Shown here: positions 1-24,703 of the stretch, one piece after another | How the letters are laid out: the number at the start of each line of letters is the position of its first letter | Numbering within the stretch: position 1 is the stretch's first letter | Notes under the pieces: model-generated | What the model was told of the DNA's origin: nothing | What the model saw: the letters and a program-made list of their open reading frames with translations, nothing else | Databases searched by the model: none | Program-made: the position numbers and the translations under genes | Virus genome (UHGV): UHGV-0099692 | Strand: one strand, 5' to 3' | DNA length: 24,703 nt | From: a virus

Positions 1-259
1 TGGGCCATACTCCTCCGGCAGAAGCAGAAAAAGCTTATTATGCTTCCATCGGAAACGATGATCTGGCAGCCTGAGTTCACAGATAAAACACTCTCCAGGA
101 AACCCGGGGCGGTTCATTACGCCATACCTCCGATCTTGATACCGGAGAGATGTATGTCTTCCTGTGTAAGGTTGAAGCCTGGGCGGTGAATATTGGCTGC
201 CATCTGACTATTCCGCAGAGCTGCGAGTTCCAGCAGCTCCGTGACAAGCAGGAGGCGTA

Positions 260-430
260 ATGGCTACACCGCTTATTCGTGTCATGAACGGACACATCTA
301 CAGAGTACCAAATCGTCGTAAGCGTAAACCGGAGCTGAAACCTTCCGAAATACCAACACTGCTCGGATATACCGCCAGCTTGGTTGATAAAAAATGGTTG
401 CGACTGGCAGCAAGGAGGAATCATGGCTGA
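260..430 (+). CDS. ninE: NinE-like small protein (56 aa)
   Basis: ATG at 260 overlaps the upstream stop (TAATG); translation [56 protein letters not shown] matches remembered DLP12/lambda NinE; TGA at 428-430. Below the ORF-track length cut-off, found by manual translation. Confidence 0.8.
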   Translation: MATPLIRVMNGHIYRVPNRRKRKPELKPSEIPTLLGYTASLVDKKWLRLAARRNHG

Positions 431-713
431 TTTGAGAAAAGCAGCGCGTAGTCGGGAATGCCAGGTAAGAATCCCTGGCGTATGTAATGGTAACCCTGAA
501 ACGTCTGTACTGGCACATATCCGGCTGACTGGATTGTGCGGCACCGGTACCAAACCGCCAGACCTGATTGCCACCATTGCATGTTCTGCCTGCCACGACG
601 AAATCGACCGCCGCACACATTTTGTCGATGCTGCATATGCAAAAGAATGCGCGCTGGAAGGTATGGCGAGAACACAGGTTATCTGGCTGAAAGAGGGGGT
701 TATTAAGGCGTGA
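423..713 (+). CDS. ybcO: DUF1364-family protein (YbcO-like, putative nuclease), 96 aa
   Basis: ATG at 423 preceded by AGGAGG (410-415); [26 protein letters not shown]... matches remembered DLP12 YbcO; four-Cys pattern. The ORF-track start at 384 is an upstream extension without an RBS. Confidence 0.85.
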
Positions 714-1072
714 ATACCTACAGCATCACATTACCCTGGCCTCCGAGCAATAATCGCTATTACCGCCATAATCGCGGGCGCACGCACGTCAGCGCAGAGG
801 GGCAGGCATACCGCGATAACGTCGCCCGAATCATTAAAAACGCAATGCTGGATATCGGCTTGGCTATGCCTGTGAAAATCCGCATTGAGTGCCACATGCC
901 GGATCGCCGTCGCCGTGACCTGGATAATCTGCAAAAAGCCGCTTTTGACGCACTCACTAAAGCAGGTTTCTGGCTGGATGATGCTCAGGTCGTTGATTAC
1001 CGCGTTGTGAAGATGCCTGTTACCAAAGGTGGGAGGCTGGAACTGACCATCACCGAAATGGGGAATGAATGA
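710..1072 (+). CDS. rusA: RusA Holliday-junction resolvase (120 aa)
   Basis: GTG start overlapping the ybcO stop; translation [37 protein letters not shown]... matches remembered E. coli RusA over its full length. Confidence 0.93.
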
Positions 1073-1209
1073 TGTTTGAGTTTTATATGGCAGAACGTCT
1101 TCGCCACCGCTGGGGGCGTCTGCGCTTATATCGTTTCCCCGGTTCTGTTTTGACCGATTACCGAATACTGAAGAATTACGCCAAAACCCTGACAGGAGCA
1201 GGAGTATGA
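1069..1209 (+). CDS. ylcG: YlcG-like small protein (46 aa)
   Basis: Manual translation [46 protein letters not shown]; start overlaps the rusA stop; position between rusA and Q as in DLP12. Too short for the ORF track. Confidence 0.6.
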
Positions 1210-1294
1210 AGTCAGAGATAACAATCAACTAATACTGTTTCGTTGATTTTTGCTTGTAATTGGCGTTCTGGTCTGATTTTTGTGGAGTAAGTTG

Positions 1295-1678
1295 ATGCGT
1301 GATATTCAGATGGTTCTTGAGCGTTGGGGAGCGTGGGCGGCTAATAATCATGAAGATGTGACCTGGTCGTCCATTGCCGCCGGTTTTAAGGGATTAATTA
1401 CTTCAAAAGTAAAATCTCGCCCGCAATGTTGTGACGATGACGCGATGATTATTTGCGGGTGCATGGCCCGTCTGAAAAAGAACAACAGCGATTTGCACGA
1501 TTTATTAGTAGATTATTATGTAGTCGGTATGACATTCATGTCACTGGCAGGTAAGCATTGCTGCTCTGATGGTTATATCGGGAAAAGGTTACAGAAGGCT
1601 GAGGGCATAATTGAAGGGATGTTAATGGCATTAGATATCCGGTTAGAGATGGATATCGTTGTTAATAACTCTAATTAA
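1295..1678 (+). CDS. quuD: Late-gene antiterminator Q (QuuD-like, 127 aa)
   Basis: [26 protein letters not shown]... with Cys-rich motifs ([15 protein letters not shown]); matches remembered DLP12 QuuD. ATG at 1295 preferred over the TTG at 1280 of the ORF track. Confidence 0.88.
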
Positions 1679-1711
1679 TATGCCAATTGTTTACTAAAAA
1701 TTATTAAAAAT

Positions 1712-1729
1712 GGGGCGTTGAGACGCCCC
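1712..1729 (-). terminator. Hairpin GGGGCGT-tgag-ACGCCCC; on the minus strand followed by a T-rich run (candidate nmpC 3' terminator)
   Basis: 7-bp GC-rich stem with 4-nt loop seen directly; minus-strand downstream sequence is ATTTTTAATAATTTTT. Lies about 140 nt beyond the nmpC stop. Confidence 0.35.
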
Positions 1730-1817
1730 CAAAAATAAAGGGTAATATATAACAGAAGGTTTATATAGTTAGAAGCAAGGTTGTGCTCCTAAAGGAAGTG
1801 GCTTGAGGGAGCCACTT

Positions 1818-1857
1818 ATATGTTGGGGAGGCAAAGCCTCCCGCAACATATCTTTTA
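1818..1857 (+). terminator. Strong intrinsic terminator-like hairpin, + strand (end of Q operon or tR'-like)
   Basis: ATATGTTGGGGAGGC-aaa-GCCTCCCgCAACATAT, about 15 bp stem with a one-base bulge, followed by CTTTT on +. Sits between the Q stop (1678) and the convergent nmpC stop (1867). Confidence 0.45.
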
Positions 1858-1866
1858 GTAATCAAA

Positions 1867-2949
1867 TTAGAACTGGTAAACCATACCTACAGCAACGATA
1901 TCATCGGTAGCAACGCCAGATGCTTTCGTGAAATCGCTCTTATCAATCAGGTTGATTTTGTAATCAACAAAAGTGGACATATTTTTGTTGAAGTAATAGG
2001 TTGCACCTACATCAATATATTCAACCAGGTCCTGATCACCCCACGCACCCAAGTCTTTTCCTTTAGATTGCAGGTAAGCAACGGACGGACGCAGACCGAA
2101 GTCGAACTGATATTGTGCAACTACTTCGAAGTTTTGTGCTTTGTTGGCAATATGGTTATTACCAAAAACAGTCATGTTCTGGGTTTCAGAATAGGTGGTA
2201 GCCAGATAGATGTTGTTCGCATCATATTTCAGACCAGCTGCCCATACTTCAGCATTTTGACCAGATGCATTCAGGCTGTTGTTACCGTAGATAACCTGAT
2301 TATTAGTGCGGTCAGATTTAGCATAGGTTGCACCTACACCGAATCCTTCATACTCATAAGTAGTGGAGAAACCGAAACCATCACCATTAGCTTCAGTTAC
2401 GTCAGTGCGGTCATTTTTACCCTGATACTGAGCAGCAAAGTTCAGACCATCAACCAGACCAAAGAAGTCATTGTTACGATAAGTTGCAACACCTGTGGTG
2501 CGACCAGTCATGAATACATCTGTTTGGGTCCAGGTATCGCCACCGAATTCTGGCAGAACGTCGGTCCATGCACCAATATCGTATGCTACACCGTAGTTAC
2601 GGCCATAATCGATGGAGCCGTAGTCACCGAATTTCAGGCCAGCGAAGGCAAGACGGGTTTTATCTTTGGAGGAACCTTGAGATTCAGCGCGGTTGCCTTT
2701 GAATTCATATTCCCACTGACCGAAACCAGTCAGTTGATCGTTGATTTGGGTTTCACCTTTGAAGCCAAGACGGGCATAAGTAGTATCACCATCATCTGCA
2801 TCATTAGAGGAGAAGTAGTGCTTAGCATTAACTTTCCCGTACAGATCCAGCTTGTTACTGTCTTTATTATAAATTTCAGCTGCCTGAGCAGACATCGCCA
2901 TCAGTACTGATGCAGCTACAGCAGAAATTGCCACTGTTAATTTTTTCAT
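1867..2949 (-). CDS. nmpC: Outer-membrane general porin, NmpC/OmpD/OmpC family (360 aa), apparently intact
   Basis: Minus-strand ORF; start taken at [30 protein letters not shown] (Sec signal peptide, ATG complement at 2947-2949); porin motifs ([28 protein letters not shown]) and C-terminal ...VGMVYQF ending in Phe. The ORF-track start at 3009 adds 20 unsupported residues. Confidence 0.93.
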
Positions 2950-3375
2950 CGTGAGCCCTTTTTTTGAACTATTATTAAAAAATGATGTCACTGCGCGATA
3001 AATATTCATCTAATCAATGTGATTATTTCAAGATGTAAGTTTTGGTTTCTCATTTGATTTGTGAAGTAGATCTCTATTTTTATCTGAACTTTTTCTATCG
3101 AATCCTATTCATGGCTCTTGGCTGAATAAAAATAAATCTATTAGCCAATTTATATTAATGGCTGTTATTTATAAGTGCTCTATAATTTGAAGGTTCAATT
3201 TAAACCAGCTAAAAATAACGCTGGAAATTATTTGTTGGTTATTTGTTGAGATTTGCTTATGTATTTGTAGTGGTGTTTTCAATACTCGGTAGCATTCTCG
3301 CAAATATCATTTAGTGGTTTACGTACGTAAAAAATTGGTTATGCTGTTAAGAGTGGTTACTTCGTCACACAGCTT

Positions 3376-3400
3376 AAACCCGCCGTCGAGCGGGTTTTTC
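3376..3400 (+). terminator. Intrinsic terminator-like hairpin upstream of the holin gene (tR'-like candidate)
   Basis: AAACCCGC-cgtcga-GCGGGTTTTT followed by CCATTTTTT; GC stem plus U-tract on the + strand, 137 nt upstream of the holin start; no + strand ORF precedes it. Confidence 0.5.
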
Positions 3401-3536
3401 CATTTTTTGAGTCTCGATATTAGCTGATAACCCAATACCTGAGTTATTCACTGACTCCGAGTCTGTTACGTTTCTGCTTTTTTGCGATACGTTGTATTCC
3501 CTCAATTTACACCCGCTTTGTCTGCGAGGTGGGGTT

Positions 3537-3752
3537 ATGAAATCCATGGATAAGTTAACAACGGGTGTCGCCTATGGCACCTCAGCAGGTAGTGCCGGTT
3601 ACTGGTTTTTACAGCTGCTCGATAAAGTCACGCCCTCACAGTGGGCAGCAATAGGTGTGCTGGGTAGCCTGGTATTTGGCCTGCTGACGTACCTGACAAA
3701 CCTTTATTTCAAGATTAAAGAAGATAAGCGCAAGGCTGCGAGAGGTGAATAA
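3537..3752 (+). CDS. essD: Class II pinholin, phage 21 S-like, dual-start (71/68 aa)
   Basis: [71 protein letters not shown]; Met1-Lys-Ser-Met4 dual-start motif; two TM segments; basic C-terminus. ATG at 3537 with GAGGTGGGG upstream; the ORF-track start at 3492 is an extension. Confidence 0.9.
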
Positions 3753-4249
3753 TGCCTCCATCATTACGAAAAGCCGTTGCTGCTGCTATTGGTGGCGGAG
3801 CAATTGCTATAGCATCAGTGTTAATTACTGGCCCAAGTGGTAACGATGGTCTGGAAGGTGTCAGCTACATACCATACAAAGATATTGTTGGTGTATGGAC
3901 TGTATGTCACGGGCATACAGGAAAAGACATCATTCCCGGTAAAACGTATACCAAAGCAGAATGCAAAGCCCTCCTGAATAAAGACCTTGCCACGGTCGCC
4001 AGACAAATTAACCCGTACATCAAAGTCGATATACCGGAAACAATGCGCGGCGCTCTTTACTCATTCGTTTACAACGTGGGTGCTGGCAATTTCAGAACAT
4101 CGACGCTTCTTCGCAAAATAAACCAGGGCGATATCAAAGGCGCATGTGATCAGCTACGTCGCTGGACATATGCTGGCGGTAAGCAATGGAAAGGTCTCAT
4201 GACTCGTCGTGAGATTGAGCGTGAAATCTGTTTGTGGGGTCAGCAATGA
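3752..4249 (+). CDS. rrrD: SAR endolysin (T4-lysozyme/GH24 fold, phage 21 R-like), 165 aa
   Basis: Start overlaps the holin stop (TAATG); N-terminal Gly/Ala-rich weakly hydrophobic signal-anchor-release segment ([21 protein letters not shown]) followed by a lysozyme catalytic region (GLEGV...[16 protein letters not shown]). Confidence 0.9.
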
Positions 4250-4713
4250 ACAGAGTAACCGCGATTATCTCCGCTCTGGTTATCTGCATCATCGTCTGCC
4301 TGTCATGGGCTGTTAATCATTACCGTGATAACGCCATTACCTACAAAGCCCAGCGCGACAAAAATGCCAGAGAACTGAAGCTGGCGAACGCGGCAATTAC
4401 TGACATGCAGATGCGTCAGCGTGATGTTGCTGCGCTCGATGCAAAATACACGAAGGAGTTAGCTGATGCGAAAGCTGAAAATGATGCTCTTCGTCGCAAG
4501 CTTGATAATGGTGGCAGGGTGCTCGTCAAAGGAAAATGCCCTGTGCCATCCTCAGCCGAAACCTCCAGCGCCTCCGGCATGGGCAATGATGCCACCGTCG
4601 AACTCTCTCCAGTTGCTGGACGAAACGTTCTCGGTATCCGGGACGGAATTATCCGCGACCAAACAGCACTGAGAACGCTTCAGGAATACATCAGGACGCA
4701 ATGCCTTCGATGA
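4246..4713 (+). CDS. rzpD: Rz-like inner-membrane spanin (i-spanin), 155 aa
   Basis: ATG overlaps the endolysin stop (ATGA); N-terminal TM helix ([20 protein letters not shown]) then a charged coiled-coil-like periplasmic domain; directly after the endolysin. Confidence 0.85.
4466..4672 (+). CDS. rzoD: Rz1-like outer-membrane lipoprotein spanin (o-spanin), embedded in the +1 frame of Rz
   Basis: AAGGAG at 4453-4458 then ATG at 4466; [19 protein letters not shown] has a lipobox (VAGC); proline-rich mature region ([16 protein letters not shown]) typical of Rz1; entirely inside Rz in another frame. Confidence 0.8.
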
Positions 4714-4931
4714 TAGCGATAATTTTACTCATCATCCTTCACATCTGGCTCTGTAGACAGGGTGGTGATCACTTCTGGAGTGAATCCAGATTTAACATCT
4801 CATTGCTGATGCTTGATATTGAGCATCTTGCGCGCGGTAAGGGGCTGCGTTGAGATAAGAGCCAGTCATCACAAACACCAGGATTTAGCCTCGCATTCGC
4901 GGGGCTTTTTATTGCAACAAAGGTAAAGACG

Positions 4932-5219
4932 ATGGATGAAGAATATCGTAAAGACCTGCAATTGTGGTTTGGCCTGACGCATGCGTCGTTCTGCGTGATG
5001 CCGAGAGTATTCATGGAGGCTATGCCGCAAGAATGGCAAGAGAAGATGGCGCAGTTGCTTTTTGAGTATGGCGACACGATCAAAACGGATGTCTGCGGAG
5101 TTCACTGCTGTTTCGTTACTGCCAAAGACGGCAACAACCGCTTTATGAGGATGCCAGAAGATATTCTGAACTATCGTCATCCCCGGCGTGAGTTCATCGA
5201 ATCATTTCTGAAGAAGTAG
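4932..5219 (+). CDS. Hypothetical protein (95 aa), function unknown
   Basis: Only substantial + strand ORF in this interval, co-directional with the late operon; four Cys (C21, C55, C59, C60). No family recognised from memory. Confidence 0.5.
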   Translation: MDEEYRKDLQLWFGLTHASFCVMPRVFMEAMPQEWQEKMAQLLFEYGDTIKTDVCGVHCCFVTAKDGNNRFMRMPEDILNYRHPRREFIESFLKK

Positions 5220-5312
5220 CCATTACAAAGTCTATCTGCGGGGGGCTTGATAAAGGTGCTTTCACCTCGCTTAGCATGGTATGTTCTGACTACCAACTTT
5301 TTGGGAGGACAC

Positions 5313-5537
5313 ATGGAACTGATAAATGGACGGCCAGGCAGAGATTTTATAGTGGGAACATATACCTACTCAGAAATTAAAGATCTTAACTTCATGGCTA
5401 AGGAAGAGAAAAGAGCTCGTGAAGAGCTAAAGCATCGGGGTTACGAATTGGCGTATATCAAGGCGGACTCTGAATGTAACGGGATGTTTGTCAGGGCGTA
5501 CCGGGTCTATACTGACAAAGCGCCATCTAATGTCTAA
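5313..5537 (+). CDS. Hypothetical small protein (74 aa), function unknown
   Basis: ATG at 5313 preceded by GGGAGGA (5303-5309); MELINGRPGRDFIVGTYTYSEIKDLNFMAKEEKRAREELKHRGYELAYIK...; the ORF-track start at 5247 lacks an RBS. Confidence 0.5.
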   Translation: MELINGRPGRDFIVGTYTYSEIKDLNFMAKEEKRAREELKHRGYELAYIKADSECNGMFVRAYRVYTDKAPSNV

Positions 5538-5672
5538 ATATACCTCGGGCGGTTTTTTACGTTCATTACCGTACGCAATTACAGCAGGCATTCATTGAGT
5601 GCCTGTGATAATGATTTATCAACGTGCTTGCAAACGGTATTCTAGACCTCCAATTATCCTAAGGAGGTTTTT

Positions 5673-6077
5673 GTGGTTAAAAATTTAGAATACATGAAGG
5701 GGATGCTTGAGGTATTTTTGAAAGCGAAAACTCCCTTTATATCTACAAAAGACTTAGCTAATGCGGGGTACGATATCTGCTCGAATGAAGGGATGTTTCA
5801 TTATCTACTTCTTATTGAGCAAGGTTATATCAGTAATAAAGATCTAATAACGGATGACATAACTAAACTGGGCTACATGCGCCATTGTGGCCATATGCTA
5901 GATATGGGTACCGACGTGCGACTATCTGCGCAGGGACAAGAATTCGCCCAGGCATTAAATGAACCTACGGTTTTTGAGAAATTAAAGTCAATGAGCGATG
6001 CCCCTTTGAGTACAATCAAAGATGTTGGGCTGGAGTTAACGAAGGCCTATTTAAAGAAGAAATTTGGCCTCGAGTAA
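5673..6077 (+). CDS. Hypothetical protein (134 aa) in an AT-rich segment, function unknown
   Basis: GTG start 7 nt after a canonical AAGGAGG (5660-5666); composition markedly more AT-rich than flanking phage genes; no TM segment or signal peptide; no recognised family. Confidence 0.55.
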   Translation: MVKNLEYMKGMLEVFLKAKTPFISTKDLANAGYDICSNEGMFHYLLLIEQGYISNKDLITDDITKLGYMRHCGHMLDMGTDVRLSAQGQEFAQALNEPTVFEKLKSMSDAPLSTIKDVGLELTKAYLKKKFGLE

Positions 6078-6137
6078 AATTTCTACCCTCACGAGTTAAG
6101 TTGTTTTGTGATGGTTATTCGCAATGAATATCTTTAG

Positions 6138-6164
6138 CCACTGGCATTTGCTGGTGGTTTTTTT
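6138..6164 (+). terminator. Possible intrinsic terminator after the AT-rich ORF
   Basis: CCACTGGCA-tt-TGCTGGTGG imperfect hairpin (G-U pairs needed) followed by a 7-T run (6158-6164). Confidence 0.35.
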
Positions 6165-6261
6165 ATGCGCATCCCTCGCGCACCACAAAGGGAGTCTTTC
6201 AGTAGTGATTCTGAATATCAGTGTGATAAACGTATTTGACAATCATTATCATTTTTGGTGG

Positions 6262-6301
6262 GTCCTTTCCGGCGATCCGACAGGTTACGGGGCGGCGACC
6301 T
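6262..6301. other. cos site: cosQ-like region plus cosN; 12-nt cohesive end GGGCGGCGACCT at 6290-6301
   Basis: GGTCCTTTCCGGCGATCCGACAGGTTACG|GGGCGGCGACCTCGCGG matches, from memory, the lambda right-end/left-end junction almost base for base; lies directly upstream of the Nu1 homologue as in lambda. Confidence 0.85.
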
Positions 6302-6336
6302 CGCGGTTTTTCACTATTTATGAAAATTTTTCAGGG

Positions 6337-6455
6337 AAAATCGTGTCGGTACTTCTCGAATATAACTTTTTGTTTTTTTTTAATATTGCATCCGTAAAGG
6401 TCCGACATGAAAGTGTCCGAAAATGCCTTTTTCTGGCGTTTTCATGTCGGGCCTT
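6337..6455. promoter_or_regulatory. cosB-like region with repeated GTCCGACATGAAA-type elements (candidate terminase small-subunit binding sites)
   Basis: Seen directly: GGTCCGACATGAAA (6399-6412) and its inverted partner TTTCATGTCGGGCC (6442-6455), one mismatch; related copies AAAATCGTGTCGGT (6337-6350) and GTGTCCGAAAATG (6413-6425). Located between cosN and Nu1. Confidence 0.4.
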
Positions 6456-6478
6456 GTATTTGATAATGGGTTGTTTTC

Positions 6479-7027
6479 ATGAAGGTTAATAAAAAGAGGC
6501 TTGCCGAAATTTTCAACGTGGACCCGCGGACGATTGAACGCTGGCAGTCTCAGGGACTCCCTTGCGCCTCCAAAGGTAGTAAGGGCATTGAATCTGTATT
6601 TGATACTGCCATGGTAATTCAGTGGTATGCGCAGAGGGAAACTGATATCGAAAACGAAAAGCTCCGCAAAGAACTGGACGATTTGCGTGCGGCAGCGGAG
6701 TCAGATTTACAACCCGGCACCATTGACTATGAACGCTACCGGCTCACAAAAGCGCAGGCAGATGCGCAGGAACTGAAAAATGCCCGTGAAGACGGAGTAG
6801 TGCTGGAAACTGAACTGTTTACCTTCATTCTGCAACGTGTGGCACAGGAGATTTCGGGGATACTTGTGCGTGTGCCGTTGACATTACAGCGTAAATATCC
6901 GGACATTTCACCATCACACCTTGATGTGGTGAAAACTGAAATCGCGAAAGCCTCCAATGTTTCAGCTAAGGCCGGTGAAAACGTGGGCGGGTGGATCGAT
7001 GATTTCAGACGCGCAGAAGGCAGCTAA
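6479..7027 (+). CDS. nu1: Terminase small subunit (lambda Nu1 homologue), 182 aa
   Basis: [28 protein letters not shown]... N-terminal winged-HTH; strong similarity to remembered lambda Nu1 (e.g. [28 protein letters not shown]); immediately downstream of cos. Confidence 0.93.
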
Positions 7028-8927
7028 TGCAGCCGGTGCGATAGCAACAGGGCTTTTATCTCTCATTATTCCTGTTCCACTGACGACAGTTCAGTGGGCC
7101 AATAAACATTATTACCTTCCTAAAGAGTCGTCTTATACCCCGGGGCGGTGGGAAACACTGCCGTTTCAGGTTGGCATCATGAACTGTATGGGCAACGATT
7201 TGATTCGCACTGTTAACCTGATTAAATCTGCCCGTGTTGGTTATACAAAGATGTTGCTGGGAGTGGAGGCTTATTTTATTGAGCATAAATCACGCAACAG
7301 CCTTCTTTTTCAGCCCACGGACTCAGCTGCTGAAGATTTTATGAAATCTCATGTTGAGCCAACGATAAGGGAGGTTCCTGCGTTGCTGGAGCTGGCTCCA
7401 TGGTTCGGAAGAAAACACCGCGATAATACGCTCACCCTGAAGCGTTTTTCCTCCGGTGTGGGTTTCTGGTGTCTGGGGGGAGCGGCAGCAAAAAACTACC
7501 GTGAAAAATCCGTGGATGTGGTCTGTTATGACGAGCTTTCCTCGTTCGAACCGGATGTTGAAAAAGAGGGTTCGCCAACCCTGCTGGGGGATAAACGTAT
7601 TGAGGGCTCTGTATGGCCCAAATCCATTCGCGGCTCGACGCCTAAAATCAAAGGCTCCTGCCAGATCGAAAAAGCCGCTAACGAGTCGGCACACTTCATG
7701 CGTTTTTATGTGCCCTGTCCGCACTGTGGGGAGGAGCAGTATCTGAAATTTGGCGATGAGTCCACGCCTTTTGGGCTTAAATGGGAGAAGGACAGCCCCG
7801 AAAGCGTTTTCTACCTCTGTGAGCATCATGGCTGCGTGATCCATCAGTCTGAACTGGACCAGAGTAACGGGCGGTGGATCTGTGAAAACACGGGCATGTG
7901 GACCCGTGACGGTCTGACGTTTTTCAGCGCTGCGGGTAATGAAATTCCGCCGCCGCGCTCCATCACTTTCCATATCTGGACGGCGTACAGTCCGTTCACC
8001 ACCTGGGTACAGATTGTCTATGACTGGCTGGATGCACTGAAAGATCCCAACGGCCTGAAAACCTTTGTGAACACCACGCTGGGCGAGACCTGGGAAGAGG
8101 CCGTGGGCGAAAAACTCGATCACCAGGTGCTGATGGATAAGGTTGTGCGTTACACGGCTGCGGTGCCTTCCCGGGTGGTTTATCTGACGGCGGGCATTGA
8201 CTCGCAGCGAAACCGTTTTGAGATGTATGTCTGGGGATGGGCTCCGGGAGAGGAAGCCTTTCTGGTGGATAAAATCATCATTATGGGGCGTCCCGATGAG
8301 GAAGAGACGCTGTTACGTGTGGATGCGGCGATCAACAAAAAATACCGCCATGCAGACGGAACCGAAATGACTATTTCCCGTGTCTGCTGGGACATCGGGG
8401 GGATCGATGGCGAAATTGTCTATCAGAGGTCAAAAAAACACGGTGTTTTCCGGGTGCTGCCGGTAAAAGGCGCATCTGTCTATGGCAAGCCGGTGATCAC
8501 CATGCCAAAAACCCGCAATCAGCGGGGCGTGTATCTGTGTGAAGTGGGGACGGACACCGCAAAAGAAATTCTCTATGCCCGTATGAAAGCCGATCCCACG
8601 CCTGCGGATGAAGCCACGTCGTATGCCATCCGTTTTCCTGATGATCCGGAGATTTTTTCGCAGACAGAGGCGCAGCAACTGGTCGCGGAAGAGCTTGTGG
8701 AGAAGTGGGAAAAAGGAAAGATGCGTCTGCTGTGGGATAACAAAAAGCGGCGTAACGAAGCGCTGGACTGCCTGGTGTATGCCTACGCGGCATTACGTGT
8801 GTCCGTGCAACGCTGGCAGCTTGATCTGGCTGTACTGGCAAAATCCCGGGAAGAAGAGACGACCCGGCCAACCCTTAAAGAACTGGCAGCGAAGCTGTCC
8901 GGAGGAGTGAATGGTTACAGTCGCTGA
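6999..8927 (+). CDS. A: Terminase large subunit (lambda gpA homologue)
   Basis: Start chosen at MISDAQ (ATG 6999) inside the 3' end of Nu1, as in lambda; long colinear similarity to remembered lambda gpA ([59 protein letters not shown]). The ORF-track start at 6957 is probably an extension. Confidence 0.93.
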
Positions 8928-9117
8928 ACTGCAGGCGCTGCGTCAGGCGCGCCTTGATTTATTAACCGGTAAACGGGTGGTGTCTGTCCAGAAAGATGGT
9001 CGCAGAATTGAATATACGGCAGCTTCTCTGGATGAGCTTAACCGGGCGATCAATGATGCGGAGTCGGTACTGGGGACAACCCGGCGTCGCCGTCGTCCGC
9101 TGGGAGTGAGGTTATGA
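8911..9117 (+). CDS. W: Head-tail joining protein gpW (68 aa)
   Basis: GGAGGAG RBS; ...LTGKRVVSVQKDGRRIEYTAASLDEL... matches the remembered lambda W core ([23 protein letters not shown]); overlaps the A stop and the B start. Confidence 0.9.
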   Translation: MVTVAELQALRQARLDLLTGKRVVSVQKDGRRIEYTAASLDELNRAINDAESVLGTTRRRRRPLGVRL

Positions 9118-10706
9118 AACGAACGCCTGTCCTGATTGATGTGAACGGCGTTCCGCTTCGTGAGAGTCTCAGCTACAACGGGGGCGGTGCAGGATTTGGC
9201 GGGCAAATGGCTGAGTGGTTGCCACCGGCGCAGAGTGCCGATGCGGCCCTGCTGCCCGCGTTGCGTCTGGGGAATGCCCGTGCAGATGATCTGGTGCGCA
9301 ATAACGGAATAGCGGCCAATGCGGTGGCCCTGCATAAGGATCACATTGTCGGGCATATGTTTCTGATCAGCTACCGTCCGAACTGGCGCTGGCTGGGGAT
9401 GCGGGAGACCGCAGCAAAAAGCTTTGTCGATGAGGTGGAGGCGGCCTGGTCGGAATACGCCGAAGGGATGTTTGGCGAGATCGACGTGGAAGGAAAACGC
9501 ACGTTCACGGAATTTATCCGTGAAGGTGTGGGCGTTCATGCGTTTAACGGCGAAATCTTTGTGCAGCCGGTCTGGGATACGGAAACCACGCAGTTATTCC
9601 GTACGCGTTTTAAAGCCGTGAGTCCGAAACGGGTGGACACGCCTGGACACGGTATGGGGAACCGTTTTCTGCGGGCCGGTGTGGAGGTCGATCGATATGG
9701 CCGTGCCGTCGCGTACCATATTTGTGAGGATGATTTTCCGTTCTCTGGTAGTGGACGATGGGAACGGATCCCGCGTGAACTTCCCACCGGACGTCCGGCC
9801 ATGCTGCATATTTTCGAGCCGGTGGAGGACGGGCAGACCCGTGGGGCTAATCAGTTTTACAGCGTCATGGAACGGCTGAAGATGCTCGATTCCCTGCAGG
9901 CAACACAGCTTCAGTCGGCCATAGTGAAGGCGATGTATGCAGCGACGATTGAAAGTGAACTTGATACCGAAAAGGCCTTTGAATATATCGCCGGCGCGCC
10001 ACAGGAGCAGAAGGATAATCCGCTTATTAATATTCTGGATAAGTTCTCCACCTGGTATGACACGAATAGCGTGACGCTGGGCGGTGTCAAAATTCCGCAC
10101 CTTTTCCCCGGTGATGATCTGAAACTTCAGACCGCGCAGGATTCAGACAATGGATTTTCGGCGCTTGAACAGGCGCTGCTGCGGTATATCGCCGCCGGTC
10201 TTGGCGTTTCCTACGAACAGTTGTCCCGTGATTACTCGAAGGTCAGTTACTCAAGTGCCCGCGCCTCCGCCAATGAGTCGTGGCGCTATTTTATGGGGCG
10301 ACGAAAATTTATTGCGGCCCGGCTGGCCACGCAGATGTTTTCCTGCTGGCTGGAAGAGGCACTTCTTCGGGGGATTATTCGTCCGCCACGGGCACGTTTT
10401 GATTTTTATCAGGCGCGATCAGCCTGGTCACGGGCAGAGTGGATTGGTGCCGGAAGAATGGCCATTGACGGGCTCAAGGAAGTCCAGGAATCAGTGATGC
10501 GCATTGAGGCCGGACTGAGCACGTATGAGAAAGAGCTGGCGCTGATGGGCGAGGATTATCAGGACATTTTCCGCCAGCAGGTCAGGGAATCTGCTGAGCG
10601 GCAAAAAGCCGGACTCTCACGTCCGGTGTGGATAGCGCAGGCGTATCAGCAGCAGATAGCGGAGAGTCGCAGGCCGGAAGAGGAGACAACACCACGTGAG
10701 ACGTAA
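9114..10706 (+). CDS. B: Portal protein (lambda gpB homologue), 530 aa
   Basis: ATGA overlap with the W stop; size and position as lambda B; colinear similarity from memory. Confidence 0.92.
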   Translation: MKRTPVLIDVNGVPLRESLSYNGGGAGFGGQMAEWLPPAQSADAALLPALRLGNARADDLVRNNGIAANAVALHKDHIVGHMFLISYRPNWRWLGMRETAAKSFVDEVEAAWSEYAEGMFGEIDVEGKRTFTEFIREGVGVHAFNGEIFVQPVWDTETTQLFRTRFKAVSPKRVDTPGHGMGNRFLRAGVEVDRYGRAVAYHICEDDFPFSGSGRWERIPRELPTGRPAMLHIFEPVEDGQTRGANQFYSVMERLKMLDSLQATQLQSAIVKAMYAATIESELDTEKAFEYIAGAPQEQKDNPLINILDKFSTWYDTNSVTLGGVKIPHLFPGDDLKLQTAQDSDNGFSALEQALLRYIAAGLGVSYEQLSRDYSKVSYSSARASANESWRYFMGRRKFIAARLATQMFSCWLEEALLRGIIRPPRARFDFYQARSAWSRAEWIGAGRMAIDGLKEVQESVMRIEAGLSTYEKELALMGEDYQDIFRQQVRESAERQKAGLSRPVWIAQAYQQQIAESRRPEEETTPRET

Positions 10707-12201
10707 TCTTTCACACATTATTGCCGCAGCATTCAATGAACCGCTGCTTCTGGAGCCCGCCTATGCGCGGGTTTTCTTTTGCGCGCTCGGGCGCGAGATG
10801 GGAGCAGCAAGTCTTTCGGTACCACAACAGCAGGTACAGTTTGATGCTCCCGGAATGCTGGCTGAAACGGATGAGTACATGGCCGGAGGTAAACGACCGG
10901 CCCGTGTTTACCGGGTGGTGAACGGTATTGCTGTACTGCCGGTGACCGGCACGCTGGTGCACCGGCTGGGTGGTATGCGGCCATTTTCCGGAATGACAGG
11001 CTATGACGGTATTGTCGCCTGTCTTCAGCAGGCAATGGCGGATAGCCAGGTGCGGGGCGTACTGCTGGACATTGACAGTCCGGGCGGGCAGGCCGCCGGC
11101 GCGTTTGACTGCGCTGACATGATTTACCGCCTCCGTCAGCAGAAGCCGGTCTGGGCACTGTGCAATGACACTGCCTGTTCTGCAGCCATGCTGCTGGCGT
11201 CGGCCTGCTCCCGACGGCTGGTTACCCAGACATCCCGTATCGGCTCCATTGGCGTGATGATGAGCCATGTCAGCTATGCCGGTCATCTGGCGCAGGCCGG
11301 GGTGGATATCACGCTGATTTATGCCGGGGCGCACAAGGTGGATGGCAATCAGTTTGAAGCGTTGCCGGCAGAGGTTCGCCAGGATATGCAGCAGCGGATT
11401 GATGCGGCGCACCGGATGTTTGCCGAAAAAGTGGCGATGTATACCGGGTTGTCTGTGGATGCGGTCACGGGAACAGAGGCCGCCGTTTTTGAAGGTCAGT
11501 CCGGCATTGAGGCCGGGCTGGCGGATGAATTAATCAATGCGTCGGATGCCATCAGTGTGATGGCCACGGCGCTGAACAGTAATGTCAGAGGAGGCACTAT
11601 GCCGCAATTAACTGCAACGGAAGCCGCCGTGCAGGAGAACCAGCGAGTGATGGGGATCCTGACATGCCAGGAAGCGAAAGGACGTGAACAGCTTGCCACG
11701 ATGCTGGCAGGGCAACAGGGCATGAGCGTTGAACAGGCCCGGGCGATTCTGGCCGCGGCGGCACCGCAGCAGCCGGTGGCATCCGCGCAGAGTGAAGCCG
11801 ATCGCATTATGGCGTGTGAAGAAGCGAACGGTCGTGAACAACTGGCGGCAACGCTGGCGGCGATGCCGGAGATGACGGTGGAAAAAGCCCGCCCGATCCT
11901 GGCGGCTGCACCACTGGCGGATGCCGGGCCCTCACTTCGTGATCAGATCATGGCCCTGGATGAGGCAAAAGGGGCAGAAGCGCAGGCTGAAAAACTGGCG
12001 GCCTGCCCGGGAATGACCGTGGAGAACGCCCGGGCTGTGCTGGCTGCGGGATCAGGTAAGGCCGAACCGGTCTCTGCATCCACAACCGCCCTGTTTGAAC
12101 ATTTCATGGCGAATCATTCACCGGCAGCGGTGCGGGGTGGCGTGTCACAGACGTCAGCAGACGGTGATGCGGACGTGAAAATGCTCATGGCCATGCCATG
12201 A
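10696..12201 (+). CDS. C: Head maturation protease / scaffold (lambda gpC homologue, S49/ClpP-like), 501 aa
   Basis: GTG start overlapping the B stop; N-terminus AAFNEPLLLEPAYARVFFCAL and protease core (GIAVLPVTGTLV, DSPGG, RIGSIGVMMSH, ITLIYAGAHKVDGN) match remembered lambda C; C-terminal third carries three tandem repeat units. Confidence 0.9.
   Translation: MRRNLSHIIAAAFNEPLLLEPAYARVFFCALGREMGAASLSVPQQQVQFDAPGMLAETDEYMAGGKRPARVYRVVNGIAVLPVTGTLVHRLGGMRPFSGMTGYDGIVACLQQAMADSQVRGVLLDIDSPGGQAAGAFDCADMIYRLRQQKPVWALCNDTACSAAMLLASACSRRLVTQTSRIGSIGVMMSHVSYAGHLAQAGVDITLIYAGAHKVDGNQFEALPAEVRQDMQQRIDAAHRMFAEKVAMYTGLSVDAVTGTEAAVFEGQSGIEAGLADELINASDAISVMATALNSNVRGGTMPQLTATEAAVQENQRVMGILTCQEAKGREQLATMLAGQQGMSVEQARAILAAAAPQQPVASAQSEADRIMACEEANGREQLAATLAAMPEMTVEKARPILAAAPLADAGPSLRDQIMALDEAKGAEAQAEKLAACPGMTVENARAVLAAGSGKAEPVSASTTALFEHFMANHSPAAVRGGVSQTSADGDADVKMLMAMP
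11599..12201 (+). CDS. nu3: Candidate nested in-frame scaffold protein (Nu3-like), 200 aa
   Basis: Internal ATG at 11599 in the C frame, preceded by GAGGAGG (11588-11594); lambda encodes Nu3 the same way inside C. Spacer to the ATG is short (4 nt). Confidence 0.45.
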   Translation: MPQLTATEAAVQENQRVMGILTCQEAKGREQLATMLAGQQGMSVEQARAILAAAAPQQPVASAQSEADRIMACEEANGREQLAATLAAMPEMTVEKARPILAAAPLADAGPSLRDQIMALDEAKGAEAQAEKLAACPGMTVENARAVLAAGSGKAEPVSASTTALFEHFMANHSPAAVRGGVSQTSADGDADVKMLMAMP

Positions 12202-12237
12202 AGTCAGTGCTGACCATCAATATGAGGTTTTAACAAA

Positions 12238-12585
12238 ATGGTGACGAAAACCATCACTGAACAGCGTGCGGAAGTACGTATTTTTGCTGGTAATGATCCG
12301 GCTCATACCGCCACAGGCAGCAGCGGGATTTCTTCTGCAACACCGGCTCTGACGCCCCTGATGCTGGATGAAGCCACCGGGAAACTGGTGGTCTGGGATG
12401 GACAGAAAGCCGGTAGTGCGGTTGGCATACTGGTACTGCCGCTTGAAGGCACAGAGACGGTGCTGACCTATTACAAGTCGGGGACCTTTGCGACGGAGGC
12501 AATCCGCTGGCCTGACAGTGTGGATGAACACAAAAAGGCAAATGCCTTTGCCGGCACAGCCCTGAGTCACGCGGCTCTGCCGTAA
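12238..12585 (+). CDS. D: Head decoration protein (lambda gpD homologue), 115 aa
   Basis: ...NDPAHTATGSSG...PLMLDEATGKLVVWDGQ...YYKSGTF...FAGTA matches remembered lambda D motifs (SDPAHTATAPGG, PLMLDTSSRKLVAWDG, FYKSGTF, FAGTA). Confidence 0.9.
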   Translation: MVTKTITEQRAEVRIFAGNDPAHTATGSSGISSATPALTPLMLDEATGKLVVWDGQKAGSAVGILVLPLEGTETVLTYYKSGTFATEAIRWPDSVDEHKKANAFAGTALSHAALP

Positions 12586-12592
12586 CACGTTA

Positions 12593-12614
12593 TCAGGCCA
12601 CCATGGTGGCCTGA
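12593..12614. repeat. Perfect 22-bp palindrome TCAGGCCACCATGGTGGCCTGA in the D-E intergenic region
   Basis: Verified base by base (12593 pairs with 12614 and so on to the centre); centred on CCATGG; 8 nt after the D stop and upstream of the E RBS. Confidence 0.7.
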
Positions 12615-12642
12615 CTGATTTCTGAATGAAAGGAACTGATTT

Positions 12643-13671
12643 ATGGGATTGTTTACGACCCGCCAGTTACTCGGTTATACCGAACAAAAAGTTAAATTCC
12701 GTGCGCTGTTTCTGGAGCTGTTTTTCCGCCGTACGGTGAATTTCCACACCGAAGAGGTGATGCTGGACAAAATTACCGGAAAAACGCCGGTGGCGGCCTA
12801 TGTCTCCCCGATCGTTGAAGGAAAAGTGCTGCGCCATCGTGGTGGTGAAACCCGCGTGTTGCGTCCGGGCTACGTCAAGCCGAAACACGAATTTAATTAC
12901 CAGCAGGCGGTTGAGCGCCTTCCCGGTGAAGATCCGGCTCAGCTGAACGACCCGGCCTACCGTCGTCTGCGTATCATCACTGATAACCTCAAACAGGAAG
13001 AGCACGCTATTGTGCAGGTGGAAGAAATGCAGGCGGTGAATGCCGTGCTGTATGGCAAATATACGATGGAAGGAGACCAGTTCGAGAAAATTGAAGTCGA
13101 TTTTGGCCGATCGACGAAGAATAACATCATACAAGGTAGCGGTAAGGAGTGGTCAAAACAGGATCGTGACACGTTCGACCCGACATATGATATCGACCTT
13201 TTCTGTGATCAGGCCAGTGGTCTTGTGAATATTGCCATTATGGACGGTACCGTCTGGCGTCTGCTGAATGGCTTTAAGCTTTTCCGCGAAAAAATGGATA
13301 CCCGTCGCGGTTCAAATTCACAACTCGAAACGGCAGTGAAAGATCTGGGCGCAGTGGTATCCTTCAAGGGGTATTACGGCGATCTGGCCATTGTGGTAGC
13401 GAAAACGTCTTATGTGGCAGAGGACGGTACCGAAAAACGTTATCTGCCGGAGGGCATGCTGGTGCTGGGGAATACGGCGGCAGAGGGGATTCGTTGCTAT
13501 GGAGCCATTAAGGATGCACAGGCGTTGTCTGAAGGAGTGGTGGCTTCTTCCCGTTACCCGAAACACTGGCTGACCGTGGGCGATCCGTCCTGTGAATTCA
13601 CCATGACGCAGTCCGCGCCGCTGATGGTGCTGCCGGATCCGGATGAGTTTGTGGTGGTACAGGTGAAATAA
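12643..13671 (+). CDS. E: Major capsid protein (lambda gpE homologue), 342 aa
   Basis: Colinear similarity to remembered lambda E (YVSPIV, PGYVKPKHE, DPAYRRLRII, QVEEMQAV, GKYTM, TRRGSNSxLETAVKDLG, REFTMxQSAPLM, PDEFVxVQ). Confidence 0.95.
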   Translation: MGLFTTRQLLGYTEQKVKFRALFLELFFRRTVNFHTEEVMLDKITGKTPVAAYVSPIVEGKVLRHRGGETRVLRPGYVKPKHEFNYQQAVERLPGEDPAQLNDPAYRRLRIITDNLKQEEHAIVQVEEMQAVNAVLYGKYTMEGDQFEKIEVDFGRSTKNNIIQGSGKEWSKQDRDTFDPTYDIDLFCDQASGLVNIAIMDGTVWRLLNGFKLFREKMDTRRGSNSQLETAVKDLGAVVSFKGYYGDLAIVVAKTSYVAEDGTEKRYLPEGMLVLGNTAAEGIRCYGAIKDAQALSEGVVASSRYPKHWLTVGDPSCEFTMTQSAPLMVLPDPDEFVVVQVK

Positions 13672-13679
13672 TCCGTGAG

Positions 13680-13708
13680 CGGGGGCGAAATGCCCCCGTG
13701 TCTTTTTT
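13680..13708 (+). terminator. Intrinsic terminator-like hairpin between E and FI
   Basis: CGGGGGC-gaaat-GCCCCCG (7-bp GC stem) followed by tgtcTTTTTT; 9 nt after the E stop, upstream of the FI RBS (CAGGAGG). Confidence 0.45.
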
Positions 13709-13722
13709 CACAGGAGGCTGAG

Positions 13723-14106
13723 ATGGCAACAAAAGAAGAAAATCTGAATCGTCTTCGTCAACTGGCTGGCCTGCTGGGGCGCGAGGCGGATATGTCGGGG
13801 AGTGCTGCGGATATTGCTCAACGTGTGTCTGAGTGGGAAGAGGAGCTTGCTGTTTCCCCGGAGGGCATTATGCACTCTGATGAGAGCGGGGCTGATCAAA
13901 ATCACACAGACGATGGTGAGCAGTTGAACAACACGGATGCTCCGGATGATGTTAAAGCCGTCCGGGTACGGAAGTGCCTGCAAGTAATGGGGTATTGCCC
14001 GGAGACAGGTCGTCCCGTTGAGCTGGCGTTACGGGGTATGCGTGTTCTGGTGCCATCATCACTGGCAACGGCCATGATACAGCACGGAACGGCTGAATAT
14101 GCGTGA
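13723..14106 (+). CDS. FI: DNA-packaging/head assembly protein FI-like (127 aa)
   Basis: Position between E and FII; acidic middle region similar in character to lambda FI; ATG at 13723 after CAGGAGG preferred over the ORF-track start at 13675, which overlaps the terminator hairpin. Confidence 0.75.
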   Translation: MATKEENLNRLRQLAGLLGREADMSGSAADIAQRVSEWEEELAVSPEGIMHSDESGADQNHTDDGEQLNNTDAPDDVKAVRVRKCLQVMGYCPETGRPVELALRGMRVLVPSSLATAMIQHGTAEYA

Positions 14107-14452
14107 TTTTCAGAATGCCTTTGATGCTGCCCTCGCCGGGGTAGACAGTACGATCGTTGAAGTGATGGGGCTCTGTGCGCAGTTCACCTCGGGGGCACAG
14201 TGTGGCAGCGAAGTTCAGGGGGTTTTTGACGATCCGGAGTCGCTGGGGTTTGCCGGTGGCGGGGTCCGTATTGAAGGAAGCAGCCCGTCATTATTTGTGC
14301 GGACGGATACGGTTCGTGCCGTGCGGCGTGGTGACACGCTGACCATTAATGGTGAGACATTCTGGGTGGATCGTGTTTCTCCGGATGACGGGGGTAGCTG
14401 TTATCTCTGGCTCAACCGTGGGCAACCACCCGCAGTTAACCGGCGACGATAA
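14099..14452 (+). CDS. FII: Head-tail connector FII (117 aa)
   Basis: GVFDDPES...GVRIEGSSPSLFVRTD...RRGDTLTI...FWVDRVSPDDGGSCYLWL...PPAVNRRR nearly identical to remembered lambda FII. Confidence 0.92.
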   Translation: MRDFQNAFDAALAGVDSTIVEVMGLCAQFTSGAQCGSEVQGVFDDPESLGFAGGGVRIEGSSPSLFVRTDTVRAVRRGDTLTINGETFWVDRVSPDDGGSCYLWLNRGQPPAVNRRR

Positions 14453-14466
14453 ACGCAGGGTGAATT

Positions 14467-15042
14467 ATGGCGATAAAAGGGCTTGATCAGGCGATTGACA
14501 ATCTGAGCCGGGTTCGTAAAAACGCCATTCCGGCTGCTTCTGCAATGACCATTAACCGCGTGGCCATAACGGCGATTAATCAGTCTTCGTCACAGGTTGC
14601 CCGGGAAACCAGGGTGAGACGGAAACTGGTAAAGGAACGGTCCAGACTGAAACGGGCGACGGTCAGAAATCCGAATGCCAGAATTATCGTTAACCGCGGT
14701 GATCTCCCTGTGATTAAGCTGGGGATCAGAATGCTGGGGCGTCGTCCGAACAGCATACTCAAAGCCGGTCAGCATCGTTATCAGCGGGCATTTATCCAGC
14801 GATTAAATAATGGGCGCTGGCATGTTATGCAACGTCTTCCCCAGGCCAGATATGAGGAGGGCAATGACGACAAGGGAAGGAAAAAGCGTAATCGCCTTCC
14901 CATTCAGGTGGTGAAAATCCCGATGGCGGCCCCACTGAAACAGGCATTTGATGAGAATGTTGACCGTATCCGGCGTGAACGCCTGCCCGGAGAACTGGCA
15001 TCCGCGCTGAAACAACAACTGAGGATTGCGATAAAACGATGA
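14467..15042 (+). CDS. Z: Tail completion protein gpZ homologue (191 aa)
   Basis: MAIKGLDQAIDNLSR...SQVARETRVRRKLVKERSRLKRATV...NRGDLPVIKLG...NGRWHVMQR...VVKIPMA matches remembered lambda Z. Confidence 0.9.
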   Translation: MAIKGLDQAIDNLSRVRKNAIPAASAMTINRVAITAINQSSSQVARETRVRRKLVKERSRLKRATVRNPNARIIVNRGDLPVIKLGIRMLGRRPNSILKAGQHRYQRAFIQRLNNGRWHVMQRLPQARYEEGNDDKGRKKRNRLPIQVVKIPMAAPLKQAFDENVDRIRRERLPGELASALKQQLRIAIKR

Positions 15043-15434
15043 AACACACTGATATCCGTGCTGCAGTGCTGGATGCACTCGAGCAGCATGAACACGGGGC
15101 GACGCTGTTTGATGGTCGCCCCGTTGTTTTTGACGAAGAGGATTTTCCTGCGATCGCGGTTTATCTGACGGATGCAGAGTATACCGGTGAAGAGCTGGAT
15201 GCAGATACCTGGCGGGCCACACTGCATATTGAGGTGTTTTTACCGGCACAGGTACCGGATTCAGAGCTTGATCAGTGGATGGAAAGCCGGATTTATCCGG
15301 CGATGACTGCGATCCCGGCACTGGCAGGACTGATTACCACGATGGTTACGCAGGGCTATGAGTATCGTCGTGATGACGATATGGCGTTATGGAGTTCTGC
15401 AGATCTGACTTATTCCATTACATACGAGATGTGA
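15039..15434 (+). CDS. U: Tail terminator gpU homologue (131 aa)
   Basis: [33 protein letters not shown]...[26 protein letters not shown]...[10 protein letters not shown] matches remembered lambda U; start overlaps the Z stop. Confidence 0.92.
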
Positions 15435-15441
15435 GGACGAT

Positions 15442-16194
15442 ATGGCAACACCAAATCCCCTTGAGCCGGTAAAAGGTGCCGGTACCATTCTGTGGGTTTA
15501 CAACGGCAAGGGTGATGCTTATGCAAACCCGTTGTCAGACGATGACTGGCAGCGACTGGCTAAGGTGAAGGATCTGACGCCGGGCGAGATGACGGCAGAA
15601 TCCTACGATGATAACTACCTGGATGATGAAGACGCGGACTGGACCGCGACCGGGCAGGGGCAGAAATCTGCAGGTGATACCAGTTTTACGCTGGCCTGGA
15701 AACCGGGAGAGGAAGGCCAGAAAGGGCTTATAGGCTGGTTTGAAAGCGGCGATGTCCGGGCCTATAAAATCAGTTTTCCGAATGGCACGGTGGATGTGTT
15801 TCGTGGCTGGGTCAGCAGTATCGGTAAGGCCGTGACGGCGAAAGAAGTGATCACCCGCACGGTGAAAGTCACTAACGTGGGTAAACCTTCTGTAGCGGAA
15901 GAACGCAGCAAAATTACGCCGGTCAGTGCGATTAAGGTGACGCCGACATCCGGTACGGTGGCAAAAGGGAAAACAACCACCCTGACGGTTTCTTTTGAGC
16001 CGGAAAGTGCAACCGACAAGACGTTCAGAGCGGTTTCCGCCGATCCGTCGAAAGCCACCATTAGTGTGAAAGATATGACAATTACGGTAAACGGCGTGGC
16101 GACAGGTAAGGTGCAGATCCCTGTGGTGAGCGGAAATGGTCAGTTCGCCGCAGTGGCTGAAGTCACCGTTACTGAAGCGGGCGCTGCAGGGTAA
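15442..16194 (+). CDS. V: Major tail tube protein gpV homologue (250 aa) with C-terminal Ig-like domain
   Basis: [11 protein letters not shown]...ANPLSDDDW...[11 protein letters not shown]...[23 protein letters not shown]...[41 protein letters not shown] matches remembered lambda V. Confidence 0.95.
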
Positions 16195-16207
16195 ACGGAG
16201 GTAATAC

Positions 16208-16639
16208 ATGTTTCTGAAAACAGAACAATTTGAATATAACGGTGTGTCTGTCACGCTTTCCGAATTGTCTGCGCTGCAGCGTATCGAGCATCTTGCCCTC
16301 CTGAAACGGCGTGCAGAACAGGCAGAATCCTGCGGCAACCTGCAGGTAAGCGTGGAAGATCTCGTCAGAACCGGCGCGTTTCTGGTGGCGATGTCCCTGT
16401 GGCATAACCATCCACAGAAAACGCAGTCACCGTCAATGAATGAGGCCGTGATGAAGATAGAGCAGGAAGTGCTCACCACCTGGCCTGCCGATGCCATTGC
16501 CCGGGCGGAAGACGTGGTGTTGTGCCTGTCCGGGATGATCGAAGCTGTTCGTCCGGATACTGATATTACTGAAGTGGCGAAAAATAACACGCTGACTGAT
16601 GATGATTTTTCTGCGGGAAAGTCTTCGACGGCGAGCTGA
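16208..16639 (+). CDS. G: Tail assembly chaperone gpG homologue (143 aa)
   Basis: MFLKTEQFEYNGVSVTLSELSALQRIEHLALLKRRAEQAES...AFLVAMSLWHNHPQKTQSPSMNEAV...VVLCLSGM matches remembered lambda G. Confidence 0.92.
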   Translation: MFLKTEQFEYNGVSVTLSELSALQRIEHLALLKRRAEQAESCGNLQVSVEDLVRTGAFLVAMSLWHNHPQKTQSPSMNEAVMKIEQEVLTTWPADAIARAEDVVLCLSGMIEAVRPDTDITEVAKNNTLTDDDFSAGKSSTAS

Positions 16640-17079
16640 ACTTTGCCCTCAGACTGGCGCGTGAGATGGGGAGACCCGACTGGCGCGCCATGCTTGCCGG
16701 GATGACATCCACCGAATATGCCGACTGGCACCGTTTTTACCGCACGCATTATTTTCAGGATACCCAGCTGGATATGCATTTTTCCGGGCTGACGTACGCT
16801 GTACTCAGCCTGTTTTTTTGCGATCCGGATATGCATCCCTCTGATTTCAGTCTGCTTGTCCCCCGGCATGAGGAAGAGCAGGTGGAGAGGCCGGATGAGG
16901 ACAAAATGCTGATGCAGAAAGCGGCAGGACTTGCCGGAGGCGTCCGGTTCGGTGGGGACGGAGGGCGCGATATTTTATCGTCTGCGGATGTGGCGGATGT
17001 CATGGTGGATGATGCCGCATTAATGATGGCTTCAGCGGGGATTCCGGGAGGTGTGAGATATGTCCCAGCCGGTTGGTGA
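16208..17079 (+). CDS. GT: Tail assembly chaperone fusion G-T, made by -1 frameshift at 16615-16621
   Basis: The -1 frame downstream of the slippery site gives ...RLAREMGRPDWRAMLAGMTSTEYADWHRFY...DMHFSGLTY...LMQKAAGLAGGVRFG..., closely matching remembered lambda gpT; this frame has no independent plausible start. Confidence 0.8.
16615..16621 (+). other. Programmed -1 ribosomal frameshift slippery heptamer G GGA AAG (G to G-T)
   Basis: GGGAAAG at 16615-16621 with GGA AAG in the G zero frame (verified by codon counting from 16208); the -1 frame continues open to 17079 and encodes a lambda T-like sequence. Confidence 0.8.
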
Positions 17080-19633
17080 TCTTGTTATTGACCTGAGTCT
17101 GGATGCTGTCCGTTTCGATGAGCAGATGAGCCGGGTAAGGCGTCATTTTTCAGGTCTGGATACCGACGCCAGAAAAACCGCCAGTGCTGTTGAACAGGGC
17201 CTGAGCCGCCAGGCGCTGGCTGCACAAAAAGCCGGGATTTCCGTCGGGCAGTATAAAGCGGCCATGCGAACCCTGCCCGCACAGTTTACGGATATCGCCA
17301 CGCAGCTTGCAGGTGGTCAGAATCCCTGGCTGATCCTGCTGCAACAGGGCGGTCAGGTGAAGGACTCCTTCGGCGGGATGATCCCCATGTTCAGGGGGCT
17401 CGCCGGTGCGATCACCCTGCCGATGGTCGGGGTCACCTCGCTGGCGGTGGCGACAGGTGCGCTGGTGTACGCCTGGTACCAGGGAGATTCCACGCTTTCA
17501 GCGTTTAATAAAACCCTGGTTCTTTCCGGTAATCAGTCCGGACTGACTGCCGATCGTATGCTGACTCTCTCAAGAGCCGGGCAGGCAGCAGGGCTGACGT
17601 TTAACCAGGCGAGAGAGTCACTGGCAGCCCTGGTGAATGCCGGTGTGCGTGGTGGTGAACAGTTTGATGCCATCAACCAGAGTGTCGCGCGTTTTGCGTC
17701 TGCATCCGGTGTGGAGGTGGATAAAGTCGCTGAAGCCTTCGGGAAGCTGACCACTGACCCGACATCGGGACTGATGGCGATGGCGCGCCAGTTCCGTAAC
17801 GTGACGGCAGAGCAGATTGCGTATGTTGCACAGCTGCAGCGTTCCGGAGACGAGGCCGGGGCATTGCAGGCGGCGAACGATATCGCCACGAAAGGCTTTG
17901 ATGAGCAGACCCGTCGCCTGAAAGAAAACATGGGAACACTGGAGACCTGGGCGGATAAAACAGGGAAGGCATTCAAATCGATGTGGGATGCCATTCTGGA
18001 TATCGGTCGTCCGGAATCCTCAGCGGATATGCTCGCCAGTGCACAGAAGGCATTTGATGAGGCGGATAAAAAATGGCAGTGGTACCAGAGTCGGAGCCAG
18101 CGCCGCGGTAAAATCTCCTCTTTCCGGGCCAACCTTCAGGGCGCATGGGATGACCGGGAAAATGCCCGTCTGGGTCTGGCAGCGGCCACGCTGCAGTCGG
18201 ATATGGAAAAAGCCGGTGAACTGGCGGCAAGGGACCGGGCTGAGCGTGAGGCGTCACAGCTGAAGTATACCGGAGAGGCGCAGAAGGCGTATGAGCGCCT
18301 GCTGACGCCACTGGAGAAATATACCGCCCGGCAGGAAGAGCTGAATAAGGCCCTGAAAGACGGGAAAATCCTGCAGGCGGATTACAACACGCTGATGGCG
18401 TCGGCAAAAAAGGATTATGAATCGACGCTGAAAAAGCCGTCAGGTGTGAAGGTGTCTGCCGGTGAGCGCCAGGAAGACCGGGCGCATGCAGCCATGCTGG
18501 CGCTTGAAACCGAGCTCAGGACGCTGGAAAAACACAGCGGTGTGAATGAGAAAATCAGCCAGCAGCGCCGGGATTTATGGGAAGCGGAAAATCAGTATGT
18601 GGTCCTGAAAGAGGCCGCCACGAAACGGCAGTTATCTGAGCAGGAAAAATCCCTGCTGGCTCATGAGAAAGAGACGCTGGAGTACAAACGCCAGCTGGCT
18701 GAGCTGGGAGACAAGATTGAACACCAGAAGCGGCTGAATGAGCTGGCACAGCAGGCGGCGCGGTTTGAACAGCAGCAGAGCGCGAAGCAGGCGGCAATCA
18801 GCGCAAAAGCCCGCGGCCTCACCGACCGTCAGGCGCAGCGGGAGTCGGAAGAGCAGCGCCTTCGTGAGGTGTACGGTGATAATCCGGCTGCGCTGGCGAA
18901 GGCCACATCTGCACTGAAGAACACCTGGTCTGCGGAGGAGCAGCTTCGTGGAAGCTGGATGGCCGGGATGAAGTCCGGCTGGGGCGAGTGGGCGGAAAGT
19001 GCGACGGACAGTTTTTCGCAGGTTAAAAGTGTGGCCACGCAGACCTTTGACGGTATTGCACAGAATATGGCGGCGATGCTGACCGGCAGCGAACAGAACT
19101 GGCGCAGCTTCACCCGTTCCGTGCTGTCCATGATGACAGAAATTCTGCTTAAGCAGGCAATGGTGGGGATTGTCGGGAGTATCGGCAGCGCCATTGGCGG
19201 GGCTGTTGGTGGCGGCGCATCCGCGTCAGGCGGTACAGCCATTCAGGCCGCTGCGGCGAAATTCCATTTTGCAACCGGAGGATTTACGGGAACCGGCGGC
19301 AAATATGAGCCAGCGGGGATTGTTCACCGTGGTGAATTTGTCTTCACGAAGGAGGCAACCAGCCGGATTGGCGTGGGAAATCTCTACCGGCTGATGCGCG
19401 GCTATGCCACCGGCGGTTATGTCGGTGGCACCGGAAGTCCGGCGCAAATGCGGCGGGCCGAAGGCATTAATTTTAATCAGAACAATCACGTGGTGATTCA
19501 GAACGACGGTACGAATGGTCTGCCAGGTCCACAGATGATGAAGGCGGTGTATGACATGGCCCGCAAGGGTGCCCGTGATGAAATCCAGGCACAGATGCGC
19601 GATGGTGGTCTGTTCTCCGGAGGTGGACGATGA
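17060..19633 (+). CDS. H: Tail tape measure protein gpH homologue (857 aa)
   Basis: MSQPVGDLVIDLSLDAVRFDEQMSRVRRHFSG... plus long colinear match to remembered lambda H, including the Gly-rich C-terminal region (GIVGSIGSAIGGAVGGGASASGG...GGFTGTGGKYEPAGIVHRGEFVFTKEA). Confidence 0.95.
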   Translation: MSQPVGDLVIDLSLDAVRFDEQMSRVRRHFSGLDTDARKTASAVEQGLSRQALAAQKAGISVGQYKAAMRTLPAQFTDIATQLAGGQNPWLILLQQGGQVKDSFGGMIPMFRGLAGAITLPMVGVTSLAVATGALVYAWYQGDSTLSAFNKTLVLSGNQSGLTADRMLTLSRAGQAAGLTFNQARESLAALVNAGVRGGEQFDAINQSVARFASASGVEVDKVAEAFGKLTTDPTSGLMAMARQFRNVTAEQIAYVAQLQRSGDEAGALQAANDIATKGFDEQTRRLKENMGTLETWADKTGKAFKSMWDAILDIGRPESSADMLASAQKAFDEADKKWQWYQSRSQRRGKISSFRANLQGAWDDRENARLGLAAATLQSDMEKAGELAARDRAEREASQLKYTGEAQKAYERLLTPLEKYTARQEELNKALKDGKILQADYNTLMASAKKDYESTLKKPSGVKVSAGERQEDRAHAAMLALETELRTLEKHSGVNEKISQQRRDLWEAENQYVVLKEAATKRQLSEQEKSLLAHEKETLEYKRQLAELGDKIEHQKRLNELAQQAARFEQQQSAKQAAISAKARGLTDRQAQRESEEQRLREVYGDNPAALAKATSALKNTWSAEEQLRGSWMAGMKSGWGEWAESATDSFSQVKSVATQTFDGIAQNMAAMLTGSEQNWRSFTRSVLSMMTEILLKQAMVGIVGSIGSAIGGAVGGGASASGGTAIQAAAAKFHFATGGFTGTGGKYEPAGIVHRGEFVFTKEATSRIGVGNLYRLMRGYATGGYVGGTGSPAQMRRAEGINFNQNNHVVIQNDGTNGLPGPQMMKAVYDMARKGARDEIQAQMRDGGLFSGGGR

Positions 19634-19959
19634 AAACCTTCCGCTGGAAAGTGAAACCCGGTATGGATGTGGCTTCGGCCCCTTCCGTAAGAAAGGTGCG
19701 CTTTGGTGATGGCTATTCCCAGCGAGCTCCTGCCGGGCTGAATGCCGACCTGAAAACGTACAGCGTGACGCTTTCTGTTCCCCGTTGGGAGGCCACGGCG
19801 CTTGAGTCGTTTCTGGCTGAGCACGGGGGCTGGAAATCCTTTCTGTGGACGCCGCCTTATGAGTGGCGGCAGATAAAGGTGACCTGCGCAAAATGGTCGT
19901 CGCGGGTCAGTATGCTGCGTGTTGAGTTCAGCGCAGAGTTTGAACAGGTGGTGAACTGA
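19630..19959 (+). CDS. M: Tail tip protein gpM homologue (109 aa)
   Basis: MKTFRWKVKPGMDVAS.PSVRKVRFGDGYSQRAPAGLNA.LKTYSVTLSVP... essentially identical to remembered lambda M; ATGA overlap with the H stop. Confidence 0.95.
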   Translation: MKTFRWKVKPGMDVASAPSVRKVRFGDGYSQRAPAGLNADLKTYSVTLSVPRWEATALESFLAEHGGWKSFLWTPPYEWRQIKVTCAKWSSRVSMLRVEFSAEFEQVVN

Positions 19960-20657
19960 TGCAGGATATCCGGCAGGAAACACTGAATGAATGCACCCGT
20001 GCGGAGCAGTCGGCCAGCGTGGTGCTCTGGGAAATCGACCTGACAGAGGTCGGTGGAGAACGTTATTTTTTCTGTAATGAGCAGAACGAAAAAGGTGAGC
20101 CGGTCACCTGGCAGGGGCGACAGTATCAGCCGTATCCCATTCAGGGGAGCGGTTTTGAACTGAATGGCAAAGGCACCAGTACGCGCCCCACGCTGACGGT
20201 TTCTAACCTGTACGGTATGGTCACCGGGATGGCGGAAGATATGCAGAGTCTGGTCGGCGGAACGGTGGTCCGGCGTAAGGTTTACGCCCGTTTTCTGGAT
20301 GCGGTGAACTTCGTCAACGGAAACAGTTACGCCGATCCGGAGCAGGAGGTGATCAGCCGCTGGCGCATTGAGCAGTGCAGCGAACTGAGCGCGGTGAGTG
20401 CCTCCTTTGTACTGTCCACGCCGACGGAAACGGATGGCGCTGTTTTTCCGGGACGTATCATGCTGGCCAACACCTGCACCTGGACCTATCTCGGTGACGA
20501 GTGCGGTTATAGCGGTCCGGCTGTCGCGGATGAATATGACCAGCCAACGTCCGATATCACGAAGGATAAATGCAGCAAATGCCTGAGCGGTTGTAAGTTC
20601 CGCAATAACGTCGGCAACTTTGGCGGCTTCCTTTCCATTAACAAACTTTCGCAGTAA
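19959..20657 (+). CDS. L: Tail tip protein gpL homologue (232 aa)
   Basis: Position and size as lambda L; Cys cluster near the C-terminus (CTWTYLGDECGY, CSKCLSGC); start overlaps the M stop. Confidence 0.92.
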   Translation: MQDIRQETLNECTRAEQSASVVLWEIDLTEVGGERYFFCNEQNEKGEPVTWQGRQYQPYPIQGSGFELNGKGTSTRPTLTVSNLYGMVTGMAEDMQSLVGGTVVRRKVYARFLDAVNFVNGNSYADPEQEVISRWRIEQCSELSAVSASFVLSTPTETDGAVFPGRIMLANTCTWTYLGDECGYSGPAVADEYDQPTSDITKDKCSKCLSGCKFRNNVGNFGGFLSINKLSQ

Positions 20658-20662
20658 ATCCC

Positions 20663-21406
20663 ATGACACAGACAGAATCAGCGATTCTGGCGCACGCCCG
20701 GCGATGTGCGCCAGCGGAGTCGTGCGGCTTCGTGGTAAGCACGCCGGAGGGGGAAAGATATTTTCCCTGCGTGAATATCTCCGGTGAGCCGGAGGCGTAT
20801 TTCCGTATGTCGCCGGAAGACTGGCTGCAGGCAGAAATGCAGGGTGAGATTGTGGCGCTGGTCCACAGCCACCCCGGTGGTCTGCCCTGGCTGAGTGAGG
20901 CCGACCGGCGGCTGCAGGTGCAGAGTGATTTGCCGTGGTGGCTGGTCTGCCGGGGGACGATTCATAAGTTCCGCTGTGTGCCGCATCTCACCGGGCGGCG
21001 CTTTGAGCACGGGGTGACGGACTGTTACACGCTGTTCCGGGATGCTTATCATCTGGCGGGGATTGAGATGCCGGATTTTCATCGCGGGGATGACTGGTGG
21101 CGTCACGGTCAGAATCTCTATCTGGATAATCTGGAGGCCACAGGGCTGTATCAGGTGCCGTTGTCATCAGCACAACCGGGCGATGTGCTGCTGTGCTGCT
21201 TTGGTTCATCGGTGCCGAATCATGCCGCCATTTACTGTGGTGACGGCGAGCTGCTGCACCATATTCCTGAACAACTGAGCAAACGAGAGAGGTACACCGA
21301 CAAATGGCAGCGACGCACACACTCCCTCTGGCGTCACCGGGCATGGCGCGCATCTGCCTTTACGGGGATTTACAACGATTTGGTCGCCGCATCGACCTTC
21401 GTGTGA
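20663..21406 (+). CDS. K: Tail tip assembly protein gpK homologue with JAMM/MPN and NlpC/P60 motifs (247 aa from the first ATG)
   Basis: JAMM signature seen directly (upstream Glu in PAESCG, then HSHPGGLPWLSEAD = HxHx7Sx2D) and an NlpC/P60-like Cys/His (VTDCYTLF, NHAAIY). An internal Met at 20807 would give the shorter 199-aa product I recall for lambda K. Confidence 0.85.
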   Translation: MTQTESAILAHARRCAPAESCGFVVSTPEGERYFPCVNISGEPEAYFRMSPEDWLQAEMQGEIVALVHSHPGGLPWLSEADRRLQVQSDLPWWLVCRGTIHKFRCVPHLTGRRFEHGVTDCYTLFRDAYHLAGIEMPDFHRGDDWWRHGQNLYLDNLEATGLYQVPLSSAQPGDVLLCCFGSSVPNHAAIYCGDGELLHHIPEQLSKRERYTDKWQRRTHSLWRHRAWRASAFTGIYNDLVAASTFV

Positions 21407-21945
21407 AAACGGGGGCCGAAGCCATCCGGGCGCTGGCCACACAGCTCCCGGCGTTTCGCCAGAAACTGAATGAGGGCTGGTATCAGGTGCGCATTGCCGG
21501 GCGTGATGCAGGCGAAAACGAATTATCTGCCCGTCTTAATGAGCCGCTGGCAAATGGTGCCGTGATCCACATCGTACCGCGTCTGGCGGGTGCCAAAAGT
21601 GGTGGTGTTTTTCAGGCAGTGCTGGGTGCGGCGCTGATTGCTACGGCAATCTGGATGCCAGGAATCAGTATCGCTTTCAGTAACATTCTCTTTTCTATGG
21701 GGGCAGCGATGACGCTTGGTGGTGTCGCACAGATGCTGGCCCCTAAACCCAAAACTCCACGTACACAGACAACGGATAACGGCAAACAGAACACCTATTT
21801 CTCCTCACTGGATAACATGGTTGCCCAGGGCAATGTCCTGCCTGTTCTGTACGGTGAAATGCGCGTGGGGTCACGTGTGGCATCTCAGGAGATCAGCACG
21901 GCAGATGAAGGGGATGGTGGTCAGGTTGTGGTAATTGGGCGGTAA
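21304..21945 (+). CDS. I: Tail tip assembly protein gpI homologue (213 aa)
   Basis: MAATHTLPLASPGMARICLYGDLQRFGRRIDLRVKTGAEAIRALATQLPAFRQKL... and C-terminal LAPKPKTPRTQTTDNGKQNTYFSSLDNMVAQGNVLPVLYGEMRVGSRV near-identical to remembered lambda I; overlaps the 3' end of K in another frame, as in lambda. Confidence 0.92.
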   Translation: MAATHTLPLASPGMARICLYGDLQRFGRRIDLRVKTGAEAIRALATQLPAFRQKLNEGWYQVRIAGRDAGENELSARLNEPLANGAVIHIVPRLAGAKSGGVFQAVLGAALIATAIWMPGISIAFSNILFSMGAAMTLGGVAQMLAPKPKTPRTQTTDNGKQNTYFSSLDNMVAQGNVLPVLYGEMRVGSRVASQEISTADEGDGGQVVVIGR

Positions 21946-22017
21946 TATTATTTACTCATGTTCTAACTGATTTAATATTTATATCGAACACTGATAATTA
22001 TTCTATTGGTTAGCTAT

Positions 22018-22356
22018 ATGAACAAAACGATTTTATTCTGCACGATTATTGCCTTAACAGGATGTAAATCTTTGGATTACGTAAAATCCGGAAAACCTGT
22101 AATGGAAGGTAATTCATTAAAAAATATTGATGAATTGTCAGGCTGCATATCCAGACAATGGGCTGGTAATGGAACACCTATAACATCCCTTCCTATTGAG
22201 AATGGGGTAAGCCTTTTAGTTCCACAGGCTATGGGGGGATATGATGTTGTGCTTGATATCAAAAAAGCAGGAAATGGCAGTAGTTTTACTCTTTATGAAC
22301 GTGTACCAGCATTAACGCCAAAAATTTTTGCTGATAGTGTTAATGCATGTAAATAA
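22018..22356 (+). CDS. Lipoprotein of unknown function (112 aa) inserted between I and J; candidate lysogenic-conversion or superinfection-exclusion factor
   Basis: ATG at 22018; MNKTILFCTIIALTGC = signal peptide with lipobox LTGC, Lys at +2 after the lipid-modified Cys (not an inner-membrane retention signal); AT-rich in a GC-rich tail operon; followed by its own terminator. The ORF-track start (TTG 22006) is less likely. Confidence 0.7.
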   Translation: MNKTILFCTIIALTGCKSLDYVKSGKPVMEGNSLKNIDELSGCISRQWAGNGTPITSLPIENGVSLLVPQAMGGYDVVLDIKKAGNGSSFTLYERVPALTPKIFADSVNACK

Positions 22357-22380
22357 TAGTTAATCCTGCTGTAACTCATG

Positions 22381-22406
22381 AGCCGCCTTTTGGGCGGCTT
22401 TGTTGT
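22381..22406 (+). terminator. Intrinsic terminator after the lipoprotein gene
   Basis: AGCCGCC-ttttg-GGCGGCT followed by TTGTTGTTTAT; classic GC stem plus T-rich tail, 25 nt after the stop. Confidence 0.5.
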
Positions 22407-22422
22407 TTATGGAGTGTGAGGA

Positions 22423-24703
22423 ATGGGTAAAGGCAGCAGTAAGGGGCATACCCCGCGCGAAGCGAAGGACAACCTGAAATCCACGCAATTACTGAGTGTG
22501 ATCGATGCCATCAGCGAAGGGCCGATTGAAGGTCCGGTGGATGGATTAAAAAGCGTGCTGCTGAACAGTACGCCGGTGCTGGACAGTGAGGGGAATACCA
22601 ATATATCCGGCGTCACGGTGGTGTTCCGGGCCGGTGAGCAGGAGCAGACACCGCCGGAGGGATTTGAATCCTCCGGCTCCGAGACGGTGCTGGGTACGGA
22701 AGTGAAGTACGACACGCCGATTACCCGGACCATCACGTCGGCAAACATCGACCGTCTGCGCTTTACCTTCGGTGTGCAGGCACTGGTGGAAACCACCTCA
22801 AAGGGGGACCGGAATCCGTCGGAAGTCCGCCTGCTGGTTCAGATACAGCGTAATGGTGGCTGGGTGACGGAAAAAGACATCACCATTAAGGGCAAAACCA
22901 CCTCGCAGTATCTGGCCTCGGTGGTGGTGGATAACCTGCCACCGCGCCCGTTTAATATCCGGATGCGCAGAATGACGCCGGACAGCACCACAGACCAGCT
23001 GCAGAACAAAACGCTCTGGTCGTCATACACCGAAATCATCGATGTGAAACAGTGCTACCCGAACACGGCACTGGTCGGCGTACAGGTGGATTCGGAGCAG
23101 TTCGGCAGCCAGCAGGTGAGCCGTAATTATCATCTGCGCGGGCGTATTCTGCAGGTGCCGTCGAACTATAACCCGCAGACTCGGCAATACAGCGGTATCT
23201 GGGACGGAACGTTTAAACCGGCATACAGCAACAACATGGCCTGGTGTCTGTGGGATATGCTGACCCATCCACGCTACGGCATGGGGAAACGTCTTGGTGC
23301 GGCGGATGTGGACAAATGGGCGCTGTATGTCATCGGCCAGTACTGCGACCAGTCAGTGCCGGACGGCTTTGGCGGCACGGAGCCGCGCATCACCTGTAAT
23401 GCGTACCTGACCACACAGCGCAAGGCGTGGGATGTGCTCAGTGATTTCTGCTCGGCGATGCGCTGTATGCCGGTATGGAACGGGCAGACGCTGACGTTCG
23501 TGCAGGACCGACCATCAGATAAGGTGTGGACCTATAACCGCAGTAATGTGGTGATGCCGGATGATGGCGCGCCGTTCCGCTACAGTTTCAGCGCCCTGAA
23601 GGACCGCCATAATGCCGTTGAGGTGAACTGGATTGACCCGAACAACGGCTGGGAGACGGCGACAGAGCTTGTTGAAGATACGCAGGCCATTGCCCGTTAC
23701 GGTCGTAACGTCACGAAGATGGATGCCTTTGGCTGTACCAGCCGGGGGCAGGCGCACCGCGCCGGGCTGTGGCTGATTAAAACGGAACTGCTGGAAACGC
23801 AGACCGTGGACTTCAGCGTGGGTGCGGAAGGGCTTCGCCATGTACCGGGGGATGTCATTGAAATCTGCGATGATGACTATGCGGGTATCAGCATCGGCGG
23901 GCGCGTGCTGGCGGTGAACAGCCAGACCCGGACGCTGACGCTCGACCGTGAAATCACGCTGCCATCCTCCGGTACCACGCTGATAAGCCTGGTTGACGGA
24001 AGTGGCAATCCGGTCAGCGTGGAGGTCCAGTCCGTCACCGACGGCGTGAAGGTAAAAGTGAGCCGTGTTCCTGACGGCGTTGCCGGATACAGCGTGTGGG
24101 GGCTGAAGCTGCCGACGCTGCGCCAGCGCCTGTTCCGCTGCGTGAGTATCCGTGAGAACGATGACGGCACGTATGCCATCACCGCCGTGCAGCATGTACC
24201 GGAAAAAGAAGCCATCGTGGATAACGGGGCGCACTTTGACGGCGACCAGAGCAGCACGGTGAATGGTGTCACGCCGCCAGCGGTGCAGCACCTGACTGCC
24301 GAAGTCACCGCAGACAGCGGGGAGTATCAGGTACTGGCCCGCTGGGACACGCCGAAGGTGGTGAAGGGGGTGAGCTTTATGCTTCGCCTGACCGTGACAG
24401 CGGATGACGGCAGTGAGCGGCTGGTCAGCACGGCCCGGACGACGGAAACCACATACCGCTTCAGGCAACTGGCGCTGGGGCGTTACACGCTGACGGTCCG
24501 GGCGGTAAATGCGTGGGGGCAGCAGGGCGATCCGGCATCGGTATCGTTCCGGATTGCGGCACCGGCAGCGCCTGTCACTATTGAACTGATACCAGGGTAT
24601 TTTCAGATAACAGCGGTCCCGAAACTGGCTGTATATGACCCGACGGTGCAGTTTGAGTTCTGGTTCTCGGAAAAGCGGATTGCGGATATCAGGCAGGTTG
24701 AAA
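22423..24703 (+). CDS. J: Tail tip / central tail fibre protein gpJ homologue, 5' portion only (truncated by the window end)
   Basis: [54 protein letters not shown]... near-identical to the remembered lambda J N-terminus and colinear for about 760 aa; ORF open to the last base of the window. Confidence 0.95.

Follow-up and report, generated by a model that had tools for sequence, protein, structure and literature searches.

In the window, by which is meant the whole 24,703-nucleotide stretch of viral DNA analysed here, the late promoter very probably lies just upstream of the holin gene; on the basis of homology, pR' is placed at 3318-3345, the start of transcription at A3352 and an intrinsic terminator at 3376-3402. 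The surrounding genes form a late-control module of a lambdoid prophage, of the DLP12/qsr' type, whose layout is common and ordinary. Since that layout puts a porin cassette between the antiterminator gene Q and pR', the late promoter that had seemed to be missing is found and the arrangement needs no exceptional status.

The order of genes described in the first-pass annotation, with Q ending at 1678, a reverse-oriented porin gene and a holin gene from 3537, is borne out by Pfam profiles and by the list of open reading frames. Q is of the quuD type and is encoded on the + strand (1295-1678, 127 aa; PF06530, E 3.5e-53, profile positions 1-118 of 118). Convergent with it, on the - strand at 1867-2949, is an intact OmpC/NmpC-type porin of 360 aa with a signal peptide (PF00267, E 3.1e-153, profile positions 1-337 of 337), to which matching genomes and phages give the name ompC, nmpC or OmpD. 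The lysis genes follow on the + strand and resemble the annotated sets of 434B and phage 21; they encode an S21-type holin/antiholin (3537-3752; PF04971), a SAR-type endolysin (3752-4249; PF00959), Rz (4246-4713; PF03245) and, embedded in Rz and taken from the reading-frame list, Rz1 (4466-4672).

Gene order and orientation are the same as in DLP12/qsr' of E. coli K-12 (quuD-nmpC-essD-rrrD-rzpD/rzoD), an arrangement also carried on 434B, and each component of that module was found: quuD, the reverse nmpC-type porin, essD, rrrD, rzpD/rzoD and near-identical non-coding DNA. Protein alignment shows Q to be identical to K-12 QuuD; the DNA between Q and the stop codon of the porin gene is about 98% identical, and the pR' block shows no difference from -38 to +68 and a single one further upstream. 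The two copies differ in that the porin is broken by IS5 in K-12 and 434B but intact in the window, and the window has no bor gene after Rz. The module is already known, since, of 5426 complete E. coli genomes, 2464 contain at least 80% of a 2-kb module query.

The evidence that locates pR' comes from the Stx phages 933W, H-19B and Sakai Sp5, whose Q proteins belong to the same family (77-81% identity; for 933W Q, 77% by protein alignment and 77.8% by tblastn). Window positions 3317-3399 are 77-78% identical to a stretch that in Stx phages of the 933W type overlaps the Q gene at its 3' end. This block of 933W is annotated as pR' and tR' in Y10775.2; NC_000924.1 marks pR', qut and two terminators there, and describes its Q protein as 'similar to Q protein of H19B and DLP12'. 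Aligned with the annotated 933W promoter, the window has a -35 element TTTACG (3318-3323), a 16-nt spacer and a -10 element TATGCT (3340-3345) on the + strand, and the homology to the Stx phages takes in the -35, the -10, the start region, the 'qut' stretch and the first terminator; the H-19B record itself carries no regulatory annotation. In all listed relatives with an upstream Q homolog the hexamer at the -10 position is nAnnnT, the middle bases being variable. One of the two placements offered in the first-pass annotation, a late promoter displaced to about 3200-3370, is thereby supported and narrowed.

The assignment is made by homology because the two hexamers match the consensus at 8 of 12 positions, a score that does not exceed those of eight other sites in the AT-rich 500 bp, and are no better than chance sites nearby; the corresponding hexamers in Sakai Sp5 are called at 9/12. 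A default promoter scan (at least 9/12) gave no + strand promoter in 1679-3536 and a relaxed scan gave ten sites at 8-9/12, so that consensus scanning does not discriminate. With the default scan empty and the real candidate at only 8/12, it is understandable that no convincing hexamers had been recognised earlier. The best -10 in the gap is a perfect TATAAT at 3181-3186, which scores 9/12 with ATGGCT as its -35 and would, as the late promoter, give a leader of about 210 nt to position 3402, near the length of lambda 6S RNA and resembling lambda's distance to the terminator of 194 nt. However, its -35 is poor, it lies in cassette DNA that porin-less relatives with the same Q family lack, and chance matches are to be expected in so AT-rich a region, the scan giving 3 sites against a mean of 6.7 in shuffled sequence, fewer than expected; it is very improbable that late transcription starts there.

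The predicted start at A3352, 7 nt past the -10 of the preferred promoter at 3318-3345, is transferred from Sakai Sp5. The PR' start was mapped by experiment in Sp5 and Sp15, and published data for Sp5 give the start from dRNA-seq, the 3' end of a 258-nt RNA from Term-seq, and cleavage by RNase E at +173, between GU and AUU (PMC7547250). All three RNA ends fit a +1 at A1046 of the Sakai sequence (L010), 7 nt past TATCAT, and A1046 aligns with A3352 of the window. The start region and leader TGTTAAGAGTGGTTACTTCGTCACACAGCTT (3345-3375, + strand) are conserved, with invariant columns in a six-way alignment, and the stretch annotated as 'qut' in 933W (NC_000924.1) corresponds to 3359-3366. The leader has no clear -10-like pause element, the sole candidate being TACTTC at 3358-3363 (+7 to +12), which is TACATT in 933W and in most relatives is without the final T. 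Both a pause element here and a binding site for Q are putative. In a genome-wide study of sigma-70 pausing, essD, nmpC and quuD are not mentioned in the text or supplements.

A tR'-type intrinsic terminator, called by the scan and homologous to the first 933W terminator, occupies 3376-3402 on the + strand (+25 to +51). Its hairpin (3376-3397) has an 8-bp stem, AAACCCGC/GCGGGTTT, a 6-nt loop and the tail TTCCATTTTT; the U-tract, including the stem's own terminal T residues, reads TTTTT at 3398-3402, then CC and a run of six T residues at 3405-3410. Among 56 distinct leaders from relatives, 54 have a hairpin with a T-rich tail at +23 to +62, and 25 different stems occur among them. From the terminator to the holin start (3403-3536) neither folding nor scanning found a second strong terminator, and this part of the leader is conserved with Shigella phage SfII up to 3531. 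The efficiency of 3376-3402 as the decisive terminator is uncertain because the homologous first hairpin of Sakai Sp5 is apparently read through to give the 258-nt RNA (PMC7547250); promoter use and termination in this particular prophage are likewise presumed from its relatives.

Between the Q stop codon (1678) and the -35 (3318) are 1639 bp, so that pR' is not directly 3' of Q, the layout known from lambda, 21, 82 and 933W. The gap is a trait of layout that the mechanism of Q does not need, and many relatives share the separation. The other placement that had been offered was a promoter right after Q (1679-1860), from which Q-modified polymerase would run 1.1 kb antisense through the porin gene and silence it on induction. 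This draws only on analogy with the gene order of lambda and on the stable hairpin at 1818-1857, which with its short U run could be read as tR', and yet no + strand site reaches 9/12 there and nothing in 1679-1866 resembles the pR' block of the family. The segment belongs to an inserted porin cassette, being the 3' UTR of the porin together with the minus-strand terminator of that gene, and the true pR'/tR' homolog is at 3317-3402; a promoter after Q can hardly be entertained. A further pair of hexamers after Q, TTGAGA/TAATAT at 1718-1748, was rejected, having a 19-nt spacer and lying inside the porin 3' UTR. With pR' at 3318-3345, past the porin and pointing away from it, late transcription would diverge from the porin gene and not cross it.

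Between Q and the porin the scan called a single terminator, on the minus strand at 1729-1712, where GGGGCGTCTCAACGCCCC is followed by ATTTTTAATA (ATTTTT); it is kept in K-12 DLP12 and PhiR68_2 and is probably the end of the porin transcript. Two adjoining hairpins in the porin 3' UTR (1798-1816 and 1818-1857) are stable on both strands; the folding energy of the pair is -37.2 kcal/mol with z -7.2 for the + strand, and for the - strand it is -34.2 kcal/mol with z -6.4. The + strand tail of 1818-1857 is merely CUUUUAGU, which is weak, and the scan did not call this hairpin as a terminator either in the window or in the K-12 copy. Two + strand terminators had been proposed in the first-pass annotation; that at 3376-3397 is called, with its tail TTCCATTTTT, while that at 1818-1857 stands as a stable hairpin but not as a terminator, and is more readily assigned to the porin 3' UTR than to termination in the late operon. 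Its weak + strand tail might nonetheless slow read-through from Q.

The 1798-1857 region is about 98% identical to K-12, and we take it to be what has been described there as ipeX, the IpeX RNA presumably being the sequence from the nmpC/lc stop codon to its rho-independent terminator. The porin of the window with its structured 3' UTR would correspond to nmpC/lc plus ipeX, phage PA-2 having an lc porin with an ipeX 3' UTR RNA, and Castillo-Keller reportedly described, in 2006, the lc/nmpC porin with an ipeX 3' UTR RNA. Rfam, at gathering and at permissive thresholds, gave no family, the porin 3' UTR included; the lone match, a sub-threshold Trp-leader, is produced by the terminator hairpin. 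The porin resembles phage morons such as the lc porin of PA-2 in being a gene with its own terminator, set between transcription units of the phage and expressed in the lysogen (PMC10690425, PMC3333887).

The whole cassette spans 1628-3316 (1.69 kb) and sits at the junction of the Q gene and the Q target site. From left to right it holds an alternative C-terminus for Q, the 3' UTR of the porin, which includes a minus-strand terminator, and then the porin gene with the region upstream of it. By blastn the homology of the window Q to 933W and Sp5 Q stops at about 1627, the last 17 codons being specific to the present module. The right-hand part of the cassette, the AT-rich porin upstream region (2950-3316), is absent from 933W and Sp5, where Q abuts pR'.

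This right-hand part contains a published promoter of the DLP12 lysis genes, 'essDp', which is of the sigma-E type, and Rueggeberg et al. are said to have proposed in 2015 that Q acts through sigma-E there. In PMC7918800, RpoE and a Q-type antiterminator are named as regulators of the cassette, the Q-like factor of DLP12 being reported as a positive regulator of the lysis cassette (Rueggeberg 2013, as given there), and the primers for the '-121 to +650' fragment map to 2877 and about 3659 of the window. These positions put the +1 at about 2998 (A2998), about 540 nt upstream of the holin and about 354 nt upstream of A3352, and a sigma-E-like -35/-10 pair is indeed present in the sequence there, GAACTA (2966-2971) and GTCACT (2987-2992). 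However, the DNA of essDp belongs to the porin cassette and is absent in relatives with the same Q family and pR' block, and a transcript from 2998 would still meet the terminator at 3376-3402. Furthermore, the Q proteins that are known load next to their own DNA site, at a promoter-proximal pause that depends on sigma-70. The reporter fragment also carries the pR' homolog, and since it does, its response to Q cannot separate the two promoters. It is therefore unlikely that the lysis genes are driven by essDp with Q acting through sigma-E, although essDp is possible as an extra stress-responsive promoter besides pR'.

At the pR' of 3318-3345, a perfect 14-bp palindrome, TTTACGTACGTAAA, covers 3318-3331 (-34 to -21) and is followed by an A-tract. 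Among relatives the palindrome changes symmetrically and its class tracks the clade of Q, another class of Q being paired with the palindrome GCGTACGC instead of TTTACGTACGTAAA. From this pattern the palindrome is a candidate for the element bound by Q. In phage 21 the lysis cassette is of the same type (S21 holin, SAR endolysin) and Q is distantly related, the window Q matching the solved structure of Q21 weakly (E 7.6e-7). The late region of phage 21 comprises Q21, pR'21, a QBE, an SDPE and a leader terminator in the first 50 nt; the overall anatomy is shared in that this terminator, annotated at +3 to +50, likewise ends about 50 nt past the start. Alignment found no DNA similarity between the phage 21 pR' and the window promoter, so the Q21 binding element cannot be transferred to the window; in phage 21 two 8-bp subsites, directly repeated, make up this element at -27 to -12 (bioRxiv 10.1101/651190), in contrast to the inverted repeat at -34 to -21 that is the candidate here.

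The arrangement of Q, counter-oriented gene(s) and then the pR' block is also present in SfII and PhiR55_1, and a separation of 0.6-3 kb between Q and pR' recurs with many different inserts in related phages; the junction is a hotspot for mostly counter-oriented cargo. In IMG/VR a 16-mer core was used as the search pattern, and its invariance in that set is therefore fixed by construction. Among the 120 viral contigs carrying it, 94 have a same-strand Q homolog upstream and most of the others have little upstream sequence; at least 5 matches (L039, L050, L056, L065 and L101), with no upstream Q and no shared leader or terminator flanks, look like chance. Taken together, these observations allow a joint reading, plausible but held with rather less than even confidence, in which Q proteins of the QuuD/Q933W family bind a short, co-evolving inverted repeat centred near -28 and the few base pairs from the Q stop codon to this element are a general insertion hotspot in lambdoid phages. 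On such a reading the palindrome would give at least seven specificity classes, each still paired with its own Q across 0.6-3 kb of cargo; the cargo would be mostly counter-oriented and lysogen-expressed, including porins and candidate anti-phage defence genes, and the point of insertion would keep it insulated from late transcription. The junction hotspot and the clade-linked palindrome may be new side results.

The Stx phages place their cargo differently. Their pR' overlaps the end of a 144-aa Q, whereas that of the window is 1639 bp away, and their cargo (tRNAs, stx) is downstream of pR'/tR', and hence Q-dependent, whereas the porin is upstream, reversed and outside late transcription. Sp5 also has a second terminator and a segment encoding the StxS sRNA, both of which the window is without: no homolog of Sp5 segment L010 1100-1303 was found in the window, the match to Sp5 being confined to 3317-3399, and the 258-nt leader, second terminator and 74-nt StxS segment that define StxS are not present.

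A simple course of events can be proposed, in which the late promoter, directed away from the porin, has moved together with the late genes. In the lysogen, sigma-70 polymerase would start at pR' and mostly stop at 3376-3402, giving an RNA of about 50 nt. On induction, Q made from the early rightward transcript would diffuse to pR' and load onto the promoter-proximal complex, and the modified complex would read through into the holin, endolysin, Rz/Rz1 and structural genes. Lambdoid Q proteins are diffusible, and the DNA site at which they load is within the promoter. Since Q is diffusible, and since gaps of 0.6-3 kb between Q and pR' recur with many inserts, Q 'acting at a distance' requires no special mechanism.

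The late switch is thus placed at base resolution, with pR' at 3318-3345, the start at 3352 and the terminator at 3376-3402, and the worry that late transcription collides head-on with that of the porin can go, since the two diverge. Annotation pipelines could locate the pR' of this very common E. coli prophage module by homology, where consensus scanning fails. The sigma-E 'essDp' model for the DLP12 lysis genes deserves re-examination, its reporter fragment holding a canonical Q-family pR' and terminator. Furthermore, if the palindrome is indeed the element bound by Q, it would provide a simple sequence rule for the pairing of a Q allele with its late operon, and such a rule, if true, would bear on the Q-allele-dependent expression of Stx.

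At its start the window carries lambdoid prophage genes of the nin region (ninE, ybcO at 423-713, rusA at 710-1072 and ylcG at 1069-1209). These are followed by a Q antiterminator of 127 aa on the + strand (1295-1678; PF06530, E 3.5e-53), a complete porin of the OmpC/NmpC type on the minus strand (1867-2949; full-length match to PF00267) and, again on the + strand, a lysis cassette of the phage 21 type, made up of holin (3537-3752), endolysin (3752-4249) and Rz with embedded Rz1 (4246-4713). These ORF calls and Pfam matches bear out the coordinates of Q, the convergent porin and the holin in the first-pass annotation. Three + strand ORFs of 95, 96 and 134 aa (4932-6077) separate Rz from the Nu1 terminase gene (6479-7027); no Pfam match was found for them.

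Two positions had been proposed for the late promoter: directly after Q, with late transcription running antisense through the porin and colliding with its expression, or displaced to about 3200-3370, just upstream of the holin. A consensus promoter scan of the AT-rich gap between Q and the holin fails to single out a late promoter. A sensitive homology search with window 2950-3540 as the query supports the second position; 3317-3399 has counterparts of 77-78% identity in several hundred phage records, most of them from Stx phages, and among those listed there are many whose annotated Q is overlapped by the match at its 3' end. The 933W record Y10775.2 labels the homologous segment putative pR' and tR' (the Q-dependent late promoter and its leader terminator); the 933W reference NC_000924.1 labels it pR' (TTTACG-16-TATCAT), 'qut' and, of two terminators, the first, and there Q is described as 'similar to Q protein of H19B and DLP12'. 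Window Q is 77% identical to 933W Q by protein alignment (77.8% by tblastn) and 81% identical to H-19B Q (tblastn). Comparison with Sakai prophage Sp5 by blastn gives two blocks, window 1293-1627 (Q body) and 3317-3399 (pR' block), which are 88 bp apart in Sp5 versus 1689 bp in the window; the porin cassette (1628-3316) therefore sits at the junction between Q and Q's promoter. The cassette also substitutes for the last Q codons, while the promoter remained with the late genes. The last 17 codons of Q (1628-1678) are unlike the 933W type (127 aa for window Q versus 144 aa), and whereas in 933W the Q tail overlaps the -35 of pR', in the window this tail is replaced by the cassette insertion.

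In Sakai Sp5 and Sp15, both of which carry a 144-aa Q of the same family as window Q, the primary PR' start was mapped by dRNA-seq, a 3' end was placed 258 nt downstream of it by Term-seq, and RNase E was found to cut the leader at +173, within GU|AUU (Sy et al. 2020, PMC7547250). The published coordinates belong to an older genome version and were re-fitted on the current Sakai sequence, where GUAUU (1217-1221 of the Sp5 locus) and the end of the second-terminator T-run (1303) jointly fit A1046 alone as +1, 7 nt past TATCAT. In the window this base corresponds to A3352, which lies 7 nt past TATGCT. Sp5 has a canonical-looking first terminator (1069-1097, +24 to +51) and a second one (1275-1303) at the end of the published 258-nt StxS precursor. 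The first hairpin is evidently passed to yield the 258-nt RNA, so either it is leaky or its product of roughly 50 nt was missed by the libraries. In contrast to this pair of terminators with StxS, the window has the first hairpin only (3376-3402), without the StxS segment; scanning and folding revealed no second terminator between 3402 and the holin.

The terminator scan calls the hairpin upstream of the holin (3376-3397, tail TTCCATTTTT) as a + strand intrinsic terminator, as the first-pass annotation had suggested. The same role had been given to a hairpin at 1818-1857; this is a real and stable fold, which together with its neighbour at 1798-1816 is far above shuffled sequence on both strands (z -7.2 and -6.4), but its + strand tail is no more than CUUUUAGU, and it goes uncalled by the scan in both the window and K-12. 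The sole terminator called between Q and the porin is on the minus strand (1729-1712), placed to end a predicted porin transcript about 140 nt past the porin stop codon. No Rfam match was found to the porin 3' UTR (1712-1866 region), which is reportedly the region named ipeX in K-12 and PA-2 (Castillo-Keller et al. 2006). IpeX is also mentioned in PMC10690425 and PMC3333887.

By analogy with the Q21, Q-lambda and 933W/H-19B systems (established knowledge and bioRxiv 10.1101/651190), polymerase in the lysogen would start at pR' and go no further than the leader terminator; Q expressed from the early rightward transcript would diffuse to the promoter and load on the promoter-proximal complex, making the polymerase resistant to terminators. 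A convincing -10-like pause element was not found in the pR' leader, the lone candidate being TACTTC at +7 to +12. Late transcription from the predicted start would run away from the porin, whose start codon is 403 bp distant, so it cannot collide with porin transcription in the way envisaged for a promoter directly after Q. Read-through of the early transcript past Q could still enter the porin antisense; speculatively, it may be limited by the hairpins at 1798-1857 and their weak U tail.

The DLP12 lysis genes may have a further, stress-responsive promoter, the RpoE-dependent 'essDp', which Rueggeberg et al. 2015 are reported to have described. The primers and a '-121 to +650' statement in PMC7918800 would put its +1 at window A2998, and sigma-E-like elements are present on the + strand (GAACTA 2966-2971, 15 nt, GTCACT 2987-2992). 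However, this site is cassette DNA, missing from other members of window Q's family; the reporter fragment, as described there, includes the pR' homolog as well, and a transcript from essDp would still run into the 3376-3402 terminator. On the opposite strand, the start codon of the porin is just 49 nt away from A2998.

The pR' block was followed further by scanning viral contigs for a 16-mer that covers the end of the -10 and the start region, which gave 120 loci. A same-strand Q homolog, 42-100% identical to window Q, is found upstream in 94 of these; most of the others have little sequence upstream, and at least five (L039, L050, L056, L065, L101) are likely chance matches with flanks lacking family sequence. 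Invariance of the 16-mer in the contig set is by construction, as it was the search pattern; it is invariant too in the six sequences retrieved with BLAST. At the -10 position, the printed sequences with an upstream Q homolog share the hexamer nAnnnT, with a variable middle. A hairpin with a T-rich tail lies between +23 and +62 in 54/56 distinct leaders and is built from 25 different stems; a promoter-proximal terminator is thus conserved and no chance hairpin.

A 14-bp palindrome, TTTACGTACGTAAA, occupies -34 to -21 of the pR' homolog (window 3318-3331), and relatives have others at the same place (TTTACGATCGTAAA, GCGTACGC, GCGGTCCGC, TGGAATTCCA, TGTCATGACA, TGTTATAACA, TCGTTACGA). It varies symmetrically, in at least seven classes (loci L003, L007-L010, L014-L129), and the class follows the clade of the upstream Q homolog regardless of the intervening cargo; Q identity is at least 55-75% inside a class and at most 65% between classes. 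Leader and terminator 45-mers are common to different classes. This pattern fits a candidate Q-binding element co-evolving with Q, although part of the association could stem from physical linkage. Because of the palindrome, the minus strand also reads TTTACG (3331-3326); together with a GATATT located 17 nt downstream, this hexamer makes up an 8/12 promoter-like site facing the porin (3303-3331), probably by chance.

Q and the pR' block are separated by one of a set of discrete distances: 38-75 bp where they are adjacent, and otherwise about 630, 800-925, 1100, 1180, 1440-1580, 1670-1690 (porin), 1705, 2275, 2476, 2933 and 3049 bp. With more than 12 cargo size classes (loci L011-L130; for example L014, L015, L017, L029, L038, L072, L078), the junction between the Q stop and pR' is, as judged by sequence comparison, an insertion hotspot. 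Most inserted genes lie on the strand opposite to Q, and some have matches to candidate families of anti-phage defence (PDC-S42; an OLD/HEC-04-type ATPase adjoining a C5 methylase; a PDC-M68A HNH protein); + oriented cargo includes an ORF6N-domain protein. SfII (L007 3082-4696) and PhiR55_1 (L008 1990-2436) are annotated examples of this layout.

The arrangement in the window is the classical qsr'/DLP12 module, a well known and very common prophage module. A 2.6-kb stretch matches phage records at 92-99% identity and 98-100% coverage in the 30 records listed, and at least 80% of it is covered in 36 phage records, among them phage 434B with its DLP12-derived substitution; for a 2-kb query, coverage reaches at least 80% in 2464/5426 complete E. 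coli genomes, with the annotations quuD, ompC and essD. K-12 DLP12 has the same layout, an identical Q and about 98% identity over the stretch that links the end of Q with the porin stop, but its porin contains IS5; in the window, unlike in K-12 DLP12 and 434B, Rz is not followed by bor. The original observation was largely correct: the late switch of the qsr'/DLP12 module is recognisable through homology, and the insertion hotspot and the palindrome are modest leads.

What the first reader, a model, noticed from the sequence alone, without database searches (positions are those of the whole stretch)
4932..5537. Two co-directional small ORFs of unknown function downstream of the spanins
ORFs 4932-5219 (95 aa, four Cys including a CGVHCC cluster) and 5313-5537 (74 aa, good GGGAGGA RBS) sit where lambda carries bor and DLP12 carries borD, ybcV and ybcW, yet resemble none of those as far as I can recall. 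A candidate intrinsic terminator (AGCCTCGC-attc-GCGGGGCT followed by TTTTT, about 4886-4910) precedes them, so they may be expressed separately from the lysis genes. They could be a small accessory module acquired independently of the AT-rich ORF further right.
Basis: partly seen in the sequence, partly recalled or inferred. Interest (0 to 1): 0.45.

Follow-up and report, generated by a model that had tools for sequence, protein, structure and literature searches.

The report
Two unrelated small prophage accessory genes
Both small reading frames after the lysis genes of this E. coli lambdoid prophage are real, conserved phage genes of unknown function, but they are unrelated single-gene inserts that move independently, which is ordinary for this variable stretch of such phages.

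Summary
ORF1 (4932-5219, 95 aa), ORF2 (5313-5537, 74 aa, GGGAGGA Shine-Dalgarno) and the intrinsic terminator (4887-4906 plus T-run) are all present, between Rz/Rz1 and Nu1 of a lambdoid late operon.

Both ORFs are under purifying selection (dN/dS 0.04-0.19). ORF1 belongs to a broad uncharacterised phage family: phrog_3527, 672 clusters, no Pfam. It occurs stand-alone or as the C-terminal domain of longer proteins, in early, replication and late regions. Its Cys cluster is not conserved.

ORF2 belongs to a very rare family (phrog_6100; five hits among 1.84 billion representatives). It folds confidently into a generic alpha/beta sandwich. It is a "hypothetical protein" in GenBank but absent from RefSeq annotation.

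The two are not a pair. ORF1 is in 72 of 5,426 complete E. coli genomes, ORF2 in 36, and both together in 26, mostly the O104:H4 clone. In E. coli ORF2 travels with the AT-rich ORF3, not with ORF1.

The terminator ends 21 nt before ORF1, leaving no room for a promoter. ORF1 is therefore most likely made only from Q-antiterminated late transcripts.

Mosaic breakpoints fall on a recurrent bipartite hairpin (CATTACA-stem-loop-TGATAATG). Function is unresolved, and overall this is ordinary.

The parts
4887..4910 (+). Intrinsic terminator directly after the spanin genes. It is also a mosaic joint.
   Evidence: 8-bp stem with 6 G-C pairs, loop of 4, T-run; -15.2 kcal/mol, z = -3.6. Homology to L018 starts at 4888 and homology to L015 ends at 4915. 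phi80 has an annotated terminator in the same place after Rz.
4932..5219 (+). ORF1: 95-aa soluble acidic protein, member of the phrog_3527 domain family (RefSeq WP_000343118.1, hypothetical protein).
   Evidence: phrog_3527 E 2.5e-56. 672 clusters found with a family profile, none with a Pfam domain. Homologues in 27 phage records from Escherichia, Salmonella, Klebsiella, Cronobacter, Vibrio, Pseudomonas, Stenotrophomonas and Acinetobacter phages and one unclassified phage. dN/dS 0.13-0.14. Annotated by PGAP. pI 5.9; maximum Kyte-Doolittle 19-residue hydropathy 0.99.
5222..5253 (+). Junction hairpin, 'a' type (ATTACA-stem-loop-TGATAA). It is degenerate in this window and marks the ORF1/ORF2 breakpoint.
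   Evidence: Pattern match: 2 in the window against 0.01 expected. Weak fold here (-10.9 kcal/mol, z = -0.4), but the homologous position folds well in L009 (-24.7 kcal/mol, z = -3.8) and moderately in L004 (-13.7 kcal/mol, z = -1.8). The ORF1 block ends at 5248-5253 and the ORF2 block starts at 5218-5221.
5277..5285 (+). Candidate extended -10 element TGGTATGTT in front of ORF2. This is inferred only.
   Evidence: TGGTA is invariant in the alignment of the window, L004 and L009, which are 75-82% identical overall. The two-hexamer scan did not report it. It is not recognisable upstream of the 50%-identical L019 homologue.
5303..5309 (+). Shine-Dalgarno sequence GGGAGGA of ORF2.
   Evidence: GGAGG is invariant in all aligned loci, 3-4 nt before the ATG.
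5313..5537 (+). ORF2: 74-aa protein of the rare phrog_6100 family, with a beta-beta-alpha-beta-beta-beta fold.
   Evidence: phrog_6100 E 1.1e-55 over its full length. dN/dS 0.04-0.19. AlphaFold2 pLDDT 86. Five hits in 1.84 billion representatives. GenBank AFS57516.1 and UniRef A0A2H3LZG5 call it hypothetical, and it was seen on 439 contigs. No RefSeq feature in any of the 30 listed genomes, out of 36 that carry it.
5543..5558 (+). Decayed remnant of ORF2's own intrinsic terminator.
   Evidence: In L009 the homologous site GCCGCC-TCCG-GGCGG-T6 folds at -15.2 kcal/mol, z = -2.7. In the window the left arm is lost (-5.7 kcal/mol, z = +0.3).
5578..5611 (+). Junction hairpin, 'b' type, intact: outer stem, then a 10-bp inner stem. 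Its 3' flank reads TGTGATAAT, which resembles an extended -10 element.
   Evidence: Whole element with flanks -17.3 kcal/mol, z = -2.9; 34-nt core -15.3 kcal/mol. The same element is in 190 complete E. coli genomes, never under an annotated feature in the rows listed. It is also in phi80 between rha and orf63.
5673..6077 (+). ORF3: 134 aa, phrog_585, about 39% G+C. It is the usual companion of ORF2 in E. coli and lies outside the finding.
   Evidence: phrog_585 E 3e-31. Block 5220-6386 is shared with L015 and L016 at 97.5-97.7% identity. Composition. A terminator-like site follows at 6136-6159.

Best explanation
The interval holds two unrelated, independently mobile single-gene cassettes. They sit in the variable segment between the lysis cassette and the terminase genes of a lambdoid prophage late operon.

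ORF1 is a soluble 95-aa representative of a widespread, uncharacterised phage domain. The domain is marked by conserved aromatic, Pro-Arg, Trp-Gln and N-Y-R-H-P positions, with no conserved Cys. ORF1 has no promoter of its own: an intrinsic terminator ends 21 nt before its start codon. It is therefore most likely made only during lytic growth, when Q-modified RNA polymerase from pR' reads through that terminator. I infer that it is a lytic-cycle accessory protein that acts by binding a partner rather than by catalysis.

ORF2 is a 74-aa alpha/beta-sandwich protein of a very rare enterobacterial prophage family. It lies in its own compact cassette: hairpin, conserved 5' leader with a possible extended -10 element, strong Shine-Dalgarno sequence, ORF, and a terminator that is intact in relatives. 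It is moron-like, and in E. coli it is inherited together with ORF3.

The cassettes are joined at short conserved hairpin elements, which are where mosaic exchange between prophages has occurred.

Shown: coding status, family membership, independence of the two ORFs, breakpoints, the terminator. Inferred: timing of expression, binding-type function.
For: Coding status. dN/dS is 0.04-0.19 for ORF2 and 0.13-0.14 for ORF1, and ORF1 protein conservation extends to Vibrio and Pseudomonas phages.

Families. ORF1 matches phrog_3527 and ORF2 matches phrog_6100. The ORF1 profile finds 672 clusters. The ORF2 profile finds 5 hits in 1.84 billion representatives.

Independence. E. coli genome counts are 72, 36 and 26. 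ORF2 relatives follow the lysis genes without ORF1. ORF1 relatives occur without ORF2 in P22-like prophages, in early-left regions after Ead/Ea22 genes, next to DNA polymerase I or TerS, or fused at the C-terminus of 243- and 344-aa proteins. Among 46 distinct upstream neighbours of ORF1 relatives, 16 are spanin families. The 48 downstream neighbours share no common family.

Breakpoints. ORF1 block 4678/4888-5248/5253; ORF2 block 5218-5559; ORF2+ORF3 block 5220-6386.

Expression. Terminator confirmed, with 21 nt to the ATG. phi80 has the same post-Rz terminator, and there genes in this stretch, upstream of the packaging module, are placed in the Q-controlled late operon (PMC11364771). Intra-operon terminators are noted as common in P22-like late operons (PMC8022706).

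No sign of an enzyme, membrane protein or known defence protein. No Pfam, NCBIfam or PADLOC match. Hydropathy is below transmembrane level.
Confidence: 0.6

Rival explanations
1. The two ORFs form one functional two-gene accessory module, acquired together and expressed from its own transcription unit behind the terminator.
For: They are adjacent, co-directional and 100% conserved as a block in 26 complete E. coli genomes.
Against: Many of the listed 26 genomes are O104:H4 isolates, so they are far from independent. Each ORF occurs without the other in E. coli and other hosts. Mosaic breakpoints fall between them. G+C differs (about 49% against 44%). There is no room for a promoter between the terminator and ORF1.
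Confidence: 0.05
2. They are lysogenic-conversion morons like lambda bor. On this reading they are expressed from the repressed prophage and benefit the host, for example by superinfection exclusion or anti-phage defence.
For: The lysis-to-packaging gap is a documented moron and defence hotspot in lambdoid phages (PMC11364771). The ORF2 cassette has a conserved leader with an extended -10-like TGGTATGTT, a strong Shine-Dalgarno sequence, lower G+C, and its own terminator in relatives.
Against: ORF1 has no promoter and sits behind a strong terminator. ORF1 relatives occur in 27 phage records from diverse genera, several in replication or DNA-metabolism neighbourhoods, which argues for a phage-cycle role. 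There are no PADLOC hits. No membrane segment was found by hydropathy. No signal peptide or lipobox is apparent on reading the sequences; this was not tested with a predictor.
Confidence: 0.2
3. One or both are counter-defence or self-immunity antidotes made late, like phi80 AtiEcA. AtiEcA is a 76-aa co-directional late gene in the same position that neutralises a prophage-encoded tail-assembly inhibitor.
For: Size, orientation and position match. phi80 shares the post-Rz terminator and the b-type hairpin (PMC11364771). One ORF1 relative lies next to an Acb2/Tad1-type gene.
Against: ORF2 has no similarity to AtiEcA (hhalign probability 0.6%), and there were no tblastn hits of ORF2 in 50,697 phage records. 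There is no divergently transcribed defence-like gene of at least 60 aa here: the longer minus-strand ORFs at 4769-5083 and 4869-5180 lie antisense within ORF1, whose plus-strand frame is the one conserved.
Confidence: 0.1
4. The ORFs are non-functional remnants or chance frames, and the conserved DNA serves another purpose such as regulatory RNA or recombination linkers.
For: RefSeq PGAP does not call ORF2 in any listed genome. The ORF1 copy in L018 is frameshifted. Two ORF2 derivatives are deletion chimeras.
Against: dN/dS is well below 1 for both, and substitutions in ORF2 concentrate at third codon positions. The Shine-Dalgarno sequence and start codon are conserved. The ORF2 fold is confident. 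ORF1 is conserved as protein across genera. There are no Rfam matches.
Confidence: 0.03

Closest known systems
Morons of lambdoid phages (lambda bor/lom; HK97 and HK022 morons, as defined by Juhala and Hendrix; definition from my own knowledge and as quoted in PMC2629481)
   Same: Small genes present in some but not other related phages. They are inserted inside the late operon between conserved modules and bounded by terminator-like hairpins. The ORF2 cassette also has lower G+C.
   Different: ORF1 has no promoter of its own. Neither ORF has a hydrophobic segment of membrane-spanning strength. Expression in the lysogen is untested. Both ORFs are co-directional with the late operon, whereas bor is on the opposite strand.
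phi80 Tai/Ati locus upstream of the packaging module (PMC11364771)
   Same: Same genomic slot. There is a terminator right after Rz/Rz1, the same b-type junction hairpin, and a 76-aa co-directional late gene (atiEcA).
   Different: No sequence similarity to AtiEcA. There is no divergent tai-like defence gene in the window.
PHROG families 3527, 33008 and 10794 (ORF1 domain) and 6100 (ORF2), all annotated 'unknown function'
   Same: ORF1 matches phrog_3527 at E 2.5e-56. ORF2 matches phrog_6100 end to end at E 1.1e-55.
   Different: In the three ORF1-related profiles the domain is the C-terminal third or so of a 178-233-position profile. Here it stands alone, as it does in most enterobacterial members.
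Intergenic processing or cassette-boundary hairpins (T7 RNase III sites; integron attC sites). This is an architectural analogy recalled from my own knowledge, for the junction hairpins only.
   Same: Imperfect long hairpins lie between genes. Outer arms are conserved and inner stems vary with compensatory changes. One hairpin sits at the 3' side of each cassette.
   Different: No RNase III cleavage and no integron-type integrase has been shown or found. The sequences are unrelated to attC or to the T7 R sites.

Membership tests
phrog_3527-type phage domain (ORF1) | Significant match to the family profile over the whole conserved domain | tested here: met
   E 2.5e-56, residues 1-95 against profile positions 139-230 of 233.
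phrog_3527-type phage domain (ORF1) | Family-invariant residues present: F13, P24-R25, M31-P32, W35-Q36, L42-L43, P75, Y81, P84 | tested here: met
   All are invariant in the 22-sequence alignment, which includes Vibrio, Stenotrophomonas and Pseudomonas phage members.
phrog_6100 (ORF2) | Full-length profile match | tested here: met
   E 1.1e-55, residues 1-74 against profile positions 1-74 of 74.
Moron (independently expressed insert in a phage operon) | Present between genes that are adjacent, or differently filled, in related phages | tested here: met
   L015 and L016 lack ORF1; L002, L017 and L018 lack ORF2; breakpoints are sharp.
Moron (independently expressed insert in a phage operon) | Own promoter | tested here: inconclusive
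   ORF1: 21 nt between terminator and ATG, so none is possible there. ORF2: only a conserved TGGTATGTT extended -10-like motif, not found by the two-hexamer scan.
Moron (independently expressed insert in a phage operon) | Own terminator | tested here: inconclusive
   ORF2: intact in L009 and L019, decayed in the window. ORF1: followed by a hairpin without a T-run.
Moron (independently expressed insert in a phage operon) | Expressed from the repressed prophage | not testable with these tools
   This needs RNA-seq, TSS mapping or proteomics of lysogens.
Lambda Bor / DLP12 BorD, YbcV, YbcW | Sequence membership in the corresponding Pfam families; for Bor also a lipoprotein signal peptide | tested here: not met
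   No Pfam family at E <= 1 for ORF1; only a 0.26 chance hit for ORF2. No hydrophobic N-terminus.
Tai/Ati counter-defence pair (phi80) | Homology to AtiEcA and an adjacent divergent tai gene | tested here: not met
   hhalign probability 0.6%. There is no independent minus-strand gene between Rz and Nu1; the longer minus-strand ORFs lie antisense within ORF1.
   No Cys column is invariant or nearly invariant. C59 is Ser in most relatives, and distant members have no Cys at these positions.
Known anti-phage defence systems (PADLOC-DB v2) | Match to any defence-protein model | tested here: not met
   0 families at E <= 1 for ORF1, ORF2, ORF3 and the 50-aa ORF.
Small membrane protein (a Salmonella phage Sasha annotation predicts a TMD at residues 10-29 of its ORF1 homologue) | Hydrophobic segment of membrane-spanning strength | tested here: not met
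   The maximum 19-residue Kyte-Doolittle mean is 0.99, over LQLWFGLTHASFCVMPRVF, which contains the invariant Pro-Arg. The usual threshold of about 1.6 is from my own knowledge. The domain is also fused to the C-terminus of longer proteins with no detected membrane or Pfam domain.

The most novel reading that the evidence does not exclude
The lysis-to-terminase gap of enterobacterial lambdoid phages may be organised as an array of single-gene cassettes. Each cassette would be bounded by a dedicated bipartite hairpin: conserved outer arms CATTA/TAATG and a variable 9-10 bp inner stem with compensatory changes. At least three variants (a, b, c) occur in the E. coli prophage loci.

These hairpins would be functional signals rather than passive relics. 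Possible roles are substrates for cassette exchange, or RNA processing and stability sites of the late transcript. ORF1 and ORF2 would be two cassettes of this system.
Probability: 0.15. Interest if true: 0.6.

Novelty: new member of a known kind. Interest (0 to 1): 0.2.

Why it matters
The practical gains are modest.

(1) ORF2 is a selected, confidently folding 74-aa gene carried by the O104:H4 outbreak lineage. RefSeq's current annotation omits it, so it is a small annotation gap worth closing.

(2) ORF1 represents an unnamed phage protein domain with hundreds of sequence clusters and no Pfam entry. It could be registered as a family.

(3) The result corrects the idea that these are a module, or a metal-binding protein.

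(4) The junction hairpins give a concrete, testable handle on how accessory cassettes are shuffled or processed in the lambdoid late operon.

None of this overturns current understanding of lambdoid prophage mosaicism.

Tried and rejected
**Family and sequence searches**
- Pfam, NCBIfam and PADLOC scans of both ORFs found nothing meaningful.
- Scanning all 22 ORF1 family members against Pfam found nothing.
- Profile searches of PDB sequences gave only chance hits. The IcmE/DotG hit for ORF2 has no stretch passing threshold.
- Rfam found no family in 4400-6600.

**Structure**
- The AlphaFold2 model of ORF1 from 34 sequences is poor (pLDDT 49.8), so it was not used for fold search.
- The afdb50 library was unavailable.

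**Collection scans**
- tblastn of ORF2 against 50,697 phage records found no hit.
- A GTDB species-representative scan for ORF2 found no relative.
- An IMG/VR scan with the hairpin flank pattern was dominated by chance matches: 49 of 146 matches across all loci held at that point had a real hairpin. Its counts are therefore not used quantitatively.

**Specific hypotheses tested and dropped**
- ORF2 is not homologous to AtiEcA.
- I asked whether the N-terminal parts of the Pseudomonas phage fusion proteins are Ead/Ea22-like, which would link ORF1 to its frequent Ea22 neighbour. They share no family, so the link was rejected.
- The ORF2 chimeras P0005 and P0136 looked like possible domain swaps. 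P0005 lies in a heavily deleted prophage, so it is a deletion junction. The P0136 contig (2 kb) gave no context, and I treat it likewise by analogy.
- The alternative TTG start of ORF2 at 5247 (96 aa) was rejected. The extension overlaps the hairpin and is not conserved, and the called homologues (P0001-P0004) start at the ATG behind the conserved GGAGG.

**Literature**
- A search for the protein accessions and PHROG ids found no paper.

Full report
**Observation**

The window is a lambdoid prophage. The gene order is:
- holin, 3492-3752;
- lysozyme, 3752-4249 (PF00959);
- Rz, 4234-4713 (PF03245), with Rz1 embedded;
- a small hydrophobic 50-aa ORF, 4701-4853;
- the two ORFs of the finding;
- a 134-aa ORF (ORF3), 5673-6077;
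- Nu1, 6479-7027 (PF07471), and the large terminase subunit.

ORF1 (4932-5219, 95 aa, four Cys including CGVHCC) and ORF2 (5313-5537, 74 aa, GGGAGGA at 5303-5309) are exactly as described. The terminator is also real. Its stem spans 4887-4906 with 8 pairs, 6 of them G-C, and a T-run follows. It folds at -15.2 kcal/mol, z = -3.6. The stretch 4700-6200 is 100% identical to E. coli O104:H4 and a few other genomes.

**ORF1**

PGAP annotates ORF1 as hypothetical protein WP_000343118.1. It matches phrog_3527 at E 2.5e-56, and more weakly phrog_33008 and phrog_10794. In each case the match is to the C-terminal part of a longer profile.

tblastn finds it in 27 phage records:
- Escherichia phage HF4s, 94% identical, also right after the spanins;
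- Salmonella Sashavirus, Klebsiella and Cronobacter phages at 56-62% identity;
- Vibrio, Pseudomonas, Stenotrophomonas and Acinetobacter phages at 31-56%.

A profile of 22 diverse members retrieves 672 clusters. All are "hypothetical", and none has a Pfam domain.

In most members the domain is a stand-alone protein of about 95 aa. In Pseudomonas phages Dolphis and Psp6 it is the C-terminal domain of 243-aa and 344-aa proteins.

The genomic context varies:
- after spanins in lambdoid and P22-like prophages;
- directly upstream of TerS in Vibrio phage Seahorse;
- overlapping the start of DNA polymerase I in a Stenotrophomonas phage;
- in the early-left accessory region, right after Ead/Ea22 genes and near int, in Salmonella and Klebsiella prophages.

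Among 46 distinct upstream neighbours from IMG/VR loci, 16 are spanin families and 4 are Ead/Ea22. The 48 downstream neighbours share no common family. ORF1 is therefore a promiscuous single-gene cassette with no fixed partner.

The invariant residues are F13, P24-R25, M31-P32, W35-Q36, L42-L43, P75, Y81 and P84. No Cys is conserved, and the second Cys of "CC" is Ser in most relatives. dN/dS against close alleles is 0.13-0.14. Against distant homologues, synonymous sites are saturated while pN is 0.1-0.3.

The protein is acidic (pI 5.9). Its most hydrophobic 19-residue window scores 0.99, below transmembrane level. The AlphaFold2 model is poor (pLDDT 49.8), so no fold comparison was attempted.

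**ORF2**

ORF2 matches phrog_6100 end to end (E 1.1e-55). The family is very small:
- The word-indexed search of 5.8 billion proteins found 5 clusters.
- An exhaustive HMM search of 1.84 billion representatives found 5 hits. These are its own cluster, a 69-aa homologue with about half its residues identical from Raoultella (P0135), two truncated chimeras, and one repetitive 2,174-aa protein that I regard as spurious but did not inspect.
- There was no tblastn hit in 50,697 phage records.
- There was no relative in 185,579 species-representative genomes.

The homologues that are 78-82% identical and the Raoultella homologue all lie between the lysis genes and the terminase of other prophages, and none has ORF1 next to it. 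dN/dS is 0.04-0.19, and 20-33 of the substitutions fall at third codon positions against 6-13 at each other position. The GGAGG and the ATG are invariant.

The exact protein is deposited as "hypothetical protein" in GenBank and UniProt (AFS57516.1, A0A2H3LZG5) and was seen on 439 contigs. RefSeq annotates nothing there in any of the 30 listed genomes, out of 36 complete E. coli genomes that carry it.

**The two ORFs are not a pair**

ORF1 DNA is in 72 of 5,426 complete E. coli genomes and ORF2 DNA in 36. The contiguous block is in 26, mostly the O104:H4 clone. Pairwise blastn gives sharp breakpoints:
- The ORF1 block is 4678-5253 against P22-like phages, or 4888-5248 against L018. In L018 the block starts exactly at the terminator stem.
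- The ORF2 block is 5218-5559 against L009.
- In E. coli prophages that lack ORF1 (L015, L016), the shared block is 5220-6386, which is ORF2 plus ORF3.

ORF2 therefore travels with the AT-rich ORF3, not with ORF1. G+C falls stepwise: about 49% for ORF1, 44% for ORF2 and 39% for ORF3.

**Junction hairpins (outside the original claim)**

The breakpoints coincide with a recurrent element, CATTACA-[GC-rich stem-loop]-TGATAATG.
- The window has two copies, at 5222-5253 (stem decayed) and 5578-5611 (intact). Only 0.01 are expected by chance.
- L015 and L016 each have three copies, and phi80 has one between rha and orf63.
- The b-type copy is in 190 complete E. coli genomes and is unannotated in the rows listed.
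- At least three inner-stem variants (a, b, c) in the E. coli prophage loci, and further ones in IMG/VR contigs, share the same flanks. On 21 distinct copies, 92% of cells pair, against 33-48% when partners are slid. Seven pairs change on both sides.

One caveat applies: most of those 21 copies were chosen for having a stable hairpin, which inflates the paired fraction. The three different variants sitting in tandem in L015 were found by their flanks alone. No Rfam family matches. The role of these hairpins is unknown.

**Expression logic (inferred)**

Only 21 nt separate the terminator's T-run from ORF1's ATG. ORF1 therefore cannot have a promoter there, and any transcript from the promoter-like site at 4792-4820 would meet the terminator.

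In lambdoid phages the late operon is read by Q-modified, terminator-resistant polymerase. phi80 has an annotated terminator in the same place, and there genes in this stretch, upstream of the packaging module, are placed in the Q-controlled late operon (PMC11364771). Intra-operon terminators are reported as common, with unknown role, in P22-like phages (PMC8022706). ORF1 is therefore most likely a late, lytic-cycle product.

ORF2 has a conserved 60-nt leader with an invariant TGGTA, which reads as the extended -10-like TGGTATGTT at 5277-5285. In relatives it also has an intact terminator of its own. Independent, moron-type expression is therefore possible but unproven.

**Function**

No enzyme, membrane, defence or DNA-binding signature was found. 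I commit to the following reading: both are small accessory binding proteins that are non-essential for lysis or packaging.

ORF1 probably acts in the lytic cycle. Its relatives sit in many virulent-type phage genomes, often beside DNA-metabolism genes. ORF2 is a rare moron-like cassette.

The alternatives are lysogenic conversion or exclusion, an Ati-like antidote, or a functional pair. They are weighed in the rival explanations. The pair hypothesis is contradicted by distribution, and the non-coding hypothesis by the substitution pattern.

**Comparison and verdict**

This is the classic variable slot of lambdoid late operons. Lambda carries bor here, phi80 carries rha-tai-ati, and P22-like phages carry DUF2560 and others. 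Here the slot is filled with two database "hypothetical proteins".

Membership in the two PHROG families is met. Membership in Bor/YbcV/YbcW, Tai/Ati, PADLOC systems and Cys-metal proteins is not met. Moron status is met for mosaic insertion and inconclusive for promoter and terminator.

My overall rating is a new member of a known kind, with low interest. The most novel reading not excluded is that the bipartite hairpins are functional cassette-boundary signals.

Noticed in passing
window 5222-5253 and 5578-5611; L015 2270-2306, 2498-2529, 2854-2887; L016 2078-2110, 2498-2529, 2854-2887; L152 (phi80) 2802-2835: Recurrent bipartite hairpin CATTACA-[9-10 bp GC-rich stem-loop]-TGATAATG at the mosaic junctions between accessory cassettes. 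Several inner-stem variants carry compensatory changes. There is no Rfam match and no annotation under it in the E. coli rows listed. The b-type 3' flank reads TGTGATAAT, which resembles an extended -10 element.
   Followed up: partly
window 4701-4853 (+): A 50-aa ORF overlapping the Rz stop codon, with a strongly hydrophobic N-terminus (Kyte-Doolittle 2.07 over residues 1-19). RefSeq calls it hypothetical (WP_001390467.1). It lies just upstream of the terminator, and its region (4401-4915) is retained in prophages that lack ORF1.
   Followed up: no
window 5673-6077 (+), with a terminator-like site at 6136-6159: ORF3 (134 aa, phrog_585, about 39% G+C, strong TAAGGAGG Shine-Dalgarno sequence, GTG start) is inherited together with ORF2 in E. 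coli. It has only two distant tblastn hits among phage records (Yersinia 49%, Klebsiella 27%). No Pfam or PADLOC match.
   Followed up: partly
L141 385-567; L143 1209-1367: Two short ORFs keep only the C-terminal 31-36 codons of ORF2, fused to unrelated N-termini at nearly the same point (around R42-Y44). The L141 case is a deletion junction in a heavily decayed prophage, where a Cro-like helix-turn-helix N-terminus is followed by ORF3 and then the tail gene J. The L143 contig was too short to interpret.
   Followed up: partly
L015 2307-2497 and L016 2111-2497: Spacers of 190-390 nt lie between two junction hairpins. They contain no convincing ORF, and they occupy the slot that ORF1 fills in the window. 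They may be empty or decayed cassettes, or non-coding content.
   Followed up: no
window 1867-3009 (-): A 380-aa ORF on the opposite strand just upstream of the holin looks like an OmpC/NmpC-type porin with a signal peptide, as in DLP12-type prophages. This was recognised by eye only and was not scanned.
   Followed up: no
L144-L147 4308-4685; L013 3236-5494; L014 3362-3805: ORF1 relatives often sit immediately next to nucleic-acid enzymes: an HNH/endonuclease VII-like gene (phrog_2118, E 4e-58), DNA polymerase I, and the small terminase subunit. This is a weak guilt-by-association hint towards DNA metabolism.
   Followed up: partly
(query window 4700-6200): 1,957 of 5,426 E. coli genomes match some part of this 1.5-kb query, but only 26 match most of it. 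ORF1 (72 genomes), ORF2 (36) and the b-type hairpin (190) cannot account for this. I did not resolve which sub-segment is so widespread; it is probably the Rz end, 50-aa ORF and terminator, or the 3' end of the query.
   Followed up: no

What the first reader, a model, noticed from the sequence alone, without database searches (positions are those of the whole stretch)
5540..6261. AT-rich cargo next to cos: 134-aa ORF with consensus RBS and flanking regulatory-looking elements
The 5673-6077 ORF is far more AT-rich than the surrounding phage genes. It has a canonical AAGGAGG RBS, a candidate -35 TTGCAA at 5628-5633 (the -10 is unclear), an upstream inverted repeat CAGGCA-N10-TGCCTG at 5585-5606 that could be an operator or hairpin, and a downstream hairpin plus T7 run at 6138-6164. 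The interval between the lysis cassette and cos is a known insertion hotspot for accessory genes in lambdoid phages (bor in lambda, for example). The product has no TM segment or signal peptide and no family I recognise, so it is a candidate for an undescribed accessory function such as host takeover, anti-defence or defence.
Basis: partly seen in the sequence, partly recalled or inferred. Interest (0 to 1): 0.6.

Follow-up and report, generated by a model that had tools for sequence, protein, structure and literature searches.

The report
Phage cargo gene behind conserved hairpin
The flagged ORF is a real, selected accessory gene (an uncharacterised winged-helix protein of the DUF2513 family) in a prophage's cargo slot, and the inverted repeat in front of it belongs to a large unannotated family of RNA hairpins that mark where temperate phages swap small genes.

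Summary
ORF 5673-6077 (134 aa, GTG start, AAGGAGG RBS) is a real gene: dN/dS is 0.06-0.17 and GC is 40% against 52.7% for the window. It has a conserved intrinsic terminator at 6136-6164.

It is not family-less. It matches PHROG 585 and is a divergent DUF2513 (PF10711) winged-helix protein (hhalign 99.8%). Nobody has characterised this family.

Close homologues sit in the same slot, between lysis and terminase, in at least six phage backbones. More distant ones are integron cassettes or are fused to a TIR effector. The protein is acidic, so a classical repressor role is doubtful and its function stays unknown.

TTTATC-N17-TATTCT (5615-5643) is the better promoter candidate.

It is the core of a ~39-nt hairpin, GCAUUA-CA-[about 10 covarying bp]-GA-UAAUGC. 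A covariance model finds 237 copies in 165 phage loci, including P22, HK97 and phi80.

- Copies always lie on the sense strand.
- They usually start right after the upstream stop codon.
- They form tandem arrays of up to four.
- They sit at mosaic junctions.
- The family is absent from Rfam.

The closest analogue is the PeSL cassette of T4-like phages.

The parts
4887..4916 (+). Intrinsic-terminator-like hairpin with a T-run. It closes the lysis block (holin, lysozyme, Rz/Rz1).
   Evidence: 8-bp stem, 6 GC pairs, TTTTATT tail. Lysis genes identified.
4932..5219 (+). 95-aa ORF that is the truncated remnant of a longer accessory gene.
   Evidence: it matches only positions 139-230 of the 233-position PHROG 3527 profile (E = 2.5e-56). 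No Pfam hit.
5219..5257 (+). Second, decayed member of the hairpin family (GCCATTACAAAG...CTTGATAAAGG). It starts at the last base of the upstream stop codon.
   Evidence: 14.6 bits, E = 0.034. Sequence. The fold is weak, so the assignment is tentative. It resembles the CATTACAAAGCTCATCTGCGGGTGGGCTTGATAATG type seen.
5313..5537 (+). 74-aa accessory ORF (ATG at 5313, preceded by GGAGG).
   Evidence: PHROG 6100, residues 23-96 of the 5247-start ORF match profile positions 1-74 of 74 (E = 2.7e-55). Sequence.
5574..5615 (+). Intercistronic hairpin of the family GCAUUA-CA-[10-bp stem, 3-nt loop]-GA-UAAUGC. This copy has a 1-nt insertion in the lower stem (CAaUUA).
   Evidence: 50.2 bits, E = 1.2e-12. 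(-17.2 kcal/mol, z = -4.6). for the family; homology between cassettes starts here.
5615..5643 (+). Candidate weak sigma-70 promoter: TTTATC (5615-5620), 17-nt spacer, TATTCT (5638-5643).
   Evidence: both hexamers are invariant in 5 homologous cassettes while the 17-nt spacer diverges. This is inference from conservation. It falls below the threshold of the scan because the -35 matches only 3 of 6.
5661..5667 (+). Shine-Dalgarno AAGGAGG, 5 nt upstream of the GTG start.
   Evidence: GGAGG is conserved in all 5 cassettes.
5673..6077 (+). 134-aa DUF2513-family winged-helix protein (PHROG 585; RefSeq WP_000240372.1, 'hypothetical protein').
6136..6164 (+). Intrinsic terminator (10-bp stem, 4-nt loop, seven T). 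It is the 3' boundary of the cassette.
   Evidence: it is conserved in 5 cassettes, and homology to L130 and L133 ends just after the T-run.
6262..6330 (+). Lambda-type cos region (…ACGGGGCGGCGACCTCGCGGTTTTTCACTATTTATGAAAATTTT…), followed by Nu1 at 6479-7027.
   Evidence: Sequence, compared with lambda cosN from my own knowledge. Nu1 matches Pfam PF07471 at E = 2.4e-81.

Best explanation
The region 5574-6164 is a self-contained accessory-gene cassette (a 'moron') in the hyper-variable stretch that many enterobacterial temperate phages keep between the lysis genes and cos/terminase.

Anatomy:
- a 5' hairpin;
- a short leader with a conserved weak promoter-like pair (TTTATC-17-TATTCT) and a strong RBS;
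- a GTG-initiated 134-aa gene;
- a conserved 3' UTR;
- an intrinsic terminator.

The gene would be transcribed late, as part of the Q-antiterminated late operon. It may also be transcribed on its own in the lysogen.

The product is a divergent member of the uncharacterised DUF2513 family. It has an acidic winged-helix domain followed by three C-terminal helices. I infer that it works by binding a macromolecular or small-molecule partner rather than as a classical operator-binding repressor. I think the most likely arena is phage-host or phage-phage conflict, because the same domain occurs in other 'accessory' settings.

The 5' hairpin is not an operator private to this gene. It is one copy of a family of sense-strand RNA hairpins. 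The lower stem is sequence-conserved (GCAUUA/UAAUGC), there is a CA/GA internal loop, and the ~10-bp upper stem covaries. These hairpins sit directly after the stop codon of one small cistron and about 30 nt before the next.

I propose two roles for them:
(a) an intercistronic RNA element (3'-end protection, processing or attenuation);
(b) a short patch of identity at which homologous recombination swaps cassettes between phages. The DUF2513 cassette would have moved between backbones this way.

What is shown: the anatomy, family membership, purifying selection, covariation, strand bias, stop-codon adjacency and position at mosaic junctions.
What is inferred: the RNA-level role, the recombination role, and the protein's activity.
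For: Gene
- PHROG 585, E = 3e-31.
- 218 clusters of homologues in the exhaustive search. 63 of 81 of them hit PF10711.
- Profile-profile comparison gives 99.8% probability over the full length.
- dN/dS 0.06-0.17.

Cassette and slot
- Homologues at 83-96% identity lie in lambda-like, HK97-like and Hendrixvirinae backbones. More distant ones lie in Pectobacterium, Edwardsiella, Cronobacter and Klebsiella prophages. In the phage and prophage contexts examined the gene lies after the lysis genes and/or immediately before terminase.
- Homology between cassettes starts at the hairpin and ends after the terminator.
- GC is 40% against 52.7% for the window.

Accessory character of the family
- Integron cassette with attC-like spacers.
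- DUF2513-TIR fusion.
- Adjacent FRG-domain gene.
- Small plasmids.

Hairpin
- At least 120 IMG/VR contigs carry the exact 28-nt core, and the flanks are unrelated on both sides.
- 237 covariance-model sites in 165 loci. In all 57 multi-copy loci every copy is on the same strand. The commonest spacing is 311 nt.
- 8 of 10 upper-stem pairs show compensatory changes, and 96.8% of cells are paired. No shuffle or slide control comes close.
- In 55 distinct upper stems there are 87 G.U pairs against 9 A.C pairs. The sense strand folds better in 131 of 137 distinct sequences.
- The upstream stop codon ends within 10 nt in 117 of 135 sites, most often at 0 or -1. The downstream start codon is a median 30 nt away.
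- 89 upstream and 114 downstream flank clusters occur in 156 combinations.
- The hairpin type follows the upstream flank: one upstream cluster has 19 downstream partners and 1 hairpin type, while one downstream cluster has 16 upstream partners and 13 types.
- Whole-genome scans of P22 and HK97 hit only the interval between lysis and terminase.
- Between the window and L170, synonymous sites of the ORF are saturated. The hairpin differs by only 4 substitutions, and both core-stem changes are C-to-U changes that keep G.U pairs.
Against: - No transcript data were available, so the RNA-level role, the promoter and the terminator are all sequence inference.
- The loci were collected by exact match to the commonest hairpin. 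Counts are therefore biased towards that type. One apparent asymmetry between the arms proved to be an ascertainment artefact.
- The covariance-model alignments are fitted to the model.
- The right arm carries a -10-like GATAAT (TGtGATAAT in the commonest type), so a DNA-level promoter role is not excluded.
- The window's own copy has an insertion in the lower stem. It lies 37 nt after the upstream stop codon rather than abutting it.
- For the protein, nothing beyond fold and context bears on activity.
- Direct Pfam, NCBIfam, PADLOC and PDB-sequence searches were all negative.
- Acidity argues against DNA binding but does not exclude it.
Confidence: 0.7

Rival explanations
1. The repeat is a DNA promoter-operator. 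The right arm TGtGATAAT is an extended -10, and the palindrome is the operator of a repressor, possibly the winged-helix product itself. The cassette would then be a classical autoregulated moron.
For: - TGTGATAAT lies at 5604-5612.
- The element always points the same way as the downstream gene.
- Downstream start codons cluster 24-31 nt after the element, which is a plausible leader length.
- PeSLs of T4-like phages combine a stem-loop with a -10 box.
Against: - There is no -35 at 16-18 bp in any hairpin type. The conserved outer arms are 22-26 bp apart.
- The TG motif is absent from non-canonical types (…CTTCGATAAT, …CTTGATAAT).
- Natural variants lose key -10 bases but keep pairing (CTGTAAT, GATAAA, and GATGAT compensated on the left arm).
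- The G.U to A.C ratio is about 10:1, which points to a single-stranded sense-strand structure.
- The hairpin type follows the upstream gene, not the downstream one.
- The element precedes at least 58 unrelated ORF clusters, so it cannot be the operator of the DUF2513 protein.
- The protein's helix 2-3 region is net negative.
Confidence: 0.15
2. The DUF2513 protein is an ordinary DNA-binding transcription regulator of the MarR/PadR type. It would reprogram host or prophage genes in the lysogen (lysogenic conversion).
For: - Winged-helix fold, with the best structural matches to MarR, HxlR, PadR and TubR DNA-binding domains.
- Long C-terminal helices that could form a dimer.
- Its own terminator and a candidate promoter would allow expression in the lysogen.
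Against: - The protein has pI 5.9 and the family median is 5.3. 66 of 81 members have pI below 6.
- The presumed recognition-helix region has 1 Lys/Arg against 4 Asp/Glu.
- Structural matches cover only 65-88 residues at 7-20% identity.
- No conserved palindrome specific to DUF2513 loci was found.
- The family also occurs as a fused N-terminal module of a TIR effector. That looks more like a sensor than a regulator.
Confidence: 0.25
3. The hairpins are attC-like recombination sites recognised in folded single-stranded form. The region after the lysis genes would be a cassette array assembled by site-specific rather than homologous recombination.
For: - The base of the hairpin is conserved and the apex varies.
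- The structure is strand-specific.
- Each ORF's stop codon is followed at once by a hairpin.
- Arrays of up to 4 units are all co-oriented.
- The hairpin type travels with the upstream ORF, as an attC does.
- DUF2513 genes are genuine integron cassettes elsewhere.
Against: - No integron integrase or other dedicated recombinase appears in the annotated neighbourhoods.
- The arms do not resemble the attC core sites RYYYAAC/GTTRRRY.
- Most contigs carry a single copy.
- Near-identity of the commonest type across contexts is what homologous exchange would produce.
Confidence: 0.07
4. The protein is a packaging accessory factor. It sits immediately upstream of cos or the small terminase subunit in many lineages and would act with terminase.
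For: The gene lies directly before cos/Nu1, Terminase_2, Terminase_4 or GpA-type terminases in at least 8 contexts.
Against: - The same slot holds dozens of unrelated cargo genes.
- The gene is present in only 49 of 5426 E. coli genomes.
- It partners with at least four non-homologous terminase types.
- It is separated from cos by its own terminator.
- It occurs in integrons and small plasmids that have no packaging genes.
Confidence: 0.05

Closest known systems
Morons of lambdoid phages (e.g. HK97 gp15, lambda bor). This comparison rests on my own knowledge of Juhala et al. 2000.
   Same: - An extra gene inserted between conserved late genes.
- Lower GC than its surroundings.
- Its own intrinsic terminator and a possible promoter of its own.
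- The same slot as bor, between lysis and cos.
   Different: - The 5' border is a member of a repeated, structured hairpin family rather than only a promoter.
- Promoter activity is unproven.
- The gene points in the same direction as the late operon, whereas lambda bor is on the opposite strand.
PeSL (promoter-early stem-loop) cassettes of T4-like phages (PMC2839356, PMC4122927).
   Same: - Short repeated intergenic motifs concentrated in hyper-plastic regions full of small ORFs of unknown function.
- They begin at the upstream stop codon, contain a stem-loop with G-T pairs that may overlap a -10 box, and end at the next gene's RBS.
- They sit at indel and replacement junctions and are proposed to mediate modular shuffling by homologous recombination.
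   Different: - Here the phages are temperate and the region is in the late operon.
- There is no sigma-70 -35/-10 consensus, only a -10-like GATAAT.
- There is no poly-G/poly-C stem and no T-run.
- The lower stem is sequence-conserved across genera and the upper stem covaries.
- Terminator, promoter and mini-circle activities have not been tested.
Integron gene cassettes and attC sites.
   Same: - An ORF followed directly by an imperfect hairpin with a conserved base and a variable apex.
- Strand-specific folding and co-oriented arrays.
- DUF2513 genes are themselves integron cassettes in marine gammaproteobacteria.
   Different: - No IntI integrase.
- Different core sequences.
- The element is much shorter (39 nt against 60-130 nt).
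- Usually 1-2 copies per phage.
Intercistronic RNase III sites of T7 early and late mRNAs, and REP elements (my own knowledge).
   Same: - Repeated hairpins between cistrons of a long polycistronic transcript.
- A lower stem, internal loop and upper stem layout.
- A position just after stop codons.
   Different: - The helix is shorter (about 16 bp plus a 2x2 internal loop).
- No cleavage data exist.
- The lower-stem sequence is far more conserved than RNase III recognition needs.
Pfam DUF2513 (PF10711) and the related YjcQ family (PF09639).
   Same: - Full-length profile-profile match.
- Same length and the same winged-helix plus C-terminal helices architecture.
- Shared conserved positions: Phe-His in helix 3 and Arg-Leu...Gly..Phe after the wing.
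   Different: - The window protein does not reach the Pfam threshold on its own.
- The His of the family's RLTxxGHDF motif is Gln here.
- Neither family has a known function. Only one paper in the library mentions DUF2513, and only in passing.

Membership tests
Pfam DUF2513 (PF10711) | Direct match to the Pfam profile above its gathering score. | tested here: not met
   no PF10711 hit for the window protein even at E <= 0.1.
Pfam DUF2513 (PF10711) | Homology to bona fide members over the full length. | tested here: met
   63 of 81 homologues found with the window clade's profile hit PF10711 (best E = 9e-15); hhalign of the window clade against 22 PF10711-positive proteins gives 99.8% probability, E = 5e-30, 128 aligned columns. 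RefSeq names the 49%-identical plasmid homologues 'DUF2513 domain-containing protein'.
Pfam DUF2513 (PF10711) | A ~135-aa single-domain winged-helix architecture. | tested here: met
PHROG 585 | Profile match over the whole protein. | tested here: met
   E = 3e-31, residues 1-133 against profile positions 1-127 of 128. The family is annotated 'unknown function'.
Moron (accessory cassette in a late operon) | Present in some phages and absent from the same position in related ones. | tested here: met
   found in 49 of 5426 E. coli genomes; in L015 the hairpin is followed directly by a cos-like sequence and a Nu1-like ORF; other contigs carry other cargo in the slot.
Moron (accessory cassette in a late operon) | Its own factor-independent terminator. 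| tested here: met
   Conserved in 5 cassettes.
Moron (accessory cassette in a late operon) | Its own promoter. | tested here: inconclusive
   TTTATC-N17-TATTCT is conserved while its spacer diverges, but the match to consensus is weak (3 of 6 and 4 of 6). The scan found nothing on the + strand. No transcript data.
Moron (accessory cassette in a late operon) | Base composition different from the flanking phage genes. | tested here: met
   40.0% GC against 52.7% for the window and 44-53% for the neighbouring genes.
PeSL-type regulatory cassette | A repeated intergenic motif with a stable stem-loop, concentrated in a hyper-plastic region and starting at the upstream stop codon. | tested here: met
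   Definition taken.
PeSL-type regulatory cassette | A strong sigma-70 -35/-10 promoter consensus inside the motif. | tested here: not met
   Only a -10-like GATAAT is present. No -35 lies at 16-18 bp in any type, and the TG extension occurs only in the commonest type.
PeSL-type regulatory cassette | Lies at the junctions of insertions, deletions and replacements between related phages. | tested here: met
   156 flank combinations from 89 upstream and 114 downstream clusters; homology between cassettes begins at the hairpin.
PeSL-type regulatory cassette | Demonstrated terminator or promoter activity, and mini-circle formation. | not testable with these tools
   Needs reporter assays and PCR on phage DNA.
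Integron attC site | An integron integrase, and the R''/R' core sites (RYYYAAC ... GTTRRRY). | tested here: not met
   No integrase of that kind in the annotated neighbourhoods. The arms read GCATTACAG ... YGATAATGC.
MarR/PadR-type DNA-binding repressor | A basic recognition helix and wing for DNA contact. | tested here: not met
   the helix 2-3 segment has 1 Lys/Arg against 4 Asp/Glu. The protein's pI is 5.9 and the family median is 5.3. This is a proxy, not a binding test.
Any Rfam family (for the hairpin) | A covariance-model match. | tested here: not met
   no Rfam 15 match at 5574-5615 even at E <= 5.
Known anti-phage defence proteins (PADLOC) | A profile match. | tested here: not met
   no hit at E <= 1.

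The most novel reading that the evidence does not exclude
The hairpins may not be passive RNA structures. They could be the recognition sites of a dedicated cassette-exchange or RNA-processing system of temperate enterobacterial phages, a phage counterpart of integron attC sites or of T4 PeSL mini-circle formation. In that case the region after the lysis genes would be an actively assembled 'cargo array'. The DUF2513 gene, which is an integron cassette elsewhere, would be one of its shuttled genes. A second, independent novel reading concerns the protein. The stand-alone acidic DUF2513 protein could be a decoy or sponge version of the sensor module that is fused to TIR effectors, which would make it an anti-defence protein.
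Probability: 0.1. Interest if true: 0.8.

Novelty: new variant of a known kind. Interest (0 to 1): 0.55.

Why it matters
How tailed-phage genomes become mosaics, with exchange points sitting exactly at gene boundaries, is an old open question. One view holds that homologous recombination acts at short conserved 'linker' sequences. The other holds that illegitimate recombination is followed by selection.

The hairpin family offers a concrete, testable candidate for such linkers in temperate enterobacterial phages. It is 39 nt long and nearly identical across E. coli, Klebsiella, Salmonella, Pectobacterium and Citrobacter phages. It sits immediately after stop codons and is flanked by many unrelated combinations of genes. 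Copies are present in the model phages P22, HK97 and phi80, where genetics is easy.

The hairpin also gives a practical marker for finding cargo genes in prophages, where defence, anti-defence and virulence candidates are expected.

The ORF itself adds a phage and prophage context to DUF2513, a widespread family with no known function. That family also travels as integron cassettes and occurs as the N-terminal module of a TIR effector.

Tried and rejected
Searches that gave nothing for the ORF
- Direct Pfam, NCBIfam, PADLOC and PDB-sequence searches.
- Foldseek against PDB and BFVD gave only weak generic winged-helix matches with E > 0.01.
- The AFDB50 library was unavailable.
- The search for related loci with the broad alignment failed because no conserved stretch was found. 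With the close alignment it returned only one relevant genome locus.

Literature searches
- The hairpin sequence, the protein accession and locus tags, DUF2513, YjcQ, and lambdoid boundary sequences returned nothing relevant.
- Only the PeSL papers were useful.

Rejected readings
- LexA, CRP, Fur and IHF sites in or next to the palindrome. I compared these by eye with consensus sequences from memory, and the spacing or orientation did not fit.
- An intrinsic terminator role for the 5' hairpin, because no T-run follows it.
- A mobile element (MITE or IS end), because the element is only 39 nt and has no target-site duplication.
- A conserved regulatory role for the anti-SD pairing ACCTCC (5646-5651) with GGAGGT. 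It is present only in the window and partly in L173, and absent from L130, L133 and L170.

Corrected along the way
- An apparent 'right arm invariant, left arm variable' asymmetry would have favoured the promoter reading. A reciprocal scan showed it was an ascertainment artefact: 84 of 108 against 84 of 110 canonical.
Full report
**Setting.** The window is a lambdoid prophage late region. It carries a P21-type holin (3492-3752), a lysozyme (3752-4249) and Rz/Rz1 (4234-4713). The accessory stretch in question follows, then a lambda-type cos sequence (about 6262-6330), Nu1 (6479-7027, Pfam E = 2.4e-81) and terminase A. The 722 nt of the finding are 100% identical to a prophage of E. coli O104:H4 and a few other strains. 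They occur in only 49 of 5426 complete E. coli genomes, always on the chromosome, and the ORF is annotated 'hypothetical protein' (WP_000240372.1). In the GenBank phage collection only a ~40-nt piece of the region has matches, and that piece is the inverted repeat.

**Checking the observation.** The repeat folds at -17.2 kcal/mol (z = -4.6) and the terminator at -13.9 kcal/mol (z = -2.9). The scan lists the terminator but no + strand promoter near TTGCAA. The ORF is 40.0% GC against 52.7% for the window, though its immediate neighbours are also below average at 44-48%. Five orthologues with 82-96% amino-acid identity give dN/dS of 0.06-0.17, with one pair at 0.34, so the ORF is a gene under purifying selection. 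The GTG start is supported by the SD 5 nt upstream and by alignment of the family from residue 1.

The protein is acidic, with pI 5.9. The family median is 5.3, and 66 of 81 members are below 6. The segment that would hold the recognition helix has 1 Lys/Arg against 4 Asp/Glu. I therefore doubt a MarR-like operator-binding role, although this is a proxy and not a test.

**Where the family lives.** Close homologues at 83-96% identity are found in Klebsiella, Citrobacter and unnamed metagenomic phages. Their packaging modules differ: lambda Nu1/A in the window, HNH plus Terminase_4 in L130 and L170, and Hendrixvirinae terminase in L133. In the phage and prophage contexts examined the gene lies after the lysis genes and/or immediately before terminase. 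More distant homologues at 25-66% identity occupy a similar position in the following:
- a Pectobacterium prophage;
- a metagenomic GpA-terminase phage;
- Edwardsiella and Cronobacter prophages;
- Klebsiella phage ST846-OXA48phi9.2;
- 48-kb phage-plasmids, including Yersinia phage vB_YpM_39.

Outside phages, the family appears in several accessory settings:
- as a cassette in a chromosomal integron of Cognaticolwellia, where ORFs are spaced about 110-130 nt apart with attC-like repeats and TA cassettes lie next door;
- on small and large plasmids, next to RelE/ParE or followed by an FRG-domain gene;
- once fused to a CAP12/Pycsar-type TIR effector domain.

So it is a mobile, stand-alone accessory gene. 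The contexts hint at conflict systems but prove nothing, and PADLOC is negative.

**The cassette.** An alignment of five homologous cassettes shows that similarity begins exactly at the hairpin, and the upstream flanks are unrelated. Similarity runs through a leader, the ORF and a conserved 3' UTR, and ends just after the terminator's T-run in two of the four comparisons. In the leader, TTTATC and (G)GTATTCT are invariant. They are separated by 17 nt between the hexamers TTTATC and TATTCT, and those 17 nt diverge freely. That is the signature of a -35/-10 pair, although a weak one (window 5615-5620 and 5638-5643). An anti-SD (ACCTCC at 5646-5651) pairs with the SD in the window but is not conserved.

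**The inverted repeat is a member of a large hairpin family.** The ~40-nt matches in unrelated phages led me to scan IMG/VR for the 28-nt core. The first ORF downstream falls into 58 clusters in 106 loci. These include HNH endonucleases, lipoprotein-like and membrane proteins, and DUF2513 in three separate lineages. The core is also present in phi80 (after rha), mEp390, Pectobacterium ZF40 and several Klebsiella prophages, and in a further 94 complete E. coli genomes, including Nissle 1917 and phi80-carrying laboratory strains. It is never annotated.

Searching the fetched loci for the outer arms alone uncovered many more copies. They share the same lower stem (CAUUACAG ... YGAUAAUG) but have quite different upper stems that still pair. 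I built a covariance model from 19 of these. It finds 237 sites in 165 loci, with up to four per contig. In all 57 multi-copy loci every copy is on the same strand, and the commonest spacing is 311 nt, about one small gene.

Evidence that the structure is real and strand-specific:
- 7 of 16 pairs in the seed alignment and 8 of 10 upper-stem pairs among 89 distinct hits show compensatory changes. 96-97% of cells are paired. No shuffle reaches these values, and slid controls give 30-48% pairing.
- The lower-stem A-U/U-A pairs hardly vary.
- In 55 distinct upper stems there are 87 G.U pairs against 9 A.C pairs. The sense strand folds better in 131 of 137 distinct sequences. This points to a single-stranded, sense-strand structure, and RNA is the simplest reading.

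Evidence on position and exchange:
- The stop codon of the upstream ORF ends within 10 nt of the hairpin in 117 of 135 sites, most often at 0 or -1. The next start codon is a median 30 nt downstream.
- 89 upstream and 114 downstream flank clusters occur in 156 combinations. One upstream flank is joined to 19 different downstream flanks, and one downstream flank to 16 upstream ones.
- Where one downstream gene has 16 different upstream partners, it has 13 hairpin types. Where one upstream gene has 19 downstream partners, it has 1 type. The hairpin therefore travels with the upstream cistron.
- Whole-genome scans of P22 and HK97 give hits only between the lysis genes and terminase (P22 40309-40349; HK97 38856-38896 and 38661-38700). 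The lysis-to-cos stretch of lambda (44000-48502) has none.
- Rfam 15 has no match, and no paper in the library contains the sequence.

The window itself holds one good copy (5574-5615, 50 bits, with a 1-nt insertion in the lower stem). It also holds a decayed copy (5219-5257, E = 0.034) that abuts the stop codon of a truncated ORF.

**What the hairpin does.** This part is inference. A promoter reading is attractive because the right arm reads TGtGATAAT, but several points count against it:
- No -35 lies at a workable distance.
- The TG is missing from the other hairpin types.
- Natural variants lose key -10 bases yet keep pairing. One example is ATCATCA...TGATGAT, a double compensatory change. 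Another is CTGTAAT, which restores full complementarity.
- The G.U bias and the linkage to the upstream gene point away from a DNA promoter.

An apparent 'right arm more conserved' signal vanished when I ran the reciprocal scan. No T-run follows the hairpin, so it is not an intrinsic terminator.

My best reading has two parts. First, it is an intercistronic RNA hairpin in the late transcript, serving 3'-end protection, processing or attenuation. The lower stem, 2x2 loop and upper stem recall phage RNase III sites. Second, because about 39 nt are nearly identical across phages, it also serves as a patch for homologous exchange of the flanking cassettes. The closest described analogue is the PeSL of T4-like phages. 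PeSLs are repeated intergenic motifs that start at the upstream stop codon and contain a stem-loop with G-T pairs, often overlapping the -10 box. They lie in hyper-plastic regions and mediate modular shuffling (PMC2839356, PMC4122927). The present family fails the PeSL promoter criterion and occurs in temperate phages, so I call it a new variant and not a member. An attC-like, site-specific role is not excluded, but no recombinase and no core-site similarity support it.

**Verdict.** The gene does have a family, DUF2513 / PHROG 585, although that family has no known function. The proposed -35 is not supported. The 'operator or hairpin' turns out to be the most interesting part. It is one copy of a widespread, covarying, unannotated hairpin family that punctuates the cargo region of temperate enterobacterial phages and coincides with their mosaic junctions.

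**Limits.** No expression data were available. The loci were sampled through the commonest hairpin type. The covariance-model alignments are fitted to the model. The protein's activity is untested.

Noticed in passing
window 5219-5257: A second, decayed copy of the hairpin family (GCCATTACAAAGTCTATCTGCGGGGGGCTTGATAAAGG). It starts at the last base of the stop codon of ORF 4932-5219. So the stretch between Rz and cos reads as a chain: terminator, ORF, hairpin, ORF, hairpin, ORF, terminator.
   Followed up: partly
window 4932-5219: This 95-aa ORF matches only the C-terminal 92 positions of the 233-position PHROG 3527 profile. It looks like a 5'-truncated remnant of a longer accessory gene, sitting just after a terminator-like hairpin at 4887-4906.
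   Followed up: partly
window 5646-5651 with 5663-5668: ACCTCC can pair with the GGAGGT of the Shine-Dalgarno sequence (an anti-SD hairpin). It is present in the window and partly in the Citrobacter copy, but absent from three other homologous cassettes, so it is probably lineage-specific.
   Followed up: yes
window 6397-6455: A 27-nt inverted repeat, 81% complementary with a 5-nt gap (AAGGTCCGACATGAAAGTGTCCGAAAA / TTTTCTGGCGTTTTCATGTCGGGCCTT), between cos and the Nu1 start. It may be the terminase-binding (cosB-type) repeats.
   Followed up: no
P22 NC_002371 40309-40349; HK97 NC_002167 38856-38896 and 38661-38700; phi80 NC_021190 44298-44337: Model phages carry unannotated copies of the hairpin family, in each case between the lysis genes and the terminase or cos region. 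In whole-genome scans of P22 and HK97 these were the only hits.
   Followed up: partly
L058 3001-4024 (- strand); L076 5837-6861 (+ strand): Tandem arrays of four hairpins of different upper-stem types, spaced about 311-340 nt apart. Each pair encloses one small ORF, so the layout looks like a cassette array.
   Followed up: partly
L179 2120-6822 (Cognaticolwellia beringensis chromosome): Here a DUF2513 homologue is one cassette of a chromosomal integron-like array. The ORFs are co-oriented, the ~110-130-nt spacers end in ...GCCTGTTAATTAGGCGTTAT, and ParE/ParD and HigB/HTH toxin-antitoxin cassettes lie next door.
   Followed up: partly
P0108 (278 aa); L172 3992-5157 (Vibrio tasmaniensis plasmid p2): P0108 is a DUF2513 domain fused to a CAP12/Pycsar-type TIR effector domain. 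On the Vibrio plasmid a DUF2513 gene overlaps the start of an FRG-domain gene. In both cases the domain may be a sensor or adaptor in defence-like systems.
   Followed up: no
GenBank OM284015.1 (Elizabethkingia phage EKP1) 35844-35883: A phage recorded as infecting Elizabethkingia (Bacteroidota) carries a 40-of-40 match to the enterobacterial hairpin. The host assignment or the assembly may be wrong.
   Followed up: no
window 1867-3009 (- strand): A 380-aa OmpC/NmpC-like porin gene lies on the opposite strand just upstream of the holin, in a very AT-rich stretch (28-34% GC at 3000-3450). It is another cargo gene of this prophage.
   Followed up: no

Follow-up and report, generated by a model that had tools for sequence, protein, structure and literature searches.

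The locus examined here lies in a 24,703-nucleotide stretch of a virus genome (UHGV-0099692; the whole of this stretch is referred to as the window), and raises the question of which packaging specificity is present where a cohesive-end cutting site like that of phage lambda is followed by a sequence that departs from lambda's. A sequence-only reading, made without database searches, had proposed that the cutting site is of lambda type and that it is paired with a packaging specificity distinct from lambda, as in the known lambda versus phage 21 difference. That difference, which concerns cosB and TerS on a common cosQ and cosN, has for decades served as a standard genetic system. Judged by its sequence, the region 6260-6476 is almost certainly a lambda-family cohesive-end site, complete with cosQ, cosN and cosB, whose packaging specificity is of the phage 21 class. 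The surrounding genome is that of a lambda-like, phage 21-like prophage or phage, and the cognate terminase genes follow directly 3′ of the site. The site is already known, being the phage 21 cos, a textbook element, and no new packaging specificity is involved.

A sensitive BLAST search of GenBank phage records using 6200-6500 as the query returned three independent phage 21 entries (M81255, X02501 and OL657228), in which bases 1-210 of phage 21 correspond to window positions 6290-6500 with 99.5% identity over 211 bp (E = 4e-101), a match that is beyond chance. The window was also aligned with the joined ends of phage 21 and of lambda. Rightward of the nick and through the whole of cos, the sole difference from phage 21 in this alignment was the addition of a single T to a homopolymer run; the cosB that had been described as divergent is that of phage 21 but for this one base. 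Phage 21 (genome announcement, PMC9119081) has its cos together with the gene 1 and gene 2 terminase (OL657228, X02501 and M81255), and the subsites follow in the same order, in the same orientation and at the same distance to the TerS start codon as they do in the window.

The packaging-termination subsite cosQ (GGGTCCT) is located at 6260-6266 on the plus strand, identical in sequence to the cosQ annotated at 42902-42908 of OL657228 and to 48473-48479 of lambda, and is separated from the nick by 23 bp, the distance found in both lambda and phage 21. The cosN cohesive end GGGCGGCGACCT at 6290-6301 (plus strand) has a single exact match in the 24.7-kb window, and in the alignments base 1 of the virion records of both phage 21 and lambda falls on position 6290. 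The junction reads ...GGGTCCTTTCCGGCGATCCGACAGGTTACG/GGGCGGCGACCT/CGCGG..., and the bases flanking cosN (..GGTTACG/GGGCGGCGACCT/CGCGG..) are as in lambda and phage 21. Due to the identity of this sequence with OL657228, in which the cohesive end is annotated at bases 1-12, cleavage to 12-nt cohesive ends is predicted, with nicks at 6289/6290 on the top strand and 6301/6302 on the bottom strand that would leave 12-nt 5′ overhangs.

Comparison with lambda bore out the lambda type of the cutting site: identity is 7/7 in cosQ, 29/30 from -30 to -1, 12/12 in cosN and 29/33 from +13 to +45. Phage 21 itself carries the cosQ and cosN of lambda (PMC4669245), and the combination of a lambda-type nick with a 21-type cosB is therefore not a hybrid. 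Left of the nick, phage 21 has T at -18 and A at -11, whereas the window has G at both positions, in each case the base found in lambda. A lambda/21 recombinant cos was considered on account of these two bases and rejected in favour of ordinary polymorphism, since in those 21-type loci whose left flank was long enough the cosQ-to-nick stretch had the version seen in the window, GGGTCCTTTCCGGCGATCCGACAGGTTAC, in 10/37 and the phage 21 version in 15/37. The interval between cosQ and the nick is treated in published work as not specificity-determining. Further left, beyond cosQ, the window and phage 21 have unrelated sequences, indicating a different accessory-gene region before cos.

Each of the phage 21 subsites I2, R3, I1, R2, R1 and I0 is present as an exact string. 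The IHF-site-like I2 at 6319-6333 (plus strand), between cosN and R3, matches the I2 feature of M81255, and R3 (AATCGTGTCGGTACTT; 6339-6354, plus strand), the predicted critical TerS binding site, is identical to R3 of OL657228 (50-65) and of M81255. The IHF site I1 at 6361-6375 (plus strand) matches the I1 feature of both M81255 and OL657228. R2 is inverted relative to R3 and R1, occupying 6397-6412 on the minus strand (minus-strand reading TTTCATGTCGGACCTT), and is an exact match to OL657228 (107-122) and M81255. R1 (TTTCATGTCGGGCCTTG; 6440-6456, plus strand) is an exact match to R1 of OL657228 (150-166), and the IHF-like I0 (6462-6476, plus strand), which overlaps the ribosome-binding region of gene 1, is an exact match to I0 of M81255. 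The order R3-I1-R2 (inverted)-R1, found here between cosN and the TerS gene, is the architecture described for a complex cosB (PMC9026076).

The inverted repeat pair that had been noticed from the letters alone was recovered, with GGTCCGACATGAAA at 6399-6412 and TTTCATGTCGGGCC at 6440-6453 being reverse complements but for one base. At its full length the pair consists of TTTCATGTCGGACCTT (6397-6412, minus strand) and TTTCATGTCGGGCCTT (6440-6455, plus strand); the 16-mer TTTCATGTCGGNCCTT has two exact copies in the 24.7 kb, in opposite orientation and 43 bp apart, and no further copy was present in the window with up to three mismatches allowed. Two weaker copies had also been proposed, one of which is R3 at 6339-6354, while a search for a second copy that matches any annotated site found none. 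Two candidates for this second copy were rejected: GTGTCCG at 6414-6420, which lies within the palindrome formed by R2 and R1 and matches no annotated site, and CCGACAGG at 6277-6284, the only other core match with one mismatch, which is also found in lambda and thus is not 21-specific.

Although cosQ and cosN are common to lambda and 21, each phage prefers its own DNA in packaging by a factor of more than 1000, which has been attributed to the recognition helix of TerS and to the R sites of cosB, with the key contacts and clashes at R3 bp 56 and 59 and at TerS residues 20 and 24 (PMC4669245). Identity between the window and lambda does fall about 45 bp right of the nick, as had been proposed, to 63% from +46 to the TerS start codon (phage 21 versus lambda is likewise 63%) and to 17/30 in the R3 region (bases 46-75). 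This departure marks the known boundary between the common cosQ-cosN-I2 block and the specificity-determining cosB. Lambda (NC_001416) has homologous terminases, the same R3-I1-R2 (inverted)-R1 architecture and a long palindrome from R2 to R1, but its R-box core is CGTTTCC, versus C-A/G-TGTCGG in the window, and its R3 has T:A at bp 56, where the window has G:C (6345). G:C at this position is the phage 21-specific state (PMC4669245); bp 59 of R3 in the window is G (6348).

The TerS gene (6479-7027, plus strand; ATG start codon at 6479) encodes a 182-aa homologue of Nu1 that matches Pfam Phage_Nu1 (E = 2.4e-81) and is identical to phage 21 gp1 at 180/182 residues and 53% identical to lambda Nu1. 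The two differences from gp1 are A46V and A162S, and residues 1-45, including the entire helix-turn-helix (HTH), are identical to gp1. The N-terminal winged HTH has E20 and S24, whereas lambda has Q20 and E24; the HTH strings that the sequence-only reading gave for the two proteins, that of the window and lambda Nu1, were both correct. Over the first 54 residues the protein is identical to PDB 7LWR_A at 53/54 positions, A46V being the exception. The TerL gene (6999-8927, plus strand), which like its phage 21 counterpart begins within the 3′ end of the TerS gene, encodes a 642-aa homologue of phage 21 gp2 and lambda gpA, identical to gp2 at 631/642 residues and 67% identical to gpA. TerL matches Pfam GpA_ATPase and GpA_nuclease, and is predicted to carry the cosN-nicking endonuclease and the packaging ATPase. 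The C-terminus of TerS binds TerL in a phage-specific way.

Against lambda alone, the low identity of cosB and an HTH that differs at many positions could be taken for a cosB/TerS pair that belongs to neither lambda nor phage 21 and is joined to a lambda cutting site. However, R3, R2 and R1 are exact copies of the phage 21 boxes, the HTH is that of gp1, the sole TerS differences lie outside the recognition helix, and the 54-residue DNA-binding domain in 7LWR differs only by A46V. Because the boxes and the recognition helix are exactly those of phage 21, a new specificity is effectively excluded. What stands of the earlier proposal is that the specificity is not that of lambda, from which both cosB and the TerS helix differ; its extension beyond the known cases does not stand, as the repeats are unchanged from phage 21 and the locus falls on the phage 21 side of the known difference. 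The window has neither the R boxes of lambda nor the Nu1 helix with Q20/E24, which together define lambda packaging specificity, and it does have the R boxes with G:C at bp 56, the gp1 recognition helix and an adjoining 21-type TerL, which define that of phage 21. With specificity residing in the R-box sequence and TerS residues 20 and 24, lambda terminase should not initiate packaging at this site, and phage 21 terminase should.

A similar junction is known from phage-inducible chromosomal islands (PICIs), which carry lambda-like cosQ and cosN and redirect the TerS of a helper phage via the Rpp protein, so that there too a near-lambda cosQ/cosN is joined to a non-lambda right side (PMC9026076). 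The cos of a PICI is without repeated R sequences and is followed by the rpp gene (PMC9026076), whereas the window has three R boxes followed by full-length TerS, TerL and a complete head-tail module. The presence of R boxes and full terminase genes leaves a PICI origin of the site with virtually no probability.

Upstream of the phage 21-type cos are a DUF1364 (ybcO-type) gene, rusA, a Q-type antiterminator, a porin on the opposite strand, holin, lysozyme and Rz, and downstream are W, portal, S49 protease, decoration protein, major capsid protein and the tail genes as far as J, all of these downstream ORFs being open. The predicted virion ends fall inside the window, and the prophage order of lysis genes, cos, terminase, head and tail is permuted relative to the virion, in agreement with what had been proposed from the sequence. 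Such a permuted map is common to every lambda-like prophage.

Several features of the flanking regions were observed in addition. The porin gene (1867-3009, minus strand) encodes a 380-aa OmpC/NmpC-like protein and lies between the Q-type antiterminator and holin genes; the genes follow one another likewise, as quuD, ompC and essD, in a related prophage of E. coli BH100N. The interval from Rz to cos (4869-6100) contains three small ORFs, at 4932-5216, 5247-5534 and 5673-6074, in the position where phage 21 and many of its relatives have bor/iss and a TonB-like gene. No Pfam match was found for any of the three, which matched only PHROG families 3527, 6100 and 585, of unknown function. The match of ORF 4932-5216 is confined to positions 139-230 of the 233-position phrog_3527 profile (the C-terminal 40%), and this ORF therefore looks 5′-truncated. 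A terminator-like hairpin is found at 6136-6159, just before cos. At the other end of the window, tail gene I and the tail-tip gene J are separated by an inserted small ORF (22006-22356) that has a lipoprotein-type signal (MNKTILFCTIIALTGC...); J restarts at about 22417 and runs off the window end.

Many lambda-like prophages of E. coli are defective, and the site could be a relic, a 21-type cos out of use in a prophage unable to excise, replicate or assemble. The window does not contain integrase, immunity or replication genes, and the partial ORF at 4932-5216 points to a past rearrangement near the interval between the lysis genes and cos. Every cos subsite is intact, however, the TerS, TerL, portal, protease, capsid and tail ORFs are full length, and the lysis genes and the Q-type antiterminator are present upstream; moreover, the cos of even a defective prophage can be used by a 21-specific helper phage. 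A relic is considered rather unlikely.

The distribution of the site was examined using the 126-bp cosB (6335-6460), which was found in 583 of 5,426 complete E. coli genomes, or about one in nine, when carriers were counted at a coverage of at least 80% of the 126-bp length; identity was at least 99% in 315 records among the complete E. coli genomes. The carriers include CFT073 and O104:H4 outbreak strains, and the TerS of the CFT073 prophage is named TerS-21 in the literature (PMC9026076). The cosB sequences of the prophages of CFT073 and O104:H4 2011C-3493, and of phages PhiR57_1, PhiR63_2, 4A7, 1W, 3W and ev017, are 99-100% identical to that of the window, and the O104:H4 prophage also has the left flank of the window from about 6100 in common (99.8% over 461 bp). 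The whole 24.7-kb window had no match among the complete E. coli genomes, the best reaching 87% coverage at approximately 92% identity. The closest matches of the window are E. coli prophages, and the element is another mosaic with a standard cos module. A pattern scan for the R3 to R2 stretch with a variable T-run returned nothing among species-representative genomes, and the same pattern was found at 40 loci in IMG/VR.

The cosB sequences of 148 cos sites sharing GGTTACGGGGCGGCGACCTCGCGG formed nine clusters at 85% identity, of which the lambda type was the largest (77 sites) and the 21 type, to which the window belongs, the second-largest (41 sites). The occurrence of nine cosB clusters on a common cosN core indicates a modular organisation, in which a conserved cosN is combined with exchangeable cosB types. 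The N15/Monarch-type and other cosB classes have the same cosN core and flanks but different R boxes (e.g. GGTTGTTGTT-type), some of them with a different architecture. In the IdasGreatGrand type, the most diverged 21-like relative examined, the R boxes are identical at 45/48 positions versus approximately 82% for cosB overall, which fits selection on the boxes.

Further variation was seen among the IMG/VR loci. Loci L155, L151, L140, L072 and L086 have differing cosB sequences at bases 46-190 right of cosN and an identical cosN core, and at least nine cosB classes are attached to this core. In the class of L155 (n = 16), the two distal repeats AACCGGACATGA are direct, not inverted, to each other. 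In locus L146, the TerS gene starts approximately 80 bp after cosN and there is a single R-like box.

The one base that distinguishes the window from phage 21 rightward of the nick lies in the T-run after I1 (6373-6381, plus strand), which is T9 in the window versus T8 in phage 21 and increases the I1-to-R2 spacing by 1 bp. T9 is also present in E. coli BH100N, and T8 in CFT073 and O104:H4 as well as in phage 21. Among the 40 IMG/VR loci with a 21-type cosB, the run was T8 in 29, T9 in 4, T5CT3 in 4, T7 in 2 and T10 in 1, and the extra T is a naturally recurring variant. Given the range of T7 to T10, the distance from R3 to R2 can differ by as much as 3 bp between loci, provided that none of these runs reflects a homopolymer sequencing error. 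As a lesser possibility, the length of the T-run over this range could tune IHF dependence or packaging efficiency.

The sequence from 6397 to 6455 is one continuous palindrome of which R2 and R1 are the outer arms, and when folded as RNA it has a free energy of -35.5 kcal/mol (z = -9.3). The 16-bp R boxes do not include the inner stem, GTGTCCGAAAA..TTTTCTGGCGT, and an inner stem of differing sequence is kept in lambda, in the IdasGreatGrand type, in IMG/VR class L151 and in the PhiR5_1-like L086. When the spacer only was shuffled, 2-14% of the shuffles folded equally well per type, a result that is borderline in each of the five cosB types, which are non-independent; the excess of the inner stem over chance is suggestive but not established. 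No RNA family was detected anywhere in the window using Rfam at gathering thresholds. The R2-R1 interval might be more than a spacer, acting as a late-mRNA hairpin 5′ of the TerS ribosome-binding site or as a DNA cruciform and contributing independently to terminase expression or initiation-complex assembly, but this is considered very unlikely.

A packaging cycle for the phage 21-type cos can be proposed step by step from the lambda and 21 literature. TerS dimers would bind R3 and R2 through their winged HTH, with R1 as a third site, and an IHF bend at I1 would bring R3 and R2 face to face; in the standard model, IHF bends the DNA so that both R3 and R2 are turned towards a TerS dimer (PMC9026076). 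The complex of TerS and IHF assembled on 6339-6456 would then anchor TerL, which would nick cosN at the two predicted positions 12 bp apart (6289/6290 on the top and 6301/6302 on the bottom strand). Terminase would remain on the end bearing cosB and dock on the portal, and the DNA would be pumped rightward, with the terminase, head and tail genes entering first, until the following cos of the concatemer is reached, where cosQ, cosN and I2 would direct the terminating cut.

For the biology of packaging in the lambda family, the site adds nothing new. Its value is for annotation, in that the cos marks the predicted ends of the virion genome of this element and assigns the element to the phage 21 packaging class. 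This assignment in turn predicts which helper phages, hybrids or PICIs would be able to mobilise the element or interfere with it.

Follow-up and report, generated by a model that had tools for sequence, protein, structure and literature searches.

A conserved module, predicted to form three helices, is triplicated in the protease/scaffold gene of phage 21-type Escherichia coli prophages

In the window, by which we mean the whole 24,703-nt stretch of DNA analyzed here (UHGV virus genome UHGV-0099692), the prohead protease/scaffold gene of a lambdoid prophage carries three tandem, diverged copies of a unit of ∼42 aa. This triplication has already been described: it is an annotated feature of phage 21 that is carried by a very common E. 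coli prophage. Taken together, our data are best explained by a phage 21-type C/Nu3 nested gene pair in which an old, selected triplication would have produced a trivalent procapsid-targeting module, and we consider this joint reading quite probable.

The Window Encodes a Phage 21-Type Protease/Scaffold Gene

The window covers the late region of a prophage of the lambdoid type that lies in an E. coli chromosome. Here, the genes for the Q antiterminator, lysis, terminase, head–tail joining protein, portal, and S49 peptidase are followed by those for a decoration protein, a lambda-E-type capsid protein of 342 aa, FI/FII, and the tail proteins to J. The product of the S49 peptidase ORF (Table 1), which RefSeq labels S49 family peptidase, matched the head maturation protease family phrog_53 (E = 1.5e-228). 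Its peptidase domain makes up the N-terminal part of the 501-aa protein, as expected for a lambda C/Nu3-type pair, and the protease residues Ser162 and Lys150 are invariant in an alignment of eight proteins. ORFs found on the minus strand or in other frames over the repeat region were judged to arise incidentally from GC-rich coding sequence.

The gene is 97.3% identical at the DNA level to gene 5 of bacteriophage 21, with which it is collinear over 1506 nt with zero gaps. The two proteins are equal in length (501 aa) and differ at 12 of 501 residues, five of which lie inside the repeat units. The start and ribosome binding site (RBS) of nested gene 6 are the same in phage 21, as is the neighborhood (terminase, gene 3, portal, 5/6, shp, and capsid protein); the window gene, which sits in an E. 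coli chromosomal prophage, thus shows only allelic differences from its phage 21 counterpart. The GenBank record of the "Bacteriophage 21 head gene operon" (M81255) contains three repeat_region features in nested gene 6, named "Tri1 box," "Tri box," and "Tri3 box" and carrying the note "function unknown; putative," and each of them falls inside one of the three units of the window gene. The triplication noticed in the original prediction is therefore not new, as these same three boxes were annotated in M81255. A full-text literature search found no paper discussing the Tri boxes, the source of which is reportedly Smith & Feiss 1993 (Gene 126:1-7).

Table 1. Features of the protease/scaffold gene in window coordinates (M81255 positions were converted with an offset of 7695)
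Feature	Position	Strand	Basis
S49 prohead protease/scaffold fusion, 501 aa (lambda C/phage 21 gene 5 homologue)	10696-12201	+	ORF
Peptidase_S49 domain, aa 146-293	11131-11574	+	Pfam PF01343, E = 1.3e-35
Shine-Dalgarno (SD) sequence AGGAGG, 4 nt before ATG (11599)	11589-11594	+	Sequence; equivalent of M81255 putative RBS = 11588-11592
Nested in-frame scaffold gene, 200 aa (phage 21 gene 6, Nu3 analogue)	11599-12201	+	M81255 gene 6 CDS; "scaffolding protein" at the same window positions in OL657228, the complete phage 21 genome of 2022
Unit R1, MGILTCQEAKGREQLATMLAGQQGMSVEQARAILAAAAPQ (aa 319-358)	11650-11769	+	Local alignment; contains M81255 Tri1 box
Tri1 box (M81255 3971-4074)	11666-11769	+	M81255; inside R1
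Linker 1, QPVASAQS	11770-11793	+	AlphaFold2 (AF2) pLDDT <50 at gp6 residues 57-63
Unit R2, EADRIMACEEANGREQLAATLAAMPEMTVEKARPILAAAPLA (aa 367-408)	11794-11919	+	Local alignment; contains M81255 Tri box
Tri box (M81255 4111-4221)	11806-11916	+	M81255; inside R2
Linker 2, DAGPS	11920-11934	+	pLDDT dips between units
Unit R3, LRDQIMALDEAKGAEAQAEKLAACPGMTVENARAVLAAGSGK (aa 414-455)	11935-12060	+	Local alignment; contains M81255 Tri3 box
Tri3 box (M81255 4252-4365)	11947-12060	+	M81255; inside R3
C-terminal tail, aa 456-501 (46 aa)	12061-12198	+	Resemblance to lambda tail by eye

All three units fall within the predicted product of the nested scaffold gene. An internal start at 11599 had been part of the original prediction, and it is supported by the sequence signals at this site, AGGAGG followed by a 4-nt spacer, and by their conservation in homologues. 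Specifically, the gpC homologues surveyed show 30 distinct start patterns, and 28 of these have an SD sequence and an in-frame ATG at the homologous site; AGGAGG plus ATG directly after the protease domain is kept in Escherichia homologues and in those as far afield as Vibrio and Pseudomonas. Lambda gpC, too, has an in-frame internal SD sequence and ATG just after its protease domain. Gene callers independently begin proteins at the Met encoded at 11599 (P0001, P0003, P0037, and others). This conservation among homologues speaks for 11599 being a genuine start.

Three Diverged Copies of One Unit Follow the Protease Domain

The units lie in tandem and in frame after the protease domain and are joined by linkers of 8 and 5 residues. 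Local BLOSUM62 alignments of the three unit pairs gave 22/35, 19/36, and 22/36 identities (53 to 63%), with scores of 82 to 103. By comparison, 2000 composition-preserving shuffles gave a mean score of ∼25 (SD ∼5) and a maximum of 54, so that the observed scores stand at z = 12 to 17 above the shuffles. The central claim of the original prediction, three diverged tandem copies in the Nu3-like C-terminal part of a gpC homologue, is thus upheld, and its coordinates for the region (11650 to 12060) and residue ranges for the units were accurate. An alignment of 19 units from the window and its relatives has the pattern I(M/L)xxxEAxGRExLAxxLAxxPGMTxxxAxxxLAAAP, the conserved columns of which include E, G, R, E, L, P, G, M, and T.

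These data bear directly on the alternative that the apparent repeats are mere Ala-rich low complexity, which had been named as one of the findings that would undo the claim. The region is indeed rich in Ala, Gln, and Glu, and Tandem Repeats Finder detected no repeat with the unit period, only an 18-nt GC-rich repeat at 11756 to 11790. However, shuffled sequences of the same composition did not approach the observed scores, the conserved columns are specific, and when 1.84 billion representative proteins were searched with a unit profile of 42 positions, 1169 clusters matched at E ≤ 0.001, most of them at an equivalent site close to the C terminus of S49 proteases. We therefore give the low-complexity explanation practically no chance. 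A direct-repeat search of the DNA over the units returned 15-nt seeds only; the units are nearly invisible to DNA repeat finders because they are too diverged in DNA.

In R3 of the phage 21 lineage, the GRE motif reads GAE, and a near-invariant Arg is gone, which could mean that the role of this unit is diverging. The GAE in R3 was counted against the best explanation of the locus. The tail that follows R3 opens with FEHFMA, which is similar to the start of a unit, and a direct-repeat family, D2, has members at 11799, 11940, and 12096.

Lambda C/Nu3 and the window protein share the S49 domain, the placement between the portal and D/E homologues, and the conserved module. Lambda gpC (NC_001416, 4418 to 5737) is 55% identical to the window protein and contains a single unit at aa ∼361 to 400 (IMGILNCEEAHGREEQARVLAETPGMTVKTARRILAAAP); pairwise alignment thus confirmed that lambda has one copy and 439 aa versus 501 aa here, as the original prediction had stated. 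The C/Nu3-type module, (I)(M/L)xxxEAxGRExxAxxLAxxPGMTxxxAxxxLAAAP, which is typical of such proteins at ∼40 to 90 aa from the C terminus, is present in the window protein three times versus once in lambda, where the linker is ∼34 aa longer than in the phage 21 type. By position, R1 corresponds to the lambda unit, with 28/45 identities when flanks are included. By eye, the tail TALFEHFMANHSPAAVRGG resembles lambda TALDRLMQGAPAPLAAG, although global alignment pairs the lambda tail with R2 instead. Because R1 matches the position of the lambda unit and the tail after R3 resembles the lambda tail, R2 and R3 look like extra copies relative to lambda.

One Unit Is the Norm, and Three Units Mark an Enterobacterial Clade

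Homologues were surveyed by an exhaustive profile search combined with a species-level locus scan; a word-indexed search gave mostly contig-end fragments. Among the best 150 of the 1169 clusters matched by the unit profile, 138 contained one unit, nine contained two, and three contained three, several of the two-unit matches being fragments. The typical site lies ∼80 aa from the C terminus of proteins of 420 to 550 aa. The species-level scan, for which one genome was taken per species, yielded 80 gpC-like loci. One unit was found in 69 of these (Enterobacterales, Vibrio, Pseudomonas, Marinobacter, and others), two units in one (Buttiauxella), three units in five (E. albertii, E. coli, Shigella, Trabulsiella, and Providencia), and no unit in the remaining five, three of which are on short contigs. 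One copy is the usual and apparently ancestral state in phages of the Gammaproteobacteria, and three copies are, as far as these loci indicate, the mark of an enterobacterial clade; a four-copy form also exists. The copy number survey that the original prediction had proposed as a check thus showed three units kept in close relatives and one unit elsewhere as the norm; the three unit positions are retained in relatives down to 62% protein identity.

Of 5426 complete E. coli genomes, 1870 contain the 603-nt nested gene and with it the three-unit region. Coverage of the three-unit region reaches at least 80% in 1865 of the 1870, and nearly all places listed are 603 nt long. In IMG/VR, 454 stretches encode a relative, the best 80 of which are 97 to 100% identical and all encode 501 aa.

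The four-unit allele (P0025/L166), which resides in other E. coli prophages, has the same architecture, with a decoration protein, a lambda-E-type capsid protein, and FI encoded by its neighbors, and its unit 1 is 75% identical to R1. This allele was found in 106 of the 5426 E. coli genomes and in zero records of the phage collection searched. Its units show 71 to 79% DNA identity to each other, with shared runs of up to 21 nt, and because they are more alike, the data suggest a younger expansion or gene conversion in this allele. Shorter forms also occur. In the genome NZ_CP145703, R2 has lost 57 nt in frame between two CTGGCGGC repeats, P0022 has an in-register R1/R2 fusion, and P0013 and P0019 are without R2. 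Natural variants that lack most of R2 were counted against the best explanation of the locus.

The Triplication Is Old, Selected, and a Poor Recombination Substrate

Within the window gene, unit pairs show 59 to 68% DNA identity, and their longest shared exact runs are 8 to 10 nt. Codon positions 1 and 2 are 69 to 81% identical between units and position 3 is 36 to 42% identical; the corresponding between-unit dS (Nei–Gojobori) of 1.4 to 1.8 is saturated. In relatives from Salmonella, Trabulsiella, and Providencia, the window unit that best matches unit 1, and likewise unit 2, is the one in the same position; for unit 3, this holds only in Salmonella P0028 and Trabulsiella. From the saturated dS and these position-by-position matches, we read the triplication as old; it probably predates the Salmonella, Trabulsiella, and Providencia lineages. 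Comparisons with phage 21, E. coli L086, and E. albertii L085 gave dN/dS values of 0.05 to 0.14 for the pooled unit cores, the same range as for the protease domain. Because of these low values, all three copies are, by this measure, kept by purifying selection.

RecA-dependent exchange needs roughly 25 bp of identity, and the runs shared by the units are far under this length. As the units are too diverged, with at most 8 to 10 identical bases in common, they are, judged by their DNA, a poor substrate for homologous recombination, and the observed deletions are best described as rare microhomology events. The suggestion in the original prediction that the repeat is a recombination substrate has accordingly weakened, given the low DNA identity, the short runs, and a length kept in essentially all 1870 genomes. 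Its stronger form, in which the triplication would be a recent, unstable duplication and a recombination hot spot with freely varying copy number, can point to the R1/R2 fusion, the two forms without R2, the 57-nt deletion at the CTGGCGGC repeats, and the four-unit lineage. Against these stand not only the divergence and saturated dS but also the near-uniform 603-nt length and ≥80% coverage in E. coli, the constant 501 aa of the best 80 of 454 IMG/VR loci, and the conservation of all three positions in relatives down to 62% protein identity, and we regard such a hot spot as very improbable.

Each Unit Is Predicted to Be a Three-Helix Module

From a 19-row alignment, AF2 produced a model of the 200-aa scaffold protein that has a mean pLDDT of 66.7 and a pTM of 0.26, in which the units have values of 72 to 78 and the linkers and tail end values <60. 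Each unit in this model consists of a helix, a short turn, a helix, a loop, and a helix, and a further helix is predicted in the tail at scaffold-protein residues 160 to 173. A single unit modeled from the 19-unit alignment also formed three helices, with a pLDDT of 83 and a pTM of 0.58. Thus, the unit is predicted to be a small, independently folding three-helix module. The units fall in no Pfam family (DUF7178, the single hit, has E = 0.06 and is noise), and a PDB sequence search with the unit region gave as its best match the Lac repressor at E = 0.24, which is spurious. Foldseek searches of the PDB with the 200-aa and single-unit models returned nothing at E ≤ 0.001, the best match being a mitoribosomal protein at E = 2.1, a value that carries no meaning for a module of this small size. 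As Pfam, PDB sequence, and Foldseek searches gave no match, the fold assignment rests on AF2 with a 19-row alignment.

A Likely Role in Procapsid Recruitment

The module is the most conserved element in the region common to the protease and the scaffold and, because of this, is most likely a contact that recruits both proteins to the procapsid. For lambda, contacts of Nu3 as a whole with the portal B, with C, with the capsid protein E, and with Nu3 itself have been reported (PMC3224144), which argues for shared targeting of protease and scaffold. In lambda, both are present in procapsids and are proteolytically removed ahead of DNA packaging (PMC3224144), and in HK97/D3 the protease and scaffold both need targeting to the procapsid interior (PMC12749128).

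In the mechanism that we propose, the C-terminal region would be common to the 501-aa protease and the nested 200-aa scaffold, each of which would thus bear the modules. Each unit would fold on its own, with short flexible Pro/Ala/Gln linkers joining it to the next, and would act as a protein–protein contact that brings protease and scaffold into the assembling procapsid; its partner may be the capsid protein, at its inner face, and/or the portal. The triplication would make the scaffold trivalent, like beads on a string, and could thereby provide more avidity or bridge neighboring subunits, while leaving head size as it is. Domain multiplication may, as the original prediction suggested, change capsid assembly interactions. 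A change in head size is unlikely, because the capsid protein is of the 342-aa lambda-E type and lambda/phage 21 hybrids were viable laboratory phages (PMC9119081).

Two other roles can be set against procapsid targeting. The units might be self-association modules for scaffold–scaffold and scaffold–protease contacts, three copies giving a more cross-linked scaffold core. Lambda Nu3–Nu3 and C–Nu3 interactions and Nu3 dimerization (PMC3224144) favor this role, as does the location of the module in the region that both proteins share, as co-assembly needs. The AF2 monomer, however, shows the units as separate, unpacked beads (pTM 0.26). In addition, P22-type scaffolds use a small C-terminal helical motif to bind coat and other parts to oligomerize, and so, by analogy only, separate the two activities. 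On balance, self-association appears somewhat unlikely as the function of the units. We find it distinctly more doubtful that the extra units are a spacer or ruler that replaces the long unstructured linker of the lambda type and sets scaffold length or flexibility. The spacing fits such a role: the nested start lies 17 to 18 aa before unit 1 in three-unit genes versus 34 to 66 aa in one-unit genes, and lambda carries ∼34 linker residues that have no counterpart in the phage 21 type. Yet every unit keeps I-x4-EAxG(R)E-xLA-xxLA-xxPGMT-xxxA-xxxLAA, specific residues that a spacer does not need; dN/dS is 0.05 to 0.14, and the units are predicted to be folded rather than disordered. It is the residue-level conservation that speaks against a passive spacer.

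Under procapsid targeting, one may speculate further that module copy number, one in lambda, two in a few phages, three in the phage 21 type, and four in an E. coli lineage, is a tuned valency, although we think this unlikely. Were it so, copy number would govern the contacts that scaffold and protease make with the lambda-E-type capsid protein or portal, with assembly fidelity or chaperone dependence, for example, adapted to capsid-protein alleles, and the natural series of one to four copies would offer an experimental handle on the lambda-type scaffold–shell contact.

Relation to Other Scaffolds and Significance

The scaffolding protein gp8 of P22 has a C-terminal helix-turn-helix coat-binding domain that is single, basic, and at the extreme C terminus. 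The mechanism proposed here draws on gp8 as a functional analogy: gp8 bears a small helical motif toward the C terminus of a scaffold that is cleared from the head before packaging, and the module of the window would be its counterpart. In contrast to the P22 motif, the module of the window is followed by a 46-aa tail, is present in three copies, and is shared with the protease, and neither a PDB sequence search nor Foldseek with the 200-aa and single-unit models revealed similarity to the gp8 C-terminal domain. The "delta-domain" label used in the original prediction is a misfit. In HK97, an N-terminal domain of the capsid protein serves as the scaffold, and the protease is of a different family from the S49 protease of the window; the window has a separate, nested scaffold of the lambda C/Nu3 type and no N-terminal capsid-protein extension.

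The triplication is an ordinary, ancient, and stable feature of phage 21-type head genes. Because it is already annotated in M81255 and widespread, being present in about one-third of complete E. coli genomes, its value as a discovery is small. Its value as a lead lies in the module, which is better conserved than any other part of the scaffold half in lambda-type C/Nu3 proteins and is without a Pfam family or PDB match. The natural alleles with one, two, three, and four copies form a swappable set for mapping the recruitment of scaffold and protease into procapsids.

The survey also bears on annotation. The "CII binding sites" that OL657228 places inside gene 6 on the minus strand were rejected because their pattern occurs no more often than expected by chance (4 times in the window versus 4.9 expected). 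The nested scaffold gene is absent from the RefSeq annotation in E. coli, which suggests that it is systematically left out of RefSeq prophage annotation. In lambda, the RefSeq start of nu3 is at 5132 (Met239), a position at which the aligned residue of the window protein is Ile, and this start may be worth re-examining.

Copy Number of the Repeat Unit Varies among Homologs

Our analyses revealed that the same protease/scaffold gene exists as a four-unit allele (L166 1-1043; GCA_032727965.1, contig ABNWJB010000046.1), in which units 2 to 4 are closely alike (IMALPEAKGREQLAQ...). This allele was present in 106 of 5,426 complete E. coli genomes. It was found in 0 of 50,697 phage records and is thus without a cultured-phage representative. 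Losses were also evident. Specifically, the E. coli locus L084 (NZ_CP145703.1) carries, at about position 1740, a 57-nt in-frame deletion corresponding to window positions 11841-11897, which removes the second half of R2 and is flanked by two CTGGCGGC copies, suggesting a microhomology slip between them. Among other homologous proteins, R1 and R2 are fused in register in P0022, and R2 is missing from P0013 and P0019.

The third unit of the E. coli/phage 21 lineage is distinguished by the motif GAE..AQAE, as compared to GRE..xLAx in nearly all other units of the family; unit 3 of the Salmonella, Trabulsiella, and Providencia proteins retains GRE. The tail beyond the last unit begins with a short helix, FEHFMA, whose sequence is similar to that at the beginning of a unit (DRIMA or DQIMA) and which lies at the spacing expected of one more unit, as given by the D2 direct-repeat family (spacings of 141 and 156 nt). 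Similarly, LDRLMQ follows the single unit of lambda gpC in the same arrangement. This unit-like tail opening could be the flanking repeat from which the duplication arose.

The module also occurs in two stand-alone proteins of 195 to 198 aa (P0091 and P0103), each containing two units and a different, internally repeated C-terminal motif, with W(D/E)..L.SRGM present twice. They may act as scaffold proteins in a different group of phages, employing this module with no protease attached.

Coordinates of the sequence features described in this section
Feature	Window position	Strand	Other coordinates
R3 GAE motif	11974-11982		aa 427-429
Tail FEHFMA	12096-12110		aa 467-472
Lambda Shine-Dalgarno (SD) sequence and ATG	11589-11601 (counterpart)		L003 (lambda locus) about 1319-1339; NC_001416 nt ~5318-5338
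"CII binding sites" annotated in OL657228	11604-11617, 11838-11851 (equivalents)	-	
Anti-adapter protein IraM gene	1195-1530	-	
TonB-family protein gene	5233-5559	+	

The Nested Scaffold Gene and Its Start in Lambda

The phage 21 gene 6 start has a homologous counterpart in lambda gpC, the Met307 ATG (nt 5336), which is preceded by a perfect AGGAGG with a 5-nt spacer. An SD sequence and ATG are kept at this position in 28 of 30 distinct start patterns among the homologs. The RefSeq start of lambda nu3 is at 5132 (Met239), where an obvious SD sequence is absent and where the window protein has an isoleucine. Lambda Nu3 is probably ∼13 kDa in size. Position 5336 may be the true or principal Nu3 start, giving a product of 133 aa.

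The nested scaffold gene (window 11599-12201) is annotated in both phage 21 records. In E. coli prophages annotated by RefSeq/PGAP (L165 [NZ_CP023820] and L084), it is absent, and the 501-aa "S49 family peptidase" is the sole entry. The 2022 phage 21 genome OL657228 additionally places "CII binding sites" (TTGYN6TTGY) inside gene 6. These are probably chance matches, because the window contains 4 instances of the pattern, versus 4.9 expected by chance.

Additional Observations

For a set of lambda-like gpC loci (L097-L105, L119, L121, L122, L131, L138, L146, L147, L149, and L151), the tblastn match was the same as that of lambda. Their contigs are short or of low coverage, several being about 48.4-48.5 kb, and the assemblies are labeled Kitasatospora, Chromatium, Shewanella, Pseudomonas, Oceanobacillus, Leeuwenhoekiella, Neobacillus, Akkermansia MAG, Enterococcus, and Paenibacillus, among others. 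Almost certainly, these are public assemblies contaminated by lambda control DNA.

Elsewhere in the window, the IraM and TonB-family genes are located among the prophage Q, lysis, and late genes and are probably morons (cargo genes).

Follow-up and report, generated by a model that had tools for sequence, protein, structure and literature searches.

Why does the tail gene cluster of a lambdoid prophage carry a small, AT-rich lipoprotein gene between genes I and J, did that gene arrive as a unit, and does its product act on other phages at the envelope of the lysogen? In the window analyzed here (the whole 24,703-nucleotide stretch of DNA), the two tail genes, the second of which continues past the window end, are separated by a spacer of 477 nt, compared with 60 nt in lambda, for which the original prediction gave only a few tens of base pairs. 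The answer developed below is that the spacer contains a horizontally acquired cassette with a single gene of an unstudied lipoprotein family, for which envelope-level phage exclusion is a tentative functional assignment by analogy.

Delineation of the insert

From position 6237 on, the window and the structural module of a lambdoid prophage of E. coli 042, which adjoins the trp operon, are colinear, with 97.6% identity; the colinear stretch runs from terminase through J, and the 042 prophage has a separate Lom/Ail gene downstream of J. Within this module, the spacer stands out by its composition: the GC content is 0.345-0.405 over positions 21900-22399 vs 0.55-0.62 in the flanks, and a composition scan identifies the spacer as the sole AT-rich island of the entire structural module (7600-24703). 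The spacer holds one ORF, which encodes the lipoprotein, and a hairpin located immediately before J (Table 1).

Table 1. Features of the I-J junction in the window
Feature	Coordinates	Strand	Remarks
Tail assembly gene I, left flank of the insert	21304..21945	+	Pfam PF06805 (Lambda_tail_I), E 4e-24; stop TAA 21943-21945
AT-rich leader of the insert, 72 nt	21946..22017	+	Weak promoter-like matches only; no clear Shine-Dalgarno
Promoter-like match, 8/12	21951-21978	+	TTTACT-N16-TAATAT
Promoter-like match, 8/12	21971-21998	+	TTTAAT-N16-GATAAT
In-frame TTG, alternative start	22006	+	Opens a 116-aa ORF
Lipoprotein gene, 112 aa, PHROG 914	22018..22356	+	ATG 22018, TAA 22354-22356; E 7e-33
Lipobox LTGC	22054-22065	+	L13-T14-G15-C16
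Codon of Cys16	22063-22065	+	Lipobox cysteine
Codon of Cys43	22144-22146	+	Conserved cysteine
Codon of Cys111	22348-22350	+	Conserved cysteine
GC-rich hairpin with T-rich tail, terminator-like	22380..22410	+	GAGCCGCC-TTT-GGGCGGCTT; stem 22380-22400, tail to about 22410; resident I-J element, outside the insert
Ribosome-binding site of J, GAGGA	22417-22421	+	
Gene J, 5' part (tail tip / host specificity), right flank	22423..24703	+	Colinear with gpJ of the E. coli 042 prophage

The original prediction described a roughly 480-bp AT-rich insert. The length and the composition of the spacer agree with this description, but the foreign DNA itself extends only from about 21946 to 22370-22379, that is, over some 420-430 bp, because the hairpin was already resident in the I-J junction. 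The prediction had also assigned the gene an intrinsic terminator of its own, at 22381-22406. A hairpin followed by a T-run is indeed found there: a hairpin scan reports 9 pairs, 6 of them GC, and the fold has an energy of -21.8 kcal/mol with a z-score of -2.5. This element, however, belongs to the junction and not to the cassette. The same hairpin is located 25 nt upstream of J in lambda (by reading) and in mEp460 (by alignment), both of which lack the insert; the lambda form is AAACCGCC-TGC-GGGCGGTTT-TGTCATTTAT, compared with GAGCCGCC-TTT-GGGCGGCTT-TGTTGTTTAT in the window, with one compensatory change that converts an A-T pair to a G-C pair. Given the presence of the homologous hairpin in the empty junctions of lambda and mEp460, the element was resident and was not brought by the insert, which landed upstream of it.

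The junction is evidently a variable spot, given that PhiR5_1, a phage with the commonest J C-terminus (see below), contains a different I-J spacer of 240 bp with a different hairpin. An Rfam search returns only a sub-threshold match to GcvB (19.5 bits vs the gathering score of 42), which we take to be due to chance. As a side result, the retention of a hairpin before J, with a compensatory change, in lambda itself points to a small, putative regulatory feature of a classic model phage.

We conclude that a lambdoid E. coli prophage has acquired the segment between 21946 and about 22375 horizontally, as a moron-type cassette of one gene. By the accepted description, a moron consists of extra DNA of different GC content with its own promoter and its own terminator (Juhala et al. 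2000; PMC3594210). The window copy is extra DNA of differing GC content, and it lacks a terminator of its own. Hence the moron reading proposed earlier holds for the foreign composition, the single-gene organization and the position next to J, but not for the terminator. Terminators of their own are present with the homologs in phage Fraca and in Burkholderia.

The lipoprotein and its family

The N-terminus of the product reads MNK-TILFCTIIA-LTGC; it consists of the signal peptide MNKTILFCTIIA (residues 1-15) and the lipidation site with lysine (Lys17) at +2 and serine at +3 (MNKTILFCTIIALTGC-KS). All elements of a lipoprotein signal are recognizable, namely a positively charged n-region, a hydrophobic h-region and a lipobox of the form [LVI][ASTVI][GAS]C, so that the earlier description of a 112-aa lipoprotein ORF with the lipobox LTGC and lysine at +2 is borne out by the ORF and its translation. 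In contrast, the two further cysteines, reported previously as C47 and C115, are C43 and C111: the homologs start at the ATG, which sets the numbering, and the earlier figures follow the 116-aa ORF that opens at the upstream TTG. An additional cysteine in the signal peptide, C8, is not conserved. The mature protein has a mass of about 10.6 kDa.

A search of the PHROG profiles with the window protein identifies PHROG 914, a family annotated as "unknown function", with an E-value of 7.3e-33 and an alignment of residues 1-112 to positions 1-118 of the 118-position profile. The gene can be assigned with high confidence as an accessory outer-membrane lipoprotein gene of this family. An exhaustive HMM profile search of 1.84 billion cluster representatives (clusters at 50% identity) detects 125 representatives at E 1e-3 or better, nearly all of them 105-125 aa long. 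A word-indexed search retrieves solely enterobacterial relatives, from E. coli, Klebsiella, Enterobacter, Kluyvera and Jejubacter, all named hypothetical; family members are found also in Burkholderia and in uncultured or metagenomic phages. For the distant subgroups, pattern-based retrieval yielded one locus for one of them, and a scan of species-representative genomes yielded one locus, from Kluyvera. All 103 aligned full-length members match PHROG 914, and none of them matches a Pfam family. The only invariant columns in the alignment of these 103 sequences are the lipobox cysteine, the cysteine 27 residues downstream and the penultimate cysteine (C16, C43 and C111 in the window protein), and aspartate at +2 is absent from every member checked.

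A Pfam search with the window protein gives no match at E-values up to 1, including Bor and DUF3568, and searches of NCBIfam, PADLOC and the PDB sequences with the protein and the family profiles return matches to signal peptides only, e.g., those of VirB7, FlgP and Llp. In the literature, the accession WP_001332187 was found in no paper, and no experiment was found on any PHROG 914 member. The gene is a genuine accessory lipoprotein gene, ordinary in kind, from an unstudied family, and envelope cargo of this sort is familiar among phages. Two other identities were considered and rejected. An o-spanin (an Rz1-like lipoprotein) does not fit: the protein is not proline-rich, its gene does not lie inside an Rz gene, and a lysis cassette is already present in the 042 prophage. 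The Tai tail-assembly-interference systems (PMC11364771) are also prophage-borne but correspond to phi80 orf63/orf64, and nothing links them to the lipoprotein.

The AlphaFold2 model, built from a 12-sequence alignment (pLDDT 83.7, pTM 0.76), contains a short tether followed by elements in the order beta-alpha-beta4-alpha; C43 belongs to the first of the two long helices, and C111 is found where the last helix ends. In the model, a C43-C111 disulfide stapling the two long helices appears plausible. Among the fold matches listed, the best structural analogue is Flpp3, a virulence lipoprotein of Francisella. The scores of KA1, DUF302 and BamC-N, which are unrelated domains, are about equal to that of Flpp3, and because of these comparable scores, the likeness is one of fold only and is not evidence of a shared function. 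At a threshold of E 0.001, the viral fold matches comprise a single uncharacterized protein, from Pseudomonas phage phiAH14a, with 25% identity, which is probably itself a member of PHROG 914. Llp (PDB 8a60 chain B) is absent from the fold matches listed, as are all other exclusion lipoproteins.

Distribution and genomic context

The window gene behaves as mobile accessory cargo. Of 5426 complete E. coli genomes, 334 contain the insert at a coverage of at least 80%, and the gene is annotated as hypothetical in all of them. Most I-J junctions are without it, and the junctions of lambda and mEp460 represent the empty site. No close-identity match to the gene was detected among 50,697 phage records. 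The recorded hosts or sources of the genomes, among the matches listed, are mostly human, animal or wastewater.

In pairwise comparisons of the 39 loci that contain all the compared segments, the insert differs on average by 1.35%, K by 5.7%, I by 6.6% and J by 3.5-4.1%, so that the diversity of the insert is 3-5 times below that of the flanks. The lower divergence shows that the cassette is younger than the neighboring tail genes and has spread over already diverged backbones. The 72-nt leader hardly varies among the 60 E. coli loci compared. Within the coding region, 57 of these 60 copies are intact and ungapped, and the variable codons comprise 11 with synonymous and 6 with nonsynonymous changes; with a pN/pS of about 0.16, the gene is under purifying selection.

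Relatives of the gene occupy several other slots. In the HK97-like phages Fraca and LMessi, the gene lies between K and I as the second one in a two-lipoprotein cassette that ends with its own terminator; the same K-I slot is used in three IMG/VR contigs (L064, L072 and L073) and in Kluyvera. In another contig (L065) and in similar Enterobacter-type contigs, the relative is found between the tail assembly chaperone genes and the tape-measure gene. In HK97, this slot is taken by gp15, which was the first moron to be described and has a proven exclusion function (PMC3594210). Other family members are associated with repressor genes. In Burkholderia gladioli prophages, a relative is encoded directly downstream of, and co-directionally with, a short CI-type repressor gene; a strong terminator comes next, and beyond it the cI/cro operator-like motif (OL-like) in inverted copy. 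The interval between cI and OL is the position of rexAB, a classic site of a lysogen-expressed moron (PMC7067206). In one contig (L063), the relative lies directly behind the CI-type HTH gene of an Arc / Bro-N / KilA-N module that resembles immI of P22 and is inserted between K and I, and in a high-GC metagenomic phage (L085) it adjoins Cro/CI-like HTH genes.

Expression

No sigma-70 site with a score of 9/12 or better was detected upstream of the gene on the plus strand, and the best promoter-like matches, both 8/12 (Table 1), are unremarkable in AT-rich DNA; the Shine-Dalgarno sequence of the gene is weak. No LexA box is present upstream of the gene in the window, and the sole CTGT-N8-ACAG sequence in the homologous E. 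coli loci falls within the tape-measure gene, at a distance of about 2.9 kb upstream.

The gene is part of the late operon with no terminator upstream of it, so that it is necessarily transcribed during lytic growth. The relatives from the K-I slot are preceded by a gap of just 30-45 nt or so, so that many copies may be expressed with the late operon only. The relatives that are encoded next to repressor genes, outside late operons, suggest expression in the lysogen, and by analogy such expression would be likely for the window copy as well.

Relationship to the receptor-binding end of J

A protein that masks the receptor of its own prophage should co-vary with the C-terminal receptor-binding region of J, and this expectation, implicit in the receptor-masking role originally suggested, does not hold. 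When the comparison of J is restricted to loci with a complete gene, three or more intact J C-terminal types (26, 6 and 3 loci) are each found adjacent to a lipoprotein of at least 98% identity; over the last 150 aa, these types are 41-60% identical. The N-terminal 800 residues of J are 96-99% identical in all loci except one (L037, 73%). Truncated J genes, too, are found next to a near-identical lipoprotein. The reverse association is equally loose: the commonest J C-terminus is present, at 95% identity or higher, in 53 phage records, including Stx2a phages, PhiR5_1, P-EibA and vB_EcoS-783R2, and the lipoprotein gene is present in none of the 53. Because one allele is combined with three or more J types, and the phages of the commonest type are devoid of the gene, the linkage to J is positional rather than specific.

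Possible functions

Bacterial lipoproteins are processed by the Lgt/Lsp/Lnt pathway, and under the Lol rule aspartate at +2 causes retention in the inner membrane. From the sequence of the signal and known lipoprotein biology, the precursor would be exported, lipidated on Cys16 and cleaved, and with lysine at +2 the mature protein is predicted to be sorted, in a Lol-dependent manner, to the outer membrane and anchored in its inner leaflet. In that position it would expose an alpha/beta domain of about 97 residues, probably stapled by the C43-C111 disulfide, on a tether of about 12 residues. By analogy with Llp, Cor and Rtp45, the lipoprotein might bind a component of the outer membrane or of its periplasmic face and block phages at, or just after, adsorption. 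Given that the gene is not tied to one J type, the target may be a step common to several receptor specificities rather than the receptor of the prophage itself. Envelope-level phage exclusion, with expression at least partly in the lysogen, is the explanation we favor, tentatively: taken as a whole, mechanism included, it has somewhat less than an even chance of being correct, and the exclusion role is proposed by analogy, not by homology.

Alternatively, if the lipoprotein were made solely from the Q-antiterminated late transcript, together with the tail genes, it would mask receptors during the lytic cycle; progeny virions would then not be wasted on the debris of the dying cell or on that cell itself, and protection of the lysogen would not be its role. 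The gene is oriented like the late operon and starts 72 nt from I; no terminator separates the two, a convincing promoter for the lipoprotein gene is lacking, and the K-I relatives have even shorter upstream gaps (30-45 nt). Furthermore, exclusion factors have been described as preventing adsorption that would be non-productive, be it to cells already infected or to fragments left after lysis (PMC12685063), and Llp itself is termed a lytic conversion protein (PMC9586334). Nevertheless, we consider this role unlikely in view of the relatives that are located next to repressor genes, outside late operons, and of the loose link to J types, which counts against masking of the phage's own receptor in either phase of the life cycle. 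The lack of a J-type linkage would, on the other hand, fit a phage-independent function, such as that of a host-fitness or virulence conversion lipoprotein similar to Bor or Flpp3, which would alter the envelope for the benefit of the lysogen in the host animal and would not exclude phages. The mostly human, animal and wastewater sources among the matches listed are compatible with such a function, envelope morons have precedents in bor and lom of lambda (PMC3594210), and the identification of Flpp3 as the best structural analogue fits a role in host interaction equally well. However, no family member matches the Bor or DUF3568 profiles of Pfam, the fold likeness is generic, extending equally to KA1, DUF302 and BamC-N, and the members from environmental Burkholderia and from metagenomic phages are hard to square with an animal-specific role, so that this explanation, too, seems improbable.

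The location of the gene within the tail cluster could be taken to indicate a structural or assembly component of the tail that is needed between I and J. This position is the sole support for such a role, which we regard as exceedingly improbable: a Sec/lipobox signal would export the protein from the cytoplasm, where tails assemble; the gene is missing in lambda, in mEp460 and in the 53 phage records with the same J C-terminus; relatives are encoded in immunity regions; and the composition is foreign. The weak ribosome-binding site, the lack of a clear promoter and the few interrupted or frameshifted copies (e.g., L060-L062 and an IS1 insertion in strain 24AR0376) would be expected of a decaying remnant or of a spurious ORF in AT-rich DNA, but the full-length match to PHROG 914, the conservation of length and of three invariant cysteines across 125 diverged clusters, the low pN/pS, the 57 intact copies among 60 and the confident fold prediction indicate that this is not a chance ORF, and decay is very improbable.

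Under the preferred reading, phage exclusion, a more specific proposal can be formulated, although it is quite unlikely to be correct in full. PHROG 914 might represent a structurally distinct class of exclusion lipoproteins (disulfide-stapled, with an Flpp3-like alpha/beta fold of about 10 kDa, on a short tether beneath the outer membrane) that block a step of siphophage entry common to different receptor types instead of masking one receptor; a candidate for such a step is the emergence of the tail tip or the tape measure at the periplasmic face. A block of a shared step would explain why one allele coexists with several J types, why relatives are found next to tape-measure and tail-tip genes, and why the distant Burkholderia relatives occupy a rexAB-like position.

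If the exclusion hypothesis is true, about 6% of complete E. coli genomes (334/5426) carry an unrecognized envelope-level resistance factor, which would matter for the prediction of host range in phage therapy and for the annotation of prophage cargo; because there is no pairing with a single receptor type, the mechanism would also stand apart from those of Llp, Cor and Rtp45. If, instead, the protein is Bor- or Flpp3-like, it would be an extra conversion gene of lambdoid E. coli prophages, including the prophage of the enteroaggregative strain 042.

Comparison with known lipoproteins and morons

Cor, which is encoded by phi80, N15, HK022 and T1, is a moron-type lipoprotein of the tail region in lambdoid and T1-like phages that acts on FhuA and excludes FhuA-dependent phages; Llp, Cor and Rtp45 are each about 6 kDa in size. 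Cor belongs to PHROG 1119, consists of 78 aa and is encoded downstream of J, whereas the window gene is located upstream of J. An hhalign comparison with N15 Cor covers 29 columns only, i.e., the signal peptide and about 12 additional residues, with a probability of 72%, which does not amount to homology of the mature domains; the window protein has no match to PHROG 1119, and only 2 of the 103 family members match it, weakly.

Small periplasmic lipoproteins that are anchored in the outer membrane, encoded next to the gene for the receptor-binding protein and deform the receptor from the periplasmic side are an established kind (PMC9586334, PMC12685063). The positional parallel with exclusion lipoproteins drawn in the original prediction is apt and is strengthened by more recent examples: Rtp45 and the BASEL siphophage exclusion lipoproteins adjoin gpJ (PMC9586334, PMC12685063). 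Llp of T5 is a small outer-membrane lipoprotein that faces the periplasm and jams FhuA; its Cys11-Cys58 disulfide constrains the termini, and its gene adjoins that of the receptor-binding protein (PMC9586334). The window protein is similar to Llp in its phage origin, lipoprotein type and adjacency to the receptor-binding protein gene, but the two align only at the signal peptide (residues 1-19, E 0.95), and Llp does not occur among the fold matches listed; moreover, Llp is paired with one receptor, whereas the window gene is not tied to one J type. Rtp45 deforms LptDE, and Rtp45 and the BASEL siphophage lipoproteins exclude phages according to the receptor used, including LptD (PMC12685063). 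Lpp021 and Lpp010 of mEpimmI phages have been demonstrated experimentally to exclude OmpA- and LamB-dependent phages, including lambda (PMC11893012). Like the window gene, the genes of these two lipoproteins are located in the structural cluster next to J, but they belong to PHROG 4281 and PHROG 12984, and the hhalign alignments with the window protein span 17-20 signal-peptide columns only. Lpp021, Lpp010, Rtp45 and the BASEL lipoproteins are 72-82 aa long and are encoded downstream of J, those of the mEp phages on the opposite strand. The window protein is nearly twice the size of the known exclusion lipoproteins.

Lambda Bor (Iss) resembles the window protein in being a prophage-encoded outer-membrane lipoprotein of about 100 aa and a conversion factor; the bor gene is part of the lysis region, and its product makes the host resistant to serum. 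Flpp3 (DUF3568) of Francisella tularensis shares 6-9% sequence identity with the window protein, and neither the window protein nor any of the 103 family members matches Pfam DUF3568 at E 0.01 or better. The moron gene of HK97, gp15, is, similarly to the window gene, a single small gene of foreign composition in the tail operon that encodes an envelope protein, and its function is superinfection exclusion (PMC3594210); however, gp15 is no lipoprotein but an inner-membrane member of the YebO family, and its sequence has no relationship to that of the window protein. The original prediction did not recognize the sequence as Cor, Llp, Bor or Lom, and sequence, profile and fold comparisons all agree with this assessment. 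By analogy, the window protein plausibly works in the same manner as the Llp, Cor, Rtp45 and Lpp systems, yet it is a member of none of them.

Variation at the tail gene junctions

The I-J junction of phage PhiR5_1 contains a 240-bp spacer that differs from the others, appears non-coding and carries two other hairpins, although the J protein of this phage has the commonest of the C-termini found beside the lipoprotein gene. Because this spacer differs, the junction looks like a hot spot of recombination or insertion. In Escherichia coli 24AR0376 (H34), the junction match is split into two pieces that flank an IS1 family transposase, and several IMG/VR loci contain kilobase-scale insertions between L and K, between K and I, or between the lipoprotein gene and J. 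In three further loci (L060-L062), the copies of the lipoprotein gene are frameshifted or match only in part.

Elsewhere, PHROG 914 homologs are located between K and I. Phages Fraca and LMessi, both HK97-like, carry a cassette of two lipoprotein genes with a strong terminator of its own; the homolog stands second, and the gene ahead of it encodes an uncharacterized lipoprotein of 115 aa (PHROG 2320) for which no Pfam family was identified. In locus L063, an immI-like module lies directly 5' of the lipoprotein homolog within the tail cluster and encodes an Arc-like repressor, a Bro-N protein, an unknown ORF, a KilA-N protein and a CI-type HTH_3 protein.

In the window itself, more low-GC stretches (0.33-0.44) are present upstream of the structural module, at 1200-3600 and 5200-6400. 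This part shows no colinearity with the prophage of E. coli 042, and other accessory genes may lie there.

Coordinates of the features discussed
Feature	Source	Position	Remark
Terminator-like hairpin	Window	22380-22410	~25 nt 5' of J start codon
Lambda hairpin	L075 (NC_001416)	Locus 163-198	About 15462-15497 of record
Promoter-like site TTTACA-N18-AAAAAT	Window	22324-22353	Minus strand; 9 of 12
I-J spacer	L076 (PhiR5_1)	1222-1461	
Split junction match	H34 (NZ_CP195347.1)	2197380-2198706	
Loci listed with H34	L037, L007, L048, L050, L053		
Two-lipoprotein cassette	L001 (Fraca), L002 (LMessi)	3647-4336 in each	K-I
immI-like regulatory module	L063	4311-7898	In tail cluster, K-I
LexA-box palindrome	L077, L079 (Burkholderia)	7891-7910 in each	
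LexA-box palindrome	L081 (Burkholderia)	5589-5608	
N15 Cor	L087	3119-3355	

Candidate regulatory elements

The hairpin that precedes J is retained in lambda, mEp460 and the insert-bearing prophages, and across these its stem shows a compensatory change from A-T to G-C; the retrieved stretch of the lambda record contains no feature entry for it. This element could terminate stray transcription, stabilize the mRNA or tune the translation of J. The antisense promoter-like site that falls within the lipoprotein gene, at its 3' end, is the only 9/12 site in the region, and downstream of it there are only short antisense ORFs (43-61 aa). With an expectation of 1.6 sites of this score for the region, it is probably a chance occurrence.

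In two Burkholderia prophage lineages, a perfect LexA-box palindrome (TACTGTACATAAATACAGTA and TACTGTATGGATGAACAGTA, one per lineage) is located between the PHROG 914 lipoprotein gene and a conserved, divergent minus-strand ORF that has a strong ribosome-binding site and contains the motif RC[RK]PGD[ML]A. The adjoining repressor is short, with HTH the only recorded Pfam families, and therefore the divergent ORF probably encodes a LexA-controlled antirepressor.

Similarity to Cor

The most conserved N-terminal motif in the PHROG 914 family alignment (A3) is C-x-S-x-x-D-L-R-x-x-x-P. The segment of N15 Cor past the lipobox, C-SGMLEKQSPV, resembles this motif, a likeness that could reflect a common tether or sorting motif, or chance.
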